DNA from: a virus
Direction: 5' to 3' (one strand)
Virus record (IMG/VR): IMGVR_UViG_3300025771_000023
Coordinates: 7,934-71,933 of that record
Length of the DNA: 64,000 nt
Under the pieces are notes generated by a model, which worked only from the letters and a program-made list of their open reading frames with translations, was not told the origin of the DNA and ran no database searches. The translations under genes were made by a program, and so were the position numbers. Shown in pieces: positions 1 to 64,000 of the stretch. Each line of letters begins with the position of its first letter. The stretch's first letter is position 1.

Positions 1-754
1 GAATGTTTGCCAACTCGGCTTCGGCGTTCAGACCATGAATTGCCTTAAGGTCCTGAGCAAGCTCAAGTGAGTACTCAGCCTTCAGTGCGCGTGACTTGGC
101 AGTAACGGTGACCTTCTCGATCGAGAATGCCATCTGGTTAAAGTTCTCGGACTCGCCAAGACCTTCAGCAGCATCGGTTCTCATGCCCTGACCAACGTTG
201 TACTGATTAGCACCAGTTCCAGCGTTAGTAGATTGATCGGTTGGGCTAAGGATTGAAGGATTGCTTCCACCCTGAGCAGTAGTACCAAGACCGACAGCAC
301 CATCAACGAAACCAGCAGTCTCGTTGAATCCTGAGTCTTGACCGGAGAATGCCGAATCTACTTCGTTGTAGAAGTTCTCGCTACCAGCATTAGTCTTATA
401 ACGGGAGCGCATCGCAAAGATGAGTCCGGTAGGACCGTTCATTGGTTGGACACCGCAGATGTCGTATGCCATCAGGTTAGGCATCGAACGTCTGATCAGA
501 GAGATCAGAACGGGATCGAAACCTTGCAGTGCGCCAGTGGTTTGACCACCAAGACCAGCATAAGTGCCAGAAGCAGTGCTGTTGGTTGGTGCTTCGTAAA
601 GGAACTCACGTGCCTCACGAATTGAATTTTCTTGGTTTTCGAGCAGAATTGCAGTTACATTTCTACGATGGGAATCTTTGATAGGATCAAGACCTTCGTA
701 GTCTAAGAGTGGGGACCACTTCTCTTGCAATTGCTCTGCATTGAACATTTGCAT
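1..754 (-). CDS. gp23: major capsid protein, N-terminal part (runs off window start)
   Basis: Hand translation from ATG at 754 gives MQMFNAEQLQEKWSPLLDYEGLDPIKDSHRRNVTAILLENQE...FDPVLISLIRRSMPNLMAYDICGVQPMNGPTGLIFAMR...VTAKSRALKAEYSLELAQDLKAIHGL, typical T4-like gp23. GAGG RBS upstream. Confidence 0.98.
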   Translation of the reverse strand, partial: MQMFNAEQLQEKWSPLLDYEGLDPIKDSHRRNVTAILLENQENSIREAREFLYEAPTNSTASGTYAGLGGQTTGALQGFDPVLISLIRRSMPNLMAYDICGVQPMNGPTGLIFAMRSRYKTNAGSENFYNEVDSAFSGQDSGFNETAGFVDGAVGLGTTAQGGSNPSILSPTDQSTNAGTGANQYNVGQGMRTDAAEGLGESENFNQMAFSIEKVTVTAKSRALKAEYSLELAQDLKAIHGLNAEAELANI

Positions 755-802
755 TTTTTTTTACCTCGTTAAAATTGTGTAAGTTTGACTATGATCTATA
801 AA

Positions 803-1891
803 TCACTTTTTGGAAACTCTATGAAGAGTATTGAGATATGCACCCATGGTGCTACTTACTGAATCCTCAATCGAGTAATCAGTTTCTTCTGATAAATTTT
901 CACTAGAGTTTCTTTGAGCACTGGTATTTGTTGGAAAATATGATTCTCTCAAGGTTACCAGTTTCTCACGATAGCTCTGTTCACTATCAAACTCAACATT
1001 TTCAGCAAGAGAAGCGAGTTTGTCCTTCTGAGAAAGTGCAAGACCCTCAGCGACATCTGCAAAAATTACATCAGCAACTGACTCTGCTAATCTTTGATTT
1101 AGAGCAACATTTCTTTGAATTTGCTCGTTGAGTTTTCCTTCCATTTCATCAAGTTTATCTACCATGCTCTCGATTACATCATATTTTTCTTCAGGGATTG
1201 TTACATAATGATCTTCAAAAAGTTGCTTCATTCCTACCAGGAATGATTCTGTCATTTCAGTCTTAAGACCGTGCTCAACTGCGAGTTGATTGTCAGAAAT
1301 CCATTCATCAGCAACATACTCAAGATAAGAATCAACACGCTCTACAAGACTTTCTTTAATAGTATTAATTTCTTCTACAAGTGCATCTTCGTATGCATCT
1401 TGAAGTTGTTCCTTAACTTCTGCAACTTTAGAACGAATTGCAGATTCGAAAATAATTTTTGCTTTTTCTTGGAACTCTTCAGAAAGCTCTTCTCCTTGAA
1501 GAAGTGCCTCAACATCTTCATCGATATTAAATTCTTCTTCTACTTCCTCTTCAACAACTTCCTCTTCGGTAGTTTCTTCTTCGGAAACATATTCCTCTTC
1601 GGTAGTTTCCTCTTCAGAAACAAATTCTCCCTCTTCTTCCTCAGCAGATTCTGCAGCTACAGCCTTAGCATTAACTACATCCTTAACCTGAGCAACAGTT
1701 TTTGCGGGATCTCTCAATTTAGCTGAATCATCATCAGATCTATAATTTTCTGGAGTAGGACCACCCAAATCTTCAACCTGAGCTTGACCAGGAGTAGAAA
1801 CTCTGGAAGCATCAGATTTAATTTGTTCGGCAGGTGCTGCCCCTTTGGTTACTACGTTTTCCATTTCTTGTAAATTGCTACCAACGGACAT
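803..1891 (-). CDS. gp22: prohead core scaffold protein
   Basis: Very acidic, coiled-coil; LSEEFQEKAKIIFESAI and VDSYLEYVADEW motifs; lies between gp21 and gp23. Confidence 0.95.
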   Translation of the reverse strand: MSVGSNLQEMENVVTKGAAPAEQIKSDASRVSTPGQAQVEDLGGPTPENYRSDDDSAKLRDPAKTVAQVKDVVNAKAVAAESAEEEEGEFVSEEETTEEEYVSEEETTEEEVVEEEVEEEFNIDEDVEALLQGEELSEEFQEKAKIIFESAIRSKVAEVKEQLQDAYEDALVEEINTIKESLVERVDSYLEYVADEWISDNQLAVEHGLKTEMTESFLVGMKQLFEDHYVTIPEEKYDVIESMVDKLDEMEGKLNEQIQRNVALNQRLAESVADVIFADVAEGLALSQKDKLASLAENVEFDSEQSYREKLVTLRESYFPTNTSAQRNSSENLSEETDYSIEDSVSSTMGAYLNTLHRVSKK

Positions 1892-1923
1892 TTTTCTTTA
1901 GATTTATTGTATTAATCTATATT

Positions 1924-1931
1924 TATTTATA
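1924..1931 (-). promoter_or_regulatory. T4-type late promoter TATAAATA (gp22-gp23)
   Basis: Exact TATAAATA on minus strand about 35 bp upstream of gp22 start. Confidence 0.85.
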
Positions 1932-1933
1932 AA

Positions 1934-2587
1934 TTACAAATCTAAGAGGAATTGTTTGAATAATTCCAATTTATGCTCTTCAAGTTGTCTTTGACCTACG
2001 AGAGTATTAATTCTCTTCTGAGTTCTTTCTGCAAGTTGTTCGCGAAGAATACCGCCTTCCCAAACCCATTCTTTTCCTTCCATAATTCCATTAACAAAAG
2101 CATCTGGAGCAGAAGGATCTGCAACAATGTCGGCAGCAGTTGCCAATTGGAAATCTTCGCCGACAACTTTACAACCACTGCGATGATCTTCTCTCAAAGA
2201 TCCAACACCACGAGAAGAAACTCCGAGCATTACACCTTCATCCAAAAGGGAAGATGCAATCTTACCCATAGGAGTATTAAGAATTTGTGCCTTACCTCTA
2301 AAATTAGTTCCCTCTCGAACGAGTGAAGTAATTTTGTGAGAAACACGATCCAGATTTACGGTGGGTCCATCGGGATGACCAAGTTCTCCCAGAGCACGTC
2401 CCTTATTTACAAAGGTTTCGCAATAACGATTTACCTCACGGGAAAGTGTCTCCATTGGATACATTCTACCGTTACGGTTTTTGAGATCACCTTGAAGGAA
2501 AACACCCTCAATGTATAATTTCTTACTGGCACCCTTGCCTTCGGTAATAATTTTTACGTTTGATACTTCTTCTGTGATGAGTTTCAT
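1934..2587 (-). CDS. gp21: prohead protease
   Basis: KLYIEGVFLQ, NRNGRMYP, ALGELGHP, GVSSRGVGS and DIVADPSAPDAFV motifs. Confidence 0.97.
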   Translation of the reverse strand: MKLITEEVSNVKIITEGKGASKKLYIEGVFLQGDLKNRNGRMYPMETLSREVNRYCETFVNKGRALGELGHPDGPTVNLDRVSHKITSLVREGTNFRGKAQILNTPMGKIASSLLDEGVMLGVSSRGVGSLREDHRSGCKVVGEDFQLATAADIVADPSAPDAFVNGIMEGKEWVWEGGILREQLAERTQKRINTLVGQRQLEEHKLELFKQFLLDL

Positions 2588-2591
2588 TTGA

Positions 2592-2864
2592 TTATCCTGT
2601 GAATCCTACTTTTGTTCCTAAGACATCTGTTCCGGTATTAACATGAACAGTATGCGATGGTTGCTTTTCTAACAATTCTGTCGTATTGGCTAACATAGTA
2701 AAAGTTCCAATCGTGGGACCAGCATTCGTTTCAGATACTGTAATTACATAATCAGTTGTACTTGGATTTGCCAAGCGAACGACAGTAGCTTCACTAAAAC
2801 TAGATCCAGCACCAACTGTATTTGGAACTTGAATTTCTGTTCCCTTTAATAAAATTCTTCCCAT
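2592..2864 (-). CDS. small conserved head-region hypothetical protein
   Basis: 90-aa beta-rich ORF coupled between the small core ORF and gp21. Confidence 0.8.
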   Translation of the reverse strand: MGRILLKGTEIQVPNTVGAGSSFSEATVVRLANPSTTDYVITVSETNAGPTIGTFTMLANTTELLEKQPSHTVHVNTGTDVLGTKVGFTG

Positions 2865-3031
2865 TATTCCTCCTCGTGTGTTGCTTCAGAGTCTGCAAAT
2901 AATGATGCAGCAACCGAAGACTTTTGACTTTCAATTTTTTCTGCTGCTTTTGCGTATAATAAATTTTTAATCTGGTCAGTAACAACAGATGGAGATTCAT
3001 CCGTTGCAATCAAATCGATAAGCTCTTCCAT
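2864..3031 (-). CDS. small acidic prohead core protein (gp67-like position), not in ORF track
   Basis: Hand translation MEELIDLIATDESPSVVTDQIKNLLYAKAAEKIESQKSSVAASLFADSEATHEEE (55 aa); TAATG overlap with next ORF; follows a late promoter. Confidence 0.8.
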   Translation of the reverse strand: MEELIDLIATDESPSVVTDQIKNLLYAKAAEKIESQKSSVAASLFADSEATHEEE

Positions 3032-3053
3032 TAAATTTTTGTCAGTATAAAGT

Positions 3054-3061
3054 TATTTATA
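3054..3061 (-). promoter_or_regulatory. late promoter TATAAATA
   Basis: Exact motif between gp20 stop and ORF start at 3031. Confidence 0.85.
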
Positions 3062-3072
3062 TTTTGTTGCTA

Positions 3073-4710
3073 TTATATTTCTGGTGCCTGAGTCGAACTT
3101 GCGTCAATTTCCGGTTCCATTGGAACATCTCCCAAGTTTTGTTGTTCACTATCTTGAGGAATTGGATTACCCATTTCATCCGTTGGGGCATTTGGATCAG
3201 GAAGTATTCCTTTTTGAATCTCATCATCAATTTGATAATCAATTTCAATAATTTCAGAATCCGTTTGTCGTAAAATTTTCTTACGAACGTATTCTGTTGA
3301 AAAATATTTTCCAATATATGGTTCAATAGTCGTAACTAAGTTTAATCTTTCAGAAAGAAGTTCAGACTCTTTTAATTCTGAGAAATGGTTATCATACAAG
3401 AAGTCATATTGAATATGATCTTCCATGATTTCCCAATCATCTGGGGTTACTATATTTTTAAGCAGTAATTGAGTTCTCAGCATATCATTAAACATCTGAG
3501 AAAATCTTTTTCTTAAACGTCCAACAAATTTTGAGAACTTTAATTCATCTCTTAAAATTTCTGAAGAGCGACCAAGATTGAATCCCTCATTGGCAGCAAT
3601 TCTTGACTCTGGAACTCCCAAAGCTCTGTATAATTTCTTTTGGAAATACTCAATATCGGCAAGTTCGCCAAGATTTTGTCCACCAGGAAGAGTGGTAATT
3701 TCAGTACCTCTTCCGCCCTCTCTTCTTGGAAGCCAAAAATCTTCGAGCATTGACATAAATTTACGATCATCACGAACTTCACCAGTTTGTGCGTTATAAA
3801 CTAATTTATTTCTATAACGTGACATAACCTCTTTGAGGTATTGTTCTGCCTTTACCTTAGGAAGATTGCCAACGTCAATGTAGAAAATTCTACGTTCTGG
3901 TGCTCTTGATAATCTGTAAATAACAAGAGAATCTTCAATCATACGAAGTTGATTGAGAGCTTTAATTGCTTTGTGAAGATATGAAAGAACCGTTCCTTTG
4001 TTTCTATCTACTAATCCAGAGGTGCAATATGTAATAGAATCTTTTGCAATTTTAACTGTACCTTTAGACTTTGCTCCCATATAACCAACGTTATGGGCAG
4101 GAGCAGGAGAATAAACGTAATATTCTTCTATCTTTGAATGATTTATGGGAATACTGCCATCAGAGAAATTTCCATTTAAAGTATTATCTCCATTCTCTTT
4201 AACTTCTTGACGAACATGCTTCATCCTCATAGGATCAATGTATCTTAATTCTTTGATTCCTTCATGAGGTTTTTTAATGTCAATGACTTTTAGATAAAAT
4301 AATCTCCCATCAACATACCAATTTCTAAAAATTTCGTGCGACTTTCTATCAAAATCCATCATCTCTTTGATAGACTTAAATTCCTCTCTAATTATTTGCT
4401 TTAATTTATCTCCAGCATTTACATTGGTAAGTTCTATTTCCACAGGAGAATCATACAAATCACTAACAATTGCCTCATTAATAACATCTTCAATTGCACC
4501 ATCGCATTCTGGATGCAGTGCCATTTCCCGGTAACGACGAATTAAATCGTACTCAGTTCTATAGACACCTTCAATATCTACATACTGACCATAAAATCCG
4601 GATTGTATATAATGATCAACCCCGTCCTCATTAGTTTGAGGAACGGGGGATACTATAGAACTAGATTTTTTCTCTTTATCATCAATCGAAAAACCAAAAA
4701 GTTTCGCCAT
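3073..4710 (-). CDS. gp20: portal vertex protein
   Basis: YRLSRAPERRIFYIDVGNLPKVKAEQYL and EDFWLPRREGGRGTEITTLPGGQNLG signatures. Confidence 0.99.
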   Translation of the reverse strand: MAKLFGFSIDDKEKKSSSIVSPVPQTNEDGVDHYIQSGFYGQYVDIEGVYRTEYDLIRRYREMALHPECDGAIEDVINEAIVSDLYDSPVEIELTNVNAGDKLKQIIREEFKSIKEMMDFDRKSHEIFRNWYVDGRLFYLKVIDIKKPHEGIKELRYIDPMRMKHVRQEVKENGDNTLNGNFSDGSIPINHSKIEEYYVYSPAPAHNVGYMGAKSKGTVKIAKDSITYCTSGLVDRNKGTVLSYLHKAIKALNQLRMIEDSLVIYRLSRAPERRIFYIDVGNLPKVKAEQYLKEVMSRYRNKLVYNAQTGEVRDDRKFMSMLEDFWLPRREGGRGTEITTLPGGQNLGELADIEYFQKKLYRALGVPESRIAANEGFNLGRSSEILRDELKFSKFVGRLRKRFSQMFNDMLRTQLLLKNIVTPDDWEIMEDHIQYDFLYDNHFSELKESELLSERLNLVTTIEPYIGKYFSTEYVRKKILRQTDSEIIEIDYQIDDEIQKGILPDPNAPTDEMGNPIPQDSEQQNLGDVPMEPEIDASSTQAPEI

Positions 4711-4737
4711 TTTATAAACTTACTTGTGACCGTGTAC

Positions 4738-4745
4738 TATTTAGT
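4738..4745 (-). promoter_or_regulatory. late promoter variant ACTAAATA (gp20)
   Basis: TAAATA core overlapping gp19 stop, about 30 bp before gp20. Confidence 0.6.
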
Positions 4746-5331
4746 TGATATCTTCTCCGCCAGCTGCCGGAGAAGTTCCCTTAATTGCTTCCCACCAGTG
4801 AATTTGCATCTCAACAGTAAATTCTTCAATTGCTTCGCTATCGTAAGAGAGATTGATTGTTGAAATATTTGTTGGGAAAATATCATAGAAATGATATGAT
4901 CTCAAAATAGTTCCATCACGATTTAACTGATGGACAAAAGCATCTGCCTGATATGTTGCAGGATCGGTAGATCCAGTGCTATCAGACAAACGATTGATGT
5001 AGTTTGCCCATTTTTCAAATGATGAACGAATAGAGAAATCGACATCATTAATGACAGTAATTGTCCATGTTTCAAATGTTCTATCGCCAGCAAGTTTTAG
5101 AGTTCTTCCTCTAAATGCTACTTCCAATGGTGTGATATTTGAAGCAGGAAGTGCTGCTGATTTTACAAGAAATCTTGTCTTATCTAAGGTTACCGCATCA
5201 ATACCAACTGCTGTTGGAAAAGCAAGTTCAACTTCAAAAAGATTACTTCTTGTACCACCGCCCGACAACTTACTCTTGAAGTCGGTAATTTTCCTCAAGG
5301 GAATGTTATTAATTTGGTTTCTGGTTGCCAT
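4741..5331 (-). CDS. gp19: tail tube protein
   Basis: RSNLFEV, FRGRTLKLAGDRTFETWTITVIND, IEEFTVE motifs. Confidence 0.97.
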   Translation of the reverse strand: MATRNQINNIPLRKITDFKSKLSGGGTRSNLFEVELAFPTAVGIDAVTLDKTRFLVKSAALPASNITPLEVAFRGRTLKLAGDRTFETWTITVINDVDFSIRSSFEKWANYINRLSDSTGSTDPATYQADAFVHQLNRDGTILRSYHFYDIFPTNISTINLSYDSEAIEEFTVEMQIHWWEAIKGTSPAAGGEDIN

Positions 5332-5353
5332 TTTTTTAGAGCCTCTAAGTTAA

Positions 5354-7765
5354 TTAAAAGTTACCGATTACTTCTTCAAAATCAACACCAGTCTTGGTGG
5401 CAACAAAGGTCAGACCAATGAAGTTAATTGATCTTGCGGGTTTGATAAAGATATCTGCCACAAACTCATTATTATCTATCACCGCAGCAGTGTTATTTGT
5501 TTCATCGCAAATAACAACATAATCTTGAATACCTCTATTTGACTGAACATCACGTAAGAATGGTTCAACAACATTTACAAAGTTTGTTCTTGTAATTTCA
5601 TCGTTGAACTCAAAGAGTTGATCTTTCGCAGCAGCAGAAATAGCATTCTCAAGATAGATGAACAAGCGACGGACGTTAATGCGGTCAAATGCCGATGCCT
5701 TAGCAAGTCCAGTTTTATCTCCAAAGAGAACAATACCTGCACCAGGAGAGAATACAACTGGGTTGATTCTATTTGAATACAGACGATCTCTTTGTGCTTT
5801 TGTTGGATTGTACGCAAGTTTTACCGCGTTTAAGATAGAACCTCTTGATGTTCCTGCTGGAGAATACCAAGGGAAGTTATTAATATCAGTACGAGCACAA
5901 ATACCTGCAATATCTCCATTTAGCGGAACATATCTGAAAGTATTTGAGAAGCGATCATACATGTACTTATAACCACTATCAAATATCGCATAAGAAGATG
6001 AAGACACGGAAGCATAGAATTCAATTAATTTATTAGTAATATCTGATGCACTATAAACTGTTGTATCACCTTGTGTTGTGGTGTCGCTCATGATAGAATC
6101 TCTACTTGGAGATACAAAAGCAACAGCATCCTTTCTCAGTTCAGCGACAGAAATAACTTTATTTGCAAGTGCCTGAGTATCTACCTTAGCCTTGGAGGCA
6201 GATCCCATAAGCAAGAAGTCTGCTTTATAGTTATCTGTAGACTCAAACAAGTCATAACCATCGGAAAGTTCTCCAATACTTGCTGTCAGAGCACCAGATT
6301 TAGTTAAGTCAGTTTTTCCTCCATAATTTGTTCCTCCTGTTAGGTCATCAGTTGAAGAACCTGCAGCATTAAAAATAGTACCTTCTGCATCTCTATCCCA
6401 ACCACCATTCGAGACAAGTGCAAAATTAGAACTATAACCTGTCTCTACAGTGTTTGCGGGAGAACCTAAACCAAAGACATATTCTGAGTTATTTGCAAGA
6501 AAACTTCTCCAGTAAGATGGACTTCCTACAGAGAACTCTGCATCTTTTGCCTTCGAAAGACTTAAATGCTTCTCAAGAATAGTTCCTGCATTTCCACTGA
6601 TAGTTCCAAGAGAGTCAATAACAACAACGTGAACTTCATCAAATCTTGAATTTCTTGCTGCTGCATAGGCAGAAGTTCCAGGTCTTGGTGCAAGAGTATT
6701 CCAATTAACACTTGATGTGGTGGTTAAACCAACTGTTTGTTGATCGAACCAATCTTGTCTTGCGGTGTAAGAAGTAGAACCATAAGAAGTTATTTCATTA
6801 TTTTTAGTAATTGAAACGTCTCCCGATCCAGCAAATGCATAAACTCCGGATGGTTGATAATCTACGTCCGTTACAGTTCCTGCTGAGGATACATGAGAAA
6901 GAACTTTTACGCCTACAGAAGATGCGCCAATTTCAGTAATAATACCCTTTAAGTGACCATCAAGAGTGCTAGTTGTACCAGGACCAGGAAGAGTGGAAGA
7001 TATTGCCTGTGTGACTCCATATCCAACAACCAGTGGATCGCTGACTACTGAGTTGGAACCGAAGTCAAACGTAGTAGTAATATCAACAGAAGATAGTGAT
7101 GCAGTTGAAATACCAACTACATCTCCCACTGCAATTGAAGTAACTGTAGTGCCTGCAGCAACAACTCCAGCAACATCACATCTTACAATTTGCCCCAATG
7201 TTACCGATGCGGTCGAAATGCCGATTGTTGTAGCACTGCCAACTAAAGTACCACTTCTGTTAGAGATAGCAGCAACAAAGTTAACAACTCCAGATGTATT
7301 AATTCCTGTCAGAATTTGATCTGCTTTTGAGTCAATAATTGCAACTCTTGCCCCGTTTGCCCAAGTACCGGGGTTTCTGGCAGCAAAAACAACATTACTT
7401 AAAGTATTTTCATCATACCCTAAAGAATTGTAGTTGTCTAAACTATCAATCTTAACGCTTGATGCAGTTCCTATAAAAGCATTTTTTAATTGGGAGTCGT
7501 TTGCTCTTACAACTCTAAGTGATCCGCCATAAGAGAGATAAGAAGAAGCAACTAACCAGTTCTCATAGTGCTTATCTGTGGCATATGGTTGCCCAAAATT
7601 CTTAAGTAAACCATTCTCGTTCTCTACCAGTATTGGTACGTCTACTGGTCCCTTTGCAAAAGGTGCTACAATAGCTCCGATTCTAGCTGAAGAAGGAGTA
7701 ACTCTTCCAATAGTTAAATCAACTTCCTTTACTACAATCCCAGGAGATGCTAAATTTAATGGCAT
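5354..7765 (-). CDS. gp18: tail sheath protein
   Basis: SPGIVVKEVD N-terminus; PWYSPAG, FDRINVRRLF and IKPARSINFI C-terminal motifs. Confidence 0.98.
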   Translation of the reverse strand: MPLNLASPGIVVKEVDLTIGRVTPSSARIGAIVAPFAKGPVDVPILVENENGLLKNFGQPYATDKHYENWLVASSYLSYGGSLRVVRANDSQLKNAFIGTASSVKIDSLDNYNSLGYDENTLSNVVFAARNPGTWANGARVAIIDSKADQILTGINTSGVVNFVAAISNRSGTLVGSATTIGISTASVTLGQIVRCDVAGVVAAGTTVTSIAVGDVVGISTASLSSVDITTTFDFGSNSVVSDPLVVGYGVTQAISSTLPGPGTTSTLDGHLKGIITEIGASSVGVKVLSHVSSAGTVTDVDYQPSGVYAFAGSGDVSITKNNEITSYGSTSYTARQDWFDQQTVGLTTTSSVNWNTLAPRPGTSAYAAARNSRFDEVHVVVIDSLGTISGNAGTILEKHLSLSKAKDAEFSVGSPSYWRSFLANNSEYVFGLGSPANTVETGYSSNFALVSNGGWDRDAEGTIFNAAGSSTDDLTGGTNYGGKTDLTKSGALTASIGELSDGYDLFESTDNYKADFLLMGSASKAKVDTQALANKVISVAELRKDAVAFVSPSRDSIMSDTTTQGDTTVYSASDITNKLIEFYASVSSSSYAIFDSGYKYMYDRFSNTFRYVPLNGDIAGICARTDINNFPWYSPAGTSRGSILNAVKLAYNPTKAQRDRLYSNRINPVVFSPGAGIVLFGDKTGLAKASAFDRINVRRLFIYLENAISAAAKDQLFEFNDEITRTNFVNVVEPFLRDVQSNRGIQDYVVICDETNNTAAVIDNNEFVADIFIKPARSINFIGLTFVATKTGVDFEEVIGNF

Positions 7766-7801
7766 CTTGATTACCCTCGCAATCCAAATTTGTTCTAATA
7801 A

Positions 7802-7809
7802 TATTTATT
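7802..7809 (-). promoter_or_regulatory. late promoter variant AATAAATA (gp18)
   Basis: TAAATA core about 40 bp upstream of gp18. Confidence 0.65.
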
Positions 7810-7850
7810 GATTTGTCTTTTTTCAATGGGGAAACGATGCGTGAACAATA

Positions 7851-8081
7851 CTACCAGTCAGGATATTCCCATTCACATCTACATGGAACTCTTTTTCTTG
7901 TTTGTTGTATTCTTTTTATTGTACATTCTTTACATTCGTACGAATATGATGACATTGCAGATGCTCTATCTTTTTTAGTTCTATAAAAACCATCTATTAA
8001 ATTTTTTGTAAATCCACAAGATCTACACTTTCTTTCATTGAGTAATAAATGTCCTAATTTAATTTGATCATCAAAATCCAT
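7851..8081 (-). CDS. small Zn-ribbon protein (CxxC...CxxC)
   Basis: CRSC...FY...SYECKEC. Start moved to ATG 8081, which overlaps the gp17 stop (TAATG). Confidence 0.75.
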   Translation of the reverse strand: MDFDDQIKLGHLLLNERKCRSCGFTKNLIDGFYRTKKDRASAMSSYSYECKECTIKRIQQTRKRVPCRCEWEYPDW

Positions 8082-9727
8082 TAATGATATTCCCACATGT
8101 AACTTTTATCCCCATATTCGTCAGTAAACCATCTATCTCCCTCACTATCAGTAAATCCTCCTGGATCACTTAATCCATCGGAAACAAATCCAAATGGAGC
8201 CATATCTTGTTCTATCTGATTTTTTTGCTCCTCATAGATTCTTTTTCTGACATCATTATCAGTCATCTCCTTAAAATAGTCTTGTGCGACTAACCAAGAA
8301 AAAATAACTAAGCACATTGCAAGGTCATCATTACAACCTTCTTCCGCCTCAAACGAATTATGTTTTTGAGAGAAAGTTGTTAATTCGCTAATAATTTCAT
8401 AATCAACAGTCAGCAACTTATCATCTTCTAAAAATGTTTTGAGATTAGAACATCCCAACTTTTTAACTGCGGATGTCATACGAACACCAAGTTGAGATTT
8501 CTTACCGCTAAATCCTGTACCAACAATTTGACCAGCACGACCTCTCATTGATGCCATAAGAAGATTGTCATATTCCAAATCATAATGAAGAATATTTGCT
8601 ACCTGATCACCAATATCATTTACTTCTATTAGTAACCAAGCGTCATTATACGCTTTTCCAACTTCTTGAATAATGTTGGGAAAGAGCATTGGTTTGATTT
8701 CATTATTCCGATATTTTGCGACGACTTTGTACGGGAATTGTGTGATATCAAACACGATAAAAGCAGAATAGTCGTTCCCCAAACCCCGAGCAACATCAAC
8801 AGTAATGAGATAGTTATTTTCTGGTTTTGCATTTTCATAAATGTCAAGTCCTGCATTTCTTTTTATAGGATTTTCATAAACAAGATTTTTGAGTTTAGTT
8901 GGATTAATAAGAGTATTGGTTGATCCTAAAAATTCGCATTCAAACTCAACTTTGAACTGTGCTTCTGAGGTATTGGCAATCGTTTGCTCTTTCCAAGCTT
9001 GATCTCTGCCAGGAACTTCTGACCAGTGAACATCCGTTGGTACATATTCATTCTTACCCCTTTCCGCATCATGCCACATGCGGTAGAAGTGGTTCATACC
9101 GCGAGGAGTAGAAACGATAATTACCTTTGTGCTCTGTCCAGAAGAAATAGTAGGATAAACAGAGGCAAAGAAGTCATCAGCAATGTGATTCGGGATGAAA
9201 GCGAACTCGTCAAGAAAGATGACATTATAGGATCCGCCTCGGACAGCAGATGAAGAAGTAGAGTTAGACGAAATTTTGGACCCATTTTCTAATTCCAGAC
9301 TACCTTTGTTCCATGATATAATACCCTGCTGCATCCACTTCGGCAAGTTCTCATAAGCAAGTTGTAATCTTCCAAGAAGATCACGGGCAGTTGATGCCTT
9401 GTTTGCTAGGATGGCGATGTTAACATTATCGTTAAAAACAGCATAGTGTAAAAGATATGATACACAAGTAGTAGACTTACCAGTCTGACGTGGCATCTTA
9501 CAGATATTAAACCTATTATCATGGAAATTTTGAATTAGTTTTTCCTGAAATGGGTACATATCAAAAGGAACAAGTCCTTCATCAAGAGAAACAATTTTTA
9601 TATACTTCCTTGCAAAATATACCGGGTCTTGTTTACATTTGAGGAACTCAATAACATTCTCTTCTGTAAATTCAATCGCAGTATTTGCTTTCTTAAGGTT
9701 TGGGTTACCTAAATAAACTTCACTCAT
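8081..9727 (-). CDS. gp17: terminase large subunit
   Basis: YLGNPNLK, PRQTGKST (Walker A), IFLDEFAF (Walker B), VDVARG and DDLAM nuclease motifs. Confidence 0.99.
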   Translation of the reverse strand: MSEVYLGNPNLKKANTAIEFTEENVIEFLKCKQDPVYFARKYIKIVSLDEGLVPFDMYPFQEKLIQNFHDNRFNICKMPRQTGKSTTCVSYLLHYAVFNDNVNIAILANKASTARDLLGRLQLAYENLPKWMQQGIISWNKGSLELENGSKISSNSTSSSAVRGGSYNVIFLDEFAFIPNHIADDFFASVYPTISSGQSTKVIIVSTPRGMNHFYRMWHDAERGKNEYVPTDVHWSEVPGRDQAWKEQTIANTSEAQFKVEFECEFLGSTNTLINPTKLKNLVYENPIKRNAGLDIYENAKPENNYLITVDVARGLGNDYSAFIVFDITQFPYKVVAKYRNNEIKPMLFPNIIQEVGKAYNDAWLLIEVNDIGDQVANILHYDLEYDNLLMASMRGRAGQIVGTGFSGKKSQLGVRMTSAVKKLGCSNLKTFLEDDKLLTVDYEIISELTTFSQKHNSFEAEEGCNDDLAMCLVIFSWLVAQDYFKEMTDNDVRKRIYEEQKNQIEQDMAPFGFVSDGLSDPGGFTDSEGDRWFTDEYGDKSYMWEYH

Positions 9728-9742
9728 AACGAAACTCCTTTT

Positions 9743-11329
9743 TTAGTCTTCTACATAAATGAACGACACACTGGCATTGGTGATATTACTTGAAGATGCA
9801 ATAACTGCTGATATACAGTCTCCTGGTGGAACATCAATACCAATAGCAGTTAAATCAACATTAATAGTGTCACCATTAGAAACATGAAATGCTGCAATTG
9901 CTGGTGTTGATTGTGGTGCTAATGAAAACTGCCCAGCACTATCTTGAGTAGCATACAAAGATGCATTGAAGTTTGTTTGTGTTGTAAGTCTCAAATAATT
10001 TGTAAATTTTGCATTAAAATACAAGTAAATGATTGCTGGATCCTGAGTTGTATTCACAGAAGCAGTCAATCTTTGTGGAATCAAATCTCTGGTATTAATT
10101 TTTCCTTGATAGATAATTTTATTTTTGAGAGTAAGTAAATGATATAAAGTTCCAGGTGTATTCATACCACTGTTTCTGGTTGCAGTCACAGAATAAGGAA
10201 GTCTGGTATTTGTTACCAAACCTTCAATAGCACCAAGGAATGAAGATCCAGTGCAAGTTACAACACCACTTGCAGGAGCTCCCAAGTTTGCTGCAACATA
10301 TCCAATCTTCATAGATGGATTATCTAAATGAGGAGATTCATTTCTATTTGTGTAATGTTCATGGTGGAAGAACATCATATCCCCATTAGTGGGGTTCTCA
10401 ATAGCATAACGGATCTCACCAGCACCCAACCAACGGAAGTTGATTTGATACACATTTAGTTTTGATGGATCAATAGTAACACCAGAGTATCCAGTTCCAT
10501 CCAGTTTGTCTAAGTTAAAATCATCTTGGAATGTCCAGTTTTCTGTCTGTGTTACTCCAGTTTGTTTTTTTGTATTGGTAAATGTTATACCTGCAGTACT
10601 GGTTGCATTAAATGTACCAGATTGAGCACCAAGAGATGTTGCTAAGAATGAAATCTTTGCCTGATCATATTCTAGGAGATATAAAGCATTAAAAAGTGCC
10701 TGATCTTGCAATCCTTCTGCAAGTAATGCAATGTTTGCGGCAATACTTCCACCACCTAAAGTTACCGCAGTAAAACTAGTGCCGTTGAGAGTAACTGTTA
10801 CATCCCCATCTGCCAGTGTAGTGAAGGCAAACTCTTGTATATTTGCTTTACCTCCACTGGCACGAAGGACGCCAAACTGTCCATTGGTATGTGCATAACC
10901 GATTTGAAGGGCATTTTCTTGATTGAATAAACCTACTCTTTGAGTAAATCCTACTGGGTTAGAAGAAAATGCGGCAGTAAATCTTGCAACTGCACCCTGC
11001 CCAGGACGATATCTCAAAAAGTTTGTGGTTCTAATAACACCATAAGAATTAGCATCTGTTCCTGCACTAACTTTAAATTTAAAATCTCCATTTGTTGCAA
11101 TACCACTATTGCTAAATGTAAATGTCTCAAACTCTCTTGGATCTAATCCATAGACAGCATCACCCTGAATCTTTGGTGTGATGGGAACTGCAATATTCTC
11201 ACCAAATGCAGATTCGCCACAAGCACTTGGAGTAATGATTTGACCATATTCGTCACACCGCATGTAAACTTCATGTAGTGTTCTTTCTTGGTTTAGAAAG
11301 TCCTGTGTGTTCTTATTCCACTGAGCCAT
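9743..11329 (-). CDS. hypothetical beta-rich, probably virion-associated protein (528 aa)
   Basis: Long ORF with MAQWNK...QER N-terminus and RYRPG / WLGAG motifs; inserted between gp16 and gp17. Confidence 0.7.
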   Translation of the reverse strand: MAQWNKNTQDFLNQERTLHEVYMRCDEYGQIITPSACGESAFGENIAVPITPKIQGDAVYGLDPREFETFTFSNSGIATNGDFKFKVSAGTDANSYGVIRTTNFLRYRPGQGAVARFTAAFSSNPVGFTQRVGLFNQENALQIGYAHTNGQFGVLRASGGKANIQEFAFTTLADGDVTVTLNGTSFTAVTLGGGSIAANIALLAEGLQDQALFNALYLLEYDQAKISFLATSLGAQSGTFNATSTAGITFTNTKKQTGVTQTENWTFQDDFNLDKLDGTGYSGVTIDPSKLNVYQINFRWLGAGEIRYAIENPTNGDMMFFHHEHYTNRNESPHLDNPSMKIGYVAANLGAPASGVVTCTGSSFLGAIEGLVTNTRLPYSVTATRNSGMNTPGTLYHLLTLKNKIIYQGKINTRDLIPQRLTASVNTTQDPAIIYLYFNAKFTNYLRLTTQTNFNASLYATQDSAGQFSLAPQSTPAIAAFHVSNGDTINVDLTAIGIDVPPGDCISAVIASSSNITNASVSFIYVED

Positions 11330-11634
11330 TAGTCACTCCAAGTTAATCTTTCTGGTTGATATCTTTGTGCGTTTTTAATTTTTGAAGGAGAATTTCCTGG
11401 ATAAATTTGATGAACCATTGCTCCAGGATATTCTCCTTGAATCTGCTCTGCCAATTCATTCTTGGAAAGCATTTTACCTTCTACTTCAAGACGATATAAC
11501 TTACCTTCCCAGACAACATCGGCAAAGAACGACTCTTGTGCCTGTTCTGGTTGAGAACCTCCTACATTGAGAGTTCCATTGAAATCACCATTAATGGTGA
11601 TGCTTTCTGAGAGAAATTGTTGAAAACTTTTCAT
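11329..11634 (-). CDS. putative internal head protein with capsid-targeting leader
   Basis: N-terminus MKSFQQFLSE resembles the T4 internal-protein leader MKTYQEFIAE. Confidence 0.65.
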   Translation of the reverse strand: MKSFQQFLSESITINGDFNGTLNVGGSQPEQAQESFFADVVWEGKLYRLEVEGKMLSKNELAEQIQGEYPGAMVHQIYPGNSPSKIKNAQRYQPERLTWSD

Positions 11635-11637
11635 TGA

Positions 11638-13191
11638 TCAGCACTTCCAGCGACGACGGGCTTTACAAACAGGTTTATCGGGGGTTTTAGAGCAATCAAT
11701 GTTATGCATGTCTTGCTGCCCCTTAGAGCGAGCACAGAAAGACTTTCTACGCTTCGCATCCTTACTACCTGGCTTTGGATCACCAGTTACGGCAGTCTTG
11801 AGTTTAGAACCTGGATTCTCACGACGATATGCTTTGACTGCAGCAGGACTCATACCATCAGTTTTATCAGACTTATTTACTTTCTGCCAATCTTCTTTGA
11901 CTTGTTTATGGCAAGATTTACCACAGGTCATACAAGGATCTTTCCCACACTTGCAATTGCAATGAGACTCTGCAATTTGAGATCTCCAATCAGAAAACTG
12001 CTCTTTCTTGACCTTTACTTTTTTAGAGTCTCCAGTCCTAAACTTTCCATATGGAGTTGGAAGTTGTTCACCATATTCTCCCGTCTTCTTCTCAACTTTA
12101 TCCTGCGCATCTACATCGCCATCGACATCATAATCAATTCTTTTAACTGCTTTTTTGACAAGTTTTTTTATATCTCCTGAAGGTATCTCAATTTCTGATG
12201 AATTTTCAAAAACACTTGTGATTTTTGGATCTTTGTTAGAAACCCATTCACCTTGAGCATTTTTCCAACGCATTTCTCCACGTCTTAATCTTGGTTTTTT
12301 TTGAGTTTCTTCTCTTCTTCTTTTGTTTCTTGTTATTGCTTCACTATCTCTAACTCCACTGACAGTGCGACCTTCACCAATTTCTTCTGGTTTGATAAGA
12401 TCAATGAACTCATATTCAGTTGCCTTAAAATCATCTCTCCAATTAGAAAATTCCACTGATTCTGTCTTATTTCCCCAGTTAGCAGCACCAACTTTACGGC
12501 ACTTAACCAGAGCACCTGAGGCATACGCACTTGGCCAGACAGAATAACGAGACTTGACCTTGTTATAGCAGGCATCTTTCTTGCCGCTACCTTTACCTGG
12601 TTTATCTTTTACTTCTTGGATGTTCATTTCTTCAGTTTTTACGTTAGTTGGTTTGGCAGCACCAGATTTTTCTGGTTGATTTGGATCTTGACGATTTTTT
12701 CTTCTTCTTGCAGATTCCTCTTCTTCGGCACTCAAATTTGCTGCCATTTTAGAACTTCCACACTTTGGCGTTGAAGTTTGACCTGGTTGACGAGCACAAG
12801 GTTTACCTGCCCATTTGCCACCAAGTTGAACCCATCCTTTTTTGCCATCTGAAGACTTGGATTTACCAAACCAATCGTGAAGACCTTGATCTCCGGATTT
12901 TGTTTCTTCATTAGTCACATAATCTGCTGCAGTATCAATATAATCTGCTGCTTTGGTAATTTTGGATTGAACCCATGCTTGCAAATCCCCCTCACCTTTC
13001 TTTCCCATCTTCTTTTGAAGACGCTTTACGGCATTGGTCACGGTCTTTAATTCTGACCGTGCCATGGAGTATTCGTGATCTTTCTTTTCTTCACTCATTT
13101 TCTTTTTGCGACCCTGGCAGTGAGCACGTTGACTGAAACCTTTTGGGTTGTTGCAATCAATTGATTTTTTATATTTTTCTGACCAACCCAT
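11638..13191 (-). CDS. modular basic/Cys-containing protein, possible polyprotein
   Basis: Several short K/R/C-rich blocks separated by hydrophobic-X-E linkers. Confidence 0.7.
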   Translation of the reverse strand: MGWSEKYKKSIDCNNPKGFSQRAHCQGRKKKMSEEKKDHEYSMARSELKTVTNAVKRLQKKMGKKGEGDLQAWVQSKITKAADYIDTAADYVTNEETKSGDQGLHDWFGKSKSSDGKKGWVQLGGKWAGKPCARQPGQTSTPKCGSSKMAANLSAEEEESARRRKNRQDPNQPEKSGAAKPTNVKTEEMNIQEVKDKPGKGSGKKDACYNKVKSRYSVWPSAYASGALVKCRKVGAANWGNKTESVEFSNWRDDFKATEYEFIDLIKPEEIGEGRTVSGVRDSEAITRNKRRREETQKKPRLRRGEMRWKNAQGEWVSNKDPKITSVFENSSEIEIPSGDIKKLVKKAVKRIDYDVDGDVDAQDKVEKKTGEYGEQLPTPYGKFRTGDSKKVKVKKEQFSDWRSQIAESHCNCKCGKDPCMTCGKSCHKQVKEDWQKVNKSDKTDGMSPAAVKAYRRENPGSKLKTAVTGDPKPGSKDAKRRKSFCARSKGQQDMHNIDCSKTPDKPVCKARRRWKC

Positions 13192-13199
13192 TAGAAAAA

Positions 13200-13616
13200 T
13201 TACTCTTTATTATTTAGGAATCCCTGCTTAAGCATTTTTTGAAGTTCAGAAGTTGATCCAACAAACACTGCATTATTAGTTACATTATTGGTAGTCTTGA
13301 CAGTATCCTCTTCAACATCTTTAAGTTTCTTTTGAAGATCTATGAGTTTATCAGTAGTATCAGCAACACTCTTAATTAACTGTCCAGCAACCTCATATGC
13401 CCTTGGGCTTGCTCCTTCCCCTGCGAGTTCCATAATGCCATTAATTGCCTCTTGACCCTTCTCTATGAGCGAATAGAGGTTGGCTCTAGTGTATTCATAA
13501 TCTTTTTGCACATCATTACTATTAGTCTTAGCAATCTCTATTTCTTTCGCGGTAGTTTCTATAATACTACTTTGAGTATTCAATGCCTTATCAAGACCAT
13601 CATAACTGCTATTCAT
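13200..13616 (-). CDS. gp16: terminase small subunit
   Basis: DYEYTRANLY, PRAYEVAGQLIK, VFVGSTSELQK motifs. Confidence 0.95.
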   Translation of the reverse strand: MNSSYDGLDKALNTQSSIIETTAKEIEIAKTNSNDVQKDYEYTRANLYSLIEKGQEAINGIMELAGEGASPRAYEVAGQLIKSVADTTDKLIDLQKKLKDVEEDTVKTTNNVTNNAVFVGSTSELQKMLKQGFLNNKE

Positions 13617-13627
13617 ATATCAGAACC

Positions 13628-14425
13628 TCATATATCTTTTTGTTGAGTTGGACTATATTCCTTAGAATCAAACAACATCTCTATTGTTTCACTAAATCCA
13701 AAATCATCTGCTGGTTCCGCATCAATTGGATCAGGAACGGCAGTATATCTCATCTCTCTTTTTGCCGTATTTGTATCCGTTCCAGTATAATAATCAACCT
13801 GAACCTTACGAATGAGACCATCCGTACTCTCTGCAATTGGTCCAAATAGATATGTTTTCGCAGTAAAGTTTAAGGTGTAAATAAGTGCTCTTCTTGTAGA
13901 AAAATTTCCTTCATAATTATCTTGGAATGATATATTATCAAGTATTATCGGAATATCTTTTTTCTCTCCTATAGAACTAACTAAATCAACCGTTAAATTA
14001 AATGATGGTTGAAAAAACGGAAGTATCTGCTCAACTATTTGTAGAGCATCATCATTCAATTTTGTAAAAATACTCAATTCGAATCCAATATTATATGGTA
14101 CTGGCATGTAAACTTTTTTCAAGTTACTTCCATCAGAAGCTTTAAATGTTTGAGTTACACTCGACTTTCTTGTAGGGTCATATTGAATAGATGTCATTTC
14201 AAATGACATTCTAGGAAGAGTAGTAGCAATTGATTTTGTTAATTGTGCCTGCTCTTCTATTTTGGCAAGGAACTTCTGCATTGGACCATAAGACAAAGCA
14301 ACTTTTGTTTCATCAAGAGTTGATCCATCTTTTTTCTCATGACGAATGTAAATGTTATTAAAAAGAGTACCAAATCCAACTATGGTCTTTCTAATAATTT
14401 CGTGATAAAAATAAGTCCCTAACAT
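13628..14425 (-). CDS. gp15: tail sheath stabiliser / tail completion protein
   Basis: YFYHEIIRK...FGTLFN, LPRMSFE, QIVEQILPFFQP. Confidence 0.96.
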   Translation of the reverse strand: MLGTYFYHEIIRKTIVGFGTLFNNIYIRHEKKDGSTLDETKVALSYGPMQKFLAKIEEQAQLTKSIATTLPRMSFEMTSIQYDPTRKSSVTQTFKASDGSNLKKVYMPVPYNIGFELSIFTKLNDDALQIVEQILPFFQPSFNLTVDLVSSIGEKKDIPIILDNISFQDNYEGNFSTRRALIYTLNFTAKTYLFGPIAESTDGLIRKVQVDYYTGTDTNTAKREMRYTAVPDPIDAEPADDFGFSETIEMLFDSKEYSPTQQKDI

Positions 14426-15858
14426 TAATAATCTCCGAATGGATTAGATTCTGTAAAATCTAAAATAGAATCCGCTTCATCTTCTATTTCTTTATTTGCA
14501 TCATATGGATCATCATAACTGTCTGTTGAATAAGACTCGACGATATATCTTGCAGAAGAAATTGAACCTGCAACAACCTCTCCAGCAGAAAACTTACCAC
14601 TATTTATTGCAACTCGTAAATTGGTAATGGCAACTTCTCCAGGTAAAACTGGAACTGTTGTTCTATAATCTCTAACTCTAGCTGTTGTACCAGAAGTTTC
14701 TCCAGTTACTACTTCATTATAGATAAATGTACCAATTCCTGTTGTAGATAATCCTGCAACCGTGACTGTTGGATTTTCAGTATAACCAATACCAGGATTT
14801 GTAATGACTATTTGAGAAATGGAACCAGAAGAAATTATGGATTCTGCGGTAGCAGTTGCCGTAATTCCAGATCCTGTTGGCTCGGAAATTATTATGTTTG
14901 GTTTTGTATAATATCCATCTCCAGCATTTGTAATATTGAAAGAAACAACGCCTTTTCTTATTGGTTCAACCGAACAAGTTGCAGCTGCACCAGTTCCACC
15001 TCCCCCTGTTATGGTTATTGTTGGCGGTTCTACATAACCAGATCCAGCATGAGTTAATAAAATTCTATCTATAGATTTGAGACCGGCAACTGAAGTAACA
15101 GTAGCAACTGCCGTAGCTCTAGTTCCTGAAGGAGGAGGTGATAATGTAACAGTCGGTGCCGAGGTATATCCATAACCATCATTATTTAAGAATATTTCCC
15201 TAATATAACCACTTCCAATACCAGCAGTTGCAGTTGCATTTGTTCCTCCATTTACTAAGACCAAAGTCGTAATATAACCTTCATCCTCCACAGTGTTGTC
15301 AATTTCATCTATTGCAGTATCGATAAGTTCATTTTCATATTCATATAATTCACAATTTAATTCATAGACATAATTCTTACCAAGTTGATAAAATGGTTTT
15401 TCCGATTCTACTCTTTTAATTTCAAATAATCTTTCACCTAATGGAAAATATATTAAATCTCCTTCTTTTGGTCTTGTAATCAAGTCAGCAAAATCAAATC
15501 CAGTAATTCTACCTTCACGGACTCCGGAAGATATACCTTCTAAGAAAGGTGCAATAAATTCTTCATAACGTTCTCTTGAGATTGTAATACTAATCTCATT
15601 TTTTAGAGATAATCCAAATTTAGTCATTATATCACTTCCTGGAGCATATCCTTCATAATTGTTCAGATATGCTTCTATCAAAAAAGTATCATCAAATTTT
15701 GATGATTGTATTTCTCTGATAATATTGTCAGTTGTAAATATTTTTCTTGGCAAATAGTATACTTCTATGCCATACATTCTTAATTGTTCATTTATAAGAT
15801 CTTGTATAAGGTATTGCTCACTTTGAGAACCTTGTAAGAAAAATGGATTTAGTGCCAT
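14425..15858 (-). CDS. gp14: neck protein with inserted G-x-G-Y-x3-P repeats
   Basis: EQLRMYGIEVYYLPR, RPKEGDLIYFP, FYQLGKNY, C-terminal ILDFTESNPFG. Confidence 0.95.
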   Translation of the reverse strand: MALNPFFLQGSQSEQYLIQDLINEQLRMYGIEVYYLPRKIFTTDNIIREIQSSKFDDTFLIEAYLNNYEGYAPGSDIMTKFGLSLKNEISITISRERYEEFIAPFLEGISSGVREGRITGFDFADLITRPKEGDLIYFPLGERLFEIKRVESEKPFYQLGKNYVYELNCELYEYENELIDTAIDEIDNTVEDEGYITTLVLVNGGTNATATAGIGSGYIREIFLNNDGYGYTSAPTVTLSPPPSGTRATAVATVTSVAGLKSIDRILLTHAGSGYVEPPTITITGGGGTGAAATCSVEPIRKGVVSFNITNAGDGYYTKPNIIISEPTGSGITATATAESIISSGSISQIVITNPGIGYTENPTVTVAGLSTTGIGTFIYNEVVTGETSGTTARVRDYRTTVPVLPGEVAITNLRVAINSGKFSAGEVVAGSISSARYIVESYSTDSYDDPYDANKEIEDEADSILDFTESNPFGDY

Positions 15859-15860
15859 GA

Positions 15861-16706
15861 TTATCCGATAAAGTCATAAGGTGGAAGTTCATAATCCATC
15901 GACATTCTCTGTAAAATGGAGGCGATTTCTTTTTCTGCATCATCATATAATTCTCTTCCATTAAGTTCGATTCCTCCAGGAAGTTTTACACCACGGAATT
16001 TAATTAAATTTTGTCCCCACTGGCGCTTTATCAATGCAGTAAGATATCTTTTAACAAAACTATCATTATAAACTCTTGTGAAATCATTGGGATTTAAAAT
16101 TCTATAGCAATCAATAACTAAAAAATTGTCTAAAGATTGAGATCCCCAATCAATGTCCAAATACAATCTATTCTGTCTTTTGTTAAATCTTAATTGCTTA
16201 TCTGTTGTCAGTAAATAATCTATGTCTTCCAAATACGATTTAGTCATTGCATACTGCAAAAGTTCAACTGAATTAAAATAATATAAATCATTTAAAAATA
16301 ATTGATATTTGATGCTAAACATTCCTCCAGAAATGCTGCTAGTATCAAATTTAAATACTTTTTCTATACCAATTACAGAATCTGGTATTTGAATAAAATT
16401 AGAAGTTTCATAAAAATTGAATGATGTGGATCCATAACCCGGAATACTTGTTGATGTTCCTATGGTTGTTGCTATTCCAACTCCAGTTGTCCCTGATGCT
16501 TTTCCCCTATCTAGGTCATCTTGAGATATTTTGTATTTCAAATACATTCTTTCTACACCATCAAAATGCCTCTCATGAAAAAGTTGAAGGGCGTCATCTA
16601 CTAAATCATCAATTTGATCATCATCAACATTTATTTCTAACACAGGAGCTCCTAATCTCCTTAAACAATAATCGATTAATCCTTGTCTAGTGCTTGGTTG
16701 AGCCAT
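15861..16706 (-). CDS. gp13: neck protein
   Basis: LRRLGAPVLEINVDDDQ, KRQWGQNLIKF, LPGGIELNG. Start moved to ATG 16706, which overlaps the upstream stop. Confidence 0.96.
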   Translation of the reverse strand: MAQPSTRQGLIDYCLRRLGAPVLEINVDDDQIDDLVDDALQLFHERHFDGVERMYLKYKISQDDLDRGKASGTTGVGIATTIGTSTSIPGYGSTSFNFYETSNFIQIPDSVIGIEKVFKFDTSSISGGMFSIKYQLFLNDLYYFNSVELLQYAMTKSYLEDIDYLLTTDKQLRFNKRQNRLYLDIDWGSQSLDNFLVIDCYRILNPNDFTRVYNDSFVKRYLTALIKRQWGQNLIKFRGVKLPGGIELNGRELYDDAEKEIASILQRMSMDYELPPYDFIG

Positions 16707-17962
16707 CAATACCATCCTCCGTCAATTACTGATGTCCATGTAGGTATTCCTACAGCATCTGTTGTAAGAATAAAATTACTCGTTGTTATTCCTGTTGTAG
16801 TTGCTGCTGCTCCTATAAGTTTTCCTGTATCATCAAAATATGCAATGCCATTTGGACCTGTATAATTATCACTATCATAATATAAACCTTCAGTTACTGT
16901 TACAAATCCTGTGATACTTACATTATTTTTAAATGTTGAAAGACCTGATATATAAAGTTGTTGTGCAGTTATATCAGTAAGTGTAGTAACTCCTAAAGTA
17001 CTGATACCACTTACATTAAGTTGTTGTAGTGTTAAATCAGTAGCAGTAGTAACTCCTAAGGTACTGACACCAGAAACATTAAGTTGTTGTGCAGTTATAT
17101 CAGTAAGTGTAGTAACTCCTAAGGTACTGATGCCAGAAACATATAGATCTGTAGTTGTTACTAGTCCAGAAAAACGTCCAGTTCTCCACCTTTGAGTAGA
17201 GATACCAATATCATAGGTGTTATCATCATTTGGAACCAAATTGGATATAAATTCGCCACCAATATCAATATCATCACCAGTGGAGTCTCCAATACCAATG
17301 GTTCCTCCCTTAAATGTTACATTTCCAATAAATGTGGAAGCTCCAACAACATTTACATTTCTACCAACATAAAGATCATCATCAACATATAAATCGCCAC
17401 CAGTAGTTGTTATGCCACCATTTGATGCTAGTGTGGTTGTTCCTTTAGATTCAAAAAGACCACTTCCAGTTATTTTTCCTGTTACATCTAATGTAGTAAG
17501 AATATCGACCGCAGCATTAATATCCAGATTAGATGCAAATGTCGATAATCCTGTTATTACTATATTTCCACCAACGTCTAGATTGGAAAGAATATCAACC
17601 GATGCATTAATATCCAAATTAGATGCAAACGTTGATAATCCAGTTATCGAAACACCTCCACCTATGTTTAAATTTTTGCCAATACCAACACCACCACTTA
17701 TAACAAGAGCACCATTTGTTATAAGTGAAGAATCCGTAGTATTAGTAAAAGAAACAAGACTACTTGCGCCAAAAATAGCACTATCAATAACACTAGTGGT
17801 TATAAATTTTTCAGTGCCAAGATCCCAAACTAGAATGACACCATCATCTCTTATAGTAGAATCTACATCAGTAAGATTAGTTAATCTTGTTGGTGGCGCT
17901 GAAGCATTAGATAAAACACGAATTACATTTTGAGATCCAATTCTATCGTTTATATTAGGCAT
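16706..17962 (-). CDS. fibre-like virion protein with internal repeats
   Basis: GALVISGGVGIGKNL and GIST/GLST repeats; C-terminal IDGG motif. Confidence 0.8.
   Translation of the reverse strand: MPNINDRIGSQNVIRVLSNASAPPTRLTNLTDVDSTIRDDGVILVWDLGTEKFITTSVIDSAIFGASSLVSFTNTTDSSLITNGALVISGGVGIGKNLNIGGGVSITGLSTFASNLDINASVDILSNLDVGGNIVITGLSTFASNLDINAAVDILTTLDVTGKITGSGLFESKGTTTLASNGGITTTGGDLYVDDDLYVGRNVNVVGASTFIGNVTFKGGTIGIGDSTGDDIDIGGEFISNLVPNDDNTYDIGISTQRWRTGRFSGLVTTTDLYVSGISTLGVTTLTDITAQQLNVSGVSTLGVTTATDLTLQQLNVSGISTLGVTTLTDITAQQLYISGLSTFKNNVSITGFVTVTEGLYYDSDNYTGPNGIAYFDDTGKLIGAAATTTGITTSNFILTTDAVGIPTWTSVIDGGWY
16955..17140. repeat. 63-bp tandem repeat x3 (21-aa unit)
   Basis: AAGTTGTTGT recurs at 16955, 17018 and 17081; encodes GISTLGVTTLTDITAQQLNVS-type units. 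Confidence 0.9.
17498..17648. repeat. 90-bp-period duplication (30-aa unit)
   Basis: ITGLSTFASNLDINAxVDIL occurs twice. Confidence 0.85.
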
Positions 17963-17963
17963 T

Positions 17964-18299
17964 TTACCTTGTTACTCCTGCTCTAACGAGTGCGGAACCT
18001 TCTATAGCTTTGTATTCTTTTCCATCTGCCGCCACTTTTATATCATAATTATATCTTCCAGGTTTTATCAAAATAGTTTGGGCAGCAGTCAGTGATATTG
18101 AAATAATACCAGTATCTGGATTAGTAACAGTCGTGGCAAATGAAACTGCGGTAGAGCTGCCAGGATGCTTTCTCAATTGACCTTCGGTAGTATAATTATT
18201 AAGATCCAGAAAAGAATTTGTTCTAGTATCCTCTAATTGGAAAGAAGTATCAAAATCGAAACCTTGCTCAATTACTATATTGGATACATATACTGCCAT
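17964..18299 (-). CDS. small Ig-like virion protein (BppU-N-like)
   Basis: IEQG.DF, G.I.ISLTAAQT, PGRYNYDI, EGSALV pattern. Confidence 0.7.
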   Translation of the reverse strand: MAVYVSNIVIEQGFDFDTSFQLEDTRTNSFLDLNNYTTEGQLRKHPGSSTAVSFATTVTNPDTGIISISLTAAQTILIKPGRYNYDIKVAADGKEYKAIEGSALVRAGVTR

Positions 18300-18320
18300 T
18301 ATTTAAAAAAGAATATATCT

Positions 18321-18509
18321 TTAGGTATTTATATTTCCAATAGTTGGTAAAGATTTTAAAACCTCTTGCTGCTTCAAATAAAGTTTGATATAGGACTTTG
18401 CAATATTTTTTAAATCTTCAATATTTTCAATTTCATCAATCATTCTAGATTCTTTTTCATATGCAAACATTTTTGCCATAGTTTCCAATTCAATATCATT
18501 TGGATTCAT
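18321..18509 (-). CDS. small helical protein, NblA-like candidate
   Basis: 62 aa with F-x2-E-x3-R-x-I-D-x7-L-x3-A-K-x8-Q pattern. The ORF is solid; the product is tentative. Confidence 0.5.
   Translation of the reverse strand: MNPNDIELETMAKMFAYEKESRMIDEIENIEDLKNIAKSYIKLYLKQQEVLKSLPTIGNINT
18326..18333 (-). promoter_or_regulatory. late promoter TATAAATA
   Basis: Exact motif about 30 bp upstream of the 18299 start. Confidence 0.8.
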
Positions 18510-18696
18510 TTACCAACTCCTTTAGTAATGTTTTAATTTCTTCAATATCACTTTTCATTTTTTCAATTTCTCTTTTTTGAGTTTCTCTATTATTTGATGA
18601 AATAATGTATTGATTGTAGGATTGACTGTCACAATTTATAATGGCTCCGGATTTTTCATCCCGATATAAATTTGGATGCCCTTTTACTGGTATCAT
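18496..18696 (-). CDS. conserved small coiled-coil protein
   Basis: VKGHPNLYRD..SGAIIN...EIEKMKSDIEEIK; ATGA overlap with upstream gene. Confidence 0.8.
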   Translation of the reverse strand: MIPVKGHPNLYRDEKSGAIINCDSQSYNQYIISSNNRETQKREIEKMKSDIEEIKTLLKELVNESK

Positions 18697-21600
18697 GCTA
18701 ATGCTATGCTCCTGAGGTCCTTAAATCTTGGTGCATGTGCCTGATCTGTTCCGGACATTACAATTTTAATTGTATATCCAACAAAACTGTCAAGGTCATT
18801 TATGCTATACTCATATTCTCTAAATTCATCTTCCAAACTAGCAGGAATACGACGATCTTGCAATCCGCTATTTTTTGATGGATCGACAACATCTAAGAAT
18901 CCATCCGTATCATTATCTAAAGTTAGATTGTCATATCCTGGGAACAATTCAAATGATTGTGAAACTTCACTAGAATCTGGTTTAATTAAACTATAAAGAA
19001 CTCTAAAATCAGCAGATGAATGACGATAAGCACTTAAATATACTCTAAGAGATGTTGCTGGATTTGCAAGTCTAACAGTATTTGAGACATATACTGCAGA
19101 GTGTGGATCATTGGAAATTGAATTCACTCTATTATCACTTGGATAACTTGAAATTGGTTTGTTTAGACGATTACTGATAAATTCTATAGAAGAATTATCC
19201 CAGAAAACAATTGGAGATAAATTTGGATTATTTGATTGTAAGTCAACTTTTAATGTGAATGATTTATTTCTCAATAAATTACTTAAATATGTAGTTTCAT
19301 TTACATCCGAACAGACTATTCTGGTTGAAGATAATCTATTTTCTGATCCAATTTCAACAGATTCATATCCTTGATCAACAAATGAGGTCTCATTTCCTCC
19401 AACACTAGTTCCACTTACTGTTCTAATTTGAGCAGTTACTGAAGTTTGCGAATTTGGATTAATTAAGTCGATATGGGGATTAATTGCATTGAATTGTATA
19501 TTTTCTGTTGCGGTTACATTACTTTCTCCACAAACCAATGATTTATTGAAAGAAAGTAATGGTGATCCAGAGGATTGAGGAGCACTATCTTGATCCGAAT
19601 TTCTATTAATTGTATTTGAATCGAAGTTAGATCTATCAAATACGACATAATAACTATCAATATCATTGCTATTAGAACTAATAGAATGCTCAGTATTAAT
19701 TCTTCTCAACGAAACCCCACCAATCTCATACTTATATACTTTAGTGCCCAAATCATAATCTAGTTGAATAGTTGAATCTATACCTCTTGTCAAACCTGAA
19801 ATTGTATTATCAACAACTGATGTATACTTAATAATTTCATCTTTAATTTTCAAATATCCTGGATTGTTGCCATCAACTACCAAACCTTCAAAAGTTTCAA
19901 AATCACTTGCAGAAGCAACGAGTATAGAAGTTTCGCTAGTTGTTAATCGGTTTGCCAATGTTGTTGGTTTAATGTCACTAATGACATTCGAAATAACTAC
20001 TTTATTTAAATCTGAATACATTCCATGATGATAATGGTCAACTTTGAAATAATTTCCAGAATAAATTCCACCGGTAGGTGTTGATGTATTTACAGTTGTT
20101 GCTGTGGCAACTTGTACTACTCCGCTATTATCATAGTATGTTAAAGTTGCAGCCGCTCCAGCAAAAGAGTCTCCCTGAACATTTGATACGAATAAAGTAT
20201 TTGCTCCTGTTCCAATTCCAGTAATTGTTATTTGAGCATCTCTACCAGTACCGGAAGACATATCAGAAGTTACAATGCCAACAACATCGCCAACATTATA
20301 TCCGCTCCCATAATTTACTGGAGTTACGCTGTTAATAATTCCTGCATTTGCTTCAACATCTAAGGTAAGACCGCTTCCGTTTCCAGTAATTGCAAAAGTA
20401 GAGCACTCATTGTCGCTATCAGTTACATAATTAAATCCACCTGTAGTAATTCCAACAGTAACTACGGAAGCACCTGTTCCAACAATAGTTCCATAAGTAT
20501 ATGGTCTCAATTGTGTTGAAATTTTTCTTCCTTCTGTGAGAATACCAATAAGAGAATCATCTGTTAAAGTAGTAATGCCAAGTTTAACCTCTCTTGGAAC
20601 AATAGTCAGTGGATTTGAATTGAGAGATTGAATATATCCATTACTTACATCTAAAGATGGATTGTGGAATAATACGCTGCCGCTTGATGAAGTGAAGTTT
20701 GCTTTATGAAGTTTAAACTTCATATCTTGATATTGATTTGCAGTCCATATAGATCCATTTTGGGACTTGAAAAGACTTCCGATAGCAAACTGTCTTCCAT
20801 ATTTAATTGCCTGAGAATCGGGAAGATCTCTGGTTTCAATAGTTTTTTCTCCCATTTCAGCAATCCAAACTTCATATTGGTCTGATTGCGGTGCAAGAAG
20901 AACTAATGCATATTCTGAATTTGGTTCGAGAGGAATTGGATAATCAAAAGTAAAGGTTGTTGGGATAGAAGCATCTCTAGATGTAAATACTTGATCAGGA
21001 TTTAAAGTTACCCTATTTCCAATTCTATTGTTTGTTGGTGTCCCAAGTTCAACCTTTCTTATTTCAAGACTGACTGTAGCATTTCCTGAATCTTTATTTC
21101 CAAAGAATACATCAACTGCTGTTAAATAGGCTCCATATGCATCATCACTTCTGATTGCAATATTTGGTGCTTGAACATCTTCGATACTCCCACCAACGGT
21201 AAATGATTGTGCCAAAGGATCGCTGTAATCAACACGAATGCTTATATTCGTAGTTCTTATTGTAAGTCTTTGCCATGCTTGCCAAATTCCTGTAGAAGTA
21301 TACAAGGATTCTCCAGAAGAAATTAATTTACTTCCTGGAAGAGGAGTTTCATTTGTGGGACTAGATGTTAATTTATAAACTTTGGATCCGGTTTCAATTC
21401 TAACTGATGGTGGTGGACTTGTAAGAGGATTTTTCAAATAGAATGAACCGGATAAGAATCCATTTATATCACTAATTAATCTTAGATTCTTTACATAAGC
21501 TACGGTTCCACTAGTTTGTCCAACTAATTGCATACCCTGTACAAGATATCCATTATATAAACCTTGTGCTTGAGCAGATAGACCGGCAATATCAACATTT

Positions 21601-24600
21601 AAAGTTTTTGATGATGCACTATACGCTTCAGGAATATTTTCATTTGTTGAATATGGATTTGTAGTATATTTTATAGATGGATTGTTAAATGGTCCTTCTT
21701 TATGATTCGATTGTGCAACTCTAAAAGTTATTAATCTTTGTCCATCAAAAGAACCAACTACAGTTTCTCCTACAGTAAATGCTCCAGATGCACCATAGTT
21801 TTCTAAAGTAGAATCTGTTGCGATTTCGATTAATTTGGGAATGTAATCAACTCCACTATTTCCATCCAAAAATTGATAATACCTTGTTAATGGTTTTAGA
21901 TTAACAACAGAGAATCCTGTATTTCTGGATCTCATGTAAGTTTCACTTCCAGAAGCAACTACTCGATCAAATCCCCACTGGAATGTACTAACTCCCCATG
22001 AACCTCCAAAAAATGTATTAGTTCGACTAATAATTTGATCGGCAAGTCTGATTGGTCTAACCCAACTATCTCTTTCGGGACTTAATTTGATATTTCCTGT
22101 ATAAAGGATGACATGGAAAGGATTGACATTTTCCACTTTAGTTGCAAAATTTTGACTTATCCAGTCAACGCTTTCATATTTTAAAGTAACTGCTTCTCCT
22201 GTTTTTTGTACGTTATTGTCAATTAAGGTGTAATTATTGGCATAATCTAAGTTTTCATCAGAAATATTTTCTTGAGTGACAAGCTTCATTTCAAGACTAT
22301 TTCTAGTCAATGGAGTTGTTAACTCATTATTTTCAGAATTAATTTCTATATCAGAAACGCCAACATTTATCAAGTCATAATTCTTAAAATCATCTACAAA
22401 AAATCCACTCTTGAATCTATCAAGACCCTGAGCATCTCTGATCTGTAAAGTTTTTGTATTTAACTCTAACAATGATAATGAAGTAACTCTCTCAAGAGTT
22501 TCTACACGATCTTCGATTTTTCCAATATCACGCATAGTATATCTTTTGTTATCAACTAATGTTATTTCAACATCATTTGTATCATAAAGATATGCTGGTA
22601 ATCTGATGCTTGCAAGTTCCATTGCATCATCTAGACTTGCTGGTGGTTTTGGATTTACTGAAGGAATTCCCTTAACAATATTGAGTGTTCCAGTCTTATC
22701 TAAGAACAATCTATCGATTCTTGGTAAATAAAAGTCATATCCAATTAAAGCACTTTCGTTTGGCGAAACTATAAAGTTCAGAGAGTTAGCAAATCTATTT
22801 GGAGTTCCATAGAAAGGAGAACTTGTTGTTCCTGTAAATGGAGATACTCTTGGTCTAAAGTCGAGTGTGTCAGACGCTCTTACAGCAGATCTTCCAATAT
22901 TAGGAATATCTGATAAAAATCTTTCTTGCGAATAACTATTTACTGTGAATAAATCTCCAGTATCTCCAGAAGGAATCGAATAATAATCAAATATAATTGA
23001 AAGTTTTCTTGATGGAGAATCTTGACCTCTCTTTCTTACAAGACGAGAATAATCGTAGAATTGATCATTTTGACCTTTATTTAATGCAAATTTATCGGTA
23101 ATATTTCTATATTGTCCAGATACAATTGTTTGTATTTCTGTTTTAATATTAGAATCTTCAAATATTACAGATTCATTTGTAGAAAATCTATTATTATTCA
23201 AATATACGATACCAAGAGTATCTGTAGAAGTCTTTGTTACCACTCTGGCGACAGTATTGGTTGACCTCCCAATAATATTTTCTCCGATAATTGCATTTGT
23301 ATCTACATTTGCCAAAGAACTAAATGTTATTTGATCCAATACTGGCAAATTATTATCTAAAGATTCAAGAACTGCTAAAACTTTTCCTACATCTGGATAA
23401 TTTAAACTTATTTCATCATCTTGAACTCTTAAACCATATGCCTGATTATTGTAAGTCAGACCATCATTAATTGAACTATTAGCACTAGAACCAGATTGTG
23501 GATTTTTAGAAAGAACTACATTAACTATTTTGCTTCTATTATACTGCTTTGCCTTACTCTGAATACCGTTCTTTACAAAAGTTGCTTTTATATTAGAAAT
23601 TTCTTTATTGTCAAGACCAGTAAAAGTTACTTCATTATTACTTAAACTAAATTTGTCTGGAGTTAAATCATCAATTGTTCCATCACTATATGAAATAGAA
23701 TATCTTTCTTCATCAAATTGCTCAAACTGAGCGGTTATTGAGTTTACACCTAATGTGAAGTTGCCTCTATTTACGGTTAGAGTTCCTGATGAAGGAGTAA
23801 AAGTTGTATTAGAGTCTGCCGTAAATGAAATTACAGAAGAACTTAAATTTACTGAAGATACATTTGAATCTTCAATTTGGGCATACAGATATCCATCTTC
23901 CTCGTTTCTAATTTTTGGAACACCTAAAGAATAAGAACCAGAGAAATTACTTCCTGGATAAGTTCCACTGCAAACACCACTGACATTAGCAATCTCGCTT
24001 AATTCCATTGAAAGTAGTGATGGATCAATGGAAGATACCTTATTATATGTTTCAGTACTATCATCTATTTGATATCTGATAATATCCCCAGTTTTAATTC
24101 CACTGAATGAAGCAGGGGATCCAATAGTTGCAGTTCCTCCTGTAGTAATTTTAATGATACCTGGTCTCGATATTCTATCGAGTTGAGTATCTGCTAAGAA
24201 TGCGGTTTGAAACCCAGAGATTGAAGTTGATTGATGAACAGATTTAATATCCGAAGTTTGATAAGATCTGACAGTCTTAATAGTTCTAGAAACCAATTCT
24301 GAACCATTAATTAAAATCTTCTCACCAGCAGAAAAAGTTCCTGAGGTTTGTTTAATTTGTATAATCTCAGTGTCAGACCCAGCGGAAACTGCATATCCAC
24401 TCGCTCCACTACTCTTACCTTTTATGTAAGATGACTGGGGAACATCTGTTGAACTAACGCTTTGATTTAAAGTTAACTCTGTATATGTTTGTACATCATA
24501 TAGATACAAATCCCAATTAGTGGATGGATTCTGATATGCAGCATCTGTTAAATTGAATGTATATACCTGAGCATCTCCAATAGTAACTCCTGCTGCGGTC

Positions 24601-25883
24601 TCAGTACTATTCTTTCTTTCTGATTGGAGATATACGACATTATTTTGTTTTGGAGATCCTGTTACATTGTTTACTCTTAACAGGTTACCCATTTCAAATG
24701 GAACATTTGAAATAGAGACCGTTTCCGTGGTTCTTGGCTTCTCAACATCAATGATTTCTATACCAGTTTTTTCTATATCATATCCTCTAACATAAGCTTT
24801 GCCTGGAGATAATTTAATACTCAATAAATTATCCGATGGGATATTGCCTTTATCTGTTTTTTCAGTATCAAAGAAGACACCATCATTACCTAATCTATCA
24901 TTTAAAGAATTTTTTATTTTTATTTCAAATGGGGTTGTTGTATAATCTCCAGATTCATCATATGTTCTTTGTGCCAAATAATCTTTAATTATGTTATAGT
25001 TAGATTTAATATCTAACTTTTTGATTGCACCATCTTTAACTCGTAAAATCTCAATGAAATCAGTATCATTAGTATCTGACAACAATTTCTTTGTAAGAAC
25101 TAAAGATATCTTAAATCTATCTGCTCCAGGAGCAGCAAAATTTGTAAATCCCTTTGCATTATCATAAAGAGATGAGTCGTCCTTAGCAGTTATAATTTCT
25201 TCATTGACTTGTAAACCGACCCTATATGAAGGACTATTTGTATAATAATCTAAAATTATAGTCTGCTTTGGAACTCTAACGAATGCCCCTCTAACAAAAT
25301 AAACTCCCTCATTAATTGACGCTGAAGAACCAATTTTTGTTGCATCAGAAGAAATAGTTGTCGCAAAAGTTGTATCAGCGTTAATTGTTGTAGTTGAATA
25401 TGTAATATTTTCAGACGCCGAAAGAGGTTCATTATCCTGAAAAGGATTGAACTCATAATTTGAATCAGAATTAAGATATTTAACGTATAAGGTTGGATAT
25501 TCTACTTCAGAATTTGGAAGTTGTGCAAGTTGCACTGATGCACTAACTCCAGAATTTTGTCCAACAATTGTTTTCCCAACAAGTTGAGACAAATAAGTAG
25601 ATATGCTAACTCCGAATTGAGTTAAGTTTAACTTAACTGCATATAAATTATTGTCAAAGGTTGTACTACCTGGAATAACTAGCGAACCTTCTTTAAAGAC
25701 GTGACTTCCAAATTTCTCTACTTGGTCTTGCAATATAGATTGTAAAGTATTTAATTCACGAGCTTGTATTGGCTTTCCTGGATTGAATAATACTTTATAG
25801 TAATTTTTATCTTTAGCACCTACACCGGATTCTAAAAAGTCATCATAATATGGACTTACATTTAAATTAGTTTTTTGAGCCAT
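18693..25883 (-). CDS. large baseplate-associated structural protein (DUF4815/VrlC-like)
   Basis: NLNVSPYYDDF...VLFNPGKPIQARELNTLQ, RTYDESGDY, RYTMRDIG, RFKSGFFVDDF, DPLAQSF motifs. Confidence 0.9.
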   Translation of the reverse strand: MAQKTNLNVSPYYDDFLESGVGAKDKNYYKVLFNPGKPIQARELNTLQSILQDQVEKFGSHVFKEGSLVIPGSTTFDNNLYAVKLNLTQFGVSISTYLSQLVGKTIVGQNSGVSASVQLAQLPNSEVEYPTLYVKYLNSDSNYEFNPFQDNEPLSASENITYSTTTINADTTFATTISSDATKIGSSASINEGVYFVRGAFVRVPKQTIILDYYTNSPSYRVGLQVNEEIITAKDDSSLYDNAKGFTNFAAPGADRFKISLVLTKKLLSDTNDTDFIEILRVKDGAIKKLDIKSNYNIIKDYLAQRTYDESGDYTTTPFEIKIKNSLNDRLGNDGVFFDTEKTDKGNIPSDNLLSIKLSPGKAYVRGYDIEKTGIEIIDVEKPRTTETVSISNVPFEMGNLLRVNNVTGSPKQNNVVYLQSERKNSTETAAGVTIGDAQVYTFNLTDAAYQNPSTNWDLYLYDVQTYTELTLNQSVSSTDVPQSSYIKGKSSGASGYAVSAGSDTEIIQIKQTSGTFSAGEKILINGSELVSRTIKTVRSYQTSDIKSVHQSTSISGFQTAFLADTQLDRISRPGIIKITTGGTATIGSPASFSGIKTGDIIRYQIDDSTETYNKVSSIDPSLLSMELSEIANVSGVCSGTYPGSNFSGSYSLGVPKIRNEEDGYLYAQIEDSNVSSVNLSSSVISFTADSNTTFTPSSGTLTVNRGNFTLGVNSITAQFEQFDEERYSISYSDGTIDDLTPDKFSLSNNEVTFTGLDNKEISNIKATFVKNGIQSKAKQYNRSKIVNVVLSKNPQSGSSANSSINDGLTYNNQAYGLRVQDDEISLNYPDVGKVLAVLESLDNNLPVLDQITFSSLANVDTNAIIGENIIGRSTNTVARVVTKTSTDTLGIVYLNNNRFSTNESVIFEDSNIKTEIQTIVSGQYRNITDKFALNKGQNDQFYDYSRLVRKRGQDSPSRKLSIIFDYYSIPSGDTGDLFTVNSYSQERFLSDIPNIGRSAVRASDTLDFRPRVSPFTGTTSSPFYGTPNRFANSLNFIVSPNESALIGYDFYLPRIDRLFLDKTGTLNIVKGIPSVNPKPPASLDDAMELASIRLPAYLYDTNDVEITLVDNKRYTMRDIGKIEDRVETLERVTSLSLLELNTKTLQIRDAQGLDRFKSGFFVDDFKNYDLINVGVSDIEINSENNELTTPLTRNSLEMKLVTQENISDENLDYANNYTLIDNNVQKTGEAVTLKYESVDWISQNFATKVENVNPFHVILYTGNIKLSPERDSWVRPIRLADQIISRTNTFFGGSWGVSTFQWGFDRVVASGSETYMRSRNTGFSVVNLKPLTRYYQFLDGNSGVDYIPKLIEIATDSTLENYGASGAFTVGETVVGSFDGQRLITFRVAQSNHKEGPFNNPSIKYTTNPYSTNENIPEAYSASSKTLNVDIAGLSAQAQGLYNGYLVQGMQLVGQTSGTVAYVKNLRLISDINGFLSGSFYLKNPLTSPPPSVRIETGSKVYKLTSSPTNETPLPGSKLISSGESLYTSTGIWQAWQRLTIRTTNISIRVDYSDPLAQSFTVGGSIEDVQAPNIAIRSDDAYGAYLTAVDVFFGNKDSGNATVSLEIRKVELGTPTNNRIGNRVTLNPDQVFTSRDASIPTTFTFDYPIPLEPNSEYALVLLAPQSDQYEVWIAEMGEKTIETRDLPDSQAIKYGRQFAIGSLFKSQNGSIWTANQYQDMKFKLHKANFTSSSGSVLFHNPSLDVSNGYIQSLNSNPLTIVPREVKLGITTLTDDSLIGILTEGRKISTQLRPYTYGTIVGTGASVVTVGITTGGFNYVTDSDNECSTFAITGNGSGLTLDVEANAGIINSVTPVNYGSGYNVGDVVGIVTSDMSSGTGRDAQITITGIGTGANTLFVSNVQGDSFAGAAATLTYYDNSGVVQVATATTVNTSTPTGGIYSGNYFKVDHYHHGMYSDLNKVVISNVISDIKPTTLANRLTTSETSILVASASDFETFEGLVVDGNNPGYLKIKDEIIKYTSVVDNTISGLTRGIDSTIQLDYDLGTKVYKYEIGGVSLRRINTEHSISSNSNDIDSYYVVFDRSNFDSNTINRNSDQDSAPQSSGSPLLSFNKSLVCGESNVTATENIQFNAINPHIDLINPNSQTSVTAQIRTVSGTSVGGNETSFVDQGYESVEIGSENRLSSTRIVCSDVNETTYLSNLLRNKSFTLKVDLQSNNPNLSPIVFWDNSSIEFISNRLNKPISSYPSDNRVNSISNDPHSAVYVSNTVRLANPATSLRVYLSAYRHSSADFRVLYSLIKPDSSEVSQSFELFPGYDNLTLDNDTDGFLDVVDPSKNSGLQDRRIPASLEDEFREYEYSINDLDSFVGYTIKIVMSGTDQAHAPRFKDLRSIALA

Positions 25884-25886
25884 TTT

Positions 25887-27467
25887 TTAAAATTCCAGGA
25901 TAATTTTAACGTCTTCTTTTTGTCTACTGTTTCTTTCAACAGTTTTTCTATTGTCAATATAAATTACATCTCCAGACTTACTATTTATCTCGGGATTAGC
26001 AAGACCTCCATTAAACACTACTCCCAAATTAATAACTTTATTTGAGATAGTTGTAGTTATTCCTCCAAATCCGGTGTCAATAGTTCCACTGAATCCTCCC
26101 CCAGTTTTTGTGATGTTGCCAGAATCACCTTTAAACTTTAAAATAGTCCCATTAGTATCATAATAAGTTCCAATATTAGTAAAATCTATATGACCATAGG
26201 TAGATTGATTATAAAATAGTGATCTATCTTGATAATATTTAATTACTGCAGTATTTCCTTGTTCATCCAAAATATCATACGAAGCAACATATGCTAAGGC
26301 AGTTTTCCCATCAGAAGTTTGTTGTATTTTGTCTCCGGGAGACAGCGAACCACTAGAAACATTAACCTTCATAGCATAGAGTGCAGAAAACTCATTGGTA
26401 GAGTAAACTGTAGTATTAATGCCCGTTGAATCGAAAACTGTTGGATTCTTAACAATTCCAATTTGAGCAAATTTAGTATCTATTGGAAAATCTTTTGTCG
26501 AGTCATCAAATCTTGCATAAATTAAAACTTTATCTGCTCCAAGTTCCTCATAGATATCAAAACCATGCCCTTTTGACGGAGGGATAATTGGGATTAATTC
26601 TGCATTAATTTCTGGCAGATTATTTGGATCTGTTCCCAAATTTATCATTCCATAAGTATATCCCCTTCCACCAGAAATTACTGTAACATTAGTAATTTTA
26701 TTATTATCAACACTTAAAGAAACTTCTCCACCAGTTCCATCGCCAACTATTTTTGCTGTATCGCCATCACTTATGGAATATCCCTTTCCTTGATTTTGGA
26801 TGTAAACTTTTTTAATTTGATTTTCATTTACATCAGAATTGCCATTTGTTCTAATTGCTGAGATTTGAGGATCTGTTGATGTATCCCAATTATTTGGAAC
26901 TGTAATATATTCTGTAGTATCAAACTTTACAATATCACTTGGAGAAATAGAATACAAATATTTCCAAGTATATCCATCACTCAATTTGGTTGGTTCCAAA
27001 TCAGTAAAAGATGGCTCTACTGTAGATGCAGTACCATTTGTGCTTATTCCAGATGATCCATTATCAATACAAATATAAACCCTATAATCGGAATTAACCA
27101 CATAATAATCAGCATCATATAGTCTCAAAGAGTTAGAGATTGGAGATGGATTAAGAATACTATAATCTGACCTATACATCTCATAAGTTAGTCCCGAAGT
27201 CCAATTAATTCTCCGTATTACTCTTCTAATATTGGCAGTCGTAATTTTTTTTCCAAAAAGCATCGTAGATTCATAATGATTTAATCTATCAATATTATCA
27301 ACTGGATTTGGAGTTGTTGTATCCCAGTTACTATCTCTACCATACCCACTAGATGTTGGATTTGTTAATCCAACAAAAACATAATATGAATTTGAAGAAT
27401 CATTGACAGAATCTACAAAACTTGTGGTATTTAATATTCTAAATTGATCCGTTACAAGAGCAGGCAT
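25887..27467 (-). CDS. gp8: baseplate wedge subunit
   Basis: YYVVNSDYRVYICIDN, DGYTWKYLY, SGDVIYIDNR...QKEDVKIILEF. Confidence 0.93.
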   Translation of the reverse strand: MPALVTDQFRILNTTSFVDSVNDSSNSYYVFVGLTNPTSSGYGRDSNWDTTTPNPVDNIDRLNHYESTMLFGKKITTANIRRVIRRINWTSGLTYEMYRSDYSILNPSPISNSLRLYDADYYVVNSDYRVYICIDNGSSGISTNGTASTVEPSFTDLEPTKLSDGYTWKYLYSISPSDIVKFDTTEYITVPNNWDTSTDPQISAIRTNGNSDVNENQIKKVYIQNQGKGYSISDGDTAKIVGDGTGGEVSLSVDNNKITNVTVISGGRGYTYGMINLGTDPNNLPEINAELIPIIPPSKGHGFDIYEELGADKVLIYARFDDSTKDFPIDTKFAQIGIVKNPTVFDSTGINTTVYSTNEFSALYAMKVNVSSGSLSPGDKIQQTSDGKTALAYVASYDILDEQGNTAVIKYYQDRSLFYNQSTYGHIDFTNIGTYYDTNGTILKFKGDSGNITKTGGGFSGTIDTGFGGITTTISNKVINLGVVFNGGLANPEINSKSGDVIYIDNRKTVERNSRQKEDVKIILEF

Positions 27468-27486
27468 GTGAATATTGTTTTTTCTA

Positions 27487-27494
27487 TATTTATA
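27487..27494 (-). promoter_or_regulatory. late promoter TATAAATA (gp8)
   Basis: Exact motif in the gp7-gp8 gap. Confidence 0.85.
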
Positions 27495-30400
27495 TTATGA
27501 AATAGGACCTATGTTTCTTAATCCTTCTCCTCTTCTTTGAATTGTTGGGAATGTTGTCAATCCTGAAGAAACTTCATATGCAGAAACTCCTATTGATATT
27601 GGAGATGCTCCTCTAGTTAAGTTGGATAATCTTCCCCAAGAGAATTTTCCAACATAGTTTCCAGTAGTGGTTGCTATTCCAACAACATTTGTTTGAGAAT
27701 GTATATTGCAAGTAACAATACCCGCTCCTGCATCCAATCCACTAATTCGATAGATGTTATCTACACATGTTGTTCCAATGCCAACTATATCATCATCAGT
27801 ATCGATAATAGAGGTTACTCCATTTCCAACAATAGTATCTGAAACATAAATGTAATATCCAGTTTGCAAATCGCCAGTAGTTATATTAAAATATAATGCC
27901 AAATCTGTTCCAATTCCAACTGTTGTTCCAATACCAGTAATATTTCCATCTGCTCCCTGAACAGTTTGAATATTTGTTATCTCTTCAGAAACTATTTCTG
28001 GGAGAGCAATGATAACTTGTGGTGGTTTTGTTTGAGTATATCCAAAACCAGGATTTGTAATAGTTACTGGAGTAGTTAGGGAACCATTTGAGACAGTAAT
28101 AGTAGCAGTAGCAGTTGTTCCAATACCAACACCAACTCTTTGTGGGGCAGATATCTTAGCAACAACTGAAGAACCAGTATAACCGCTTCCGCCACTTTCT
28201 ATTGAAAGTGATTGAATAGTTCCCGCAGCAGAAACGACTGCTGTTACCGCAGCTGATACTGGATCAGATACTCCGGAAACGATTAACCCATCAAATGATG
28301 TTGGAGTATCATATTCAAAGAACTGGGAATTGTCTACAAATATGGTGGAATCTGTTGTTGTTACATCCTTAATAATCTTAGCAGTAGGATACACCTGAGG
28401 TTCGATCGAATTTCTTGTTTTGTAAACCGGGTATCCATCAATAATTTTATCTACTTTTTGTTTAGTCCAATATAGTGGTTTGTCATTTACTTCATCAATT
28501 CCAACTCCCCTATAAAGATTTGTCTGAATTTTATCAGAATATGCAATGTCTGAAACTGTTCTAATTTCTTGAGTCTTAGTGTCCTCAATATTAATGTTAT
28601 CAAATACTTGAACACTATCCCCAATCTTTATAGTTTCTTCTTCATCTACGATGAAACTGTCTGAGTAACTTCCTCTATAGAAATAAATTGCAACATCATC
28701 TTCTGGTTTTGGAGCATCTGTAAATACAAATGATGTTCCTCCTTCAAACTGATATGATTCTTTTGGTTGTTGAAGAATTCCATTAATAAAAATTATTAAC
28801 AAGGAATCCATATCAATGAATTGGGAATCATCATTTGATGTATTTTTTTCGAAACTCAGTAATTGATTATTATAGAACAATGAGAATCTCTTTTGAATCC
28901 CATCCTGATACTGTTTTATAGAATCGATGTAATCTAATGTTCCAAATTCCCATGAAGAGAATTGATCTGTAAAGGTATCTAAGACAGTTAATTGGAATTG
29001 CTCCAGTGGTTCTGACAACCCATAATCAGTCACAAGACCTACAGCAGTGATAACATCTCCAGGTTTAAATCCATAACCACTTCTAACAACGCTAAATTCG
29101 CTTACCTGGAACAATGTTGAACCAATGCCTGTAGTTTGACTTGCTCCAATTTCAATATTCAACAACAATCCGGTTCCAGTTTCTGTTGTTGTTCCAATAC
29201 CAAGTCTAGAAACTCCAATAACTGATAAATTTTCATAAGATGGAGAAGGTAATTCAACTATTGTCGTAGATTCATCATATCCGCTTCCACCATTAGAAAC
29301 ATTAAATGATAGTGTTCCACCTGCTCCAACAATAACACTAATATCTGCTCCTGAACCACCACTAGAATCTGTAATTGCAATAGAAACGGGTTCTCTATAT
29401 CCAGATCCCCAATTTCCAGTTGTACCGATACCAATAGAAGTAATTGATCCTCCGGCAATTATAGCCGTTACAGAAGCTCCTACAAGAGGTGCATAACCCA
29501 AACCAGGAGTAGAACCAAGAGAGACAATCATGCCACCTCTAGGAAGTTGATTCTGGTTGACATCAGACTCAGAAATTATTTTAGAGCCATCTGTTGAAGT
29601 TATTCCTGAGAATACAATAGAACTAATACCGGCAACGGTATCTTCTTCTATTAAGAAATTATTTGATGGATTATTTTCTGTTGTTGGAGATTGGAAAATA
29701 CCATTAATTAATACAATTCCACTTCCTCCCGTAGAACCCAATCCAGTTGTATTAATTCCACCAACTGTCAGTTGATATGTTTGTCCAATTCCAGTAAAGT
29801 TTTCTGAAATATTGTCATAAATTTTATTTGTAGTATAATCTTGTTTTAAGAAGACTCTGCCTCCAAAAGAAGATCTTGCATCTGGAAGATTATTATCATC
29901 TTCTTCAGATCTATTTTCCAAAACTCCAGTAGGAGGTGCTGTAAAGTGAATTTTGTTTCCTGCAATATTAAACGCACCTCTATACAGAGAAACCGTTGTT
30001 GCGTCAGAATATGTTGAGGCAGAAGTACCAACAAACTCTCTCTCAACTTGAACAAGTGGGAAAGTTCCTCCAAATGATATTGGTCCTGAGATTGAGGTTC
30101 CAAAACCAACATTAGATACTTTCATGTACTCATCACCAATTTTTAAAACGTCATTAGGAACAATTGATGAAATTCCACTCAGAGGAATAATATTGGTAGT
30201 AAATCCAATATTATTACCATTATTATCTACATTGTATTGTAACAATGAATATGATAATGGAGGTTGAACAACATTGTCAATAGAAATAATTACTTTTTCA
30301 TTTTTCTTTACCATTTCAAACTCATGAGCATTGCCCTCACCAGGAGAAACAAAAGTAACCGCTGTTCCTGCTCTTTCTGTTGAGATGCTAAATGTATTAT

Positions 30401-33400
30401 TGTTGGATTTAATAGCAAATACTCTTGATGGCAATGACCCTATTCCAGTTGCAGATTCATACTGCATAGGTGTTGAACCTACACCAACAAAAGTTGATTT
30501 TGGTCTATAAATCAATTCTTCATTTGTTTGGAAGAAATGATTCGGTATATTAAACTCTCCTGTAGACAAATTCAATTGAGAAGCATTGTTTGGATCAAAG
30601 GATTTTGTAAAGATTGGAGTATTTTGATAATTTAAATCAAAAATAGTTCTATCCAAACCCGAAAGGTATTGATTTACATTGACAGACTCTGCATTATTAT
30701 TGTATTGTAATGTGTTTGGAACATTTATCTGATCTATTTCTGAATAAAATAGTTCGTTATATGTTAAAATTTCAAGATTTCCAGAAAATTCTGGATCTGG
30801 ATAAAACTTTAGAGATACTACTGATCCAGTTATATCTCCACCGAATGTCCCTATTCCGCTTGTGCTTCCTATTGATAAAAATGGGTGTTGGATAGTAACA
30901 ACATTGGTTCTATCCGAAATTAACATCACTTGGTGTAATGCACTTGTAGTTCCAACACCAACCTTTACGGTTGATTTGAGGGAGGTAAATGTATTTACAT
31001 CAAATGATTTAATTGTAGAGGCAGCGGAAATATTTGAATATAATGCATCATAGATAACTGTTTTTTCAGACTCATCTGGTTGACCAGTAGATTTGAATCT
31101 ATATGTACCAATTCCAGATGCCGTAGTTCCGAATCCAACATTTCTAGATCTAACTATGATTGAGTTGTCAGTTGTATTTGTATATTCAATACTTAAAATT
31201 CCACCACTTATTGAAGCTCCAAAAGAACCAATAAAGTTGGAACTTAATTCATCTTCATTAGTATCAAAATAAAGTTCGGAAATATTAGTATTTGTACCAT
31301 CATGATCAACAAACAATTCAACATAATTCATATTATTGTTTGTGTTATCAATAATATGAATTTGTGAATGTATTGATTCAATTTTAGAAGTTGAAATTCC
31401 AATTAATGTGGAGGTATTTCCAGATCCAACAATCTTTGCCGAAGATGTTAAATCAATAAATCCAAATGACTCTGTTCCGATACCAGAAGAAAAACTTGTA
31501 AAATATGAATTCAAATATTTAATATTATAATCAGTGCTGTAAGGATTATTTGGACTAAATTTTAAAACTTTTATGTCATTCTTATCTTCAATAGAAATAT
31601 CACCTATTTTAGTGTGATCCGATGTTGTTAATCCAACATTAGATATAGAACCTTTTTCAAAGGTAAATGTATTTCCATCATCATCATTTAGGACAATAAT
31701 TTCATCAAATTGAACTTCAGAGTAATCATCACTAGTAATTTGAATTAAATATCTATTATACTTTCTTGATGTTTGTAAGTCATCAACCGCTGAAGATAAT
31801 TCCTGTGACTGTTCACTATTTGCAAATAAGTTACTTATATCATCAATTTGTAAAACTCTATTTGTTTTGCAATATATGTAATCGGATAGTCTCTTATTTT
31901 TAAATTTTAAATATCTAGATCCACCAGTAATGGTGTCTACATCATAAACAAAATCAAAATTATTGATAGTATCTACTCTATTTTGATTTATCAAATCAAC
32001 TAATGTTATTGAAGCACTTACGGAGGTTGTTATTCCACTCTCAACGTTTTTAATTATCTCAGTATCCGCAAAATTCTTAAGACCACTAGTATGGAGAAGT
32101 TTATTTACTGGACTTACAATATCTTCCCATTTTTGTCTACTCTTTACAGTATAGGATAGATTTTGATAGTAATCATTATTTGGAATGACTTGAGTATCTT
32201 GATTTAATTTTCCAATATCATCAGACCATCCAATATCTTGTCTGGTAAAATAATCAACTTCAAATCTACCAACAGACTCTTTAATGGTATTAATTGTTGC
32301 TGTAGTATAAGATTCTCTTCCTCTTATAATATCATCTTTCTTAATTTTGTAATCTCCACTGACTTTGATGGAGTTTTTATTAGATTCGGAAACTCTCAAA
32401 TCCACTTCAACAAACCCAACATTAGTTTTAACTTCTAAAGATTCGCCAATAATAAATTGAGCATAGTCTAAGGAAACATTGAACTTGGGATAATTATTAA
32501 AGTTTACTATCGAAGCATATACATTTTGTACGGTTTGCCCTATACCTGGATTTGTTGTTAAACCTGAAATATCAAACTCAAGTTCTGCATTTACTCCAAC
32601 TCCGCTATTAGTATAGGAAGAAACTGTAAAGAAATTATATCCATAATCTGAGGAATTAAATCCATCACCATCAGAACTGCTCTTTTCAAGACCTTCTACA
32701 AATATTTTGTCTCCGGTAGAGAATGGTTCTTCACCAAAACCAGTAGCTGGAGTCGTAAGAATACAAGTTACAATACCAGAAGATGATGCATAGAAAGTAT
32801 TAATTCCAATACCATTTGTATTATTGATTGCTCTAACAATAGTATTTGAAGTTAATCCCTTTGATGAAACAACATTCGAAACTGATATTATTGAGTTTCC
32901 TGAAAGATTTGCACGCAATAACCCAGAATCATTAACTTTACCAGTATCTCCATCAATAACAATTAAATCTGGAGTTGATAAGTAATTTTTACCTCCATTA
33001 GTTACATTAATAGAACTGATAGTATATGAATTATCTAATGTTATTAACTTATCAATAGACGCTTCTGGTCTTAAAGTTTTATCAGAAGAATATTCAAATC
33101 CCTGATTAATAATTTTTACTTGATTTACCTTTCCTATAGTATCTGATTTGACAACAACATATGCTTCTGTTCCTGACTGAGATTCAATATTAACAAAATC
33201 GGGAATCTTTTTATAATTCAATCCTGGTGATATAGTTCTGATGTCAGAAACACTTCCTGAAGCAGATGATGAATTTGTAGTGTACTTTAATACATCACAC
33301 TCTGTTTTTGCATATGAAACTTTTTCTGGTTCCTTATCTAATACAATATTAAAGGTTGTTGTTCCAGATCCGGAAATATTATATGTTCCAGAATAAACAC

Positions 33401-36400
33401 TATCAACAAATAGTATTTCATTATAATTTTTTATTTCTTTATCAGCAGTGCTAATATATCCAGATTTCTCTAAGTTATAATAAAGTTTAGTAGGAATATT
33501 CTCATCATGATAAACTGTTAAAGCAGACCCTACACTTCCTGGAGTTCCTGATGCAATTACATTGAAAGTATCTGTTGAACCGGTAGAAATAAATTCATCT
33601 TTAAATTCATTATCATAAAAAACCTTTAAGTTATATCCAGACAAACTAGAGTCTGAAGTATCAAAAACTAAATTATTTCCTTTTATTACTTCTATTTGGG
33701 GAGATATTAAACGGAAATTACTTGTAGAATCACCACTACTAGTTAATGAACTAACTATTGGGGGATTTTTGGTAGAATCTAAGTAGGTTTCGCATAGTTT
33801 AAATGTGTTATCATCAATTTTGTAAATATAGTAAGATCCAATATTAGTATCAACAATACTTCCGCCGGTTGTATAAGAATAATATACTTTATCACCAGTT
33901 TTATATCCATGCGAAGATATTGTTATTTCATCATTACTAGTATCAACACTAACACCTGGATTAAAATAAGTTCTTATGCTGGGTAAGTTATGTGTAACAT
34001 CTAAAGTTATTGCAACAGATGTGCTAGTCCCAATACCAACATTAAGATTTGGTTGAACACTTAGATTAATAGAGTCCCCATTTGTAAGACCATGAGAGGT
34101 TGAAACAGAAACTTGAGATCTAATTCTTTTTATATCTGCAGTTATTTGAGTAAAATTAGATTCTAAAGAATATTTGTAGTTATTATCTCCATTATTAATA
34201 AAGAATAACCCATTAGTAGTTGTAGTTAAACCAACTTCAGTAACGATTCCAATATGATCAGGAGATTTTTTTATAATATAAACATTTTGAGAATCTCCAT
34301 CTGGCAAATCAAATGGAGAACTTGCAGAAGTATTTGCTACAGAAATAGAAGATGATCCTGTAGGCTTTGTTAAAGTTACTTGTTGATTTGTTTTAAATGG
34401 ATGTCCGGGTAGGAAAATAGATTGAGTAGGTATGGAAATAATATTATTAGTTTGGTTGCCAACATTGTAAGTTACAGCAACTCCAATTCCTGCTGTTGTT
34501 CCAACACCAACAGATTGATTAGGGTTGAGATATACTAAGTCGTTTTCTTTTGAATCAAAATATTGTAATGACTTACTAATTGTAAATGAATCTGGAATAA
34601 AATTAACTGTTGTAGATGCACTATGAGCAGATCCGACAGACCCTCTATCAACTCTTAAAACACCTTGATTTCTAAAAATATTCAATAACGTAAAAGTATC
34701 TGATCCAATTTCAATACTACTTCCAATAGAAACATTATTTGGTATTCTTGAAACGTAAATATCAGTTACTACTCCTGCAGCAGGAATTTCTTTATTGAGA
34801 ACAGTCGTATAAGATGTTACTCCTATTTGATGTGTTCCTAACAACTCTGTCAAAGTAGTTGAAAATCCAGAAATAGTTACATAGTCTAAATTATCTAAAG
34901 AATGTCTTGGAGATACTTTTACCTTTACACTATCTTTATCGTTCCAAACAAAAATTGAATCATTGTATGGTAAAGTCGTTGTTTCAATTGATTCAATTTG
35001 TTTTCCACCAATTCTACCTACTTGTGCTATTAAACCGCTACCCCCTGTTTCAGATTCGTTAAATTGAAGAGTATCGCCAACTTTATAATTGTCTCCTGAG
35101 TTTATAATATTAAAATTTTCAATAGATCCCTTAGAAACAGATTCTACATTAATATTCTGCTTAACAATTTCGTTTGATTCAATAATAAAATCGTTCTCAG
35201 CATTATCGGCAGAAAGTTTATACGGAAATGTATTACGAATTAAATTCGAATTATTAAAATCAAATGATTGACTTAAATCTTTATTTTCACTAACAAAAGA
35301 TGATCTATATCTATCTCCTATGAAGTATGGAAATACTCCTACATTATCTCCTTCGGCATTTTCCACTGCCGTGGCAAAGTAAGCATATGTTCCATTGGGA
35401 AATTCGGGTGTTACACAATATCTACCATTATATTCATCCAAATCACCAATATTTGTAAACTTGTAATCTTCTATAAAAAATCCAACCTCACCAGTAGAAG
35501 ATTCGGAAGGTCTATTTGGTATATTGCTTAAACTCTTAGAATATCCTGAAACCAAACGTTTAGTATCTGATTTAATATCTTTTGGATTGGAATATCCAAA
35601 CGCACCATAAATTGGATTACCGTCATAAGCCCAACCAATAATTGGAGAATGAACTGGAGAAGCGTCTGTTCCCACATCTCCGAGTTCATTTTTTATGACA
35701 TCTCCATATCCGCAAATAGAATACTGAAGTTTATTGTAAGAAGAAGATATAATCTCATTTGCTTCAGCATCTGTACTTGTAACGTCATTATAAAAAATAT
35801 TATTATTTACATTTAATGAACGAATATTAGCATCAAGTAATGCTCCACTACCTGCAGATTTTGCCTGAATTATTGTATTTGATGTTGAATAACCTATACC
35901 ACTATTAACAACAATAATACTATCAATTTTATTATTGACCAATACTGGTTTTAACTCAGCTCCGGTTCCATTTCCACTGACAATAATGTCTGGTACTGAA
36001 TAATATTCTCTACCTTTACTTTGAATAGATACTCTTTCTATACCGCCATTTGAAATAATGGGAATAAATTGAGAATCTTTTCCATTTTTTATTTCAATTG
36101 TTGGTTTTTTATTATAATTTAAAATAGTAGATCCATAATCAGATCCTTGATCATATACTAATGCAGAAACAATTTTTCCTCTTACGATAGGTGTAGCACT
36201 GATTGAACCTCTAAATTGCGTGCTACCTAATCCAACCGCTCCATAATTTACTTGAAGACTAATATCTGGATAATTAAAAATTTGATATCCGCTTGCTCCA
36301 GATTCTAATCGGACATATTTTTGTCTATCATAATTTGTTTTTATGGTTCCACCTATTCCAGCATCAGATACTTTAAAAGTATCATCGTCAATTTTAGTTA

Positions 36401-39341
36401 CATAATATTGATTTGCCGAAGAAAGACCAGTAACAGCAGATGTTTCATATGTATATGATACTAACTCTCCACTATTAAATCCATGATTTTTAAAAGTTAT
36501 TGAATTTTTTCTATTTTTTGGACTAATATTTGATGGATCGACATAAATTTTTCTATTTTCATATCCCTCTCCACCATTAATAACTCTAATTTCTGATAAT
36601 GTATTTTTTACTTGAGTTCCAAACTTTTGTATACCCAAAGTACCAGTAGAAGTAAATCCTACAGTATTAATACCAGACTTATAATCACCTAATGATTTGT
36701 AAAGTTGAATAGTATTATCACTTATAAACTTAGTGTAATAAGTTACATTATTGCTAAGGGTTTCTCCAGTACTATCATTCGAACCATTAAAAGTTCCTAT
36801 ACCTAAAGCAGAAACTCCAGTTCTAGCAAGATAAGTAATTGGCTCTCCATCAACTAAACCATGAGGTTTTGTAAATGTTATAGTTTCGTTTGTAACATCA
36901 ACACCTCCGCCATTAGATAATTGTGCTGCATTAAACTCTATTTCCCTACGTTTTTTTCTAATAACAGGTTCAAAAGATGCACCTTTACCATTACCACCTG
37001 TTAAAACAACCGAGACTATGACATCAATATCAAAATCTTGTGGTTCTACTAATATTTTTTCTACAGACCCTCTTATTGCAGGTTGGACAAGAGCAGTACC
37101 AGAATCGACGGAAAGAAGTGGAGGATTAATAACATCGTATCCAGATCCACCAGATAAAACATTAACAGACTCTAAAGGACCATAATAAATTTTGTTATCG
37201 GTCTTATAGCTTGTAATTTCGACTCCATTGACTAACATTCCAATAGAACCTGGAGTTATTAAATCAGATTTTCCATCGCCCATATTGACCGATAATGGAA
37301 ACTTCCTTAATATTTTTTGAGCTGATATAACTTTTTCTTTTTGAGATTTGAGAACAAAATTATGAGTTCCTGGGGGCAATATACCAAAATATTTGTATCC
37401 AGAAGTTCCTAATGTGGATCTAGACTCGTGCAATCTTATTGAAAGATTGTCGGATAAAACCTCAACAAAATACGATCTTTCTGACAATCCAGAAATTACG
37501 TTTCCAGTTGCAGAGTAATAGACTTCCGATCCAGTTTTGAATGAAACTTTTGACGAAAAAGTAATCGTTGAATAAAGATCAGTATTTGTATTTTTTCCAC
37601 CAACTCCTGATGCATTATAACTAAAAATATTTTTAGTTATTTCATATGATGGTAATGAATTTGATGCAACATACATAAACTCATCATTTTCATTATAAAC
37701 ATTTTGAATATCAGATACTATAGAATTAAATTCTAAATTAACATTTCTCGATGAAGAGGACTTTAATTTTCTTCTAATATCATACTTAAAACCATTTTTA
37801 AGTACAAATGACTTTGATAAAGAAATTGTTCTTCCTGCAATCGATGTGATTTCTAAATCAGTTTCTTCTTTATTTTGAGAATTTCTTGAAAGTATATCTA
37901 CTACATCACCTACCTTTAAACTTGATTTGTCAATATCACTACTTAAAGTTACTTGAGATGTTTCTCCAGATGAAAAACTATTGATTTCATACCTGGAACT
38001 TGTATTATAAATCCAACTATTTGCAAATATCTCTTTATAAGTTTTATTATCTATTGGATTTTCAATTATTTCTCCAAGATTTTTTACCTTTAATTTTTCA
38101 TTAACTGATACTGATGACTCTTCTTTTCCTGAATTATACTCAGATATAACGCCAGTTAATCTTAACTCTACTTTTTTTGTAATGTCTCCATTTTCATACC
38201 CATAATATGTTTCATTAGAACGAACTATAGATGCAGTAGGAACATATTCTGTAATGTTTGAACATCCAAAAAATTGATTTATAGACTTACTTGTATAAGT
38301 TATTTGATTATTTCCTGCATAAAGTGTTCCGGACTCTGGAAAACCAATGGTGCTATCTACCGTAATGACAGTATCTGTAGTCAGGATATCGTTTATATTT
38401 CTGCTACTACCTGTAATATTAAATGTGCCAGTAGTTGTTGGAAATGCATCATCAAAACCGACAAAAAGAAAAAGTTTATAGTAAGTTTTTCCTTTTCTAT
38501 TAATTATTTCAACTTCAGACACTGGTGCTGTACTGCCAGAATCTGTTGTTTTAATAATAGTTTGCCCAGCAAGATTTAAGGGATTTCCTGATATTGCTTC
38601 CGCAACTACTACATCTCTTCTGATGTATGTAGATGAAGATGGTTTATTTAAAAACTTTTCTAGATCAACTACCTTTGGAGTTTCTCCATAAAGAACATTA
38701 AACAATATTCTAAAGGACTCTTCTGTTCCTTTAGACTCATAAAAAGTTCTAGCTTCTTTAATAAAGTTGCCAACGTTTAAATTTTCAGTGAAATTTAAAT
38801 TTTCTAGTCCCGGTGTTAAAGAATATTTAATTTTTTTATAAAATTCCTTCAAAAATAAGGAACTTAAATTCTGAACAGGAGAATTTGCATCATGAGACGA
38901 CGCAGATGATGTTGAAAATATGAGGTCTTCTTGATTTAATTCTTGATGATAATTGGTAATTCCACTAAAACCACGAACACAACCAGTAAAAGTTGTTGTA
39001 GTTGATCCAGTGTAAGTAATGATCTCGTCATCAATTTTTATGAGACCATATTTTGATGGAAATCCTTTTGTGCTACTAACACTAATCGTACTATCATCTA
39101 CAAGAACTGCTTGTGTTGTTGTAGAACTATCTACTATAACCTCTGGTTTGAACTTATCAAGTTTTAAATATTGATCAAGATTGTCAATAATATCGACAAC
39201 GCCACCTTGATATTCTTGAGAGATATAGTACTGCTTTAAAAATTCGGCAGTTTTTGGACTTTCATCTATAATAAATTCTGGGAGTTGATTGTCAACTATT
39301 TGCTGAATCTTTATTCTAGATTCAAAACCAGCTTCGATCAT
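27495..39341 (-). CDS. gp7: baseplate wedge initiator, giant (3948 aa)
   Basis: QLPEFI...FLKQYY, FYESKGTEESFRILF, HSPIIGWAYDGNPIYG, YYQNLSY..KS...LHTSG; lies between gp6 and gp8. Confidence 0.9.
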   Translation of the reverse strand: MIEAGFESRIKIQQIVDNQLPEFIIDESPKTAEFLKQYYISQEYQGGVVDIIDNLDQYLKLDKFKPEVIVDSSTTTQAVLVDDSTISVSSTKGFPSKYGLIKIDDEIITYTGSTTTTFTGCVRGFSGITNYHQELNQEDLIFSTSSASSHDANSPVQNLSSLFLKEFYKKIKYSLTPGLENLNFTENLNVGNFIKEARTFYESKGTEESFRILFNVLYGETPKVVDLEKFLNKPSSSTYIRRDVVVAEAISGNPLNLAGQTIIKTTDSGSTAPVSEVEIINRKGKTYYKLFLFVGFDDAFPTTTGTFNITGSSRNINDILTTDTVITVDSTIGFPESGTLYAGNNQITYTSKSINQFFGCSNITEYVPTASIVRSNETYYGYENGDITKKVELRLTGVISEYNSGKEESSVSVNEKLKVKNLGEIIENPIDNKTYKEIFANSWIYNTSSRYEINSFSSGETSQVTLSSDIDKSSLKVGDVVDILSRNSQNKEETDLEITSIAGRTISLSKSFVLKNGFKYDIRRKLKSSSSRNVNLEFNSIVSDIQNVYNENDEFMYVASNSLPSYEITKNIFSYNASGVGGKNTNTDLYSTITFSSKVSFKTGSEVYYSATGNVISGLSERSYFVEVLSDNLSIRLHESRSTLGTSGYKYFGILPPGTHNFVLKSQKEKVISAQKILRKFPLSVNMGDGKSDLITPGSIGMLVNGVEITSYKTDNKIYYGPLESVNVLSGGSGYDVINPPLLSVDSGTALVQPAIRGSVEKILVEPQDFDIDVIVSVVLTGGNGKGASFEPVIRKKRREIEFNAAQLSNGGGVDVTNETITFTKPHGLVDGEPITYLARTGVSALGIGTFNGSNDSTGETLSNNVTYYTKFISDNTIQLYKSLGDYKSGINTVGFTSTGTLGIQKFGTQVKNTLSEIRVINGGEGYENRKIYVDPSNISPKNRKNSITFKNHGFNSGELVSYTYETSAVTGLSSANQYYVTKIDDDTFKVSDAGIGGTIKTNYDRQKYVRLESGASGYQIFNYPDISLQVNYGAVGLGSTQFRGSISATPIVRGKIVSALVYDQGSDYGSTILNYNKKPTIEIKNGKDSQFIPIISNGGIERVSIQSKGREYYSVPDIIVSGNGTGAELKPVLVNNKIDSIIVVNSGIGYSTSNTIIQAKSAGSGALLDANIRSLNVNNNIFYNDVTSTDAEANEIISSSYNKLQYSICGYGDVIKNELGDVGTDASPVHSPIIGWAYDGNPIYGAFGYSNPKDIKSDTKRLVSGYSKSLSNIPNRPSESSTGEVGFFIEDYKFTNIGDLDEYNGRYCVTPEFPNGTYAYFATAVENAEGDNVGVFPYFIGDRYRSSFVSENKDLSQSFDFNNSNLIRNTFPYKLSADNAENDFIIESNEIVKQNINVESVSKGSIENFNIINSGDNYKVGDTLQFNESETGGSGLIAQVGRIGGKQIESIETTTLPYNDSIFVWNDKDSVKVKVSPRHSLDNLDYVTISGFSTTLTELLGTHQIGVTSYTTVLNKEIPAAGVVTDIYVSRIPNNVSIGSSIEIGSDTFTLLNIFRNQGVLRVDRGSVGSAHSASTTVNFIPDSFTISKSLQYFDSKENDLVYLNPNQSVGVGTTAGIGVAVTYNVGNQTNNIISIPTQSIFLPGHPFKTNQQVTLTKPTGSSSISVANTSASSPFDLPDGDSQNVYIIKKSPDHIGIVTEVGLTTTTNGLFFINNGDNNYKYSLESNFTQITADIKRIRSQVSVSTSHGLTNGDSINLSVQPNLNVGIGTSTSVAITLDVTHNLPSIRTYFNPGVSVDTSNDEITISSHGYKTGDKVYYSYTTGGSIVDTNIGSYYIYKIDDNTFKLCETYLDSTKNPPIVSSLTSSGDSTSNFRLISPQIEVIKGNNLVFDTSDSSLSGYNLKVFYDNEFKDEFISTGSTDTFNVIASGTPGSVGSALTVYHDENIPTKLYYNLEKSGYISTADKEIKNYNEILFVDSVYSGTYNISGSGTTTFNIVLDKEPEKVSYAKTECDVLKYTTNSSSASGSVSDIRTISPGLNYKKIPDFVNIESQSGTEAYVVVKSDTIGKVNQVKIINQGFEYSSDKTLRPEASIDKLITLDNSYTISSINVTNGGKNYLSTPDLIVIDGDTGKVNDSGLLRANLSGNSIISVSNVVSSKGLTSNTIVRAINNTNGIGINTFYASSSGIVTCILTTPATGFGEEPFSTGDKIFVEGLEKSSSDGDGFNSSDYGYNFFTVSSYTNSGVGVNAELEFDISGLTTNPGIGQTVQNVYASIVNFNNYPKFNVSLDYAQFIIGESLEVKTNVGFVEVDLRVSESNKNSIKVSGDYKIKKDDIIRGRESYTTATINTIKESVGRFEVDYFTRQDIGWSDDIGKLNQDTQVIPNNDYYQNLSYTVKSRQKWEDIVSPVNKLLHTSGLKNFADTEIIKNVESGITTSVSASITLVDLINQNRVDTINNFDFVYDVDTITGGSRYLKFKNKRLSDYIYCKTNRVLQIDDISNLFANSEQSQELSSAVDDLQTSRKYNRYLIQITSDDYSEVQFDEIIVLNDDDGNTFTFEKGSISNVGLTTSDHTKIGDISIEDKNDIKVLKFSPNNPYSTDYNIKYLNSYFTSFSSGIGTESFGFIDLTSSAKIVGSGNTSTLIGISTSKIESIHSQIHIIDNTNNNMNYVELFVDHDGTNTNISELYFDTNEDELSSNFIGSFGASISGGILSIEYTNTTDNSIIVRSRNVGFGTTASGIGTYRFKSTGQPDESEKTVIYDALYSNISAASTIKSFDVNTFTSLKSTVKVGVGTTSALHQVMLISDRTNVVTIQHPFLSIGSTSGIGTFGGDITGSVVSLKFYPDPEFSGNLEILTYNELFYSEIDQINVPNTLQYNNNAESVNVNQYLSGLDRTIFDLNYQNTPIFTKSFDPNNASQLNLSTGEFNIPNHFFQTNEELIYRPKSTFVGVGSTPMQYESATGIGSLPSRVFAIKSNNNTFSISTERAGTAVTFVSPGEGNAHEFEMVKKNEKVIISIDNVVQPPLSYSLLQYNVDNNGNNIGFTTNIIPLSGISSIVPNDVLKIGDEYMKVSNVGFGTSISGPISFGGTFPLVQVEREFVGTSASTYSDATTVSLYRGAFNIAGNKIHFTAPPTGVLENRSEEDDNNLPDARSSFGGRVFLKQDYTTNKIYDNISENFTGIGQTYQLTVGGINTTGLGSTGGSGIVLINGIFQSPTTENNPSNNFLIEEDTVAGISSIVFSGITSTDGSKIISESDVNQNQLPRGGMIVSLGSTPGLGYAPLVGASVTAIIAGGSITSIGIGTTGNWGSGYREPVSIAITDSSGGSGADISVIVGAGGTLSFNVSNGGSGYDESTTIVELPSPSYENLSVIGVSRLGIGTTTETGTGLLLNIEIGASQTTGIGSTLFQVSEFSVVRSGYGFKPGDVITAVGLVTDYGLSEPLEQFQLTVLDTFTDQFSSWEFGTLDYIDSIKQYQDGIQKRFSLFYNNQLLSFEKNTSNDDSQFIDMDSLLIIFINGILQQPKESYQFEGGTSFVFTDAPKPEDDVAIYFYRGSYSDSFIVDEEETIKIGDSVQVFDNINIEDTKTQEIRTVSDIAYSDKIQTNLYRGVGIDEVNDKPLYWTKQKVDKIIDGYPVYKTRNSIEPQVYPTAKIIKDVTTTDSTIFVDNSQFFEYDTPTSFDGLIVSGVSDPVSAAVTAVVSAAGTIQSLSIESGGSGYTGSSVVAKISAPQRVGVGIGTTATATITVSNGSLTTPVTITNPGFGYTQTKPPQVIIALPEIVSEEITNIQTVQGADGNITGIGTTVGIGTDLALYFNITTGDLQTGYYIYVSDTIVGNGVTSIIDTDDDIVGIGTTCVDNIYRISGLDAGAGIVTCNIHSQTNVVGIATTTGNYVGKFSWGRLSNLTRGASPISIGVSAYEVSSGLTTFPTIQRRGEGLRNIGPIS

Positions 39342-39342
39342 G

Positions 39343-41250
39343 TTATATCCTCTTTAATTCCCCGTTTGAATAGCTTGATCTATAATAATCAGTTCTTGAA
39401 AATACTGTTCCTGATATATCATCACCAGATGCAATAACATCTTTTACCATATTTATATTGCTTTTGCCAATGCTGAAGGACAAATACAAATCGTTTAAAC
39501 CAATGATATCATTTGATTCTGGGAATGCTTGTATCTCCACAATATCACCAGTTAAAGATGTAGATGTAATGGTTACGGCTCCTATTAGTATTTCTCCCGT
39601 AACATAGTTCACAGTACCCGCTGACTGGACCACAACTGGTATTGAGGAAGATATAGTACCATCTGCATTAGAGATTGTTTCTACGTCCTTTACGATAGAA
39701 ATTGTGCCTGTTCGGAGGTCTTCATTTGGAGTATCAGTAAAGTATACTGTACTGGTTTCTCCTAAAACTTTAAATCCGGTAGATTTAATATTTTTTCCGG
39801 CAGGATTTGCATGAAATTTATTTCCAAAACAAATTTCATATTGCGTTGGAGAATTGACTTTAACCTTCAAATCCCTTCGAATTCTTACTTTCGTAATATT
39901 TGATGTTATAGCAGCATCTGTTGCATCTATGGTTCTAAGGACTTTACTATATCTAAATCTTCCACCAAATGAATTTAATTCCGATGATCTTGAATATGCG
40001 GTCAATGAATTAATAACTCTAGATTTTAGATCTTCGACACTACCTACCTGAGAAGAGTTATAATATATTGATGAATCTAATTCGACATAAAGTATTTTTG
40101 CATCGATGATATCCGCATCAATGCCGGAAACCGAATATAATTTAAGTTTATTTTTTATTTGCTGCTTATTAAAATCTGAAACATAAGTACCACCTTTTGG
40201 TTTAATACTTATAATTACCTTTCCAAATTGAGGTGGATCTAATTCCTCTCCACCAACTACGGATACGGATTCTGCGTTTGGAAATATTTTTGATTTAATA
40301 ATTGTCTCATAGTCCCCAGAAGTTACTGCTCTATATTGAGAAGCATACAAACGAGGAGCAAAATTGCGAATAGAATCTATAGATTCAATATCAGAACCAT
40401 TTTGTGAACTCTGAATAGTTGTTATAGCACTGACTGTTGCAGTATTATCATCAGTGAATGCTCCGGCAAAAGAAAATGATGATGCACCATTACCTTCTTT
40501 TCCATTTGTCACAATATAAGTGACGGTAATTACCGAATCATTTTCTAATTTTTTACCAAAATATCCATCACCAAAAAGAAGTTCATATTTTTCGTCTTGA
40601 ACTTCTTGAATTAAAAACGTTTCTGATGTTGAATTAACTTGGAAAATATTTTCAATTAAATCATACTTATTCCCATTTCCACTATCATTCGGACCCTTTA
40701 CATAAACAACAATTGTTGAGGTGTCTATAAATGAATTATCTAATACAAATCTTTGATCTAGAGATCCATCAACTGTAAAAGTTTTCTTTAAAAACGTTCC
40801 TTCTTTGATTTTAACATTATTAAATGTTGCAACCCCATTGGATACTGTTGCCGTAATATTTTCAGGAACAGAAAAAACGTAAGAACTTTCTCTAAGATTA
40901 CCTATACAAACTAGACCTGCTTGTATAGTTAATGTATCAGTTCCACTTGTTGTTGCCGTAAATGATACGGTTGCCTCGGATGAAGTTCTTGATGAAGGAA
41001 CATATCCAATATTCCTTGCAAGAGATACTACATTCTCTCGAACTGTTGCCGAATCTAAAAATGATTCATTGACGACCAAATTCGAATTAAATGCAGTAAT
41101 GTAAGTATTATATGCTAACGTATCGATCAGAACAGAAAAGTTTGAACCCTCAAAATCAAAATCCGTGAAAGTAGAATTTGCACGGAGATAATCTTTTATT
41201 GAAGTCTTTATCTGATCAAAATCTAGATTTGTAAACTTTGTAAAAGGCAT
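39343..41250 (-). CDS. gp6: baseplate wedge subunit
   Basis: LDFDQIK, DFDFEGS, LAYNT, NESFLDSA, QYRAVT.GDY, GGEE.DPP.FGKV. Confidence 0.97.
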   Translation of the reverse strand: MPFTKFTNLDFDQIKTSIKDYLRANSTFTDFDFEGSNFSVLIDTLAYNTYITAFNSNLVVNESFLDSATVRENVVSLARNIGYVPSSRTSSEATVSFTATTSGTDTLTIQAGLVCIGNLRESSYVFSVPENITATVSNGVATFNNVKIKEGTFLKKTFTVDGSLDQRFVLDNSFIDTSTIVVYVKGPNDSGNGNKYDLIENIFQVNSTSETFLIQEVQDEKYELLFGDGYFGKKLENDSVITVTYIVTNGKEGNGASSFSFAGAFTDDNTATVSAITTIQSSQNGSDIESIDSIRNFAPRLYASQYRAVTSGDYETIIKSKIFPNAESVSVVGGEELDPPQFGKVIISIKPKGGTYVSDFNKQQIKNKLKLYSVSGIDADIIDAKILYVELDSSIYYNSSQVGSVEDLKSRVINSLTAYSRSSELNSFGGRFRYSKVLRTIDATDAAITSNITKVRIRRDLKVKVNSPTQYEICFGNKFHANPAGKNIKSTGFKVLGETSTVYFTDTPNEDLRTGTISIVKDVETISNADGTISSSIPVVVQSAGTVNYVTGEILIGAVTITSTSLTGDIVEIQAFPESNDIIGLNDLYLSFSIGKSNINMVKDVIASGDDISGTVFSRTDYYRSSYSNGELKRI

Positions 41251-41251
41251 T

Positions 41252-41653
41252 TTATCTTGTTGCCTCTAATATGAACGTAAACTGTTGTGTTGGAATCTCT
41301 TGTCCAATAATATTAAAAACTATTGTAACCTCAAATTCATTTGAATCTGGAAGTACTTCCACAGAAACATCAACATCTTCAACTCTTGGTTCATAATTTG
41401 ATATTGCATTTAAAATTTGATCCCGAATGATAGACCCGGTTCCAAAATCGGCAAATTCGAACAAACTTGAACGAACTTCTGATCCTAAATCTGGATTAAA
41501 AAATCTTTCATTCGGGATTGTTTCTACAATATTGCGAATTGAGCGACTAATTGCTCTTTCATTTTTCAGAATTGGCAAGTCTTTCGTAATAGGATGAGGT
41601 TCAAAGGACAAACTAATGTCCTTAAACGCTCTTGATATGCGAGTTATTGCCAT
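41252..41653 (-). CDS. gp25: baseplate wedge / sheath initiation protein
   Basis: FKDISLSF..HP, ERFFNP.LGS, NYEPRV. Confidence 0.95.
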   Translation of the reverse strand: MAITRISRAFKDISLSFEPHPITKDLPILKNERAISRSIRNIVETIPNERFFNPDLGSEVRSSLFEFADFGTGSIIRDQILNAISNYEPRVEDVDVSVEVLPDSNEFEVTIVFNIIGQEIPTQQFTFILEATR

Positions 41654-41672
41654 CAGACAAGGGATTTTTCTT

Positions 41673-41680
41673 TATTTATA
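41673..41680 (-). promoter_or_regulatory. late promoter TATAAATA (baseplate operon)
   Basis: Exact motif 20 bp upstream of gp25. Confidence 0.85.
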
Positions 41681-41681
41681 G

Positions 41682-41903
41682 CTATTCGTGCCATCTTTCA
41701 ACAAAATCATCAAACCCATTTGCACCACCACAAGGTCTTGAAAGACGATTTTCTGGTATTTGATACTCTTTCTTTAAATCATCGTGCATAACTTCCTGCA
41801 AGACCTGTTTTGGTGACAACGAATCATAATCTGTAACCAATTTTGTGGTTCCCCACATCTCTCTCATGTAGTTTTTGTTTCTATCGACTGGTAAATTCGA
41901 CAT
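41682..41903 (-). CDS. hypothetical protein
   Basis: 73-aa ORF with AGGAG RBS. Confidence 0.75.
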   Translation of the reverse strand: MSNLPVDRNKNYMREMWGTTKLVTDYDSLSPKQVLQEVMHDDLKKEYQIPENRLSRPCGGANGFDDFVERWHE

Positions 41904-41963
41904 TTTAGCTCCTGATTTGTGAAAATCAGAACTTTTAAAGGGGTTGCTATCCCTAAAAATTAT

Positions 41964-42560
41964 TTATTTTATCCAAAAACCTTTGCGATAATAATCAGAA
42001 TCACTTATATATTGGTAATTTTTCATATCATTTGAAATTTCATTGTTCCATACCGGAATTGCCTCATCATTTCCAAATCTAAAGTCGGGATTTTGCCTAA
42101 AATGAACCTCTATAAGACAGTTTCCTATGAATTCGCAGTTAATCCATTCATAATTACCATGCAAATTCTTTAAAATGTTTGGAAATTCTATATCTCTTTC
42201 TATTTTTTGCCATTTTTTCCACTTATAAAGAGGGTCTTCTTCATTACGAGTCCCTATTACTGCCAATTTTTGCTTCTGGTATTGATAATCAATACTTATA
42301 TGTTCTCCATTAAATAATTCACACCAAAATTCACCTGGATGATAGTTATCAGTATTGTCATGAATATATTCAATACGAGCAAATCGCCCCATACCCAGAA
42401 GATTCATACAAGGACGGATAATATAAAAGTCGGATTTGGGGACTTGTGTTCCAACAGGACCACACTTATATCCCAAAATCCGACTTAAAATTAATTTATT
42501 ATAAACCCAAAGGTCATGAGGATGAATTTGATTCCATTCTTCATTTCCTTCTAGGTACAT
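41964..42560 (-). CDS. conserved hypothetical protein, ATP-grasp-like
   Basis: YIIRP..N..GMG, WCE.F.GEHISIDY and NCEFIG..LIEVHFR resemble ATP-grasp motif order. Confidence 0.55.
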   Translation of the reverse strand: MYLEGNEEWNQIHPHDLWVYNKLILSRILGYKCGPVGTQVPKSDFYIIRPCMNLLGMGRFARIEYIHDNTDNYHPGEFWCELFNGEHISIDYQYQKQKLAVIGTRNEEDPLYKWKKWQKIERDIEFPNILKNLHGNYEWINCEFIGNCLIEVHFRQNPDFRFGNDEAIPVWNNEISNDMKNYQYISDSDYYRKGFWIK

Positions 42561-42565
42561 TTTAT

Positions 42566-42712
42566 TTAACCTTTACCTTGTCCCCGATACTTTTTCTTAG
42601 CCGAGTTACGAGAACTTGCGGACAATTTTGTGTGCTTCCCTTTTCCTTGACGAGACTTTTTAGGTTTGGCTTCGACATAATTACCCTTTCTCATAAAACC
42701 AGTTTTTGCCAT
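42566..42712 (-). CDS. small very basic protein, not in ORF track
   Basis: MAKTGFMRKGNYVEAKPKKSRQGKGKHTKLSASSRNSAKKKYRGQGKG; AGGAG RBS. Confidence 0.8.
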   Translation of the reverse strand: MAKTGFMRKGNYVEAKPKKSRQGKGKHTKLSASSRNSAKKKYRGQGKG

Positions 42713-42719
42713 AATTTTT

Positions 42720-42878
42720 TTACTCCTTGTAAATTTCAGTTTCAAGTTCCGAAGGATCCGGAGAACCAGTCTGATAGTATTCTACCGCAAGGTCCTCCAT
42801 TACCTCAAAATATTCAAGTTGACCTAGGTTTTTATATATTCTGTCTCCTTTGTACAGAATATCATAACGCTCACTCAT
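42720..42878 (-). CDS. small acidic protein, not in ORF track
   Basis: MSERYDILYKGDRIYKNLGQLEYFEVMEDLAVEYYQTGSPDPSELETEIYKE; TAATG coupling. Confidence 0.75.
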   Translation of the reverse strand: MSERYDILYKGDRIYKNLGQLEYFEVMEDLAVEYYQTGSPDPSELETEIYKE

Positions 42879-43636
42879 TAGATTACGCGAGTCTTTTCGT
42901 GCCCCACACGAACACGAGGATCACACCAAATCTCAAATCCTGCTTCAATGGCATCCAAACAGAAGGATACATCCTCTCCACACATATCTTGAACCTCTCC
43001 AGACTCAAATACCTGCATCTTCGGAGCAAACCATGGATACTTCATACCCTCATTCTCAAAGACTCCGTGCTTGATGAGTAACCACCCAAATCCTGTATAA
43101 TCAACAGTAAAAGGTTTGCGCCTCTTGGAGATGCTCTCGATGGTTTCGTGATTCATCACACCTCCATTGTTACGGAAGTCATCCTCCTCCAACCAATGAG
43201 CAACTGATGTTGTGCGACCATCTTCGGTACAATACCAACCAGCGGCAATGTCCTTATCCATTAATACTAACTGATAAAACTTCTCAGTATTAAAAACAAT
43301 ATCACTATCAATCCATAACTGATAATCATATTTTAACTTACCGTCCCAGGGAATTTGATTCGGTCCGCGCAGTACATTAGCTCCAAGACACTTGCACCTT
43401 GCAAAGTTGACCATGGAGGAGTAGTCCTGCGAGATCTGAATGCTTGCCCCGCACTGTACAAGATCAAAACAAAGTTGTACAAAACTCTTCAAATACGTAT
43501 AAGATACTCCGCGCCCTGGAAGACAAAAAACAATACTCTTTCCTCGAAGCATCTCTTTTGCCTTGTCATAGTCCCATTCTTGCTCTTGTTTCGCCACTGT
43601 AGGAGCGGCTGCTTTTACTGTAAATCCTTTAGCCAT
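42878..43636 (-). CDS. GT-A (family 2-like) glycosyltransferase
   Basis: YDYQLWIDSD (DxD), TGFGWLLIK, GEDVSFC, GHEK motifs. Confidence 0.8.
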   Translation of the reverse strand: MAKGFTVKAAAPTVAKQEQEWDYDKAKEMLRGKSIVFCLPGRGVSYTYLKSFVQLCFDLVQCGASIQISQDYSSMVNFARCKCLGANVLRGPNQIPWDGKLKYDYQLWIDSDIVFNTEKFYQLVLMDKDIAAGWYCTEDGRTTSVAHWLEEDDFRNNGGVMNHETIESISKRRKPFTVDYTGFGWLLIKHGVFENEGMKYPWFAPKMQVFESGEVQDMCGEDVSFCLDAIEAGFEIWCDPRVRVGHEKTRVI

Positions 43637-43658
43637 AATAGAATTGAATTACTTTCGA

Positions 43659-43687
43659 ATCATACTGCATTATGTATACTCTGTCAA
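43659..43687 (-). promoter_or_regulatory. sigma70-type promoter TTGACA-N17-TATGAT
   Basis: -35 at 43682-43687, -10 at 43659-43664, upstream of the glycosyltransferase. Confidence 0.85.
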
Positions 43688-43866
43688 GAATCTGTAATAT
43701 CAGTAATGATAATACAGTCATTCTCAACTTCAATATTAACTTCGGTTCCTTCATACCACCCCTTTTCATCACATATCCATTCGGGAATCTTTAAAAAATA
43801 CTCCCCACTTACTGGATCAATCTCTATAGTCGTAAAATTTTCTGCGCGATTTTTTTGCATCTCCAT
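43684..43866 (-). CDS. AbrB/MazE/SpoVT-like DNA-binding protein
   Basis: YFLKIPEWI...GW.EGTEVNIEVENDCIII swapped-hairpin pattern. Confidence 0.7.
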   Translation of the reverse strand: MEMQKNRAENFTTIEIDPVSGEYFLKIPEWICDEKGWYEGTEVNIEVENDCIIITDITDS

Positions 43867-43899
43867 TAAACCTAGTTGTTGTTTTTATATAGCAAAAAA

Positions 43900-44026
43900 A
43901 TTTTTTATGTGCCTTTGAAATCTTAGAGGATTTTGTGTTGTGGAATTTTGTGTTTCTTTGAGATCTTGGAGAATTTTGTGTTCCTTTGAGATCTTAGAGA
44001 ATTTTGTGTTCCTTTGAGATCTTAGA
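43900..44026. repeat. 28-bp tandem repeat (3 good copies plus degenerate copies)
   Basis: GAATTTTGTGTTCCTTTGAGATCTTAGA at 43971 and 43999; 2-mismatch copy at 43943; degenerate copy at 43900; partial at 43928. Confidence 0.95.
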
Positions 44027-44065
44027 CGACATCGTAACACTTTGTAGACTCTGGGGACCCATGGA

Positions 44066-44095
44066 TTTTAATATACGGGGGGGCGAACCCCCCCG
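44066..44095 (-). terminator. GC hairpin with UUCG loop ending the early region
   Basis: CGGGGGGG-TTCG-CCCCCCCG followed by TATATTAAAA on minus strand; weak U tract. Confidence 0.6.
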
Positions 44096-44126
44096 GACTG
44101 CTGTAACGAACGAATGAGACTGCTGA

Positions 44127-44573
44127 TCAGGCAGCAAAGGTCTCAGGATATTGGCGGGCGATCCGCAGCACCTGCTGATCGATCTCCCACTCAGTGTCGC
44201 CGGGGCAGGAACGATCCAGGACGCGGAAGCGGGAAAACTTCTGCCCAATGGAATCGGCAGAATGCCCGGACTCGGGGAATGCTGCCATGAAAGCAGAGAC
44301 GACGGCATCGCGGTCGCCTTCGGTTGCAAGGTAGCGGTCGGCGATGAAAGCAGTCTGCTCTTCAGAGTAGGGCACTCGCTTAGAGGGCACCGCCATGGCA
44401 GCGGCAAGAGCGGCGTCCATGAGTTGCCGCCCCTTCTTAAAGAGCAGGCGCTCGGGGCGGTCCAGATTGGTCAGACCATACCCGGCAACATAGGCGGCGT
44501 TCTGCTGATAGAACTCCAGAGCGTTGCGGTCGGAAGCGGTCAGGGTTGAGGTCATGAGTCGGTTTGGGTTCAT
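44127..44573 (-). CDS. early hypothetical protein, Myb/HTH-like C-terminal part
   Basis: GC-rich ORF behind a TG-TAGAAT element; YSEEQTAFI...FPESGHSADSIGQKF. Confidence 0.65.
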   Translation of the reverse strand: MNPNRLMTSTLTASDRNALEFYQQNAAYVAGYGLTNLDRPERLLFKKGRQLMDAALAAAMAVPSKRVPYSEEQTAFIADRYLATEGDRDAVVSAFMAAFPESGHSADSIGQKFSRFRVLDRSCPGDTEWEIDQQVLRIARQYPETFAA

Positions 44574-44597
44574 TTGACTTGAGAGAATTCTACAGGG

Positions 44598-44822
44598 TCA
44601 CCATACATATCGGGGACCGATAGCGTGACAGTTCACCCATTGTCCCTTTGAGGTGTCGCCGCTGAACCAAAGCATCTTCAGAATGGCGCGGCGTGAGACG
44701 TGGGTGTGACGGTGCTCAGTCAGAGGGGTGTTAAACCAGCGGACCCGTGCCGTTCCCGTGATAGGGTTCAAGCGGAGGGTCCAAACGCTCTGAGAGTCGC
44801 TGCAGTCGATTGGATAGCGCAT
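44598..44822 (-). CDS. early hypothetical protein
   Basis: 74-aa ORF behind TAGGAT -10. Confidence 0.6.
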   Translation of the reverse strand: MRYPIDCSDSQSVWTLRLNPITGTARVRWFNTPLTEHRHTHVSRRAILKMLWFSGDTSKGQWVNCHAIGPRYVW

Positions 44823-44900
44823 CGGGTTTCCGTTTGGTCCCCCTATCCTATCAAATCAGGTGCCCCCTGCAACCCCTCTCAGGCAAGTCTCATGAGTCTC

Positions 44901-45002
44901 TCAGAACTCAATCGGTGTCGTGGTGATAGCATCCAACACGGAGAGCAGTCGCTCACCATTCTCTGCTTGAGACAGGAGTGCAATCATGAGACCAACGGAC
45001 AT
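44901..45002 (-). CDS. early 33-aa peptide, not in ORF track
   Basis: MSVGLMIALLSQAENGERLLSVLDAITTTPIEF fills the gap in operon orientation. Confidence 0.5.
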   Translation of the reverse strand: MSVGLMIALLSQAENGERLLSVLDAITTTPIEF

Positions 45003-45076
45003 GAGAAAAATGTTAATGAAGGACAGTGAGTTAATGTTAGTTGGGGGGAGAATGTGTCTCCCCCTGACTGATACTA

Positions 45077-45301
45077 TCAGGCAGCAACCTTGATAGTTTC
45101 CAGATCCTTATTGCGGATGCTGGTGTTCACAAAACGACCGACAGATTCCTCTGCCTTGATAACGTTATTCAGTTCATTCACGAAACCGCTAACATCAGCG
45201 GACTTGTAGTCGTATTGGCGACCACCGTTGAATTCGATGGTGACGGTATCACCTTCGGTAGCGATGGAGTTGATAGCGGAAGAAGTGAAGTTGGAGATCA
45301 T
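45077..45301 (-). CDS. KTSC-domain-like protein
   Basis: SSAINSI...VTIEFNGGRQYDY...SVGRFVN..IR matches the KTSC pattern. Confidence 0.7.
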   Translation of the reverse strand: MISNFTSSAINSIATEGDTVTIEFNGGRQYDYKSADVSGFVNELNNVIKAEESVGRFVNTSIRNKDLETIKVAA

Positions 45302-45402
45302 GTTGATAATAAAGCGATGGAATGTGATGTGTTTTGAGCGGGATGCATCACCCCCGCTGAGGTTATTAGAGAGGGGAAGTTTCCCACCCCTCAGTGATAA
45401 CG

Positions 45403-45762
45403 TCAGGCAAGCAGAAGGTCGTTGGAAAGTGTGCCCAGTTTCATAGAGTTACGAAACTCAGTGACAAAGAACTCAGTGCCATTGTAGAGACGAATGAACC
45501 AATCGAAGTTCTTCTGAAAGACATGTTCTCCTGCGATTGCGTGCTCTGAGAGAATCGCATTCAGACGCGATTTGGTGGTGGTTGATTGATGCCCACCGTC
45601 CCAAAGGCGGACGCCAAAGTCACCGACTTCTGCAATCTTACCACCGTGGAGATACACTGTGGAAATGTTAGTTTCAGGGTCGAAAGTAACAGCAGTGTTG
45701 CCAGATTGCCAGTTGATGCTGTTAGAAATGGCGGCGTTCATTTCCTGTTCGATCTTACGCAT
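45403..45762 (-). CDS. conserved phage early protein
   Basis: VYLHG..IA, DGGHQSTTTKSRLNA, VFQKNFDWF; has its own promoter cassette. Confidence 0.8.
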   Translation of the reverse strand: MRKIEQEMNAAISNSINWQSGNTAVTFDPETNISTVYLHGGKIAEVGDFGVRLWDGGHQSTTTKSRLNAILSEHAIAGEHVFQKNFDWFIRLYNGTEFFVTEFRNSMKLGTLSNDLLLA

Positions 45763-45788
45763 TTGGTGTCGTTTGTGTGACTGAAGTC

Positions 45789-45846
45789 ACTATAGAACGG
45801 ATGGGAGGGGTTTGGGGGAAATGGTGGACAGTCCCCCGACTGTCAT
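45789..45846 (-). promoter_or_regulatory. early promoter cassette (palindrome plus -10 TATAGT)
   Basis: GTGGACAGT..ACTGTCA about 30 bp from the -10 hexamer. Confidence 0.75.
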
Positions 45847-46130
45847 CAACCGATCTGTTCGTGACCTCCATTGACTGCGGATTGTTCCCACACATGGTAG
45901 AACATATCCCATGCCCACTTATCAGCAACAAAGGTAGAAATGTCTGCCTGTTCGCATACCCAATCGTATGCCATATCGCAGTCGGCGTCCATCTCTCCCA
46001 CGAAATCATAGAGACCTTCGATTGCACTCCGGAATGCAGGATTCTCAACAGCAGACACAAACCACTTGCCAGTTTCATCATCTTTGATGATGTGATTGCC
46101 CTGCAGAGAGTGAGTGGCAGTGAAAGACAT
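45846..46130 (-). CDS. early acidic hypothetical protein
   Basis: 94 aa; paralogous to 47598-47792. Confidence 0.75.
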   Translation of the reverse strand: MSFTATHSLQGNHIIKDDETGKWFVSAVENPAFRSAIEGLYDFVGEMDADCDMAYDWVCEQADISTFVADKWAWDMFYHVWEQSAVNGGHEQIG

Positions 46131-46157
46131 TTGGGTTGAACTCCCGACGACTTATGT

Positions 46158-46213
46158 AATATACACCAGATCGGTGCCTTGTGGGGGTTTGGTGGACAGT
46201 TGCCCAACTGGTC
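46158..46213 (-). promoter_or_regulatory. early promoter cassette (-10 TATATT)
   Basis: GTGGACAGTT-GCCC-AACTGGTC at 46192, 29 bp from -10. Confidence 0.75.
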
Positions 46214-46259
46214 GGGCAGCCGCCCAGTTTGTGTTAGAAACTGGGCGACACAGTTAGTA

Positions 46260-46508
46260 TTACTCAGGCATCAAATCATTCAGGATTTCCTCATCATAAA
46301 GGTCCACAATCTCTGCCTTAAGTTGTTGCTCACTGATGTCATCAAAGTTGCTAACCAACAGATCAAATGCCAGTTGACACAAATCGTCCAGGTCCATGCC
46401 GTCAACAATCATGTTGGCATAGTTCTCTTTCAGTTGCTGAAGTTTCTCTGAGTTCATGGTGGTGTCAGTCATGGTGTTTGTGTGATCGAAGGTGGAAAGG
46501 AATGCCAT
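46260..46508 (-). CDS. early acidic hypothetical protein (start may be internal)
   Basis: KENYA..VD.M...IVDLYDEE; paralogous to 51088-51315. Confidence 0.75.
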   Translation of the reverse strand: MAFLSTFDHTNTMTDTTMNSEKLQQLKENYANMIVDGMDLDDLCQLAFDLLVSNFDDISEQQLKAEIVDLYDEEILNDLMPE

Positions 46509-46645
46509 CAGTAATCGATGTTGGAGTTGATGTAATCTTCTACGTTGAACTTGTTATCATCTTTCTCCCATTCTTCCTTGTAGTCGATGACATCGAAGAT
46601 CTCACCGGAAGCATCTTGAATCTCAGACCAGAGTTCATCAAACAT
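46508..46645 (-). CDS. 45-aa highly acidic peptide, not in ORF track
   Basis: MFDELWSEIQDASGEIFDVIDYKEEWEKDDNKFNVEDYINSNIDY. Confidence 0.7.
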   Translation of the reverse strand: MFDELWSEIQDASGEIFDVIDYKEEWEKDDNKFNVEDYINSNIDY

Positions 46646-46650
46646 GTGAA

Positions 46651-46821
46651 TCAAATGCAGATAGAGTAGCAAGCGACAGAAGAGGGAATGCCAGATAAAC
46701 TCAGTTTGTAGTTCATCTCTTCAGCGTAATCATACGCATCCTCGGCATCATAAAAGGGTCCAATGTATTGAGGTTCGCTTAACTCATCAGAGTCAAACTT
46801 GACCATAACATTGAGAAACAT
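46651..46821 (-). CDS. early hypothetical protein
   Basis: YIGPF...EDA..YA. Start moved to ATG downstream of the -10 at 46847-46852. Confidence 0.7.
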   Translation of the reverse strand: MFLNVMVKFDSDELSEPQYIGPFYDAEDAYDYAEEMNYKLSLSGIPSSVACYSICI

Positions 46822-46846
46822 GGGGTTGATCCCTGAGGACTTGATC

Positions 46847-46904
46847 AATATACACCGGATCGGGTCCCGGTGCCGGATTAGTGGACAGTTGGTGGATCGT
46901 CCAC
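46847..46904 (-). promoter_or_regulatory. early promoter cassette (-10 TATATT)
   Basis: GTGGACAGTT...GTCCAC at 46881, 29 bp from -10. Confidence 0.75.
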
Positions 46905-46909
46905 TCGCG

Positions 46910-46962
46910 GCCGCCGATTCTCAATAGTGGATGTATATTGAGAACCGGAACGGTTAGTGTTA
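46910..46962. repeat. dispersed 53-bp stem-loop repeat, copy 1
   Basis: Identical to 47545-47597; similar copy at about 48239-48285. Confidence 0.95.
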
Positions 46963-46974
46963 GAAACTAACACA

Positions 46975-47157
46975 TCAATAACCTAACCAAACTAGAAACT
47001 CACCAGCATCCACTCCCATGCTCCAATCCTGTTGGATTCCATACTCTTTCACAAAGTCATCCAAAACATAATGATTGCGGGAAACTGCCTCAGCGACAGC
47101 ATACGAAATGCAACCATTCTGATCAGCAGTGTCAAGCAAAATTTCAGAGAAAGTCAT
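46975..47157 (-). CDS. early hypothetical protein
   Basis: 60 aa ending VDAGEFLVWLGY. Confidence 0.75.
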   Translation of the reverse strand: MTFSEILLDTADQNGCISYAVAEAVSRNHYVLDDFVKEYGIQQDWSMGVDAGEFLVWLGY

Positions 47158-47199
47158 TTTTTAAAGTGTGAATGTGCAGAGGTTAGTGTTACTAAATTA

Positions 47200-47457
47200 T
47201 CACAACTCCCACAGCATTTCATTCATCTCATCAGCATCAATTGCAGGGTCATTCCATGCAACGTCGTCGCCAGTTTTTTCAAGATAGCGACCTACTTGCC
47301 CGTGCATCATACAGCGGACAAACTTATCCCAAGGCGTCTCTAATCCTTCGCGGAAAGTCACACATGCTTTCGCAGTGTTGTAGAGAAATCGATCATTTTG
47401 AATCCAAAGGGCAGCATTCCAGGTTTCCCAGTTTGCCCATCCGTTGTAACCTTCCAT
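47200..47457 (-). CDS. conserved phage protein of the YNGWxNxETW type
   Basis: YNGWANWETWNAALWIQND...KTGDDVAWND. Confidence 0.8.
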   Translation of the reverse strand: MEGYNGWANWETWNAALWIQNDRFLYNTAKACVTFREGLETPWDKFVRCMMHGQVGRYLEKTGDDVAWNDPAIDADEMNEMLWEL

Positions 47458-47481
47458 TGTCGAATTCCTGAGGACTTAGAT

Positions 47482-47539
47482 ACAATAAACGATTTTGGAC
47501 CCTGTGCCCATTTTGTGTGCCACTTAGGTGATCGTCCAC
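47482..47539 (-). promoter_or_regulatory. early promoter cassette (-10 TATTGT)
   Basis: TGTGCCACTT...GTCCAC at 47516. Confidence 0.65.
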
Positions 47540-47544
47540 CGGCA

Positions 47545-47597
47545 GCCGCCGATTCTCAATAGTGGATGTATATTGAGAACCGGAACGGTTAGTGTTA
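47545..47597. repeat. dispersed 53-bp stem-loop repeat, copy 2
   Basis: Exact duplicate of 46910-46962. Confidence 0.95.
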
Positions 47598-47792
47598 CTA
47601 ACAGAGACTACTCAGGTTAACATGAACCTCCTCAACTTTGTCCCATGCATCATCAGGAAGGTCACCACATTGTGCTTCCATAAAGTCACAAACCATCTCC
47701 CAATCTGCATCAAACATTTCAACAAACAATGGCAAAGATTCCAGAGCAGAGTTGAACAAATCTTCTTGAGTTTGAGTCATTTTGATCATCAT
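47598..47792 (-). CDS. early acidic hypothetical protein
   Basis: FNSALESL..FV...DAD.EM..DF...Q; paralog of 45846-46130. Confidence 0.7.
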   Translation of the reverse strand: MMIKMTQTQEDLFNSALESLPLFVEMFDADWEMVCDFMEAQCGDLPDDAWDKVEEVHVNLSSLC

Positions 47793-47796
47793 GGTT

Positions 47797-48096
47797 TCAG
47801 TTAGTGATGAGATCGAGGTTCAGATTGTTAACACAATTCACACCAGCGTAATACGCATCCAGGAAGTTATCGAAAACCTCAATAGTTTCAGTCACTGAAT
47901 GGCGAGGATTGACCTCTGTACGAATAGCAACTGCGAACACATCCACAGTACCATCATCAGTGTACTTTGCAGAGTGAGTGAGAATCACATTGTCGTTTTC
48001 CTTGAAACGATAAACCGAACGGGTCGGAAGGTGATGAGCAGTCAATTCACTGCCAAAGTAAACTTCTGCTTTCCAACCTTGAGAGAAGAGAGACAT
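47797..48096 (-). CDS. early hypothetical protein
   Basis: Start shortened to MSLFSQGW because the longer ORF runs through the promoter cassette. Confidence 0.7.
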   Translation of the reverse strand: MSLFSQGWKAEVYFGSELTAHHLPTRSVYRFKENDNVILTHSAKYTDDGTVDVFAVAIRTEVNPRHSVTETIEVFDNFLDAYYAGVNCVNNLNLDLITN

Positions 48097-48123
48097 TTGA
48101 GAGGCGTTTTTTTCCATGCACCT

Positions 48124-48180
48124 AATATGGCACAGAATCGGGGGGTTTGGGGCGAATAGTGGACACTTGCCCAACTGGTC
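48124..48180 (-). promoter_or_regulatory. early promoter cassette (-10 CATATT)
   Basis: GTGGACACTT-GCCC-AACTGGTC at 48159. Confidence 0.7.
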
Positions 48181-48238
48181 GGGCGGCTGCCTAGTTTCTA
48201 ACACTAACCGTGCGTTTAGTTAGTGATACTTTGCGGCG

Positions 48239-48285
48239 GCCGCCGATTCTCAATAAGAGATGTATATTGAGAATCGGTACGGTTA
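48239..48285. repeat. dispersed stem-loop repeat, copy 3
   Basis: Perfect 13-bp inverted repeat CCGATTCTCAATA-N9-TATTGAGAATCGG. Confidence 0.9.
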
Positions 48286-48295
48286 CTATAAAGAA

Positions 48296-48616
48296 TCAGA
48301 GCGCACCATTCTCATTAACTTTGCCCCACACCAGTTGGTTACCATAAACACCCGCATAGTATGCACCAAAACTCACACCCATGCGCTCATCATTGTTGTC
48401 ACAATTGCGGGTAAGATTCAGACCAAAGTAGAACTTGTCGCCAATCTGATGAGGTGTGGAAAACTTAACACGGCGCAGTTGTTGATATGCTGCTCCGATA
48501 ATCACCGCGCAGATTGCACCAATGGTCATCAAATTAATCCAGAGTTGTTGATAATCAAACTCCATCACATCATCGACGAAGTTGATAGTTTGTGCGGAGA
48601 AAGTGCTGAAGTTCAT
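48296..48616 (-). CDS. early single-pass membrane protein
   Basis: Hydrophobic LWINLMTIGAICAVIIGAAY segment. Confidence 0.7.
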   Translation of the reverse strand: MNFSTFSAQTINFVDDVMEFDYQQLWINLMTIGAICAVIIGAAYQQLRRVKFSTPHQIGDKFYFGLNLTRNCDNNDERMGVSFGAYYAGVYGNQLVWGKVNENGAL

Positions 48617-48715
48617 TGTTAGAAATTGTGAACGATTTGTGGGAGAAAAATGTGCCTTTCCTCAACCACGAACTAACAATAACCCATCACCGGGGAAAAT
48701 GGGGAAAATAGTGTG

Positions 48716-48779
48716 CAGTTCCCAGATTGGCACAATCTCATGAGTCTCTCTTCAAGATCATGTGCCAATCTGGGAACTG
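48716..48779. repeat. perfect 19-bp inverted repeat overlapping an early promoter cassette
   Basis: CAGTTCCCAGATTGGCACA-N26-TGTGCCAATCTGGGAACTG. Confidence 0.9.
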
Positions 48780-48784
48780 GAAGT

Positions 48785-48973
48785 TTAAAAGATGTCTGAG
48801 TAATCCTTGATGCTAACATCAACATGCTCATCACCTTCGAGATCTAGAATATCATTCCAGTCTAGATCTTCGGGGCGAAAGTCATCATAACACTCAACGT
48901 CGAGAGTAATGCGTACGTGGCGCTTTGTGTGCATGAGCATGTATCTAGATGCGATGTTTGCGTATTCTATCAT
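48785..48973 (-). CDS. acidic hypothetical protein
   Basis: ITLDVECYDD...LDW..ILDLEGDE; ATGA overlap with upstream peptide. Confidence 0.75.
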   Translation of the reverse strand: MIEYANIASRYMLMHTKRHVRITLDVECYDDFRPEDLDWNDILDLEGDEHVDVSIKDYSDIF

Positions 48974-49143
48974 GCATAATGCCTGTATGCAAGCTCGTTG
49001 TAATCATATGTATCTCGTGCATAATCCTCGTCGAGATCATATGTATCTTGCATATTATATGATGAGTGTACGCCCATCTCGTCGAGATCATATGTATGAT
49101 CTTGTGCCTGAGTATAGTCGAGATCGTAATCGTCGTAGAACAT
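48970..49143 (-). CDS. 57-aa Tyr/Asp-rich repetitive peptide, not in ORF track
   Basis: MFYDDYDLDYTQAQDHTYDLDEMGVHSSYNMQDTYDLDEDYARDTYDYNELAYRHYA, directly behind a near-consensus promoter. Confidence 0.65.
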   Translation of the reverse strand: MFYDDYDLDYTQAQDHTYDLDEMGVHSSYNMQDTYDLDEDYARDTYDYNELAYRHYA

Positions 49144-49176
49144 GAGAGTCTCGTCGAGATGTGTGTTTACTTTATA

Positions 49177-49205
49177 AGTATATGATGATCTCGTCGAGAT
49201 GTCAA
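49177..49205 (-). promoter_or_regulatory. sigma70-type promoter TTGACA-N17-TATACT
   Basis: -35 at 49200-49205, -10 at 49177-49182; palindrome inside the spacer. Confidence 0.85.
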
Positions 49206-49234
49206 GTGTGAGTCTCGTCGAGATCCATAACCAT

Positions 49235-49242
49235 TATTTATA
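49235..49242 (-). promoter_or_regulatory. late promoter-like TATAAATA
   Basis: Exact motif between two palindromes. Confidence 0.5.
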
Positions 49243-49292
49243 AGTCTCGTCGAGAAAATGTGTAGGTCTCATGATTTTTCGCGGCGCGGCAC

Positions 49293-49321
49293 TTGACAAA
49301 CTGCGCGTCTTATGATACGCT
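49293..49321 (+). promoter_or_regulatory. plus-strand sigma70-type promoter TTGACA-N17-TACGCT with extended TG
   Basis: -35 at 49293-49298, TG at 49313, -10 at 49316-49321; no ORF downstream. Confidence 0.65.
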
Positions 49322-49470
49322 CGCTAAACTTGCATCAGGGAGGGACCTTTTCATAAGATATAAAGCATAAGATCTGGTGGTTTCAGAAGGTTTTAATGAG
49401 GTTTATAAAGCATAAGAATGAGGTGCTTTATGAGAGGTTTATGAGGTTCTTTATGAGTATTAAAAGATAC

Positions 49471-49534
49471 TTTTCCACAGGATAATAGAGGTTTTCCACA
49501 CTATTATAATACTTTTCCACAGGGTTGTGGAAAA
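49471..49534. promoter_or_regulatory. cluster of four DnaA-box 9-mers TTTTCCACA
   Basis: Direct copies at 49471, 49492 and 49513 (21-bp period), inverted copy at 49526; AT-rich tract follows. Confidence 0.75.
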
Positions 49535-49592
49535 CGAAACAAAACACTAAAACATATTTAAAATATCTTTTTAAATATAAAATTAACCAAAT

Positions 49593-49859
49593 TTACCTCT
49601 TTTTAACGTATTCCAGGTCTTTCCAATCCTCTGGATACACTACAACCAAACATCTTTCATTCCGATGAAACGTTGCATCATTGAAACTCTCTTCACTCTT
49701 CTCTCTTACCATAATCTCAAGAGTTAGATACTGTTTATGTTTATCAACAAAGTATATCCAACCCTCCATATGTTTGTGCTTTACATAATGATCTACTTGT
49801 GGCGCGTAGTGCTGATCTTGATCAATGTGAGGAACTTGTTCCGGTGGTACATAAGTCAT
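49593..49859 (-). CDS. hypothetical protein
   Basis: 88 aa; EGWIYF...YLTLEI...W.DL.YVKKR. Confidence 0.75.
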   Translation of the reverse strand: MTYVPPEQVPHIDQDQHYAPQVDHYVKHKHMEGWIYFVDKHKQYLTLEIMVREKSEESFNDATFHRNERCLVVVYPEDWKDLEYVKKR

Positions 49860-50029
49860 CAGTTATCAAGTACTGCTCTCATTCTTTTTGGAGAATAACC
49901 AAGATTTAAATATTCCTGCAATTGTTGATCACATTGTTCCTTTGTAAGTTTGACTGCATCATCTGCAATCAGTTCCCAACCAGTAGTACAGAACTCTTCA
50001 ATACGATACAATTTAATTTCTTCTGTCAT
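49859..50029 (-). CDS. hypothetical protein, not in ORF track
   Basis: MTEEIKLYRIEEFCTTGWELI...LTKEQC...RAVLDN; coupled on both sides. Confidence 0.7.
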   Translation of the reverse strand: MTEEIKLYRIEEFCTTGWELIADDAVKLTKEQCDQQLQEYLNLGYSPKRMRAVLDN

Positions 50030-50262
50030 GTTGTAAATACCTCCAGAATACCTGACTGATAATCTTCTAACAATTTAAACTTTTGGGCAGTAAGAATCTT
50101 TTCCATGATCTTACTTGTATATCCTTCATAACTATTCAATTGTTCTTCATTGACAATAGTATTAAAAGCATCATTATCATTCTCTGCAATAAGAGTTACC
50201 ATTCCACCATATTCTGATTGTGGAAATGGTACCCAGTAATCAATAATATACAAATACTTCAT
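50026..50262 (-). CDS. hypothetical protein
   Basis: YIIDYWVPFPQSEYGG; ATGA overlaps. Confidence 0.8.
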   Translation of the reverse strand: MKYLYIIDYWVPFPQSEYGGMVTLIAENDNDAFNTIVNEEQLNSYEGYTSKIMEKILTAQKFKLLEDYQSGILEVFTT

Positions 50263-50501
50263 TCTACAAAATACTCCATTTCTCCGGTTTCAAGATTGAG
50301 GGCATGATAGTCATACATATACTCATCATACTTATGACCAGTCAGATTTGTGTACTGTCGTTCCAATTCACATTTAACTGATATGAGTTGATTGTGTATA
50401 TAACTCTTCCATTCATTATCTTCTGTCAAATGAACAACATTATCCATTTGTAGAAGAGCAGACATCAACTTGTCCTTTTCAGTAAGATGCTTCATGATCA
50501 T
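50259..50501 (-). CDS. hypothetical protein
   Basis: Helical 80-aa ORF in operon. Confidence 0.7.
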   Translation of the reverse strand: MIMKHLTEKDKLMSALLQMDNVVHLTEDNEWKSYIHNQLISVKCELERQYTNLTGHKYDEYMYDYHALNLETGEMEYFVE

Positions 50502-50691
50502 ACTTTTGAGTGTTCTTGTAAGAGATGGTTTCTAAATGAGTATGAAGTTTATTATAAAGAGTTGGAACTGATCCGTGTTCTTTGGCAATACGATTCTCTT
50601 CACTCAGTTCTAATGTTTGAAGTGCAGATAAGAGTATATTAATTTCATTGGAGTTAAGATTCATTATTGTTTCGTACATGTGTCTCCTCAA
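50479..50691 (-). CDS. hypothetical protein (start probably internal)
   Basis: MNLNSNEINILLSALQ...LYNKL. Confidence 0.65.
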   Translation of the reverse strand: MRRHMYETIMNLNSNEINILLSALQTLELSEENRIAKEHGSVPTLYNKLHTHLETISYKNTQKYDHEASY

Positions 50692-50814
50692 ACATTGTAT
50701 CTATCTTATCAACAATCATAGCATAATCATTTATTTCATCTTCTGGTACAATGAAACCTTCTGCTTCGACTGCATCACGAATGATTTGTAATTCTTTCTC
50801 AGTAAAATGAATCA

Positions 50815-50937
50815 TCATTTGATTTGTGATTTGTAAAAGCGTTGAAAAGCAGTAACCAGAATAATCCCAGTGCTAATAATACCAAGTAACCCCAGAAGAG
50901 TAGTGCCATTTCCGGCAGAGAAATCGTAAGTATTCAT
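50815..50937 (-). CDS. 40-aa membrane peptide, not in ORF track
   Basis: MNTYDFSAGNGTTLLGLLGIISTGIILVTAFQRFYKSQIK; ATGA overlaps at both ends. Confidence 0.65.
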   Translation of the reverse strand: MNTYDFSAGNGTTLLGLLGIISTGIILVTAFQRFYKSQIK

Positions 50938-51149
50938 TCGTATGTATGTGTCATAGGGCAATCAAGATGAGTATTTGGTGGAAGTGTGATACAGACACGT
51001 TGTAATCGATCCGCATAATCTTCGGAACGAATGGCAAAGAATACCATGTTCACTCCAAATACAAAAAACAACAAGAGAAAGAAGTAATCAATTCTTCGAA
51101 TCATAAAGTTTTGCAATGCGATACTGATCAGTTGCAGTCTCTTTATCAT
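50934..51149 (-). CDS. small membrane protein (start probably internal)
   Basis: YFFLLLFFVFGVNMVFFAI then C..LP...H.DC. Confidence 0.65.
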   Translation of the reverse strand: MIKRLQLISIALQNFMIRRIDYFFLLLFFVFGVNMVFFAIRSEDYADRLQRVCITLPPNTHLDCPMTHTYE

Positions 51150-51315
51150 AAACCTCTACAATACTATCATAAACTTCCTCTTCTGTCATCTCTTTCATCT
51201 CTTCGGCAATCTTTAAAATTGCATACTCAATAATGGCATCTTCTTCCATTTCATCAACAAGTACAGAAGCATAATTCTCCTTGAAAAACTGCAGTTGGTT
51301 TGGAGTGAGTGTCAT
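51088..51315 (-). CDS. acidic hypothetical protein
   Basis: Paralog of 46260-46508. Confidence 0.75.
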   Translation of the reverse strand: MTLTPNQLQFFKENYASVLVDEMEEDAIIEYAILKIAEEMKEMTEEEVYDSIVEVYDKETATDQYRIAKLYDSKN

Positions 51316-51318
51316 GAT

Positions 51319-51516
51319 TCAGTTGGGAATACGGCGGACGGATTCGATATTGTGTAGGGGAAACTCTTGATGAAGATGTTGAATACAATCATCCATATCA
51401 ATACACTCCTCAATAGTAGTGAAAGTAAACTTATCAGGATTGGACTGAAGTGAAAGAATCACCTTAAACGTTTCCATGGTAGTAATCATTTTGGTTGGGT
51501 TTGGTAGAGAGATCAT
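51319..51516 (-). CDS. hypothetical protein
   Basis: 65-aa ORF with ATGA overlap. Confidence 0.65.
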   Translation of the reverse strand: MISLPNPTKMITTMETFKVILSLQSNPDKFTFTTIEECIDMDDCIQHLHQEFPLHNIESVRRIPN

Positions 51517-51773
51517 ACAGGCACAGTTGTATAAAACAATCCTGCTGCTTGCATCATCTTACACAATGTCAATTGAATCTCATCCAACTGTTCCTTCATA
51601 TCAACTTCATCTCCCATCAGTGCCATAAAGTCAACAAAGTCAAACTCTTCCAGATTGATGGTATTGTCATGATGAATTGGAGCGCAGAACAACTCACCTT
51701 CTGTACAAACAGTATAAACACAACCGTGCTCCTCAACAGTCAAATAAACACCAGAAAATTCAAGATCGGTCAT
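51513..51773 (-). CDS. hypothetical protein
   Basis: Start shortened to MTDLEFSG behind TATAAT at 51796-51801. Confidence 0.7.
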   Translation of the reverse strand: MTDLEFSGVYLTVEEHGCVYTVCTEGELFCAPIHHDNTINLEEFDFVDFMALMGDEVDMKEQLDEIQLTLCKMMQAAGLFYTTVPV

Positions 51774-51795
51774 TTGCTTTGTCTGAACTGAAGTT

Positions 51796-51854
51796 ATTAT
51801 AGAATGAATGGATCCGATTTGGGAGTGGGAATGTGCCACTCCCTGAACTGGCAT
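51796..51854 (-). promoter_or_regulatory. early promoter cassette (-10 TATAAT)
   Basis: TGTGCCACT...AACTGGCA at 51832. Confidence 0.75.
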
Positions 51855-52090
51855 CAGCAGTAGACAGGAGAGTAGTCAGAACCCTGGTATGCTTCCAGGT
51901 TGAAGTCGGTTACAGTGGCACCATTTGCAAGATACTGATTGATGTCATACATTGCATCAGACTTCACACGAGTGGTGAAAGATGTCATCTCAGTCTCTTC
52001 ACCCTTGTGCCAGATGACACGCTTTACGAAACGCTTACCGGTGCCGACGGGATAGAAGTCGATCTGAGTGGCAGAGGTTTGAAGTTGCAT
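51854..52090 (-). CDS. hypothetical protein
   Basis: 78-aa ORF behind its own promoter. Confidence 0.75.
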   Translation of the reverse strand: MQLQTSATQIDFYPVGTGKRFVKRVIWHKGEETEMTSFTTRVKSDAMYDINQYLANGATVTDFNLEAYQGSDYSPVYC

Positions 52091-52114
52091 TTGGGGTTGG
52101 TTGCTTATGTGCTT

Positions 52115-52171
52115 ATTATAGTGCCGACTGGGGCAGAGTCAGATGCCGAGTGGACAGTTGCTCAACCGTCC
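52115..52171 (-). promoter_or_regulatory. early promoter cassette (-10 TATAAT)
   Basis: GTGGACAGTT-GCTC-AACCGTCC at 52150, 30 bp from -10. Confidence 0.8.
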
Positions 52172-52572
52172 TTCATAAAAGAGTCCAGATCAACCCTTGA
52201 ACCGAAACTATAATCGTATTTCAAAGAATTTGCGCAAACATAATGCGGATGTTCCGTACTTACTCCCAGTCTTTCACAAAATTCTGAATGATTATCCTCC
52301 ATAAGTTCAACTGCATAGAGCATGTAATTCAAAACATGATCAAGATCATGATATTTGACCAGTTCGTCGCGGAGAGCGATCAGAAAGTTGCCGCTTCCCG
52401 CAGAATCGTCCAAAAATTTGGATTTGGGATCTTTTAGACTCTCTTCTGGTATGGATTGAACCATTTGAATACAAATTTCCATTGGAGTAAATACTTCTCC
52501 CGTAGAATTGATTCTTTCATCAGATCTCTCAATCTTAGATCCAACATTCTGATTATGTTTGTTTCTACTCAT
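52162..52572 (-). CDS. DNA methyltransferase SAM-binding half (motifs X, I-III only)
   Basis: GEVFTP, FLDDSAGSGNF, LYAVEL, CANSL; no NPPY. Start moved to ATG 52572, overlapping the upstream stop. Confidence 0.85.
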   Translation of the reverse strand: MSRNKHNQNVGSKIERSDERINSTGEVFTPMEICIQMVQSIPEESLKDPKSKFLDDSAGSGNFLIALRDELVKYHDLDHVLNYMLYAVELMEDNHSEFCERLGVSTEHPHYVCANSLKYDYSFGSRVDLDSFMKDG

Positions 52573-53554
52573 TTGGCATATCCGGGATGGTTTTGAATAG
52601 TTCCTTACTATTGACATTTGAAATCTTATTCATTCGAACAAGATTTTTAACTTCTTCGGACAAAAGATAATCTCTCAAACGTTCGCTTTCTTCAAGAGAA
52701 TTGGTCTTCAAACAAACTGCCGAACTACTAATCGAATGTTCATATTGCTTGACGTAAATTGCTCCAAAAGATTTCTCCGTACCTCCGTACTTACTATTCA
52801 TAATGACTCCATGTTGATTTACGCAACTGAAATGCTGAGATTCATCAACCATTGTTATAATAGGACCATTCCCCCTAAATCCTCCCATAGTCTGAACCAT
52901 AGGACAATTTCCGGGTTTTAATTCATGTAGAAAAACATCCCCTGTTTGATGACGATATGCCATGTTATTGGATACTTCAACAACATAATCAGGATTCGTC
53001 AACTTGATACAAGTCTCTTCATTCAAATACATCTCCTTGACAGTACCATCCATAAAGGTAATCTTTGTTGGTCCCCTATAACCTCTCTTCCATGTTGGAA
53101 TACAAGTTTCAGTCAAAGAAATGGTGGGAAAGGTACTCTCTGGCAAAGCTTGAAGAGATATTAATCCTCCCTCAGATCCTCCAAATAACTTCTTTCTAAA
53201 TGCAGAACCTTTCTTTGCAAAAAATTTAGAACGAATAATCATGGAAACATAACTACTTCGCTCCATTGCTCTTGCATAAAAAATACAATCTAAATCCTTG
53301 GATCCTCCACCGGAAGAAGGTCCAAGAATAGTTGATGGATCAGTATAGGGAGGATTACCAATGGTTGCAGTAAAGTCCATTGAACAATTATCCCACTTAT
53401 CAAAACTCATAGTATTATAACCCTTTTTACGAAAAAAATCAATATATCCAGGAAGAGTTGCAATGACTGTTACTTCTCCTCGTTTGGATAAGTTTTCAAT
53501 GTCAGACATTGCTCCATTTCCAGGTTCTTTTACAAGATATGCAAAACTTTTCAT
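52565..53554 (-). CDS. N6-adenine methyltransferase catalytic/target-recognition half (Eco57I-like)
   Basis: DFTATIGNPPY (motif IV), MII.SKF...G..FRK, long C-terminal TRD-like region; lacks a canonical motif I. Confidence 0.8.
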   Translation of the reverse strand: MKSFAYLVKEPGNGAMSDIENLSKRGEVTVIATLPGYIDFFRKKGYNTMSFDKWDNCSMDFTATIGNPPYTDPSTILGPSSGGGSKDLDCIFYARAMERSSYVSMIIRSKFFAKKGSAFRKKLFGGSEGGLISLQALPESTFPTISLTETCIPTWKRGYRGPTKITFMDGTVKEMYLNEETCIKLTNPDYVVEVSNNMAYRHQTGDVFLHELKPGNCPMVQTMGGFRGNGPIITMVDESQHFSCVNQHGVIMNSKYGGTEKSFGAIYVKQYEHSISSSAVCLKTNSLEESERLRDYLLSEEVKNLVRMNKISNVNSKELFKTIPDMPNE

Positions 53555-53556
53555 AA

Positions 53557-55800
53557 TCAAATCGAATCAATCAAATTGAAATCAAATAAATCTGTTGGGT
53601 GATCACAACTACCAAATCCAAAATATTTGTATTGCCCTTCGGATGATGCACTCTTGGTTAGAATCAAATTCATAAAAACCTCAGGAAGATAATCATAAAA
53701 ATGTTCAAGAATCAGTTCAGGATGAATACCAACCAAACTGAGATAATCTTTTACTTTGTCGGCATCAGATGAAATCACCATCATAGCATCCTTGAAGTTA
53801 TTTGAACCAGGAGCAAGATAGTAAACATTTCCGGCAGTCTTGATAATCGAAAGAATCTTTTCCTTGAATTTCTTGATTTTTGCCTCATTGGGATCAGAAC
53901 TTTTTTCGGAAGAAGATTCTGTTGAAATATAACTTTTTGCCGACTCAAGAATTGGTTCCCATTCTTTTTTAGTCTCGCTGAAACCACCTGTCTTGACTCC
54001 TTTTAGGAGATTATCAAGATCAATATTGGCAAACATTTTATCCCAGTCAAGAATTGAACTTGCCATGTTCTGAAGATTCTCATCAGACATTACATACTCC
54101 GAGAAATCAGAAATAGAACGCCTTGAGAGATAACCATACTCATCCTTGCGATAGAAGTTTACCAATCCAAAGACACGACGAATGGCATAATCAACATCTG
54201 AAGAATGCTTCTTCAGACTAGAAGAAATAAGATCAGTTTCAAAGTTAGAAGATCGTTCAGTATTGAATGACCAATTAATAATCAGACCTACTTTCTTTCC
54301 ACAACCAGGAGTAAAGCAGCGTGATGACTTTTGAATGGCAGAAGACATCGAACCACCATCAGAGCAGTTAATGACGGAGATGATGTTTGGAATGGAGAAA
54401 GAACGAGCACCCATAGAGCAGGATACAATAATTGTACGTTCTTTATCACTATTGTTTATCAACTTCTTGATCAAATCTTCTGCAGAGCGATTACTGTATT
54501 CATCACTGTGTAGAGCAACCCAGTTACACCACGGAGCAATACTCTTACCCAAGTTGATAAAATTATCTACATCTGCCTTGGTTGTTGGAATAAACAGCAT
54601 AACAGCGGGTTTTTCAATAGAACCATACTCTGATTCATACAAACCAAATACGTCTTGATTTGTATCTTCATCACAGAGTTCCCGCTTGATAAACTCTCGC
54701 TGAAGATGACCATTACGCTTGGAAAAGAACTTAACCATGTTAGGTCGATCTTCTTTACTCAAGTTATTATGCAAATCAATAAAAGTCTGATTAGCATCCA
54801 AAGTAAGACAATCAACCTCTACAAGATTGTCAAGTTTAGATGCCCAACTCTGAGGATCATCACAGCAAAATCCTCCGGGTTCAAACAATGGACCCTTACA
54901 CCGTTTTGCCTCCAATAGATCCAAATAAGAAACTGTAATAGGCACCTCAACTTCATGAGATCCAATCAGTGCTTTTTCAATATTGGTGCCAGTAGCAACA
55001 CAAACAAGGTTGATACCAGAGTTAATAAACTGTGATGCAGTCTCTCTGCTGGATGAAGTCCATGCTCCAAAGTCTGCCTCATCAATGATAATGAGTTTTT
55101 TATAGACTGATAACGCAGAAATCAGCACAGGATCAATCTTCTCTGCATCAGTATGCAAGGATAAATCGATTAGTACACGCTTGCCTTGAGAAATTGCTTT
55201 CTTAAATTCTTCGTATTTGGGTTTAATGACTGCAATATCAGCAGTAATATCAAAACGTTCGTTAACTGCGGATACAAAAGAATTATTTGCTGCCAACCAA
55301 TGTGCGGCAACTATCATGACTTCAAGACCAGAATCTTTGAACAAAGAAAGTGCCTGAAGAGTCTTGCCAAAACGTGGAGCAAGGTTTAGAGGTTGAGTAA
55401 CAGTACGAGTGCCATCAAAACGACTAAGAATAACACTATTGACCCATGCCTGATGAGGGCGAGGATCAAAATACTTATTGACCTTTACAACTCCATTCTT
55501 GTAATTAAATAGTTCCTTCTCCGCATCTTCTACGGTAATATAGAACCATTCACGTTCTTTGCGACTCCTTTCATAACCCAGAATTTCAAGATATTCATGA
55601 AACTCCCGATCACCAAATGATGTATAGTAACTACCCTTCTTATCTAAAGGTAAAGCACATGCAGTAGTGTCCTGCTGTTTAATACGCTCATCAACTACTT
55701 TTAATTCTGTGTCACCAATCTTGAGTTTAGGAGTCTTTCCTAAGGCAATTTGGTCTTCATACCTATCGGTGTCAGAATAAAAATAGATTTGTTTGGTCAT
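53557..55800 (-). CDS. GIY-YIG/T5orf172-like nuclease fused to SF2 helicase
   Basis: N-terminal IYFY...KLKIGDT...RIKQQ...D..FH..L...REWF; then APRFGKT, IIDEADFG, ATGT, QKSSR helicase motifs. Confidence 0.85.
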   Translation of the reverse strand: MTKQIYFYSDTDRYEDQIALGKTPKLKIGDTELKVVDERIKQQDTTACALPLDKKGSYYTSFGDREFHEYLEILGYERSRKEREWFYITVEDAEKELFNYKNGVVKVNKYFDPRPHQAWVNSVILSRFDGTRTVTQPLNLAPRFGKTLQALSLFKDSGLEVMIVAAHWLAANNSFVSAVNERFDITADIAVIKPKYEEFKKAISQGKRVLIDLSLHTDAEKIDPVLISALSVYKKLIIIDEADFGAWTSSSRETASQFINSGINLVCVATGTNIEKALIGSHEVEVPITVSYLDLLEAKRCKGPLFEPGGFCCDDPQSWASKLDNLVEVDCLTLDANQTFIDLHNNLSKEDRPNMVKFFSKRNGHLQREFIKRELCDEDTNQDVFGLYESEYGSIEKPAVMLFIPTTKADVDNFINLGKSIAPWCNWVALHSDEYSNRSAEDLIKKLINNSDKERTIIVSCSMGARSFSIPNIISVINCSDGGSMSSAIQKSSRCFTPGCGKKVGLIINWSFNTERSSNFETDLISSSLKKHSSDVDYAIRRVFGLVNFYRKDEYGYLSRRSISDFSEYVMSDENLQNMASSILDWDKMFANIDLDNLLKGVKTGGFSETKKEWEPILESAKSYISTESSSEKSSDPNEAKIKKFKEKILSIIKTAGNVYYLAPGSNNFKDAMMVISSDADKVKDYLSLVGIHPELILEHFYDYLPEVFMNLILTKSASSEGQYKYFGFGSCDHPTDLFDFNLIDSI

Positions 55801-55958
55801 AATTTTGGATTACAAATGAAGAAGTTATACTGTTGCCCATAAGTGTCCTCTGCAATTTTACAGTAGTATTGGGGAGGTGGTTCTGGCAATCTATACAATG
55901 TTACCATCGCAATGATTACCTGAATAAACGGAAGAATGAAAACAATTTTGTCTCTCAT
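55797..55958 (-). CDS. 53-aa membrane-anchored peptide, not in ORF track
   Basis: MRDKIVFILPFIQVIIAMVTLYRLPEPPPQYYC...; ATGA overlaps on both sides. Confidence 0.65.
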   Translation of the reverse strand: MRDKIVFILPFIQVIIAMVTLYRLPEPPPQYYCKIAEDTYGQQYNFFICNPKL

Positions 55959-56140
55959 GTATTAAGAGCAGTTTTCATACCAAGCAGTTTACCATAGATT
56001 TTGGCATAAAACAATCGAACTGACTTTTCTTCATCATTCATGATTTGATCCTTGACTAACTCTAACAAAGCATCAATCTCATCCCCCTGAAGATCAGGGG
56101 GAGTATTTCCATAGTGTTCTGTAACTTTCATCTTAATCAA
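55955..56140 (-). CDS. hypothetical protein
   Basis: 61-aa ORF in operon. Confidence 0.65.
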   Translation of the reverse strand: MIKMKVTEHYGNTPPDLQGDEIDALLELVKDQIMNDEEKSVRLFYAKIYGKLLGMKTALNT

Positions 56141-56547
56141 CCCTTTTTAAAGGTCAGGTAGAGATACTCACCTGCCCAATCAGCATTCTCCAGCAACCAC
56201 TCACGTTGCTCAATGATTCGCAGATCATAACGAACACCCTTGGCAGGTGCTTTGAACGATGCAGGTTTGTAGACTTCACCAGTCTTCTTATCAACAAAAG
56301 CATGGACAGAGCGAGAACCAGCACCAGTCTCCATAATGATTTTGTGATACTTACGACCACTCTCAATATAGAATTTGTAAGGATCAGAGTTAGGATGAGA
56401 CTGCTTGAAGTTGTCAACCAGAGCATCACACAGCATCAGAGTCCACTTATGAACATTCAGTTGAATGGTGTTGCGGGCATCCTGCTGGGCACAGAAGTCA
56501 GCAAAGGCGTTGGCGTCGGCACACTGGGCAGCAAAGTCGATGGTCAT
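56137..56547 (-). CDS. conserved phage early protein
   Basis: GRKYHKI...SVHAFVDKKTGEVYKPASFKAPAKGVRY. Start shortened to MTIDF behind TATAAT at 56576-56581. Confidence 0.85.
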   Translation of the reverse strand: MTIDFAAQCADANAFADFCAQQDARNTIQLNVHKWTLMLCDALVDNFKQSHPNSDPYKFYIESGRKYHKIIMETGAGSRSVHAFVDKKTGEVYKPASFKAPAKGVRYDLRIIEQREWLLENADWAGEYLYLTFKKG

Positions 56548-56618
56548 GGGTGGAGGTCCCTTTGTGTATGAACGTATTATAGGGGCATATGGGGGCGTTT
56601 CAGTGCCCCCTTTGCCAC

Positions 56619-56804
56619 TCAATAAAGTGGTTTGCGAACAGGTCGATCAAACTTAGACATTTGATAACCTTCGCGGATTGCCTGAATGATTATGTTGTCA
56701 TAAGAATGAGAGAATAATGGAATGTGACGATGCAGCAGATAATCTTCACAATCTTCTGCAAGTGCTTCTTTTTCGTCGTGAGTCAGAGTGTTGAGATCAA
56801 TCAT
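56619..56804 (-). CDS. hypothetical protein
   Basis: 61-aa ORF, ATGA overlap. Confidence 0.7.
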   Translation of the reverse strand: MIDLNTLTHDEKEALAEDCEDYLLHRHIPLFSHSYDNIIIQAIREGYQMSKFDRPVRKPLY

Positions 56805-57202
56805 ACCAGTGCTCCAGTAGGGATTTCGATAACCTGGGCAAAGGTATCGCTCCAGGTTTTAGTATCATAACAGAACCACTCACCATTTTGGAAGATATAA
56901 CCAAATTCTTCACCATTCTTAAAGAACTCAGTCATGGTTTCGTCATGACGAGGAGGGCAATCTTCGCCGCGAGCGGAGTAATACAGGGGACCAACTTCGG
57001 GCAGGGTTTCATTGTTCCAACCTGCATCAGTCCGAGCACAAGACATATCACCACCATCAATCAGTTCACGAACTTTCTCAATGGTATCATAATGAGTGCG
57101 AAGAATGCGACCATTGTAGGCAGGATAACCATTATAATGACAATAGACAGACACAATGCTGCCATCAGAGAGTTGGAGACCAATGCGTGAGCGGGTTGCC
57201 AT
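56801..57202 (-). CDS. conserved phage early protein (MxTRSxI...YCHxxGYP type)
   Basis: MATRSRIG...SVYCHYNGYP...LIDGGDMS...EEFGYIF..GEW. Confidence 0.85.
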   Translation of the reverse strand: MATRSRIGLQLSDGSIVSVYCHYNGYPAYNGRILRTHYDTIEKVRELIDGGDMSCARTDAGWNNETLPEVGPLYYSARGEDCPPRHDETMTEFFKNGEEFGYIFQNGEWFCYDTKTWSDTFAQVIEIPTGALV

Positions 57203-57227
57203 GGGGTGTTCCCTTGATTACCTCTGT

Positions 57228-57286
57228 ATTATAGGGCATTAAAAAGGGGCATCGCTGCCCCTTGTGCCGCTTATTCAACTGTCACA
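57228..57286 (-). promoter_or_regulatory. early promoter cassette with embedded terminator hairpin
   Basis: TATAAT 57228-57233; TGTGCCGCTT..AACTGTCACA from 57263; AGGGGCA-N4-TGCCCCT hairpin with a U tract on the minus strand. Confidence 0.75.
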
Positions 57287-57288
57287 CC

Positions 57289-57363
57289 TCAAGTCGATGG
57301 TGTCATTTTTCCTGCAACATAAGCAACGAGACCCAAAACTCCAAGTGTTAAAAAGATTTCCAT
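57289..57363 (-). CDS. 24-aa hydrophobic peptide, not in ORF track
   Basis: MEIFLTLGVLGLVAYVAGKMTPST; TAAATA motif upstream. Confidence 0.45.
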   Translation of the reverse strand: MEIFLTLGVLGLVAYVAGKMTPST

Positions 57364-57476
57364 ATTTGTTTTTAAATACAAATTACATTACTATTTAATC
57401 AATTTAGTATCGTTATTATACCAAAAAGTTATCATTTATACCAAAATATAAAGAAAATGTTATGTAATTCTAACAA

Positions 57477-57689
57477 TCAATCATCATATACTCTACATTC
57501 CATTGCATCAGGATGAGTGTCACAATACAACTCTAATGAGTTTGGATCGTGTTCCTCTCCAGGATGATGTTCTTTATAAACTTTGAGTGCTTCAAGTTCT
57601 TCTTCTGTGTGTCTTCTGCTTTGTGGAGAAATGGTTGGATCACTCAAAAGTTCTTCATCATGTTGAATGTGTTGGTCGATGTTATCCAT
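57477..57689 (-). CDS. cp12: CP12 Calvin-cycle inhibitor (auxiliary metabolic gene)
   Basis: C-terminal LELYCDTHPDAMECRVYDD CP12 signature; 70 aa; AATAAATA at 57716-57723 upstream. Confidence 0.95.
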   Translation of the reverse strand: MDNIDQHIQHDEELLSDPTISPQSRRHTEEELEALKVYKEHHPGEEHDPNSLELYCDTHPDAMECRVYDD

Positions 57690-57718
57690 TTTTACTTAAA
57701 ATGTCCTAATAAGAGTAT

Positions 57719-57925
57719 TTATTTGTGCTGATCACCCATTCGCTCTTCCATATAGTCAAACATACTATCAATATTGATAATACTTTCGATTGTTACAATC
57801 ATATCAGAGATATGCTTTGAGATATATGGTTTCTCGTTTCGTGCGGCAGAAACAAGAGCATTACGCAAACAAGATTCTGCATCTCGTAGTGATTCTTCTG
57901 TTTGTTTGGATAATGCCATCAACAA
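57719..57925 (-). CDS. hypothetical protein
   Basis: MALSKQTEESL.DA...LRNAL..AARNEKP. Confidence 0.75.
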   Translation of the reverse strand: MLMALSKQTEESLRDAESCLRNALVSAARNEKPYISKHISDMIVTIESIINIDSMFDYMEERMGDQHK

Positions 57926-58269
57926 TCTCCTCCTGTAATATCTTTATCTTCCCAAAACTTTTGAAATGCAGGATCCATACTTTCATACTTATGAGGAGGA
58001 GTTACGACATGAAATTTACGAAGAAGTGCCTCACCAGCATTCAGACATGCACTATGATACTGATTTCTCTCCTTGATTGCAGATACAATCGTATTATAGA
58101 TTTCATCCGTAGTTGCATCAGAATCCAGAGCATCATGGATCCATTCATTCAAATTGCGAAGAGAATAACTCTTGTAATCTTTTTCATCAGGTTTCATTTT
58201 TTGTCTCCTTTCATGAGTTTTTTGACCAATTGTGCTTTTTCCATGAATGGACTGCTCATTGTAACCCAT
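57919..58269 (-). CDS. hypothetical protein (start probably MKPDEK)
   Basis: YSL.NL.EWIHDAL...EIY..I. Confidence 0.7.
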   Translation of the reverse strand: MGYNEQSIHGKSTIGQKTHERRQKMKPDEKDYKSYSLRNLNEWIHDALDSDATTDEIYNTIVSAIKERNQYHSACLNAGEALLRKFHVVTPPHKYESMDPAFQKFWEDKDITGGDC

Positions 58270-58403
58270 CCATTCAGTTCTCCCATAATATCACGATGAA
58301 TATCATGAGCAGTAATAGACTTGTCCGTCATGTATTCGGTGATAACATCAGCAAGAAGATCCCTGCGTTCGTTGTAGTAGGATTGCTCACTTGTCGCATT
58401 CAT
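58194..58403 (-). CDS. hypothetical protein
   Basis: 69-aa helical ORF. Confidence 0.7.
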   Translation of the reverse strand: MNATSEQSYYNERRDLLADVITEYMTDKSITAHDIHRDIMGELNGWVTMSSPFMEKAQLVKKLMKGDKK

Positions 58404-58548
58404 AGTCTTTGATTGCTTGTTCTATGATAACCTGAAGTTGCTTACTTGTCAATCCATTTAACCATCCCCAGTTAGGATCTTCTTTATCCCATTCTAAACT
58501 AAAAGAACCATCTTTATTCTGATGTATTTTGAGACTATCATCCATCAT
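58387..58548 (-). CDS. hypothetical protein, not in ORF track
   Basis: MMDDSLKIHQNKDGSFSLEWDKEDPNWGWLNGLTSKQLQVIIEQAIK. Confidence 0.7.
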   Translation of the reverse strand: MMDDSLKIHQNKDGSFSLEWDKEDPNWGWLNGLTSKQLQVIIEQAIKDYECDK

Positions 58549-58714
58549 TTTTATGTTGCTTACGGACTTTTTTGAGTGATTTAAGTTCTTCTTTGATGGA
58601 TTGATATGCCTCTTCTGGTGTAATCCTTCGACTCATTTCCATGGCAATCGCAAACTCTACTCTGGTGCCAAAGTGTTTGAGTGCTTCTTCAAAGTCATTC
58701 AGTTCTTCGTACAT
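58538..58714 (-). CDS. small helical protein, cyanobacterial-like, not in ORF track
   Basis: MYEELNDFEEALKHFGTRVEFAIAMEMSRRITPEEAYQSIKEELKSLKK. Confidence 0.7.
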   Translation of the reverse strand: MYEELNDFEEALKHFGTRVEFAIAMEMSRRITPEEAYQSIKEELKSLKKVRKQHKNDG

Positions 58715-58938
58715 TTTTCACAACCCTCATTTAAAGTATCTATTCGCATTTCAAGAGTATTGATAAGATGACGATATTCTTTCATAATAATCATCATTTC
58801 ATTTTCAAGACCTTCCACACGATATTCAAGTGCTTTGATCTTTTTCTTCAATTTTTGGATCTTATCAACGTTGGAAGGGTAGACAGGTTTCATGGTAGGA
58901 CGCAAAAACCACTTAAAATACTTTGTAAATCTATTCAT
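58699..58938 (-). CDS. coiled-coil hypothetical protein
   Basis: Heptad-rich 79-aa ORF. Confidence 0.65.
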   Translation of the reverse strand: MNRFTKYFKWFLRPTMKPVYPSNVDKIQKLKKKIKALEYRVEGLENEMMIIMKEYRHLINTLEMRIDTLNEGCEKCTKN

Positions 58939-59183
58939 AAGTTTTGACTCTTCATAAATGAAACCGAATTAAACTTACCCTCGTAACCTGCAAGTTTAAG
59001 TTTGGTGTGAGATGTGTGGACTTCGGTATATTCCACAGTATATTCTTTTCCTTTGGTAAGAACACCATTGGGATCGGTATTTGCTCCCCAATTTACCATT
59101 TCAGGAGAAGAACCAATGTACTTTACAGTGTCACCCTTTTGGATTCGCATCTTTTTCAATTGATTTTTGAATTTGTTGTGCAA
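58935..59183 (-). CDS. SH3-like hypothetical protein (start probably MRIQKGD)
   Basis: GDTVKYIG...WG.N.DP...L..G..Y.V...HTKL...FNSVSF. Confidence 0.75.
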   Translation of the reverse strand: MHNKFKNQLKKMRIQKGDTVKYIGSSPEMVNWGANTDPNGVLTKGKEYTVEYTEVHTSHTKLKLAGYEGKFNSVSFMKSQNL

Positions 59184-59382
59184 GTTTGTAAGAACGTCTC
59201 CATATCATATACTTTATGATAGGATTTCGTGGATTATAAAGTATCCACCATTTGGTTTTGGCAAACCACAGTTGGGCAATCTTACTGACAAGAAGAAATG
59301 CCTGAGCAATATTCTTGTCAATGGTGATGAGATAAAGTATCAGAGCAAATAATAAAAACCACGCATAATAGGCGGTTTCCAT
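59131..59382 (-). CDS. membrane hypothetical protein
   Basis: Hydrophobic N-terminus; NP.NPI.KY.IWRRS. Confidence 0.7.
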   Translation of the reverse strand: METAYYAWFLLFALILYLITIDKNIAQAFLLVSKIAQLWFAKTKWWILYNPRNPIIKYMIWRRSYKLAQQIQKSIEKDANPKG

Positions 59383-59561
59383 TACTGAAATTCCTCATTT
59401 CTTCGTGTGTCAAGATAGGTAATGACTTCATTACGCCACTCCATTAACTCATGGAAACATTTTTCTTCATGAGCATAAGCACGAAGTTCTGGATCTGGTT
59501 TCAGAACACTTTCATAGAAAATGAAAAAGGCATCTTTGCGTTTGGTCTCTTTTTCTGTCAT
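59382..59561 (-). CDS. hypothetical protein, not in ORF track
   Basis: MTEKETKRKDAFFIFYESVLKPDPELRAYAHEEKCFHELMEWR; coupled on both sides. Confidence 0.7.
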   Translation of the reverse strand: MTEKETKRKDAFFIFYESVLKPDPELRAYAHEEKCFHELMEWRNEVITYLDTRRNEEFQ

Positions 59562-59800
59562 AGAAAATTCTCCAGAGATGAGTTTGTGTTCTTGGTTGCC
59601 TTACTACTCTTACTGATGTAAGACTTTGCCGTCTTCAAATTATTGGAGACATGGACTTGCTTTCCATTATGTATAATAACGAACTTATTTCCCCATGGAA
59701 TAGCAGCCCATACTCCATCTTTCGTTACATAACCATCGGGATCTCCAAAAACTTCATTTAAAAGACTTGGATTTGGTATGAATGGTTTCTGAAACTTCAT
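59558..59800 (-). CDS. hypothetical protein
   Basis: GYVTKDGVWAAIPW...IIHNGKQV. Confidence 0.75.
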   Translation of the reverse strand: MKFQKPFIPNPSLLNEVFGDPDGYVTKDGVWAAIPWGNKFVIIHNGKQVHVSNNLKTAKSYISKSSKATKNTNSSLENFL

Positions 59801-59940
59801 TTAAAGACACCAGTAACACTTACTACGGTTGCATTTGGATTACGTGCCAGTGCTACTTCGCGTGCCTCATCATAGTTACGAGCATGAACTTGCTCTTTAA
59901 AAGTTTTGCCAGCAACATAGAGAGTGACTTCAATCAGCAT
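59797..59940 (-). CDS. 47-aa hypothetical protein, not in ORF track
   Basis: MLIEVTLYVAGKTFKEQVHARNYDEAREVALARNPNATVVSV; GAGGA RBS; TATACT upstream. Confidence 0.75.
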   Translation of the reverse strand: MLIEVTLYVAGKTFKEQVHARNYDEAREVALARNPNATVVSVTGVFK

Positions 59941-59973
59941 TGGATTTCCTCTTGAATGAGTTTAGTATAACAG

Positions 59974-60010
59974 AAAAAAAAGAAAAAGATGGTATTTTTT
60001 ATACCATCTT
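59974..60010 (-). terminator. intrinsic terminator after helicase
   Basis: AAGATGGTAT-N5-ATACCATCTT followed by a long T tract on minus strand. Confidence 0.8.
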
Positions 60011-60015
60011 AAGAT

Positions 60016-61206
60016 TCAGCGCTTGACGACGCTGACAGCAGGTTCACCCTTCTCAAAAACCACATCAACGACTGCCTGAACCTTCTTAGCGGTGCTGATA
60101 CCCACAGAATCGTAAACGGGCACACAGACCAGTCCAAAGGTCTTCTGAGACCCTCCCAGACGAATCACACGACCGATTGACTGGGAGATGCCGATGTAGT
60201 CCATGTTCCGCATGAACAGGACTGCTTCCAGACCACTGACATTGATACCTTCTGACAAAATAGAGTGATGAAGCACCACAAACTTCTTGGAAGGATCTTT
60301 ACCCCAAGCATTCAGAGTCTCAAAGAACACCTCACGATTGACTTTCTTACCGTCAATAATACCACCAGTCTTGGCAGTAATAGTCATCCAGGAGTAACCC
60401 ATGAATGCAAGTTCGCCAATAAACTCAGACTCACTGAGAAGGCGAACAATCTGCTTGGTAGAGCGAGCACAGATCAAAATCTTATCCAGAGAGTTATCCT
60501 TGATAGTCTCCAAAAGATTCTCTGCATCGCGTTCTTGAATGAGTTGCTTACCCTTGAGCATAGGAAGTTGCTTGACAACAACCTTAGGAGGAAGAATGTA
60601 ACCACCCTCCACCAGTTCGGGAGCACCAACCTGACAGATTACATTACCATAAACCTCAGGCATGTTCATGCCAGGTTTTGCAATAGTGGCAGAATGCTTA
60701 GGAGTAGCAGTGAAGAAAAAGCAACGCTTAGCGTTAACAGAAAAATACTCTGTCGCGCCAAAGAAATTGCGCTGAACACTATTATGTGCCTCATCAAAGT
60801 AAATACAATCTACCTCAATACCTGCCTCTTCAAGTTTATGAAGGGAGTGATAAGTAGTGAAGATGATCTCATGCTCACCAGCAGTCTTACAGATGTTATG
60901 ATGAAGTTGAATCTGATTGACTTTGGTGGTGCTGAAATACTTGGTCTCACCACTATGAACGTGCATCACATTGATGCTCTTGGAAGTAAACTCTTTGAAC
61001 TCAGAGCAGAGTTGCTCTGCCAGAAGAATACGAGGAGCAACAATCACAAACGTATGACGCTTGGTTGTCATCTCCATACAAGACAAGATGTCCTCAAAGA
61101 TACACATAGTCTTGCCACCACCAGTCGGGATGATAACCTGACCTTTGGCATTGTCCCACATGGCGTTCACAGCACGCTCTTGATGGGGGCGTAGAGTGGT
61201 CGGCAT
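60016..61206 (-). CDS. SF2 DEAH helicase (ResIII-like), stand-alone
   Basis: LRPHQ, PTGGGKT, DEAH, TATP, LSEGIN, QSIGRVIR. Confidence 0.92.
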   Translation of the reverse strand: MPTTLRPHQERAVNAMWDNAKGQVIIPTGGGKTMCIFEDILSCMEMTTKRHTFVIVAPRILLAEQLCSEFKEFTSKSINVMHVHSGETKYFSTTKVNQIQLHHNICKTAGEHEIIFTTYHSLHKLEEAGIEVDCIYFDEAHNSVQRNFFGATEYFSVNAKRCFFFTATPKHSATIAKPGMNMPEVYGNVICQVGAPELVEGGYILPPKVVVKQLPMLKGKQLIQERDAENLLETIKDNSLDKILICARSTKQIVRLLSESEFIGELAFMGYSWMTITAKTGGIIDGKKVNREVFFETLNAWGKDPSKKFVVLHHSILSEGINVSGLEAVLFMRNMDYIGISQSIGRVIRLGGSQKTFGLVCVPVYDSVGISTAKKVQAVVDVVFEKGEPAVSVVKR

Positions 61207-61237
61207 AGGGATCAGGGCGTCTTGCGTTGATAAAGTT

Positions 61238-61294
61238 ATTATAGCATCACACAGACGCCTCTGACGACCATTGTGACGGTTTACTTACTGTCCA
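61238..61294 (-). promoter_or_regulatory. early promoter cassette (-10 TATAAT)
   Basis: TGTGACGGTT...ACTGTCCA at 61272. Confidence 0.7.
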
Positions 61295-61904
61295 ACAATG
61301 CTTCCAATTTCTTGATTCTTGCCTCTTGATCCTCTATCTTCTTAACAAGTTTGGCATGATTCTGAACAGGACCAAACTTATAAGTAAAACCAACTTTACC
61401 GGCGAACTTATCAAATCCTTCGGTCTTCATTTCTTCACCAACTAACATCGAACCACCAAAGTTCAATGAAAAGTTATCATTCAGATTCGTGGCACAACCC
61501 AAACCAACGGCATACTTATAACTATGCGTACCACCACCTACTCCACAAGATACAGGAGCATCGGCAGATGTCGAAGGAAGAGAAGACATTGCAACAGAAA
61601 GTGCGGTTGCTCCAGATACATCTTGTCTCAGATTCTCGATTGCTTTTGTGTTCGCATTAATCTCATCGGTATAATCTTTAATCTCGACACCCTTAAGAGA
61701 ATCAATTTCTTTTTTATTCTTATTAATCTCGACGAGATTTGAATCTGATTGTCTCGTAATCTTAACAAGATCTTCTGTAAAGATTGCTGTATTATTCTCG
61801 TCAGCACCAAGATAACGATTGTCAACCATTTGTGCTTGTGCTGTTGATGAAAAAGCAGTTGCCCCAAGAAAGGCAACTGCCACTAAAGATTTAATTCGAT
61901 TCAT
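61281..61904 (-). CDS. secreted protein with YadA-like C-terminal anchor
   Basis: Signal peptide ending AQA; coiled stalk; GATALSVAMSSLP...GVGGG....AVGLG...GFTYKF. Confidence 0.75.
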   Translation of the reverse strand: MNRIKSLVAVAFLGATAFSSTAQAQMVDNRYLGADENNTAIFTEDLVKITRQSDSNLVEINKNKKEIDSLKGVEIKDYTDEINANTKAIENLRQDVSGATALSVAMSSLPSTSADAPVSCGVGGGTHSYKYAVGLGCATNLNDNFSLNFGGSMLVGEEMKTEGFDKFAGKVGFTYKFGPVQNHAKLVKKIEDQEARIKKLEALLDSK

Positions 61905-62004
61905 TATTGAGTCAATAGTTCAGAGTTATATAGTCAAATTTAATATTTACTTAATATGACCTTCAAACCCAACAAAGGTAGTCTACTGGGTTTTGAGTGT
62001 TATG

Positions 62005-63264
62005 TCAAGTACCTTGACTTCCTATCAAATTATCGTTATTATTACCAAATAAAATATAAGAATTTATATTTGTTGTTTTTATTGCTTTTCCACCTTTGGT
62101 AGTTTTAGTCGAAGCTGTATTACCACCAGATCCAGCAAGTCCACTTCCTGTGCCAGGATTATTGCAAGAAACACAACCTGATTTCGCACAAGGTCCTACA
62201 TCAGCTCTATGTCCACCCGAACCATTATCCCCATTGTTTCCTCCTAGACCTCCTGTTGCAGTCAACTGACCACCTTGCCCCCATTCTCCACCATCTCCAC
62301 CATCTCCACCTTTTCCACCATCTCCACCTTTTCCAGAGTAAATATTTCCCCATCCAGCTGCTGCAGCACTAACACTATCTTGTTTGCCTACAGTTCCATC
62401 TATCCCTCCAGAACCTTGAATGCTGCCAGTAAGGTTACTATATCCTCTTCCAGTGCCGCCATCTCCACCTGCTCCTCCCAGTCCTGGAGGACCATTTCCA
62501 GTTTGAATTTGAGTACAACTTACTCCACCCATTCCATAGATTAAGTATGTTGCTCCTCCTTGCCCCCCATTTCCACCGCTTCCACCTTGTGGTCCACCAC
62601 CACCACCTCCAAAGACTTTGCTATTTGGTGCTAAATCTATGTAAACATTTTTACCACCAAAAGTTTTTATTTCTAGAGCATTTCCCCCGTTAGTTGGATC
62701 TGCCCCTGCTACTTCTCCTATTCCAGCAGCACCATAAACATTTCCAGAAATAGAAATAGTTAAGTTATTAGTTAGTGTGTTTATACTACATGATGCTAAA
62801 TCGGGATCATTTGAACCAACAGTCCCATCAATAAACATCCACTTACGAATAGTGAATGGAAGATTATTATTCCAATTTTGAGTAGAAATATCTAAATTTA
62901 AATCATCATTTGTTGGAGAAACGGCAGTCGATTGTTGAATGTAATAATATTTGACTGAACCCACAAATTGAGAAGTTTTCCAGTTATTTGACGAAGAAAT
63001 ATTATTATTTTCATTCGAACTTGGTACATAAGGTAGTTTTTGATCAAGTTCGGATAAATCTTCAATAGTTGGATCTTCAGTTGGTGTCGCAACACGCAAT
63101 AACTGTGATGCACTTATTGAGTCATCTTCTGCATCAAAGGTTTCACTTCCAGAAAAAGTAGTTCTAGGTTTCATTTTAAGAAAATACCTTCTTAAAGTTG
63201 AAAATTTAATTTCATCTCCAGATGAAATATTTGGTCCGACTTTAACGGGCGATGAAATAGTCAT
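62005..63264 (-). CDS. glycine-rich tail-tip/adhesin-like protein
   Basis: G.VYGAAG, NGGNAL, VFGGGGGG and many GGxGG runs; immediately downstream of a fibre gene. Confidence 0.7.
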   Translation of the reverse strand: MTISSPVKVGPNISSGDEIKFSTLRRYFLKMKPRTTFSGSETFDAEDDSISASQLLRVATPTEDPTIEDLSELDQKLPYVPSSNENNNISSSNNWKTSQFVGSVKYYYIQQSTAVSPTNDDLNLDISTQNWNNNLPFTIRKWMFIDGTVGSNDPDLASCSINTLTNNLTISISGNVYGAAGIGEVAGADPTNGGNALEIKTFGGKNVYIDLAPNSKVFGGGGGGPQGGSGGNGGQGGATYLIYGMGGVSCTQIQTGNGPPGLGGAGGDGGTGRGYSNLTGSIQGSGGIDGTVGKQDSVSAAAAGWGNIYSGKGGDGGKGGDGGDGGEWGQGGQLTATGGLGGNNGDNGSGGHRADVGPCAKSGCVSCNNPGTGSGLAGSGGNTASTKTTKGGKAIKTTNINSYILFGNNNDNLIGSQGT

Positions 63265-63266
63265 CT

Positions 63267-63998
63267 TTATACGGCGCTGTTATCTAAAGATCTCCAAGCA
63301 GTTCCATTATAAAATTGAATTTCATTTTGATCCGTGTTATATATGACTGCCCCAGCTACTGTGGATAATCCAGATCTTTCACTATCAGAAATTAATGGAA
63401 GAATCATAAATGCAGAAGATGATTGGTGAGATCCAGCGTCTCCAAAATCCACAGAAGATCTTCTATTAGTAGTTCCTACACCAACAGACTGAAACAAAGC
63501 TTCTTTATTTAAACAGTCCAATCCAGTGGCAATGGGATTTGTTGTGCCTATGCCAATTTTCCCATTTTCTGTGGTAATTTTAGATGTAAACTCAACAGCA
63601 GAAAATGTACTAAGTCCGGTAGAATTTAAATCATTTGAAAGAATATTTGGTAGAGTTATTGTGGCATTGAGCGTACCATCAATTGTTACGTCACTATCAA
63701 AATGTGCTGCTGCTGTAAATGTAGAAATTCCATTTACATGAAGTCTATGTGTTGGAGATGACTCATTAATACCAAGATTACCATCATATGTTAAAGTTAA
63801 TAATTTGCTATTATCTTGCCCATAAACCCATCTAAAGTTTCCTGTAGTTCCTGCTCCAGTTCCCTTATGAATAATGGTATCAATATTGCCAGTATCATAA
63901 TTGTAAAGTTCTAAATTCTTATTATGAAATCTTATTTCGGCAGAACTATTACCTATTCCAATAGAATTTCCAAGACCTATTTTTGCTTTATCAGTATC
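63267..63998 (-). CDS. tail fibre protein, C-terminal part (runs off window end)
   Basis: Frame reads open from the window edge: GNLGINESSP, GKIGIGTTNP, VGVGTT, GAVIYNTD...QFYNGTAW. Confidence 0.85.
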   Translation of the reverse strand, partial: DTDKAKIGLGNSIGIGNSSAEIRFHNKNLELYNYDTGNIDTIIHKGTGAGTTGNFRWVYGQDNSKLLTLTYDGNLGINESSPTHRLHVNGISTFTAAAHFDSDVTIDGTLNATITLPNILSNDLNSTGLSTFSAVEFTSKITTENGKIGIGTTNPIATGLDCLNKEALFQSVGVGTTNRRSSVDFGDAGSHQSSSAFMILPLISDSERSGLSTVAGAVIYNTDQNEIQFYNGTAWRSLDNSAV

Positions 63999-64000
63999 AG

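Follow-up and report, generated by a model that had tools for sequence, protein, structure and literature searches.

A probable N6-adenine methyltransferase built from two gene products within a nuclease-helicase module of a T4-like marine cyanophage

DNA methyltransferases (MTases) that consist naturally of two polypeptides are known among the cytosine-5 enzymes, with M.AquI and M.EcoHK31I as examples (PMC3404938, PMC5944983), whose cut falls within the variable region or motif IX or close by. Permuted enzymes resembling M.EcoKI have been noted in jumbo phages (PMC7824862). Type ISP enzymes join a nuclease, an SF2 helicase-like ATPase, a gamma adenine MTase and a recognition region in a single polypeptide. 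The locus that we describe here resembles each of these in part. It lies in a window of 64,000 nucleotides, the whole stretch of DNA that was analysed (positions 7,934 to 71,933 of IMG/VR record IMGVR_UViG_3300025771_000023), and has the motifs of a gamma-class N6-adenine MTase (Eco57I/N6_Mtase), with X, I, II and III in one gene (gene 3) and NPPY onward in another (gene 2).

Observed anatomy of the three-gene module

The virus is a marine cyanophage, a T4-like cyanomyovirus, in which the three genes make up a single module. They are co-directional and tightly coupled on the minus strand in the ORF list of the window, and encode proteins of 747, 329 and 136 aa. Small accessory genes make up the neighbourhood of the module. 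Its features are as follows.

53557..55800, minus: gene 1, 747 aa, N-terminal T5orf172/GIY-YIG-like domain, SF2 helicase core and helical C-terminal tail (ORF, Pfam, family alignment A4)
55516..55767, minus: T5orf172-like segment, aa 12-95 of gene 1 (Pfam stretch)
54319..55374, minus: helicase core of gene 1 (motif script on the translation)
55360-55374, minus: gene 1 motif I, RFGKT
55072-55083, minus: gene 1 DEAD
54985-54996, minus: gene 1 motif III, ATGT
54319-54333, minus: gene 1 motif VI, QKSSR, aa 490-494
52565..53554, minus: gene 2, 329 aa, MTase C-half (motifs IV-VIII) and about 175 aa of presumed target-recognition region, behind a decayed 58-aa N-half remnant (ORF, Pfam Eco57I)
53381..53554, minus: decayed cis N-half of gene 2, aa 1-58, lacking motif X and with a shortened G-loop (hhalign)
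53345-53374, minus: beta4 and motif IV of gene 2, FTATIGNPPY (translation)
52162..52572, minus: gene 3, 136 aa, free-standing predicted AdoMet-binding N-half, motifs X, I, II, III (ORF, N6_Mtase, phrog_4376)
52381..52416, minus: gene 3 motif I, beta1 and glycine loop, FLDDSAGSGNFL (translation)

Gene 1 matches Pfam Helicase_C above its cutoff (E 1e-5, 26.2 bits; cutoff 23.5), and residues K146, D240, E241, Q490 and R494 are invariant in alignment A4; ResIII was found in 7 of its 14 relatives. The T5orf172 match (PF10544) of the window copy falls slightly below the cutoff of 20 (19.2 bits, E 0.0017), but the domain was found in 6 of the 14 aligned relatives at E<=0.01 (best E 2.6e-6), and Y6, R39, H68 and E84 show little or no variation in this part of A4. 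The N-terminus matches T5orf172 and MUG113, not Mrr, and the sole PADLOC match of gene 1, PDC-S57 (E 1.3e-4), covers aa 26-97 in the T5orf172 part. Against the PDB, the window protein alone retrieved only two chance-level FkpA chains, and its family profile only generic DEAD-box chains (best eIF4A-III, 5.6e-6) and no Type ISP enzyme.

The ORF of gene 2 is listed as 52565-53560 (331 aa) with a TTG start; the ATG at 53554, 2 nt past the TGA stop codon of the helicase gene, gives 329 aa. The protein matches Pfam Eco57I (PF07669) above cutoff over profile positions 62-153 (E 1.4e-7) and has 54 homologues. Its GNPP residues (G66, N67, P68 and P69) are invariant across 50 sequences, and its family profile aligns in the PDB with residues 108-288 of CamA (E 7.4e-5). 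The KEPGNG sequence at aa 9-14 belongs to an N-side that is a true, decayed homologue of the small protein encoded by gene 3 (hhalign of A2 against A3, probability 95.3%, E 2e-8, with the window row gapped). The G-loop of this cis remnant varies among close relatives, reading EPGNGA, EPGKGV, DPDDGV, EPDQGV, EPGLPV, EPDPAV or EPGRGV. Many partners of the small gene keep a conserved cis N-side of the form DPxGxH[ST]...WEND, which might still bind AdoMet.

Gene 3, listed as 52162-52617 (151 aa), encodes 136 aa from the ATG at 52572, which overlaps the stop of gene 2 by 8 nt (ATGAGTAG), and is translationally coupled to gene 2. It matches Pfam N6_Mtase (PF02384) above cutoff over profile positions 23-85 (E 8.8e-5) and phrog_4376 (E 5e-70); the annotation of PHROG 4376 is unknown function. 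E26, P30, G59, G61, D93 and N94 are invariant across 26 family sequences, and no NPPY is present. Its motifs X, I, II and III are named by the standard nomenclature. The PDB match is weak, to residues 26-77 of CamA (E 0.16), and the PADLOC matches of the small protein are only to N-halves of generic Type I, II and IIG MTase models. An exhaustive HMMER search found 745 relatives at E<=1e-3, and the Atlas clusters listed for the small protein, of 100, 1275 and 84 members, are 100% viral.

These results uphold much of the preliminary description of this DNA. Its three tightly coupled genes are all found as minus-strand ORFs, its 747-aa SF2 helicase with QKSSR is supported by the Helicase_C match and by the motif at aa 490-494, its 329-aa protein with NPPY by FTATIGNPPY and the Eco57I match, and its 136-aa protein with motifs X, I, II and III but no NPPY by the N6_Mtase match and the invariant motif residues. 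For the claimed T5orf172/GIY-YIG-like nuclease part, some relatives match the domain while the window copy itself lies just below the Pfam cutoff. The 'vestigial' motif I of gene 2 is decayed as stated, with the complication that it is a true N-half homologue.

The MTase split is natural and conserved, and not a frameshift. Sequences identical to the small protein occur on 24 contigs of other assemblies, to the helicase on 23 and to the 329-aa forms on 3 and 12; with all three proteins recurring there letter for letter, an assembly error in this record cannot account for the split. When the cassette and positions 46000-63000 were compared by Megablast with phage records, no close relative emerged; viral contigs scanned with single cassette proteins gave no match, a promoter/terminator scan returned 15 promoter-like sites where 14.9 were expected, and Rfam had no match over 43000-57000.

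Co-occurrence, fusions and breakpoints in other phages

The small gene was traced to 80 viral loci, across all of which it retains 62-76% identity; 71 of these were evaluable (at least 1500 nt of upstream flank). The 80 loci, like the 28 of the reverse survey below, contain near-copies, and the 71 hold 66 different small sequences. A same-strand match to the MTase references lies upstream in 71/71 loci, directly abutting the small gene in 41, and in 70/71 the preceding ORF combines such a match with the motif-IV pattern. The reverse survey from the 329-aa family found the small gene downstream in 27 of 28 loci, the sole miss having 2 nt of flank. The co-occurrence elsewhere that the preliminary description had proposed to look for is, for the two MTase pieces, present in both directions. 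The cassette helicase occurs in 39/71 loci, a count read by class, since MTase ORFs also match the fused reference. The small protein is far better conserved than any of its neighbours.

The arrangement is kept in several phage genera, and many T4-like phages have the small piece, next to catalytic partners that differ widely and whose architecture changed at least 23 times on a tree of the 71 small proteins. Partners that begin at motif IV, without any cis half, occur in 8/71 loci (three reference types) and in 6/28 loci of the reverse survey; gene 036 of P-SSM2 is a pure C-half of this kind. At the other extreme, a 376-aa relative (locus L116) has a canonical motif X and motif I (PGAGVGTY) and the small gene directly downstream. 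It is the one long form evaluable (1/1), from a metagenome scan that gave three close loci (L114-L116), two of them with enough flank. L116 keeps the small gene beside a canonical cis N-half; loss or decay of the cis half is therefore not a precondition for retaining the small protein.

Single chains of about 1040-1070 aa occur in some of the phage relatives. Longer fused forms of the small protein escaped a word-based search, but the exhaustive HMMER search did recover them: P0076 and P0105 are fused in the gamma order, whereas P0074, P0098 and gp083 of Aeromonas phage PX29 are permuted fusions that start at motif IV (NPPY). The preliminary description had proposed complementary halves in permuted order, with a frameshift excluded as the cause, and both the fused relatives in the two orders and the near-constant co-occurrence bear this out. 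Helicase and MTase are joined in one chain in L064 (1069 aa) and L084 (1063 aa), and are also fused in L028 and L007; because they form a single polypeptide in L064 and L084, they are functionally linked. Two recombination or deletion breakpoints sit just upstream of motif IV: L064 and L070 share 96.5% identity from a point about 40 nt ahead of this motif onward, with unrelated N-parts, and L075 equals L083 minus about 2.5 kb, one end of the deletion lying about 26 nt before the motif.

Several assignments in neighbouring or partner genes were set aside. The 187-200-aa neighbours of the Bellamy gp87 type had been guessed by eye, at motif level, to be PD-(D/E)xK nucleases, and have no Pfam family or PDB match. 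The S-SKS1-type N-extension was considered GIY-YIG-like, but Pfam matched 0/16 and hhalign only the MTase part. P-SSM2 gene 038 had been read as ParB-like, which found no support. Gene 030 of Klebsiella phage KpV477 matches LEM-3_GIY-YIG (1.9e-15).

Proposed assembly of the two halves and alternative readings

The complex model of genes 2 and 3 gave ipSAE values of 0.75, 0.72 and 0.72, against 0.01, 0.48 and 0.00 for the controls, where 0.48 was reached by an unrelated control; 58 of 80 solved complexes reach the ipSAE mark, as do 2 of 110 mismatched pairs, and split-enzyme halves tend to pass such predictions through their likeness to solved single-chain enzymes. Partner pLDDT is at least 76, and at least 60% of contacts agree between runs. 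In the predicted interface, which includes gene 2 residues 57-70, beta1 of gene 3 pairs with beta4 of gene 2, the lowest-error pairs join gene 2 residues 61-64 to gene 3 residues 51-55, and the lowest-error contacts with beta4 of gene 2 come from gene 3 residues 51-58. The interaction of the two MTase halves, for which modelling had been suggested, is therefore favoured over the controls, with the expected beta1/beta4 pairing.

The best overall explanation, which we consider reasonably probable, is an N6-adenine MTase assembled in trans within a helicase-nuclease module. Gene 3 would supply the intact AdoMet-binding half of a gamma-type enzyme (motifs X, I, II and III; strands beta1-beta3) and gene 2 the catalytic half, from NPPY to motif VIII, with a C-terminal region presumed to recognise the DNA site. 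The two most likely assemble non-covalently, beta1 of gene 3 lying against beta4 of gene 2, into one Rossmann-fold catalytic domain that would methylate adenine in the phage DNA. Gene 1 would act physically together with gene 2 and, least surely, might exert an ATP-driven nuclease activity on unmethylated DNA resembling that of Type ISP enzymes. As a conserved and virus-specific part, the small subunit would serve catalytic and recognition partners of widely differing kinds, and phages would exchange these partners by recombination at the beta3/beta4 boundary.

A wider proposal is that in T4-like phages an AdoMet-binding subunit, constant and virus-specific, activates catalytic/recognition modules from an open-ended, exchangeable repertoire, swapped exactly at the beta3/beta4 seam, allowing methylation specificity to change rapidly; that with the nuclease-helicase it forms an ATP-dependent restriction-modification (R-M) machine against host or rival-phage DNA; and that it is a living intermediate on the fission-and-fusion route to circular permutation. 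We put this forward tentatively, as a possibility rather than an expectation. The heteromeric ATP-dependent R-M-like machine of the preliminary description agrees with the pairing of the halves in the model and with the helicase-MTase fusions of L064 and L084, but PADLOC-DB 2.0 recognised no system in the trio (and nothing at all in the 329-aa protein), NCBIfam gave no system match, and PDB searches found no Type ISP sequence match (LlaGI/LlaBIII kinship) for gene 1. An R-M-like role of the trio is plausible but unproven.

Gene 2 could instead be self-sufficient through its own short N-side, leaving the small protein as an accessory that, for example, regulates it, provides another AdoMet site or helps it to dimerise. 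That this N-side is a true N-half homologue which keeps E-P-G-x-G, that the DPxGxH[ST]/WEND pattern is conserved in relatives and that L116 pairs a canonical cis N-half with the small gene all speak for such an arrangement, which we nevertheless regard as unlikely: the window copy lacks motif X, the G-loop glycines vary among close relatives, partners starting at motif IV occur in both surveys, the breakpoints fall exactly before beta4 and the model sets beta1 of the small protein on that strand. We give a somewhat smaller chance to the cassette being mainly a selfish mobile element of the variable region, its nuclease-helicase driving a homing-like spread and its MTase merely shielding the carrier, with no restriction-like role in defence or attack. 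The many changes of partner architecture, the sharp recombination and deletion junctions, the recurrence of T5orf172/GIY-YIG domains (in the gene 1 relatives and in KpV477) and the placement among small accessory genes would all suit it, but the small gene is stably retained in all 80 loci and no target-site or intein/intron-like context was seen; moreover, this reading is compatible with a split enzyme rather than opposed to it.

The conservation of the small protein beyond that of its neighbours, its restriction to viruses in the listed Atlas clusters and its PADLOC matches to N-halves of Type I/IIG MTases might also point to a counter-defence factor acting alone, for example by sequestering AdoMet or poisoning Type I/IIG MTase assemblies of the host, with its place beside an MTase incidental. 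This seems improbable, given the near-universal adjacency to an NPPY gene in both survey directions, the covalent fusions in both orders and the translational coupling to gene 2. The visibly decayed cis N-half of gene 2 could, lastly, suggest that all the pieces are functionless remnants of a once whole gene, a reading to which we attach very little credence, as it is already contradicted by three intact frames, the same sequences on many contigs of other assemblies, catalytic and AdoMet motifs invariant in 50 and 26 sequences, and an arrangement conserved in several phage genera.

If the halves do rebuild one enzyme, it would be a natural amino-MTase cut through the catalytic Rossmann sheet, its cofactor half common to many unrelated catalytic/recognition halves. 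Gamma-order fusion, split and permuted fusion would then place all stages of a circular permutation side by side in nature. A trans-assembled MTase would also account for a large family of small phage proteins left unnamed as 'hypothetical' (Atlas clusters of up to 1275 members, PHROG 4376), warn that genome annotation overlooks such enzymes, and offer a natural two-part scaffold similar to the hand-built ones used in engineering targeted methylation.

Comparison with described systems

CamA of Clostridioides difficile is the nearest solved relative by sequence; both halves match it over complementary parts, with non-overlapping main stretches. Unlike in gamma-class MTases, the motifs here are spread over two polypeptides in reversed order (IV-VIII and the recognition region, then X-I-II-III), and the catalytic chain carries a decayed second N-half. 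Along the DNA, the motifs follow one another as in a circularly permuted amino-MTase (beta-class order), but the parts in the window are separate genes and the permuted fusions P0074, P0098 and PX29 gp083 are relatives only. We found no prior description of this split in the main texts of open-access papers. With M.AquI and M.EcoHK31I the locus shares a DNA MTase made from two gene products, the assembly here being predicted from co-occurrence and the model. In contrast to those C5 enzymes, the predicted amino-MTase here has its cut inside the Rossmann sheet, where motif III ends and before motif IV, and its small part is common to many unrelated partners. The likeness to Type ISP enzymes extends to the predicted parts, a nuclease, an SF2 helicase-like ATPase, a gamma adenine MTase and a recognition region. 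The putative nuclease here is T5orf172/GIY-YIG-like whereas that of Type ISP is Mrr, and three genes take the place of the single polypeptide, although relatives fuse helicase and MTase. Finally, in a further difference from Type ISP, the locus is borne by a lytic-type phage, and its nuclease-helicase link prompts the hypothesis, open to test, that lytic marine phages bear restriction-like weapons of their own.

Gene content of the module and its genomic setting

The window is part of a T4-like cyanomyovirus; among its genes are one for a baseplate protein of gp6 type and one for a core SF2 helicase, and its nearest phage records in sequence searches are Synechococcus and Prochlorococcus myoviruses. 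The virus record from which it comes has 71,933 bases and a completeness rating of 33%. ORF calling gave three co-directional genes, all on the minus strand:

53557-55800, minus: gene 1, T5orf172-like SF2 helicase, 747 aa, Helicase_C above the Pfam cutoff
ATG at 53554, 2 nt past the helicase stop, minus: gene 2, NPPY methyltransferase part, 329 aa
ATG at 52572, 8-nt overlap with the gene 2 stop, minus: gene 3, small protein, 136 aa

Gene 1 carries the helicase motifs RFGKT, DEAD, ATGT and QKSSR; its T5orf172 score of 19.2 bits lies slightly below the Pfam cutoff of 20, and when it was aligned with 13 relatives, T5orf172 was matched in 6/14 and ResIII in 7/14. Gene 2 has an Eco57I-type Pfam match and FTATIGNPPY in its translation, and the N6_Mtase match of gene 3 is confined to the N-terminal motifs, with FLDDSAGSGNFL as motif I. 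Copies of these proteins, identical letter for letter, occur on many contigs from other assemblies. The preliminary description of a nuclease-helicase followed by a methyltransferase split over two genes proved correct in all particulars, as judged from the ORFs, Pfam matches, motifs and identical copies in other assemblies.

The 396-aa protein of 60016-61206 is another SF2 helicase (ResIII, 4.6e-23), of a type that recurs close to the small gene at many related loci ('Bel_hel407' matches); it looks like a core gene marking this variable region. At 61281-61904, a 207-aa phage protein matches the membrane-anchor domain YadA_anchor (E 1.2e-7). On the minus strand, two giant ORFs (27495-39341, 3948 aa; 18693-25883, 2396 aa), presumably encoding structural or fibre proteins, adjoin the baseplate gene. 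In the stretch 44001-46000, where G+C is 52% compared with 30-44% in the rest of the window, long ORFs are absent and the minus strand carries one of 148 aa (44127-44573); the stretch may be a recent acquisition.

Two probable halves of one kind of enzyme

Judging from their sequences, the two METHYLTRANSFERASE pieces encoded by genes 2 and 3 are probably halves of one kind of enzyme. Both matched the single-chain adenine methyltransferase CamA in a search of solved structures, the small protein weakly over residues 26-77 (E 0.16) and the profile of the 329-aa family over residues 108-288 (E 7.4e-5). An exhaustive HMMER search returned 745 relatives of the small protein at E<=1e-3, of three kinds: free-standing proteins 100-200 aa long, which are numerous; gamma-order enzymes (P0076, P0105), with NPPY within about 10 residues after the AdoMet-binding N-half; and permuted enzymes (P0074, P0098), with motif IV at the start ('MFNIIVGNPPY', 'MENFYVVGNPPF') and X-I-II-III at the end. 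Gp083 of Aeromonas phage PX29 is a further permuted enzyme, again with motif IV first. Since the family is also known fused in both orders, the window shows the stage at which it is split. Permuted methyltransferase fusions have been noted in jumbo phages (PMC7824862) and split C5 methyltransferases are already known (PMC3404938); we found no report of the present split in searches of open-access full texts.

The two genes also travel together. A scan of viral contigs with the small protein gave 437 relatives, of which the best 80 (62-76% identity) were kept, and 71/80 of these loci had at least 1500 nt of upstream flank. An upstream ORF on the same strand matching a methyltransferase reference was present in 71/71 loci, which are not independent and include 66 different small-protein sequences, and it abutted the small gene directly in 41. 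The motif-IV pattern was also present in 70/71, the sole exception (L038) having a 1113-aa ORF that matches a reference but lacks this pattern. Conversely, the small gene lay downstream in 27/28 loci of the 329-aa family, and the downstream flank of the one miss was only 2 nt long. The same pairing is found, in several layouts, in named phages.

Layouts of the pairing in named phages
S-CAM7: 319 + 448 aa, methyltransferase, small gene
Bellamy: helicase, methyltransferase, 187-aa ORF, small gene
ACG-2014f: small gene, 200-aa ORF, methyltransferase, helicase
MA01: 1074-aa helicase-methyltransferase fusion, small gene
S-SKS1: 459-aa protein, small gene
P-SSM2: 193-aa protein with start 'MKFTLAIGNPPY', small gene
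Klebsiella phage KpV477: GIY-YIG-NPPY fusion (LEM-3_GIY-YIG 1.9e-15), 110-aa ORF, small N-half

Each of the S-CAM7 records (KU686213, KU686212, NC_031927, MT586120) contains two small-protein matches. With TAG read as Q, Prevotella megaphage Lak-A2 (L113:1924-3420) has a 158-aa small N-half at 2944-3420, back to back with a 286-aa ORF starting 'MSNAPY'; a Pfam match was found for neither, and the pairing may extend to megaphages using another genetic code.

Complex prediction for genes 2 and 3 gave scores of 0.75, 0.72 and 0.72, and controls gave 0.01, 0.48 and 0.00; the mark for this score is reached by 58/80 solved complexes and 2/110 mismatched pairs, counts that are only roughly valid here because the model was run with custom alignments. 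Partner pLDDT was no lower than 76; the runs had at least 60% of their contacts in common. The contacts of lowest error join gene 2 residues 61-64 (beta4) to gene 3 residues 51-55 (beta1), strands that are neighbours in single-chain enzymes; in gene 3, motifs X and III likewise lie at the predicted interface, and none of the confident contacts involves gene 2 residues 1-56. The two parts of a split enzyme may pass such a test through their likeness to solved whole enzymes, so the model shows a predicted compatibility with assembly rather than binding.

Partner diversity and the fate of the cis half

The partners, that is the ORFs carrying the catalytic C-half from motif IV onward, are alike only near motif IV; the small protein holds 60-76% identity.

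Partner classes at the 71 loci
Helicase-fused: 10
81-180 aa ahead of motif IV: 19
26-80 aa ahead of motif IV (the window's own class): 10
181-320-aa extension: 23
Pure C-half, motif IV at start: 8
Unclassified: 1

A rapid maximum-likelihood tree of the small proteins requires at least 23 changes of class among the 71 partners (minimum possible 4; shuffled mean 40.5), a count as low being reached in 0/200 shuffles. Two pairs of related viral loci show where such changes fall. From about 40 nt upstream of motif IV to the end of the small gene, L064 and L070 share 96.5% identity; before this junction, one has a T5orf172-helicase and cis N-side (the stretch before motif IV homologous to the small protein) and the other an unrelated 263-aa extension. 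L075 equals L083 minus about 2.5 kb (helicase and cis N-side); about 26 nt separate the end of the deletion from motif IV, and what is left is an intact 273-aa C-half that abuts the small gene. These junctions and the fusions thus point to the beta3/beta4 seam as a site of cutting, permutation and recombination.

Other ORFs accompany the pair at some loci. The Bellamy-type ORFs of 187-200 aa (L012-L086), always between or beside the methyltransferase and small gene, have E55, D87, D91 and Q106-x-K108 invariant; Pfam and PDB searches gave no match, and the family could be a nuclease. The 197-aa ORF between the two genes at L020:5408-6001 and in similar loci (L023, L024, L027, L031) has no relationship to the 187-aa ORF of Bellamy type. 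In L044, a pure C-half is preceded at about 470 nt by a 185-aa minus-strand ORF (3802-4359), by eye a candidate GIY-YIG homing endonuclease, and is separated from the small gene by a 114-aa ORF on the opposite strand.

The N-side of the 329-aa family, whose motif I had been described as vestigial, is homologous to the small protein (profile comparison, probability 95.3%, E 2e-8), and in that comparison motif X is missing from the window's row, which is also shortened by deletions at the glycine loop and first helix. The loop reads EPGNGA, EPGKGV, DPDDGV, EPDQGV, EPGLPV, EPDPAV or EPGRGV in close relatives; in the small family, G59 and G61 are invariant in 26 sequences with identity down to 29%. 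Gly-x-Gly occurs within 130 residues before motif IV in only 6/66 partners, three of them with the window-type EPGxG. We read the cis half of gene 2 as decayed. Longer relatives of 373-385 aa with a canonical 'DVGIGCGG' or 'PGAGIGTY' were also found, and L116, the only long-form locus whose flank was obtained, has the small gene directly behind. Both this locus and a DPxGxH[ST]...WEND pattern conserved in many partners speak against the idea that the small protein simply makes up for a missing cis half. One reading is that the small subunit serves regardless of how intact the cis half is, with incoming whole genes decaying later; the other is that the small protein has an extra role.

The helicase and comparison with known systems

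Window-type T5orf172-helicase and methyltransferase are joined in one chain in L064 (1069 aa) and L084 (1063 aa), including the methyltransferase N-side ('AKEPDP'/'AKEPGRG'), and MA01-type proteins show the same fusion, but with a related helicase. These fusions indicate that genes 1 and 2 work together. A dedicated helicase is present at 39/71 loci and missing from the rest, which makes it an optional extra beside the methyltransferase pair. Restriction-like attack, processive methylation and cassette mobility are all possible roles for it. The restriction-modification-like machine proposed in the preliminary description is plausible, though less likely than not; in our best reading, which we regard as reasonably probable, an N6-adenine methyltransferase assembles in trans and is coupled to a nuclease-helicase.

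PADLOC returned no system of this kind, and a comparison of gene 1 and the helicase family profile with solved chains found no sequence kinship to Type ISP enzymes. The module is real, conserved and unnamed. Type ISP enzymes are composed of a nuclease, an SF2 ATPase, a gamma methyltransferase and a recognition region (PMC4666363); the module has the same part list, but its nuclease is of another type.
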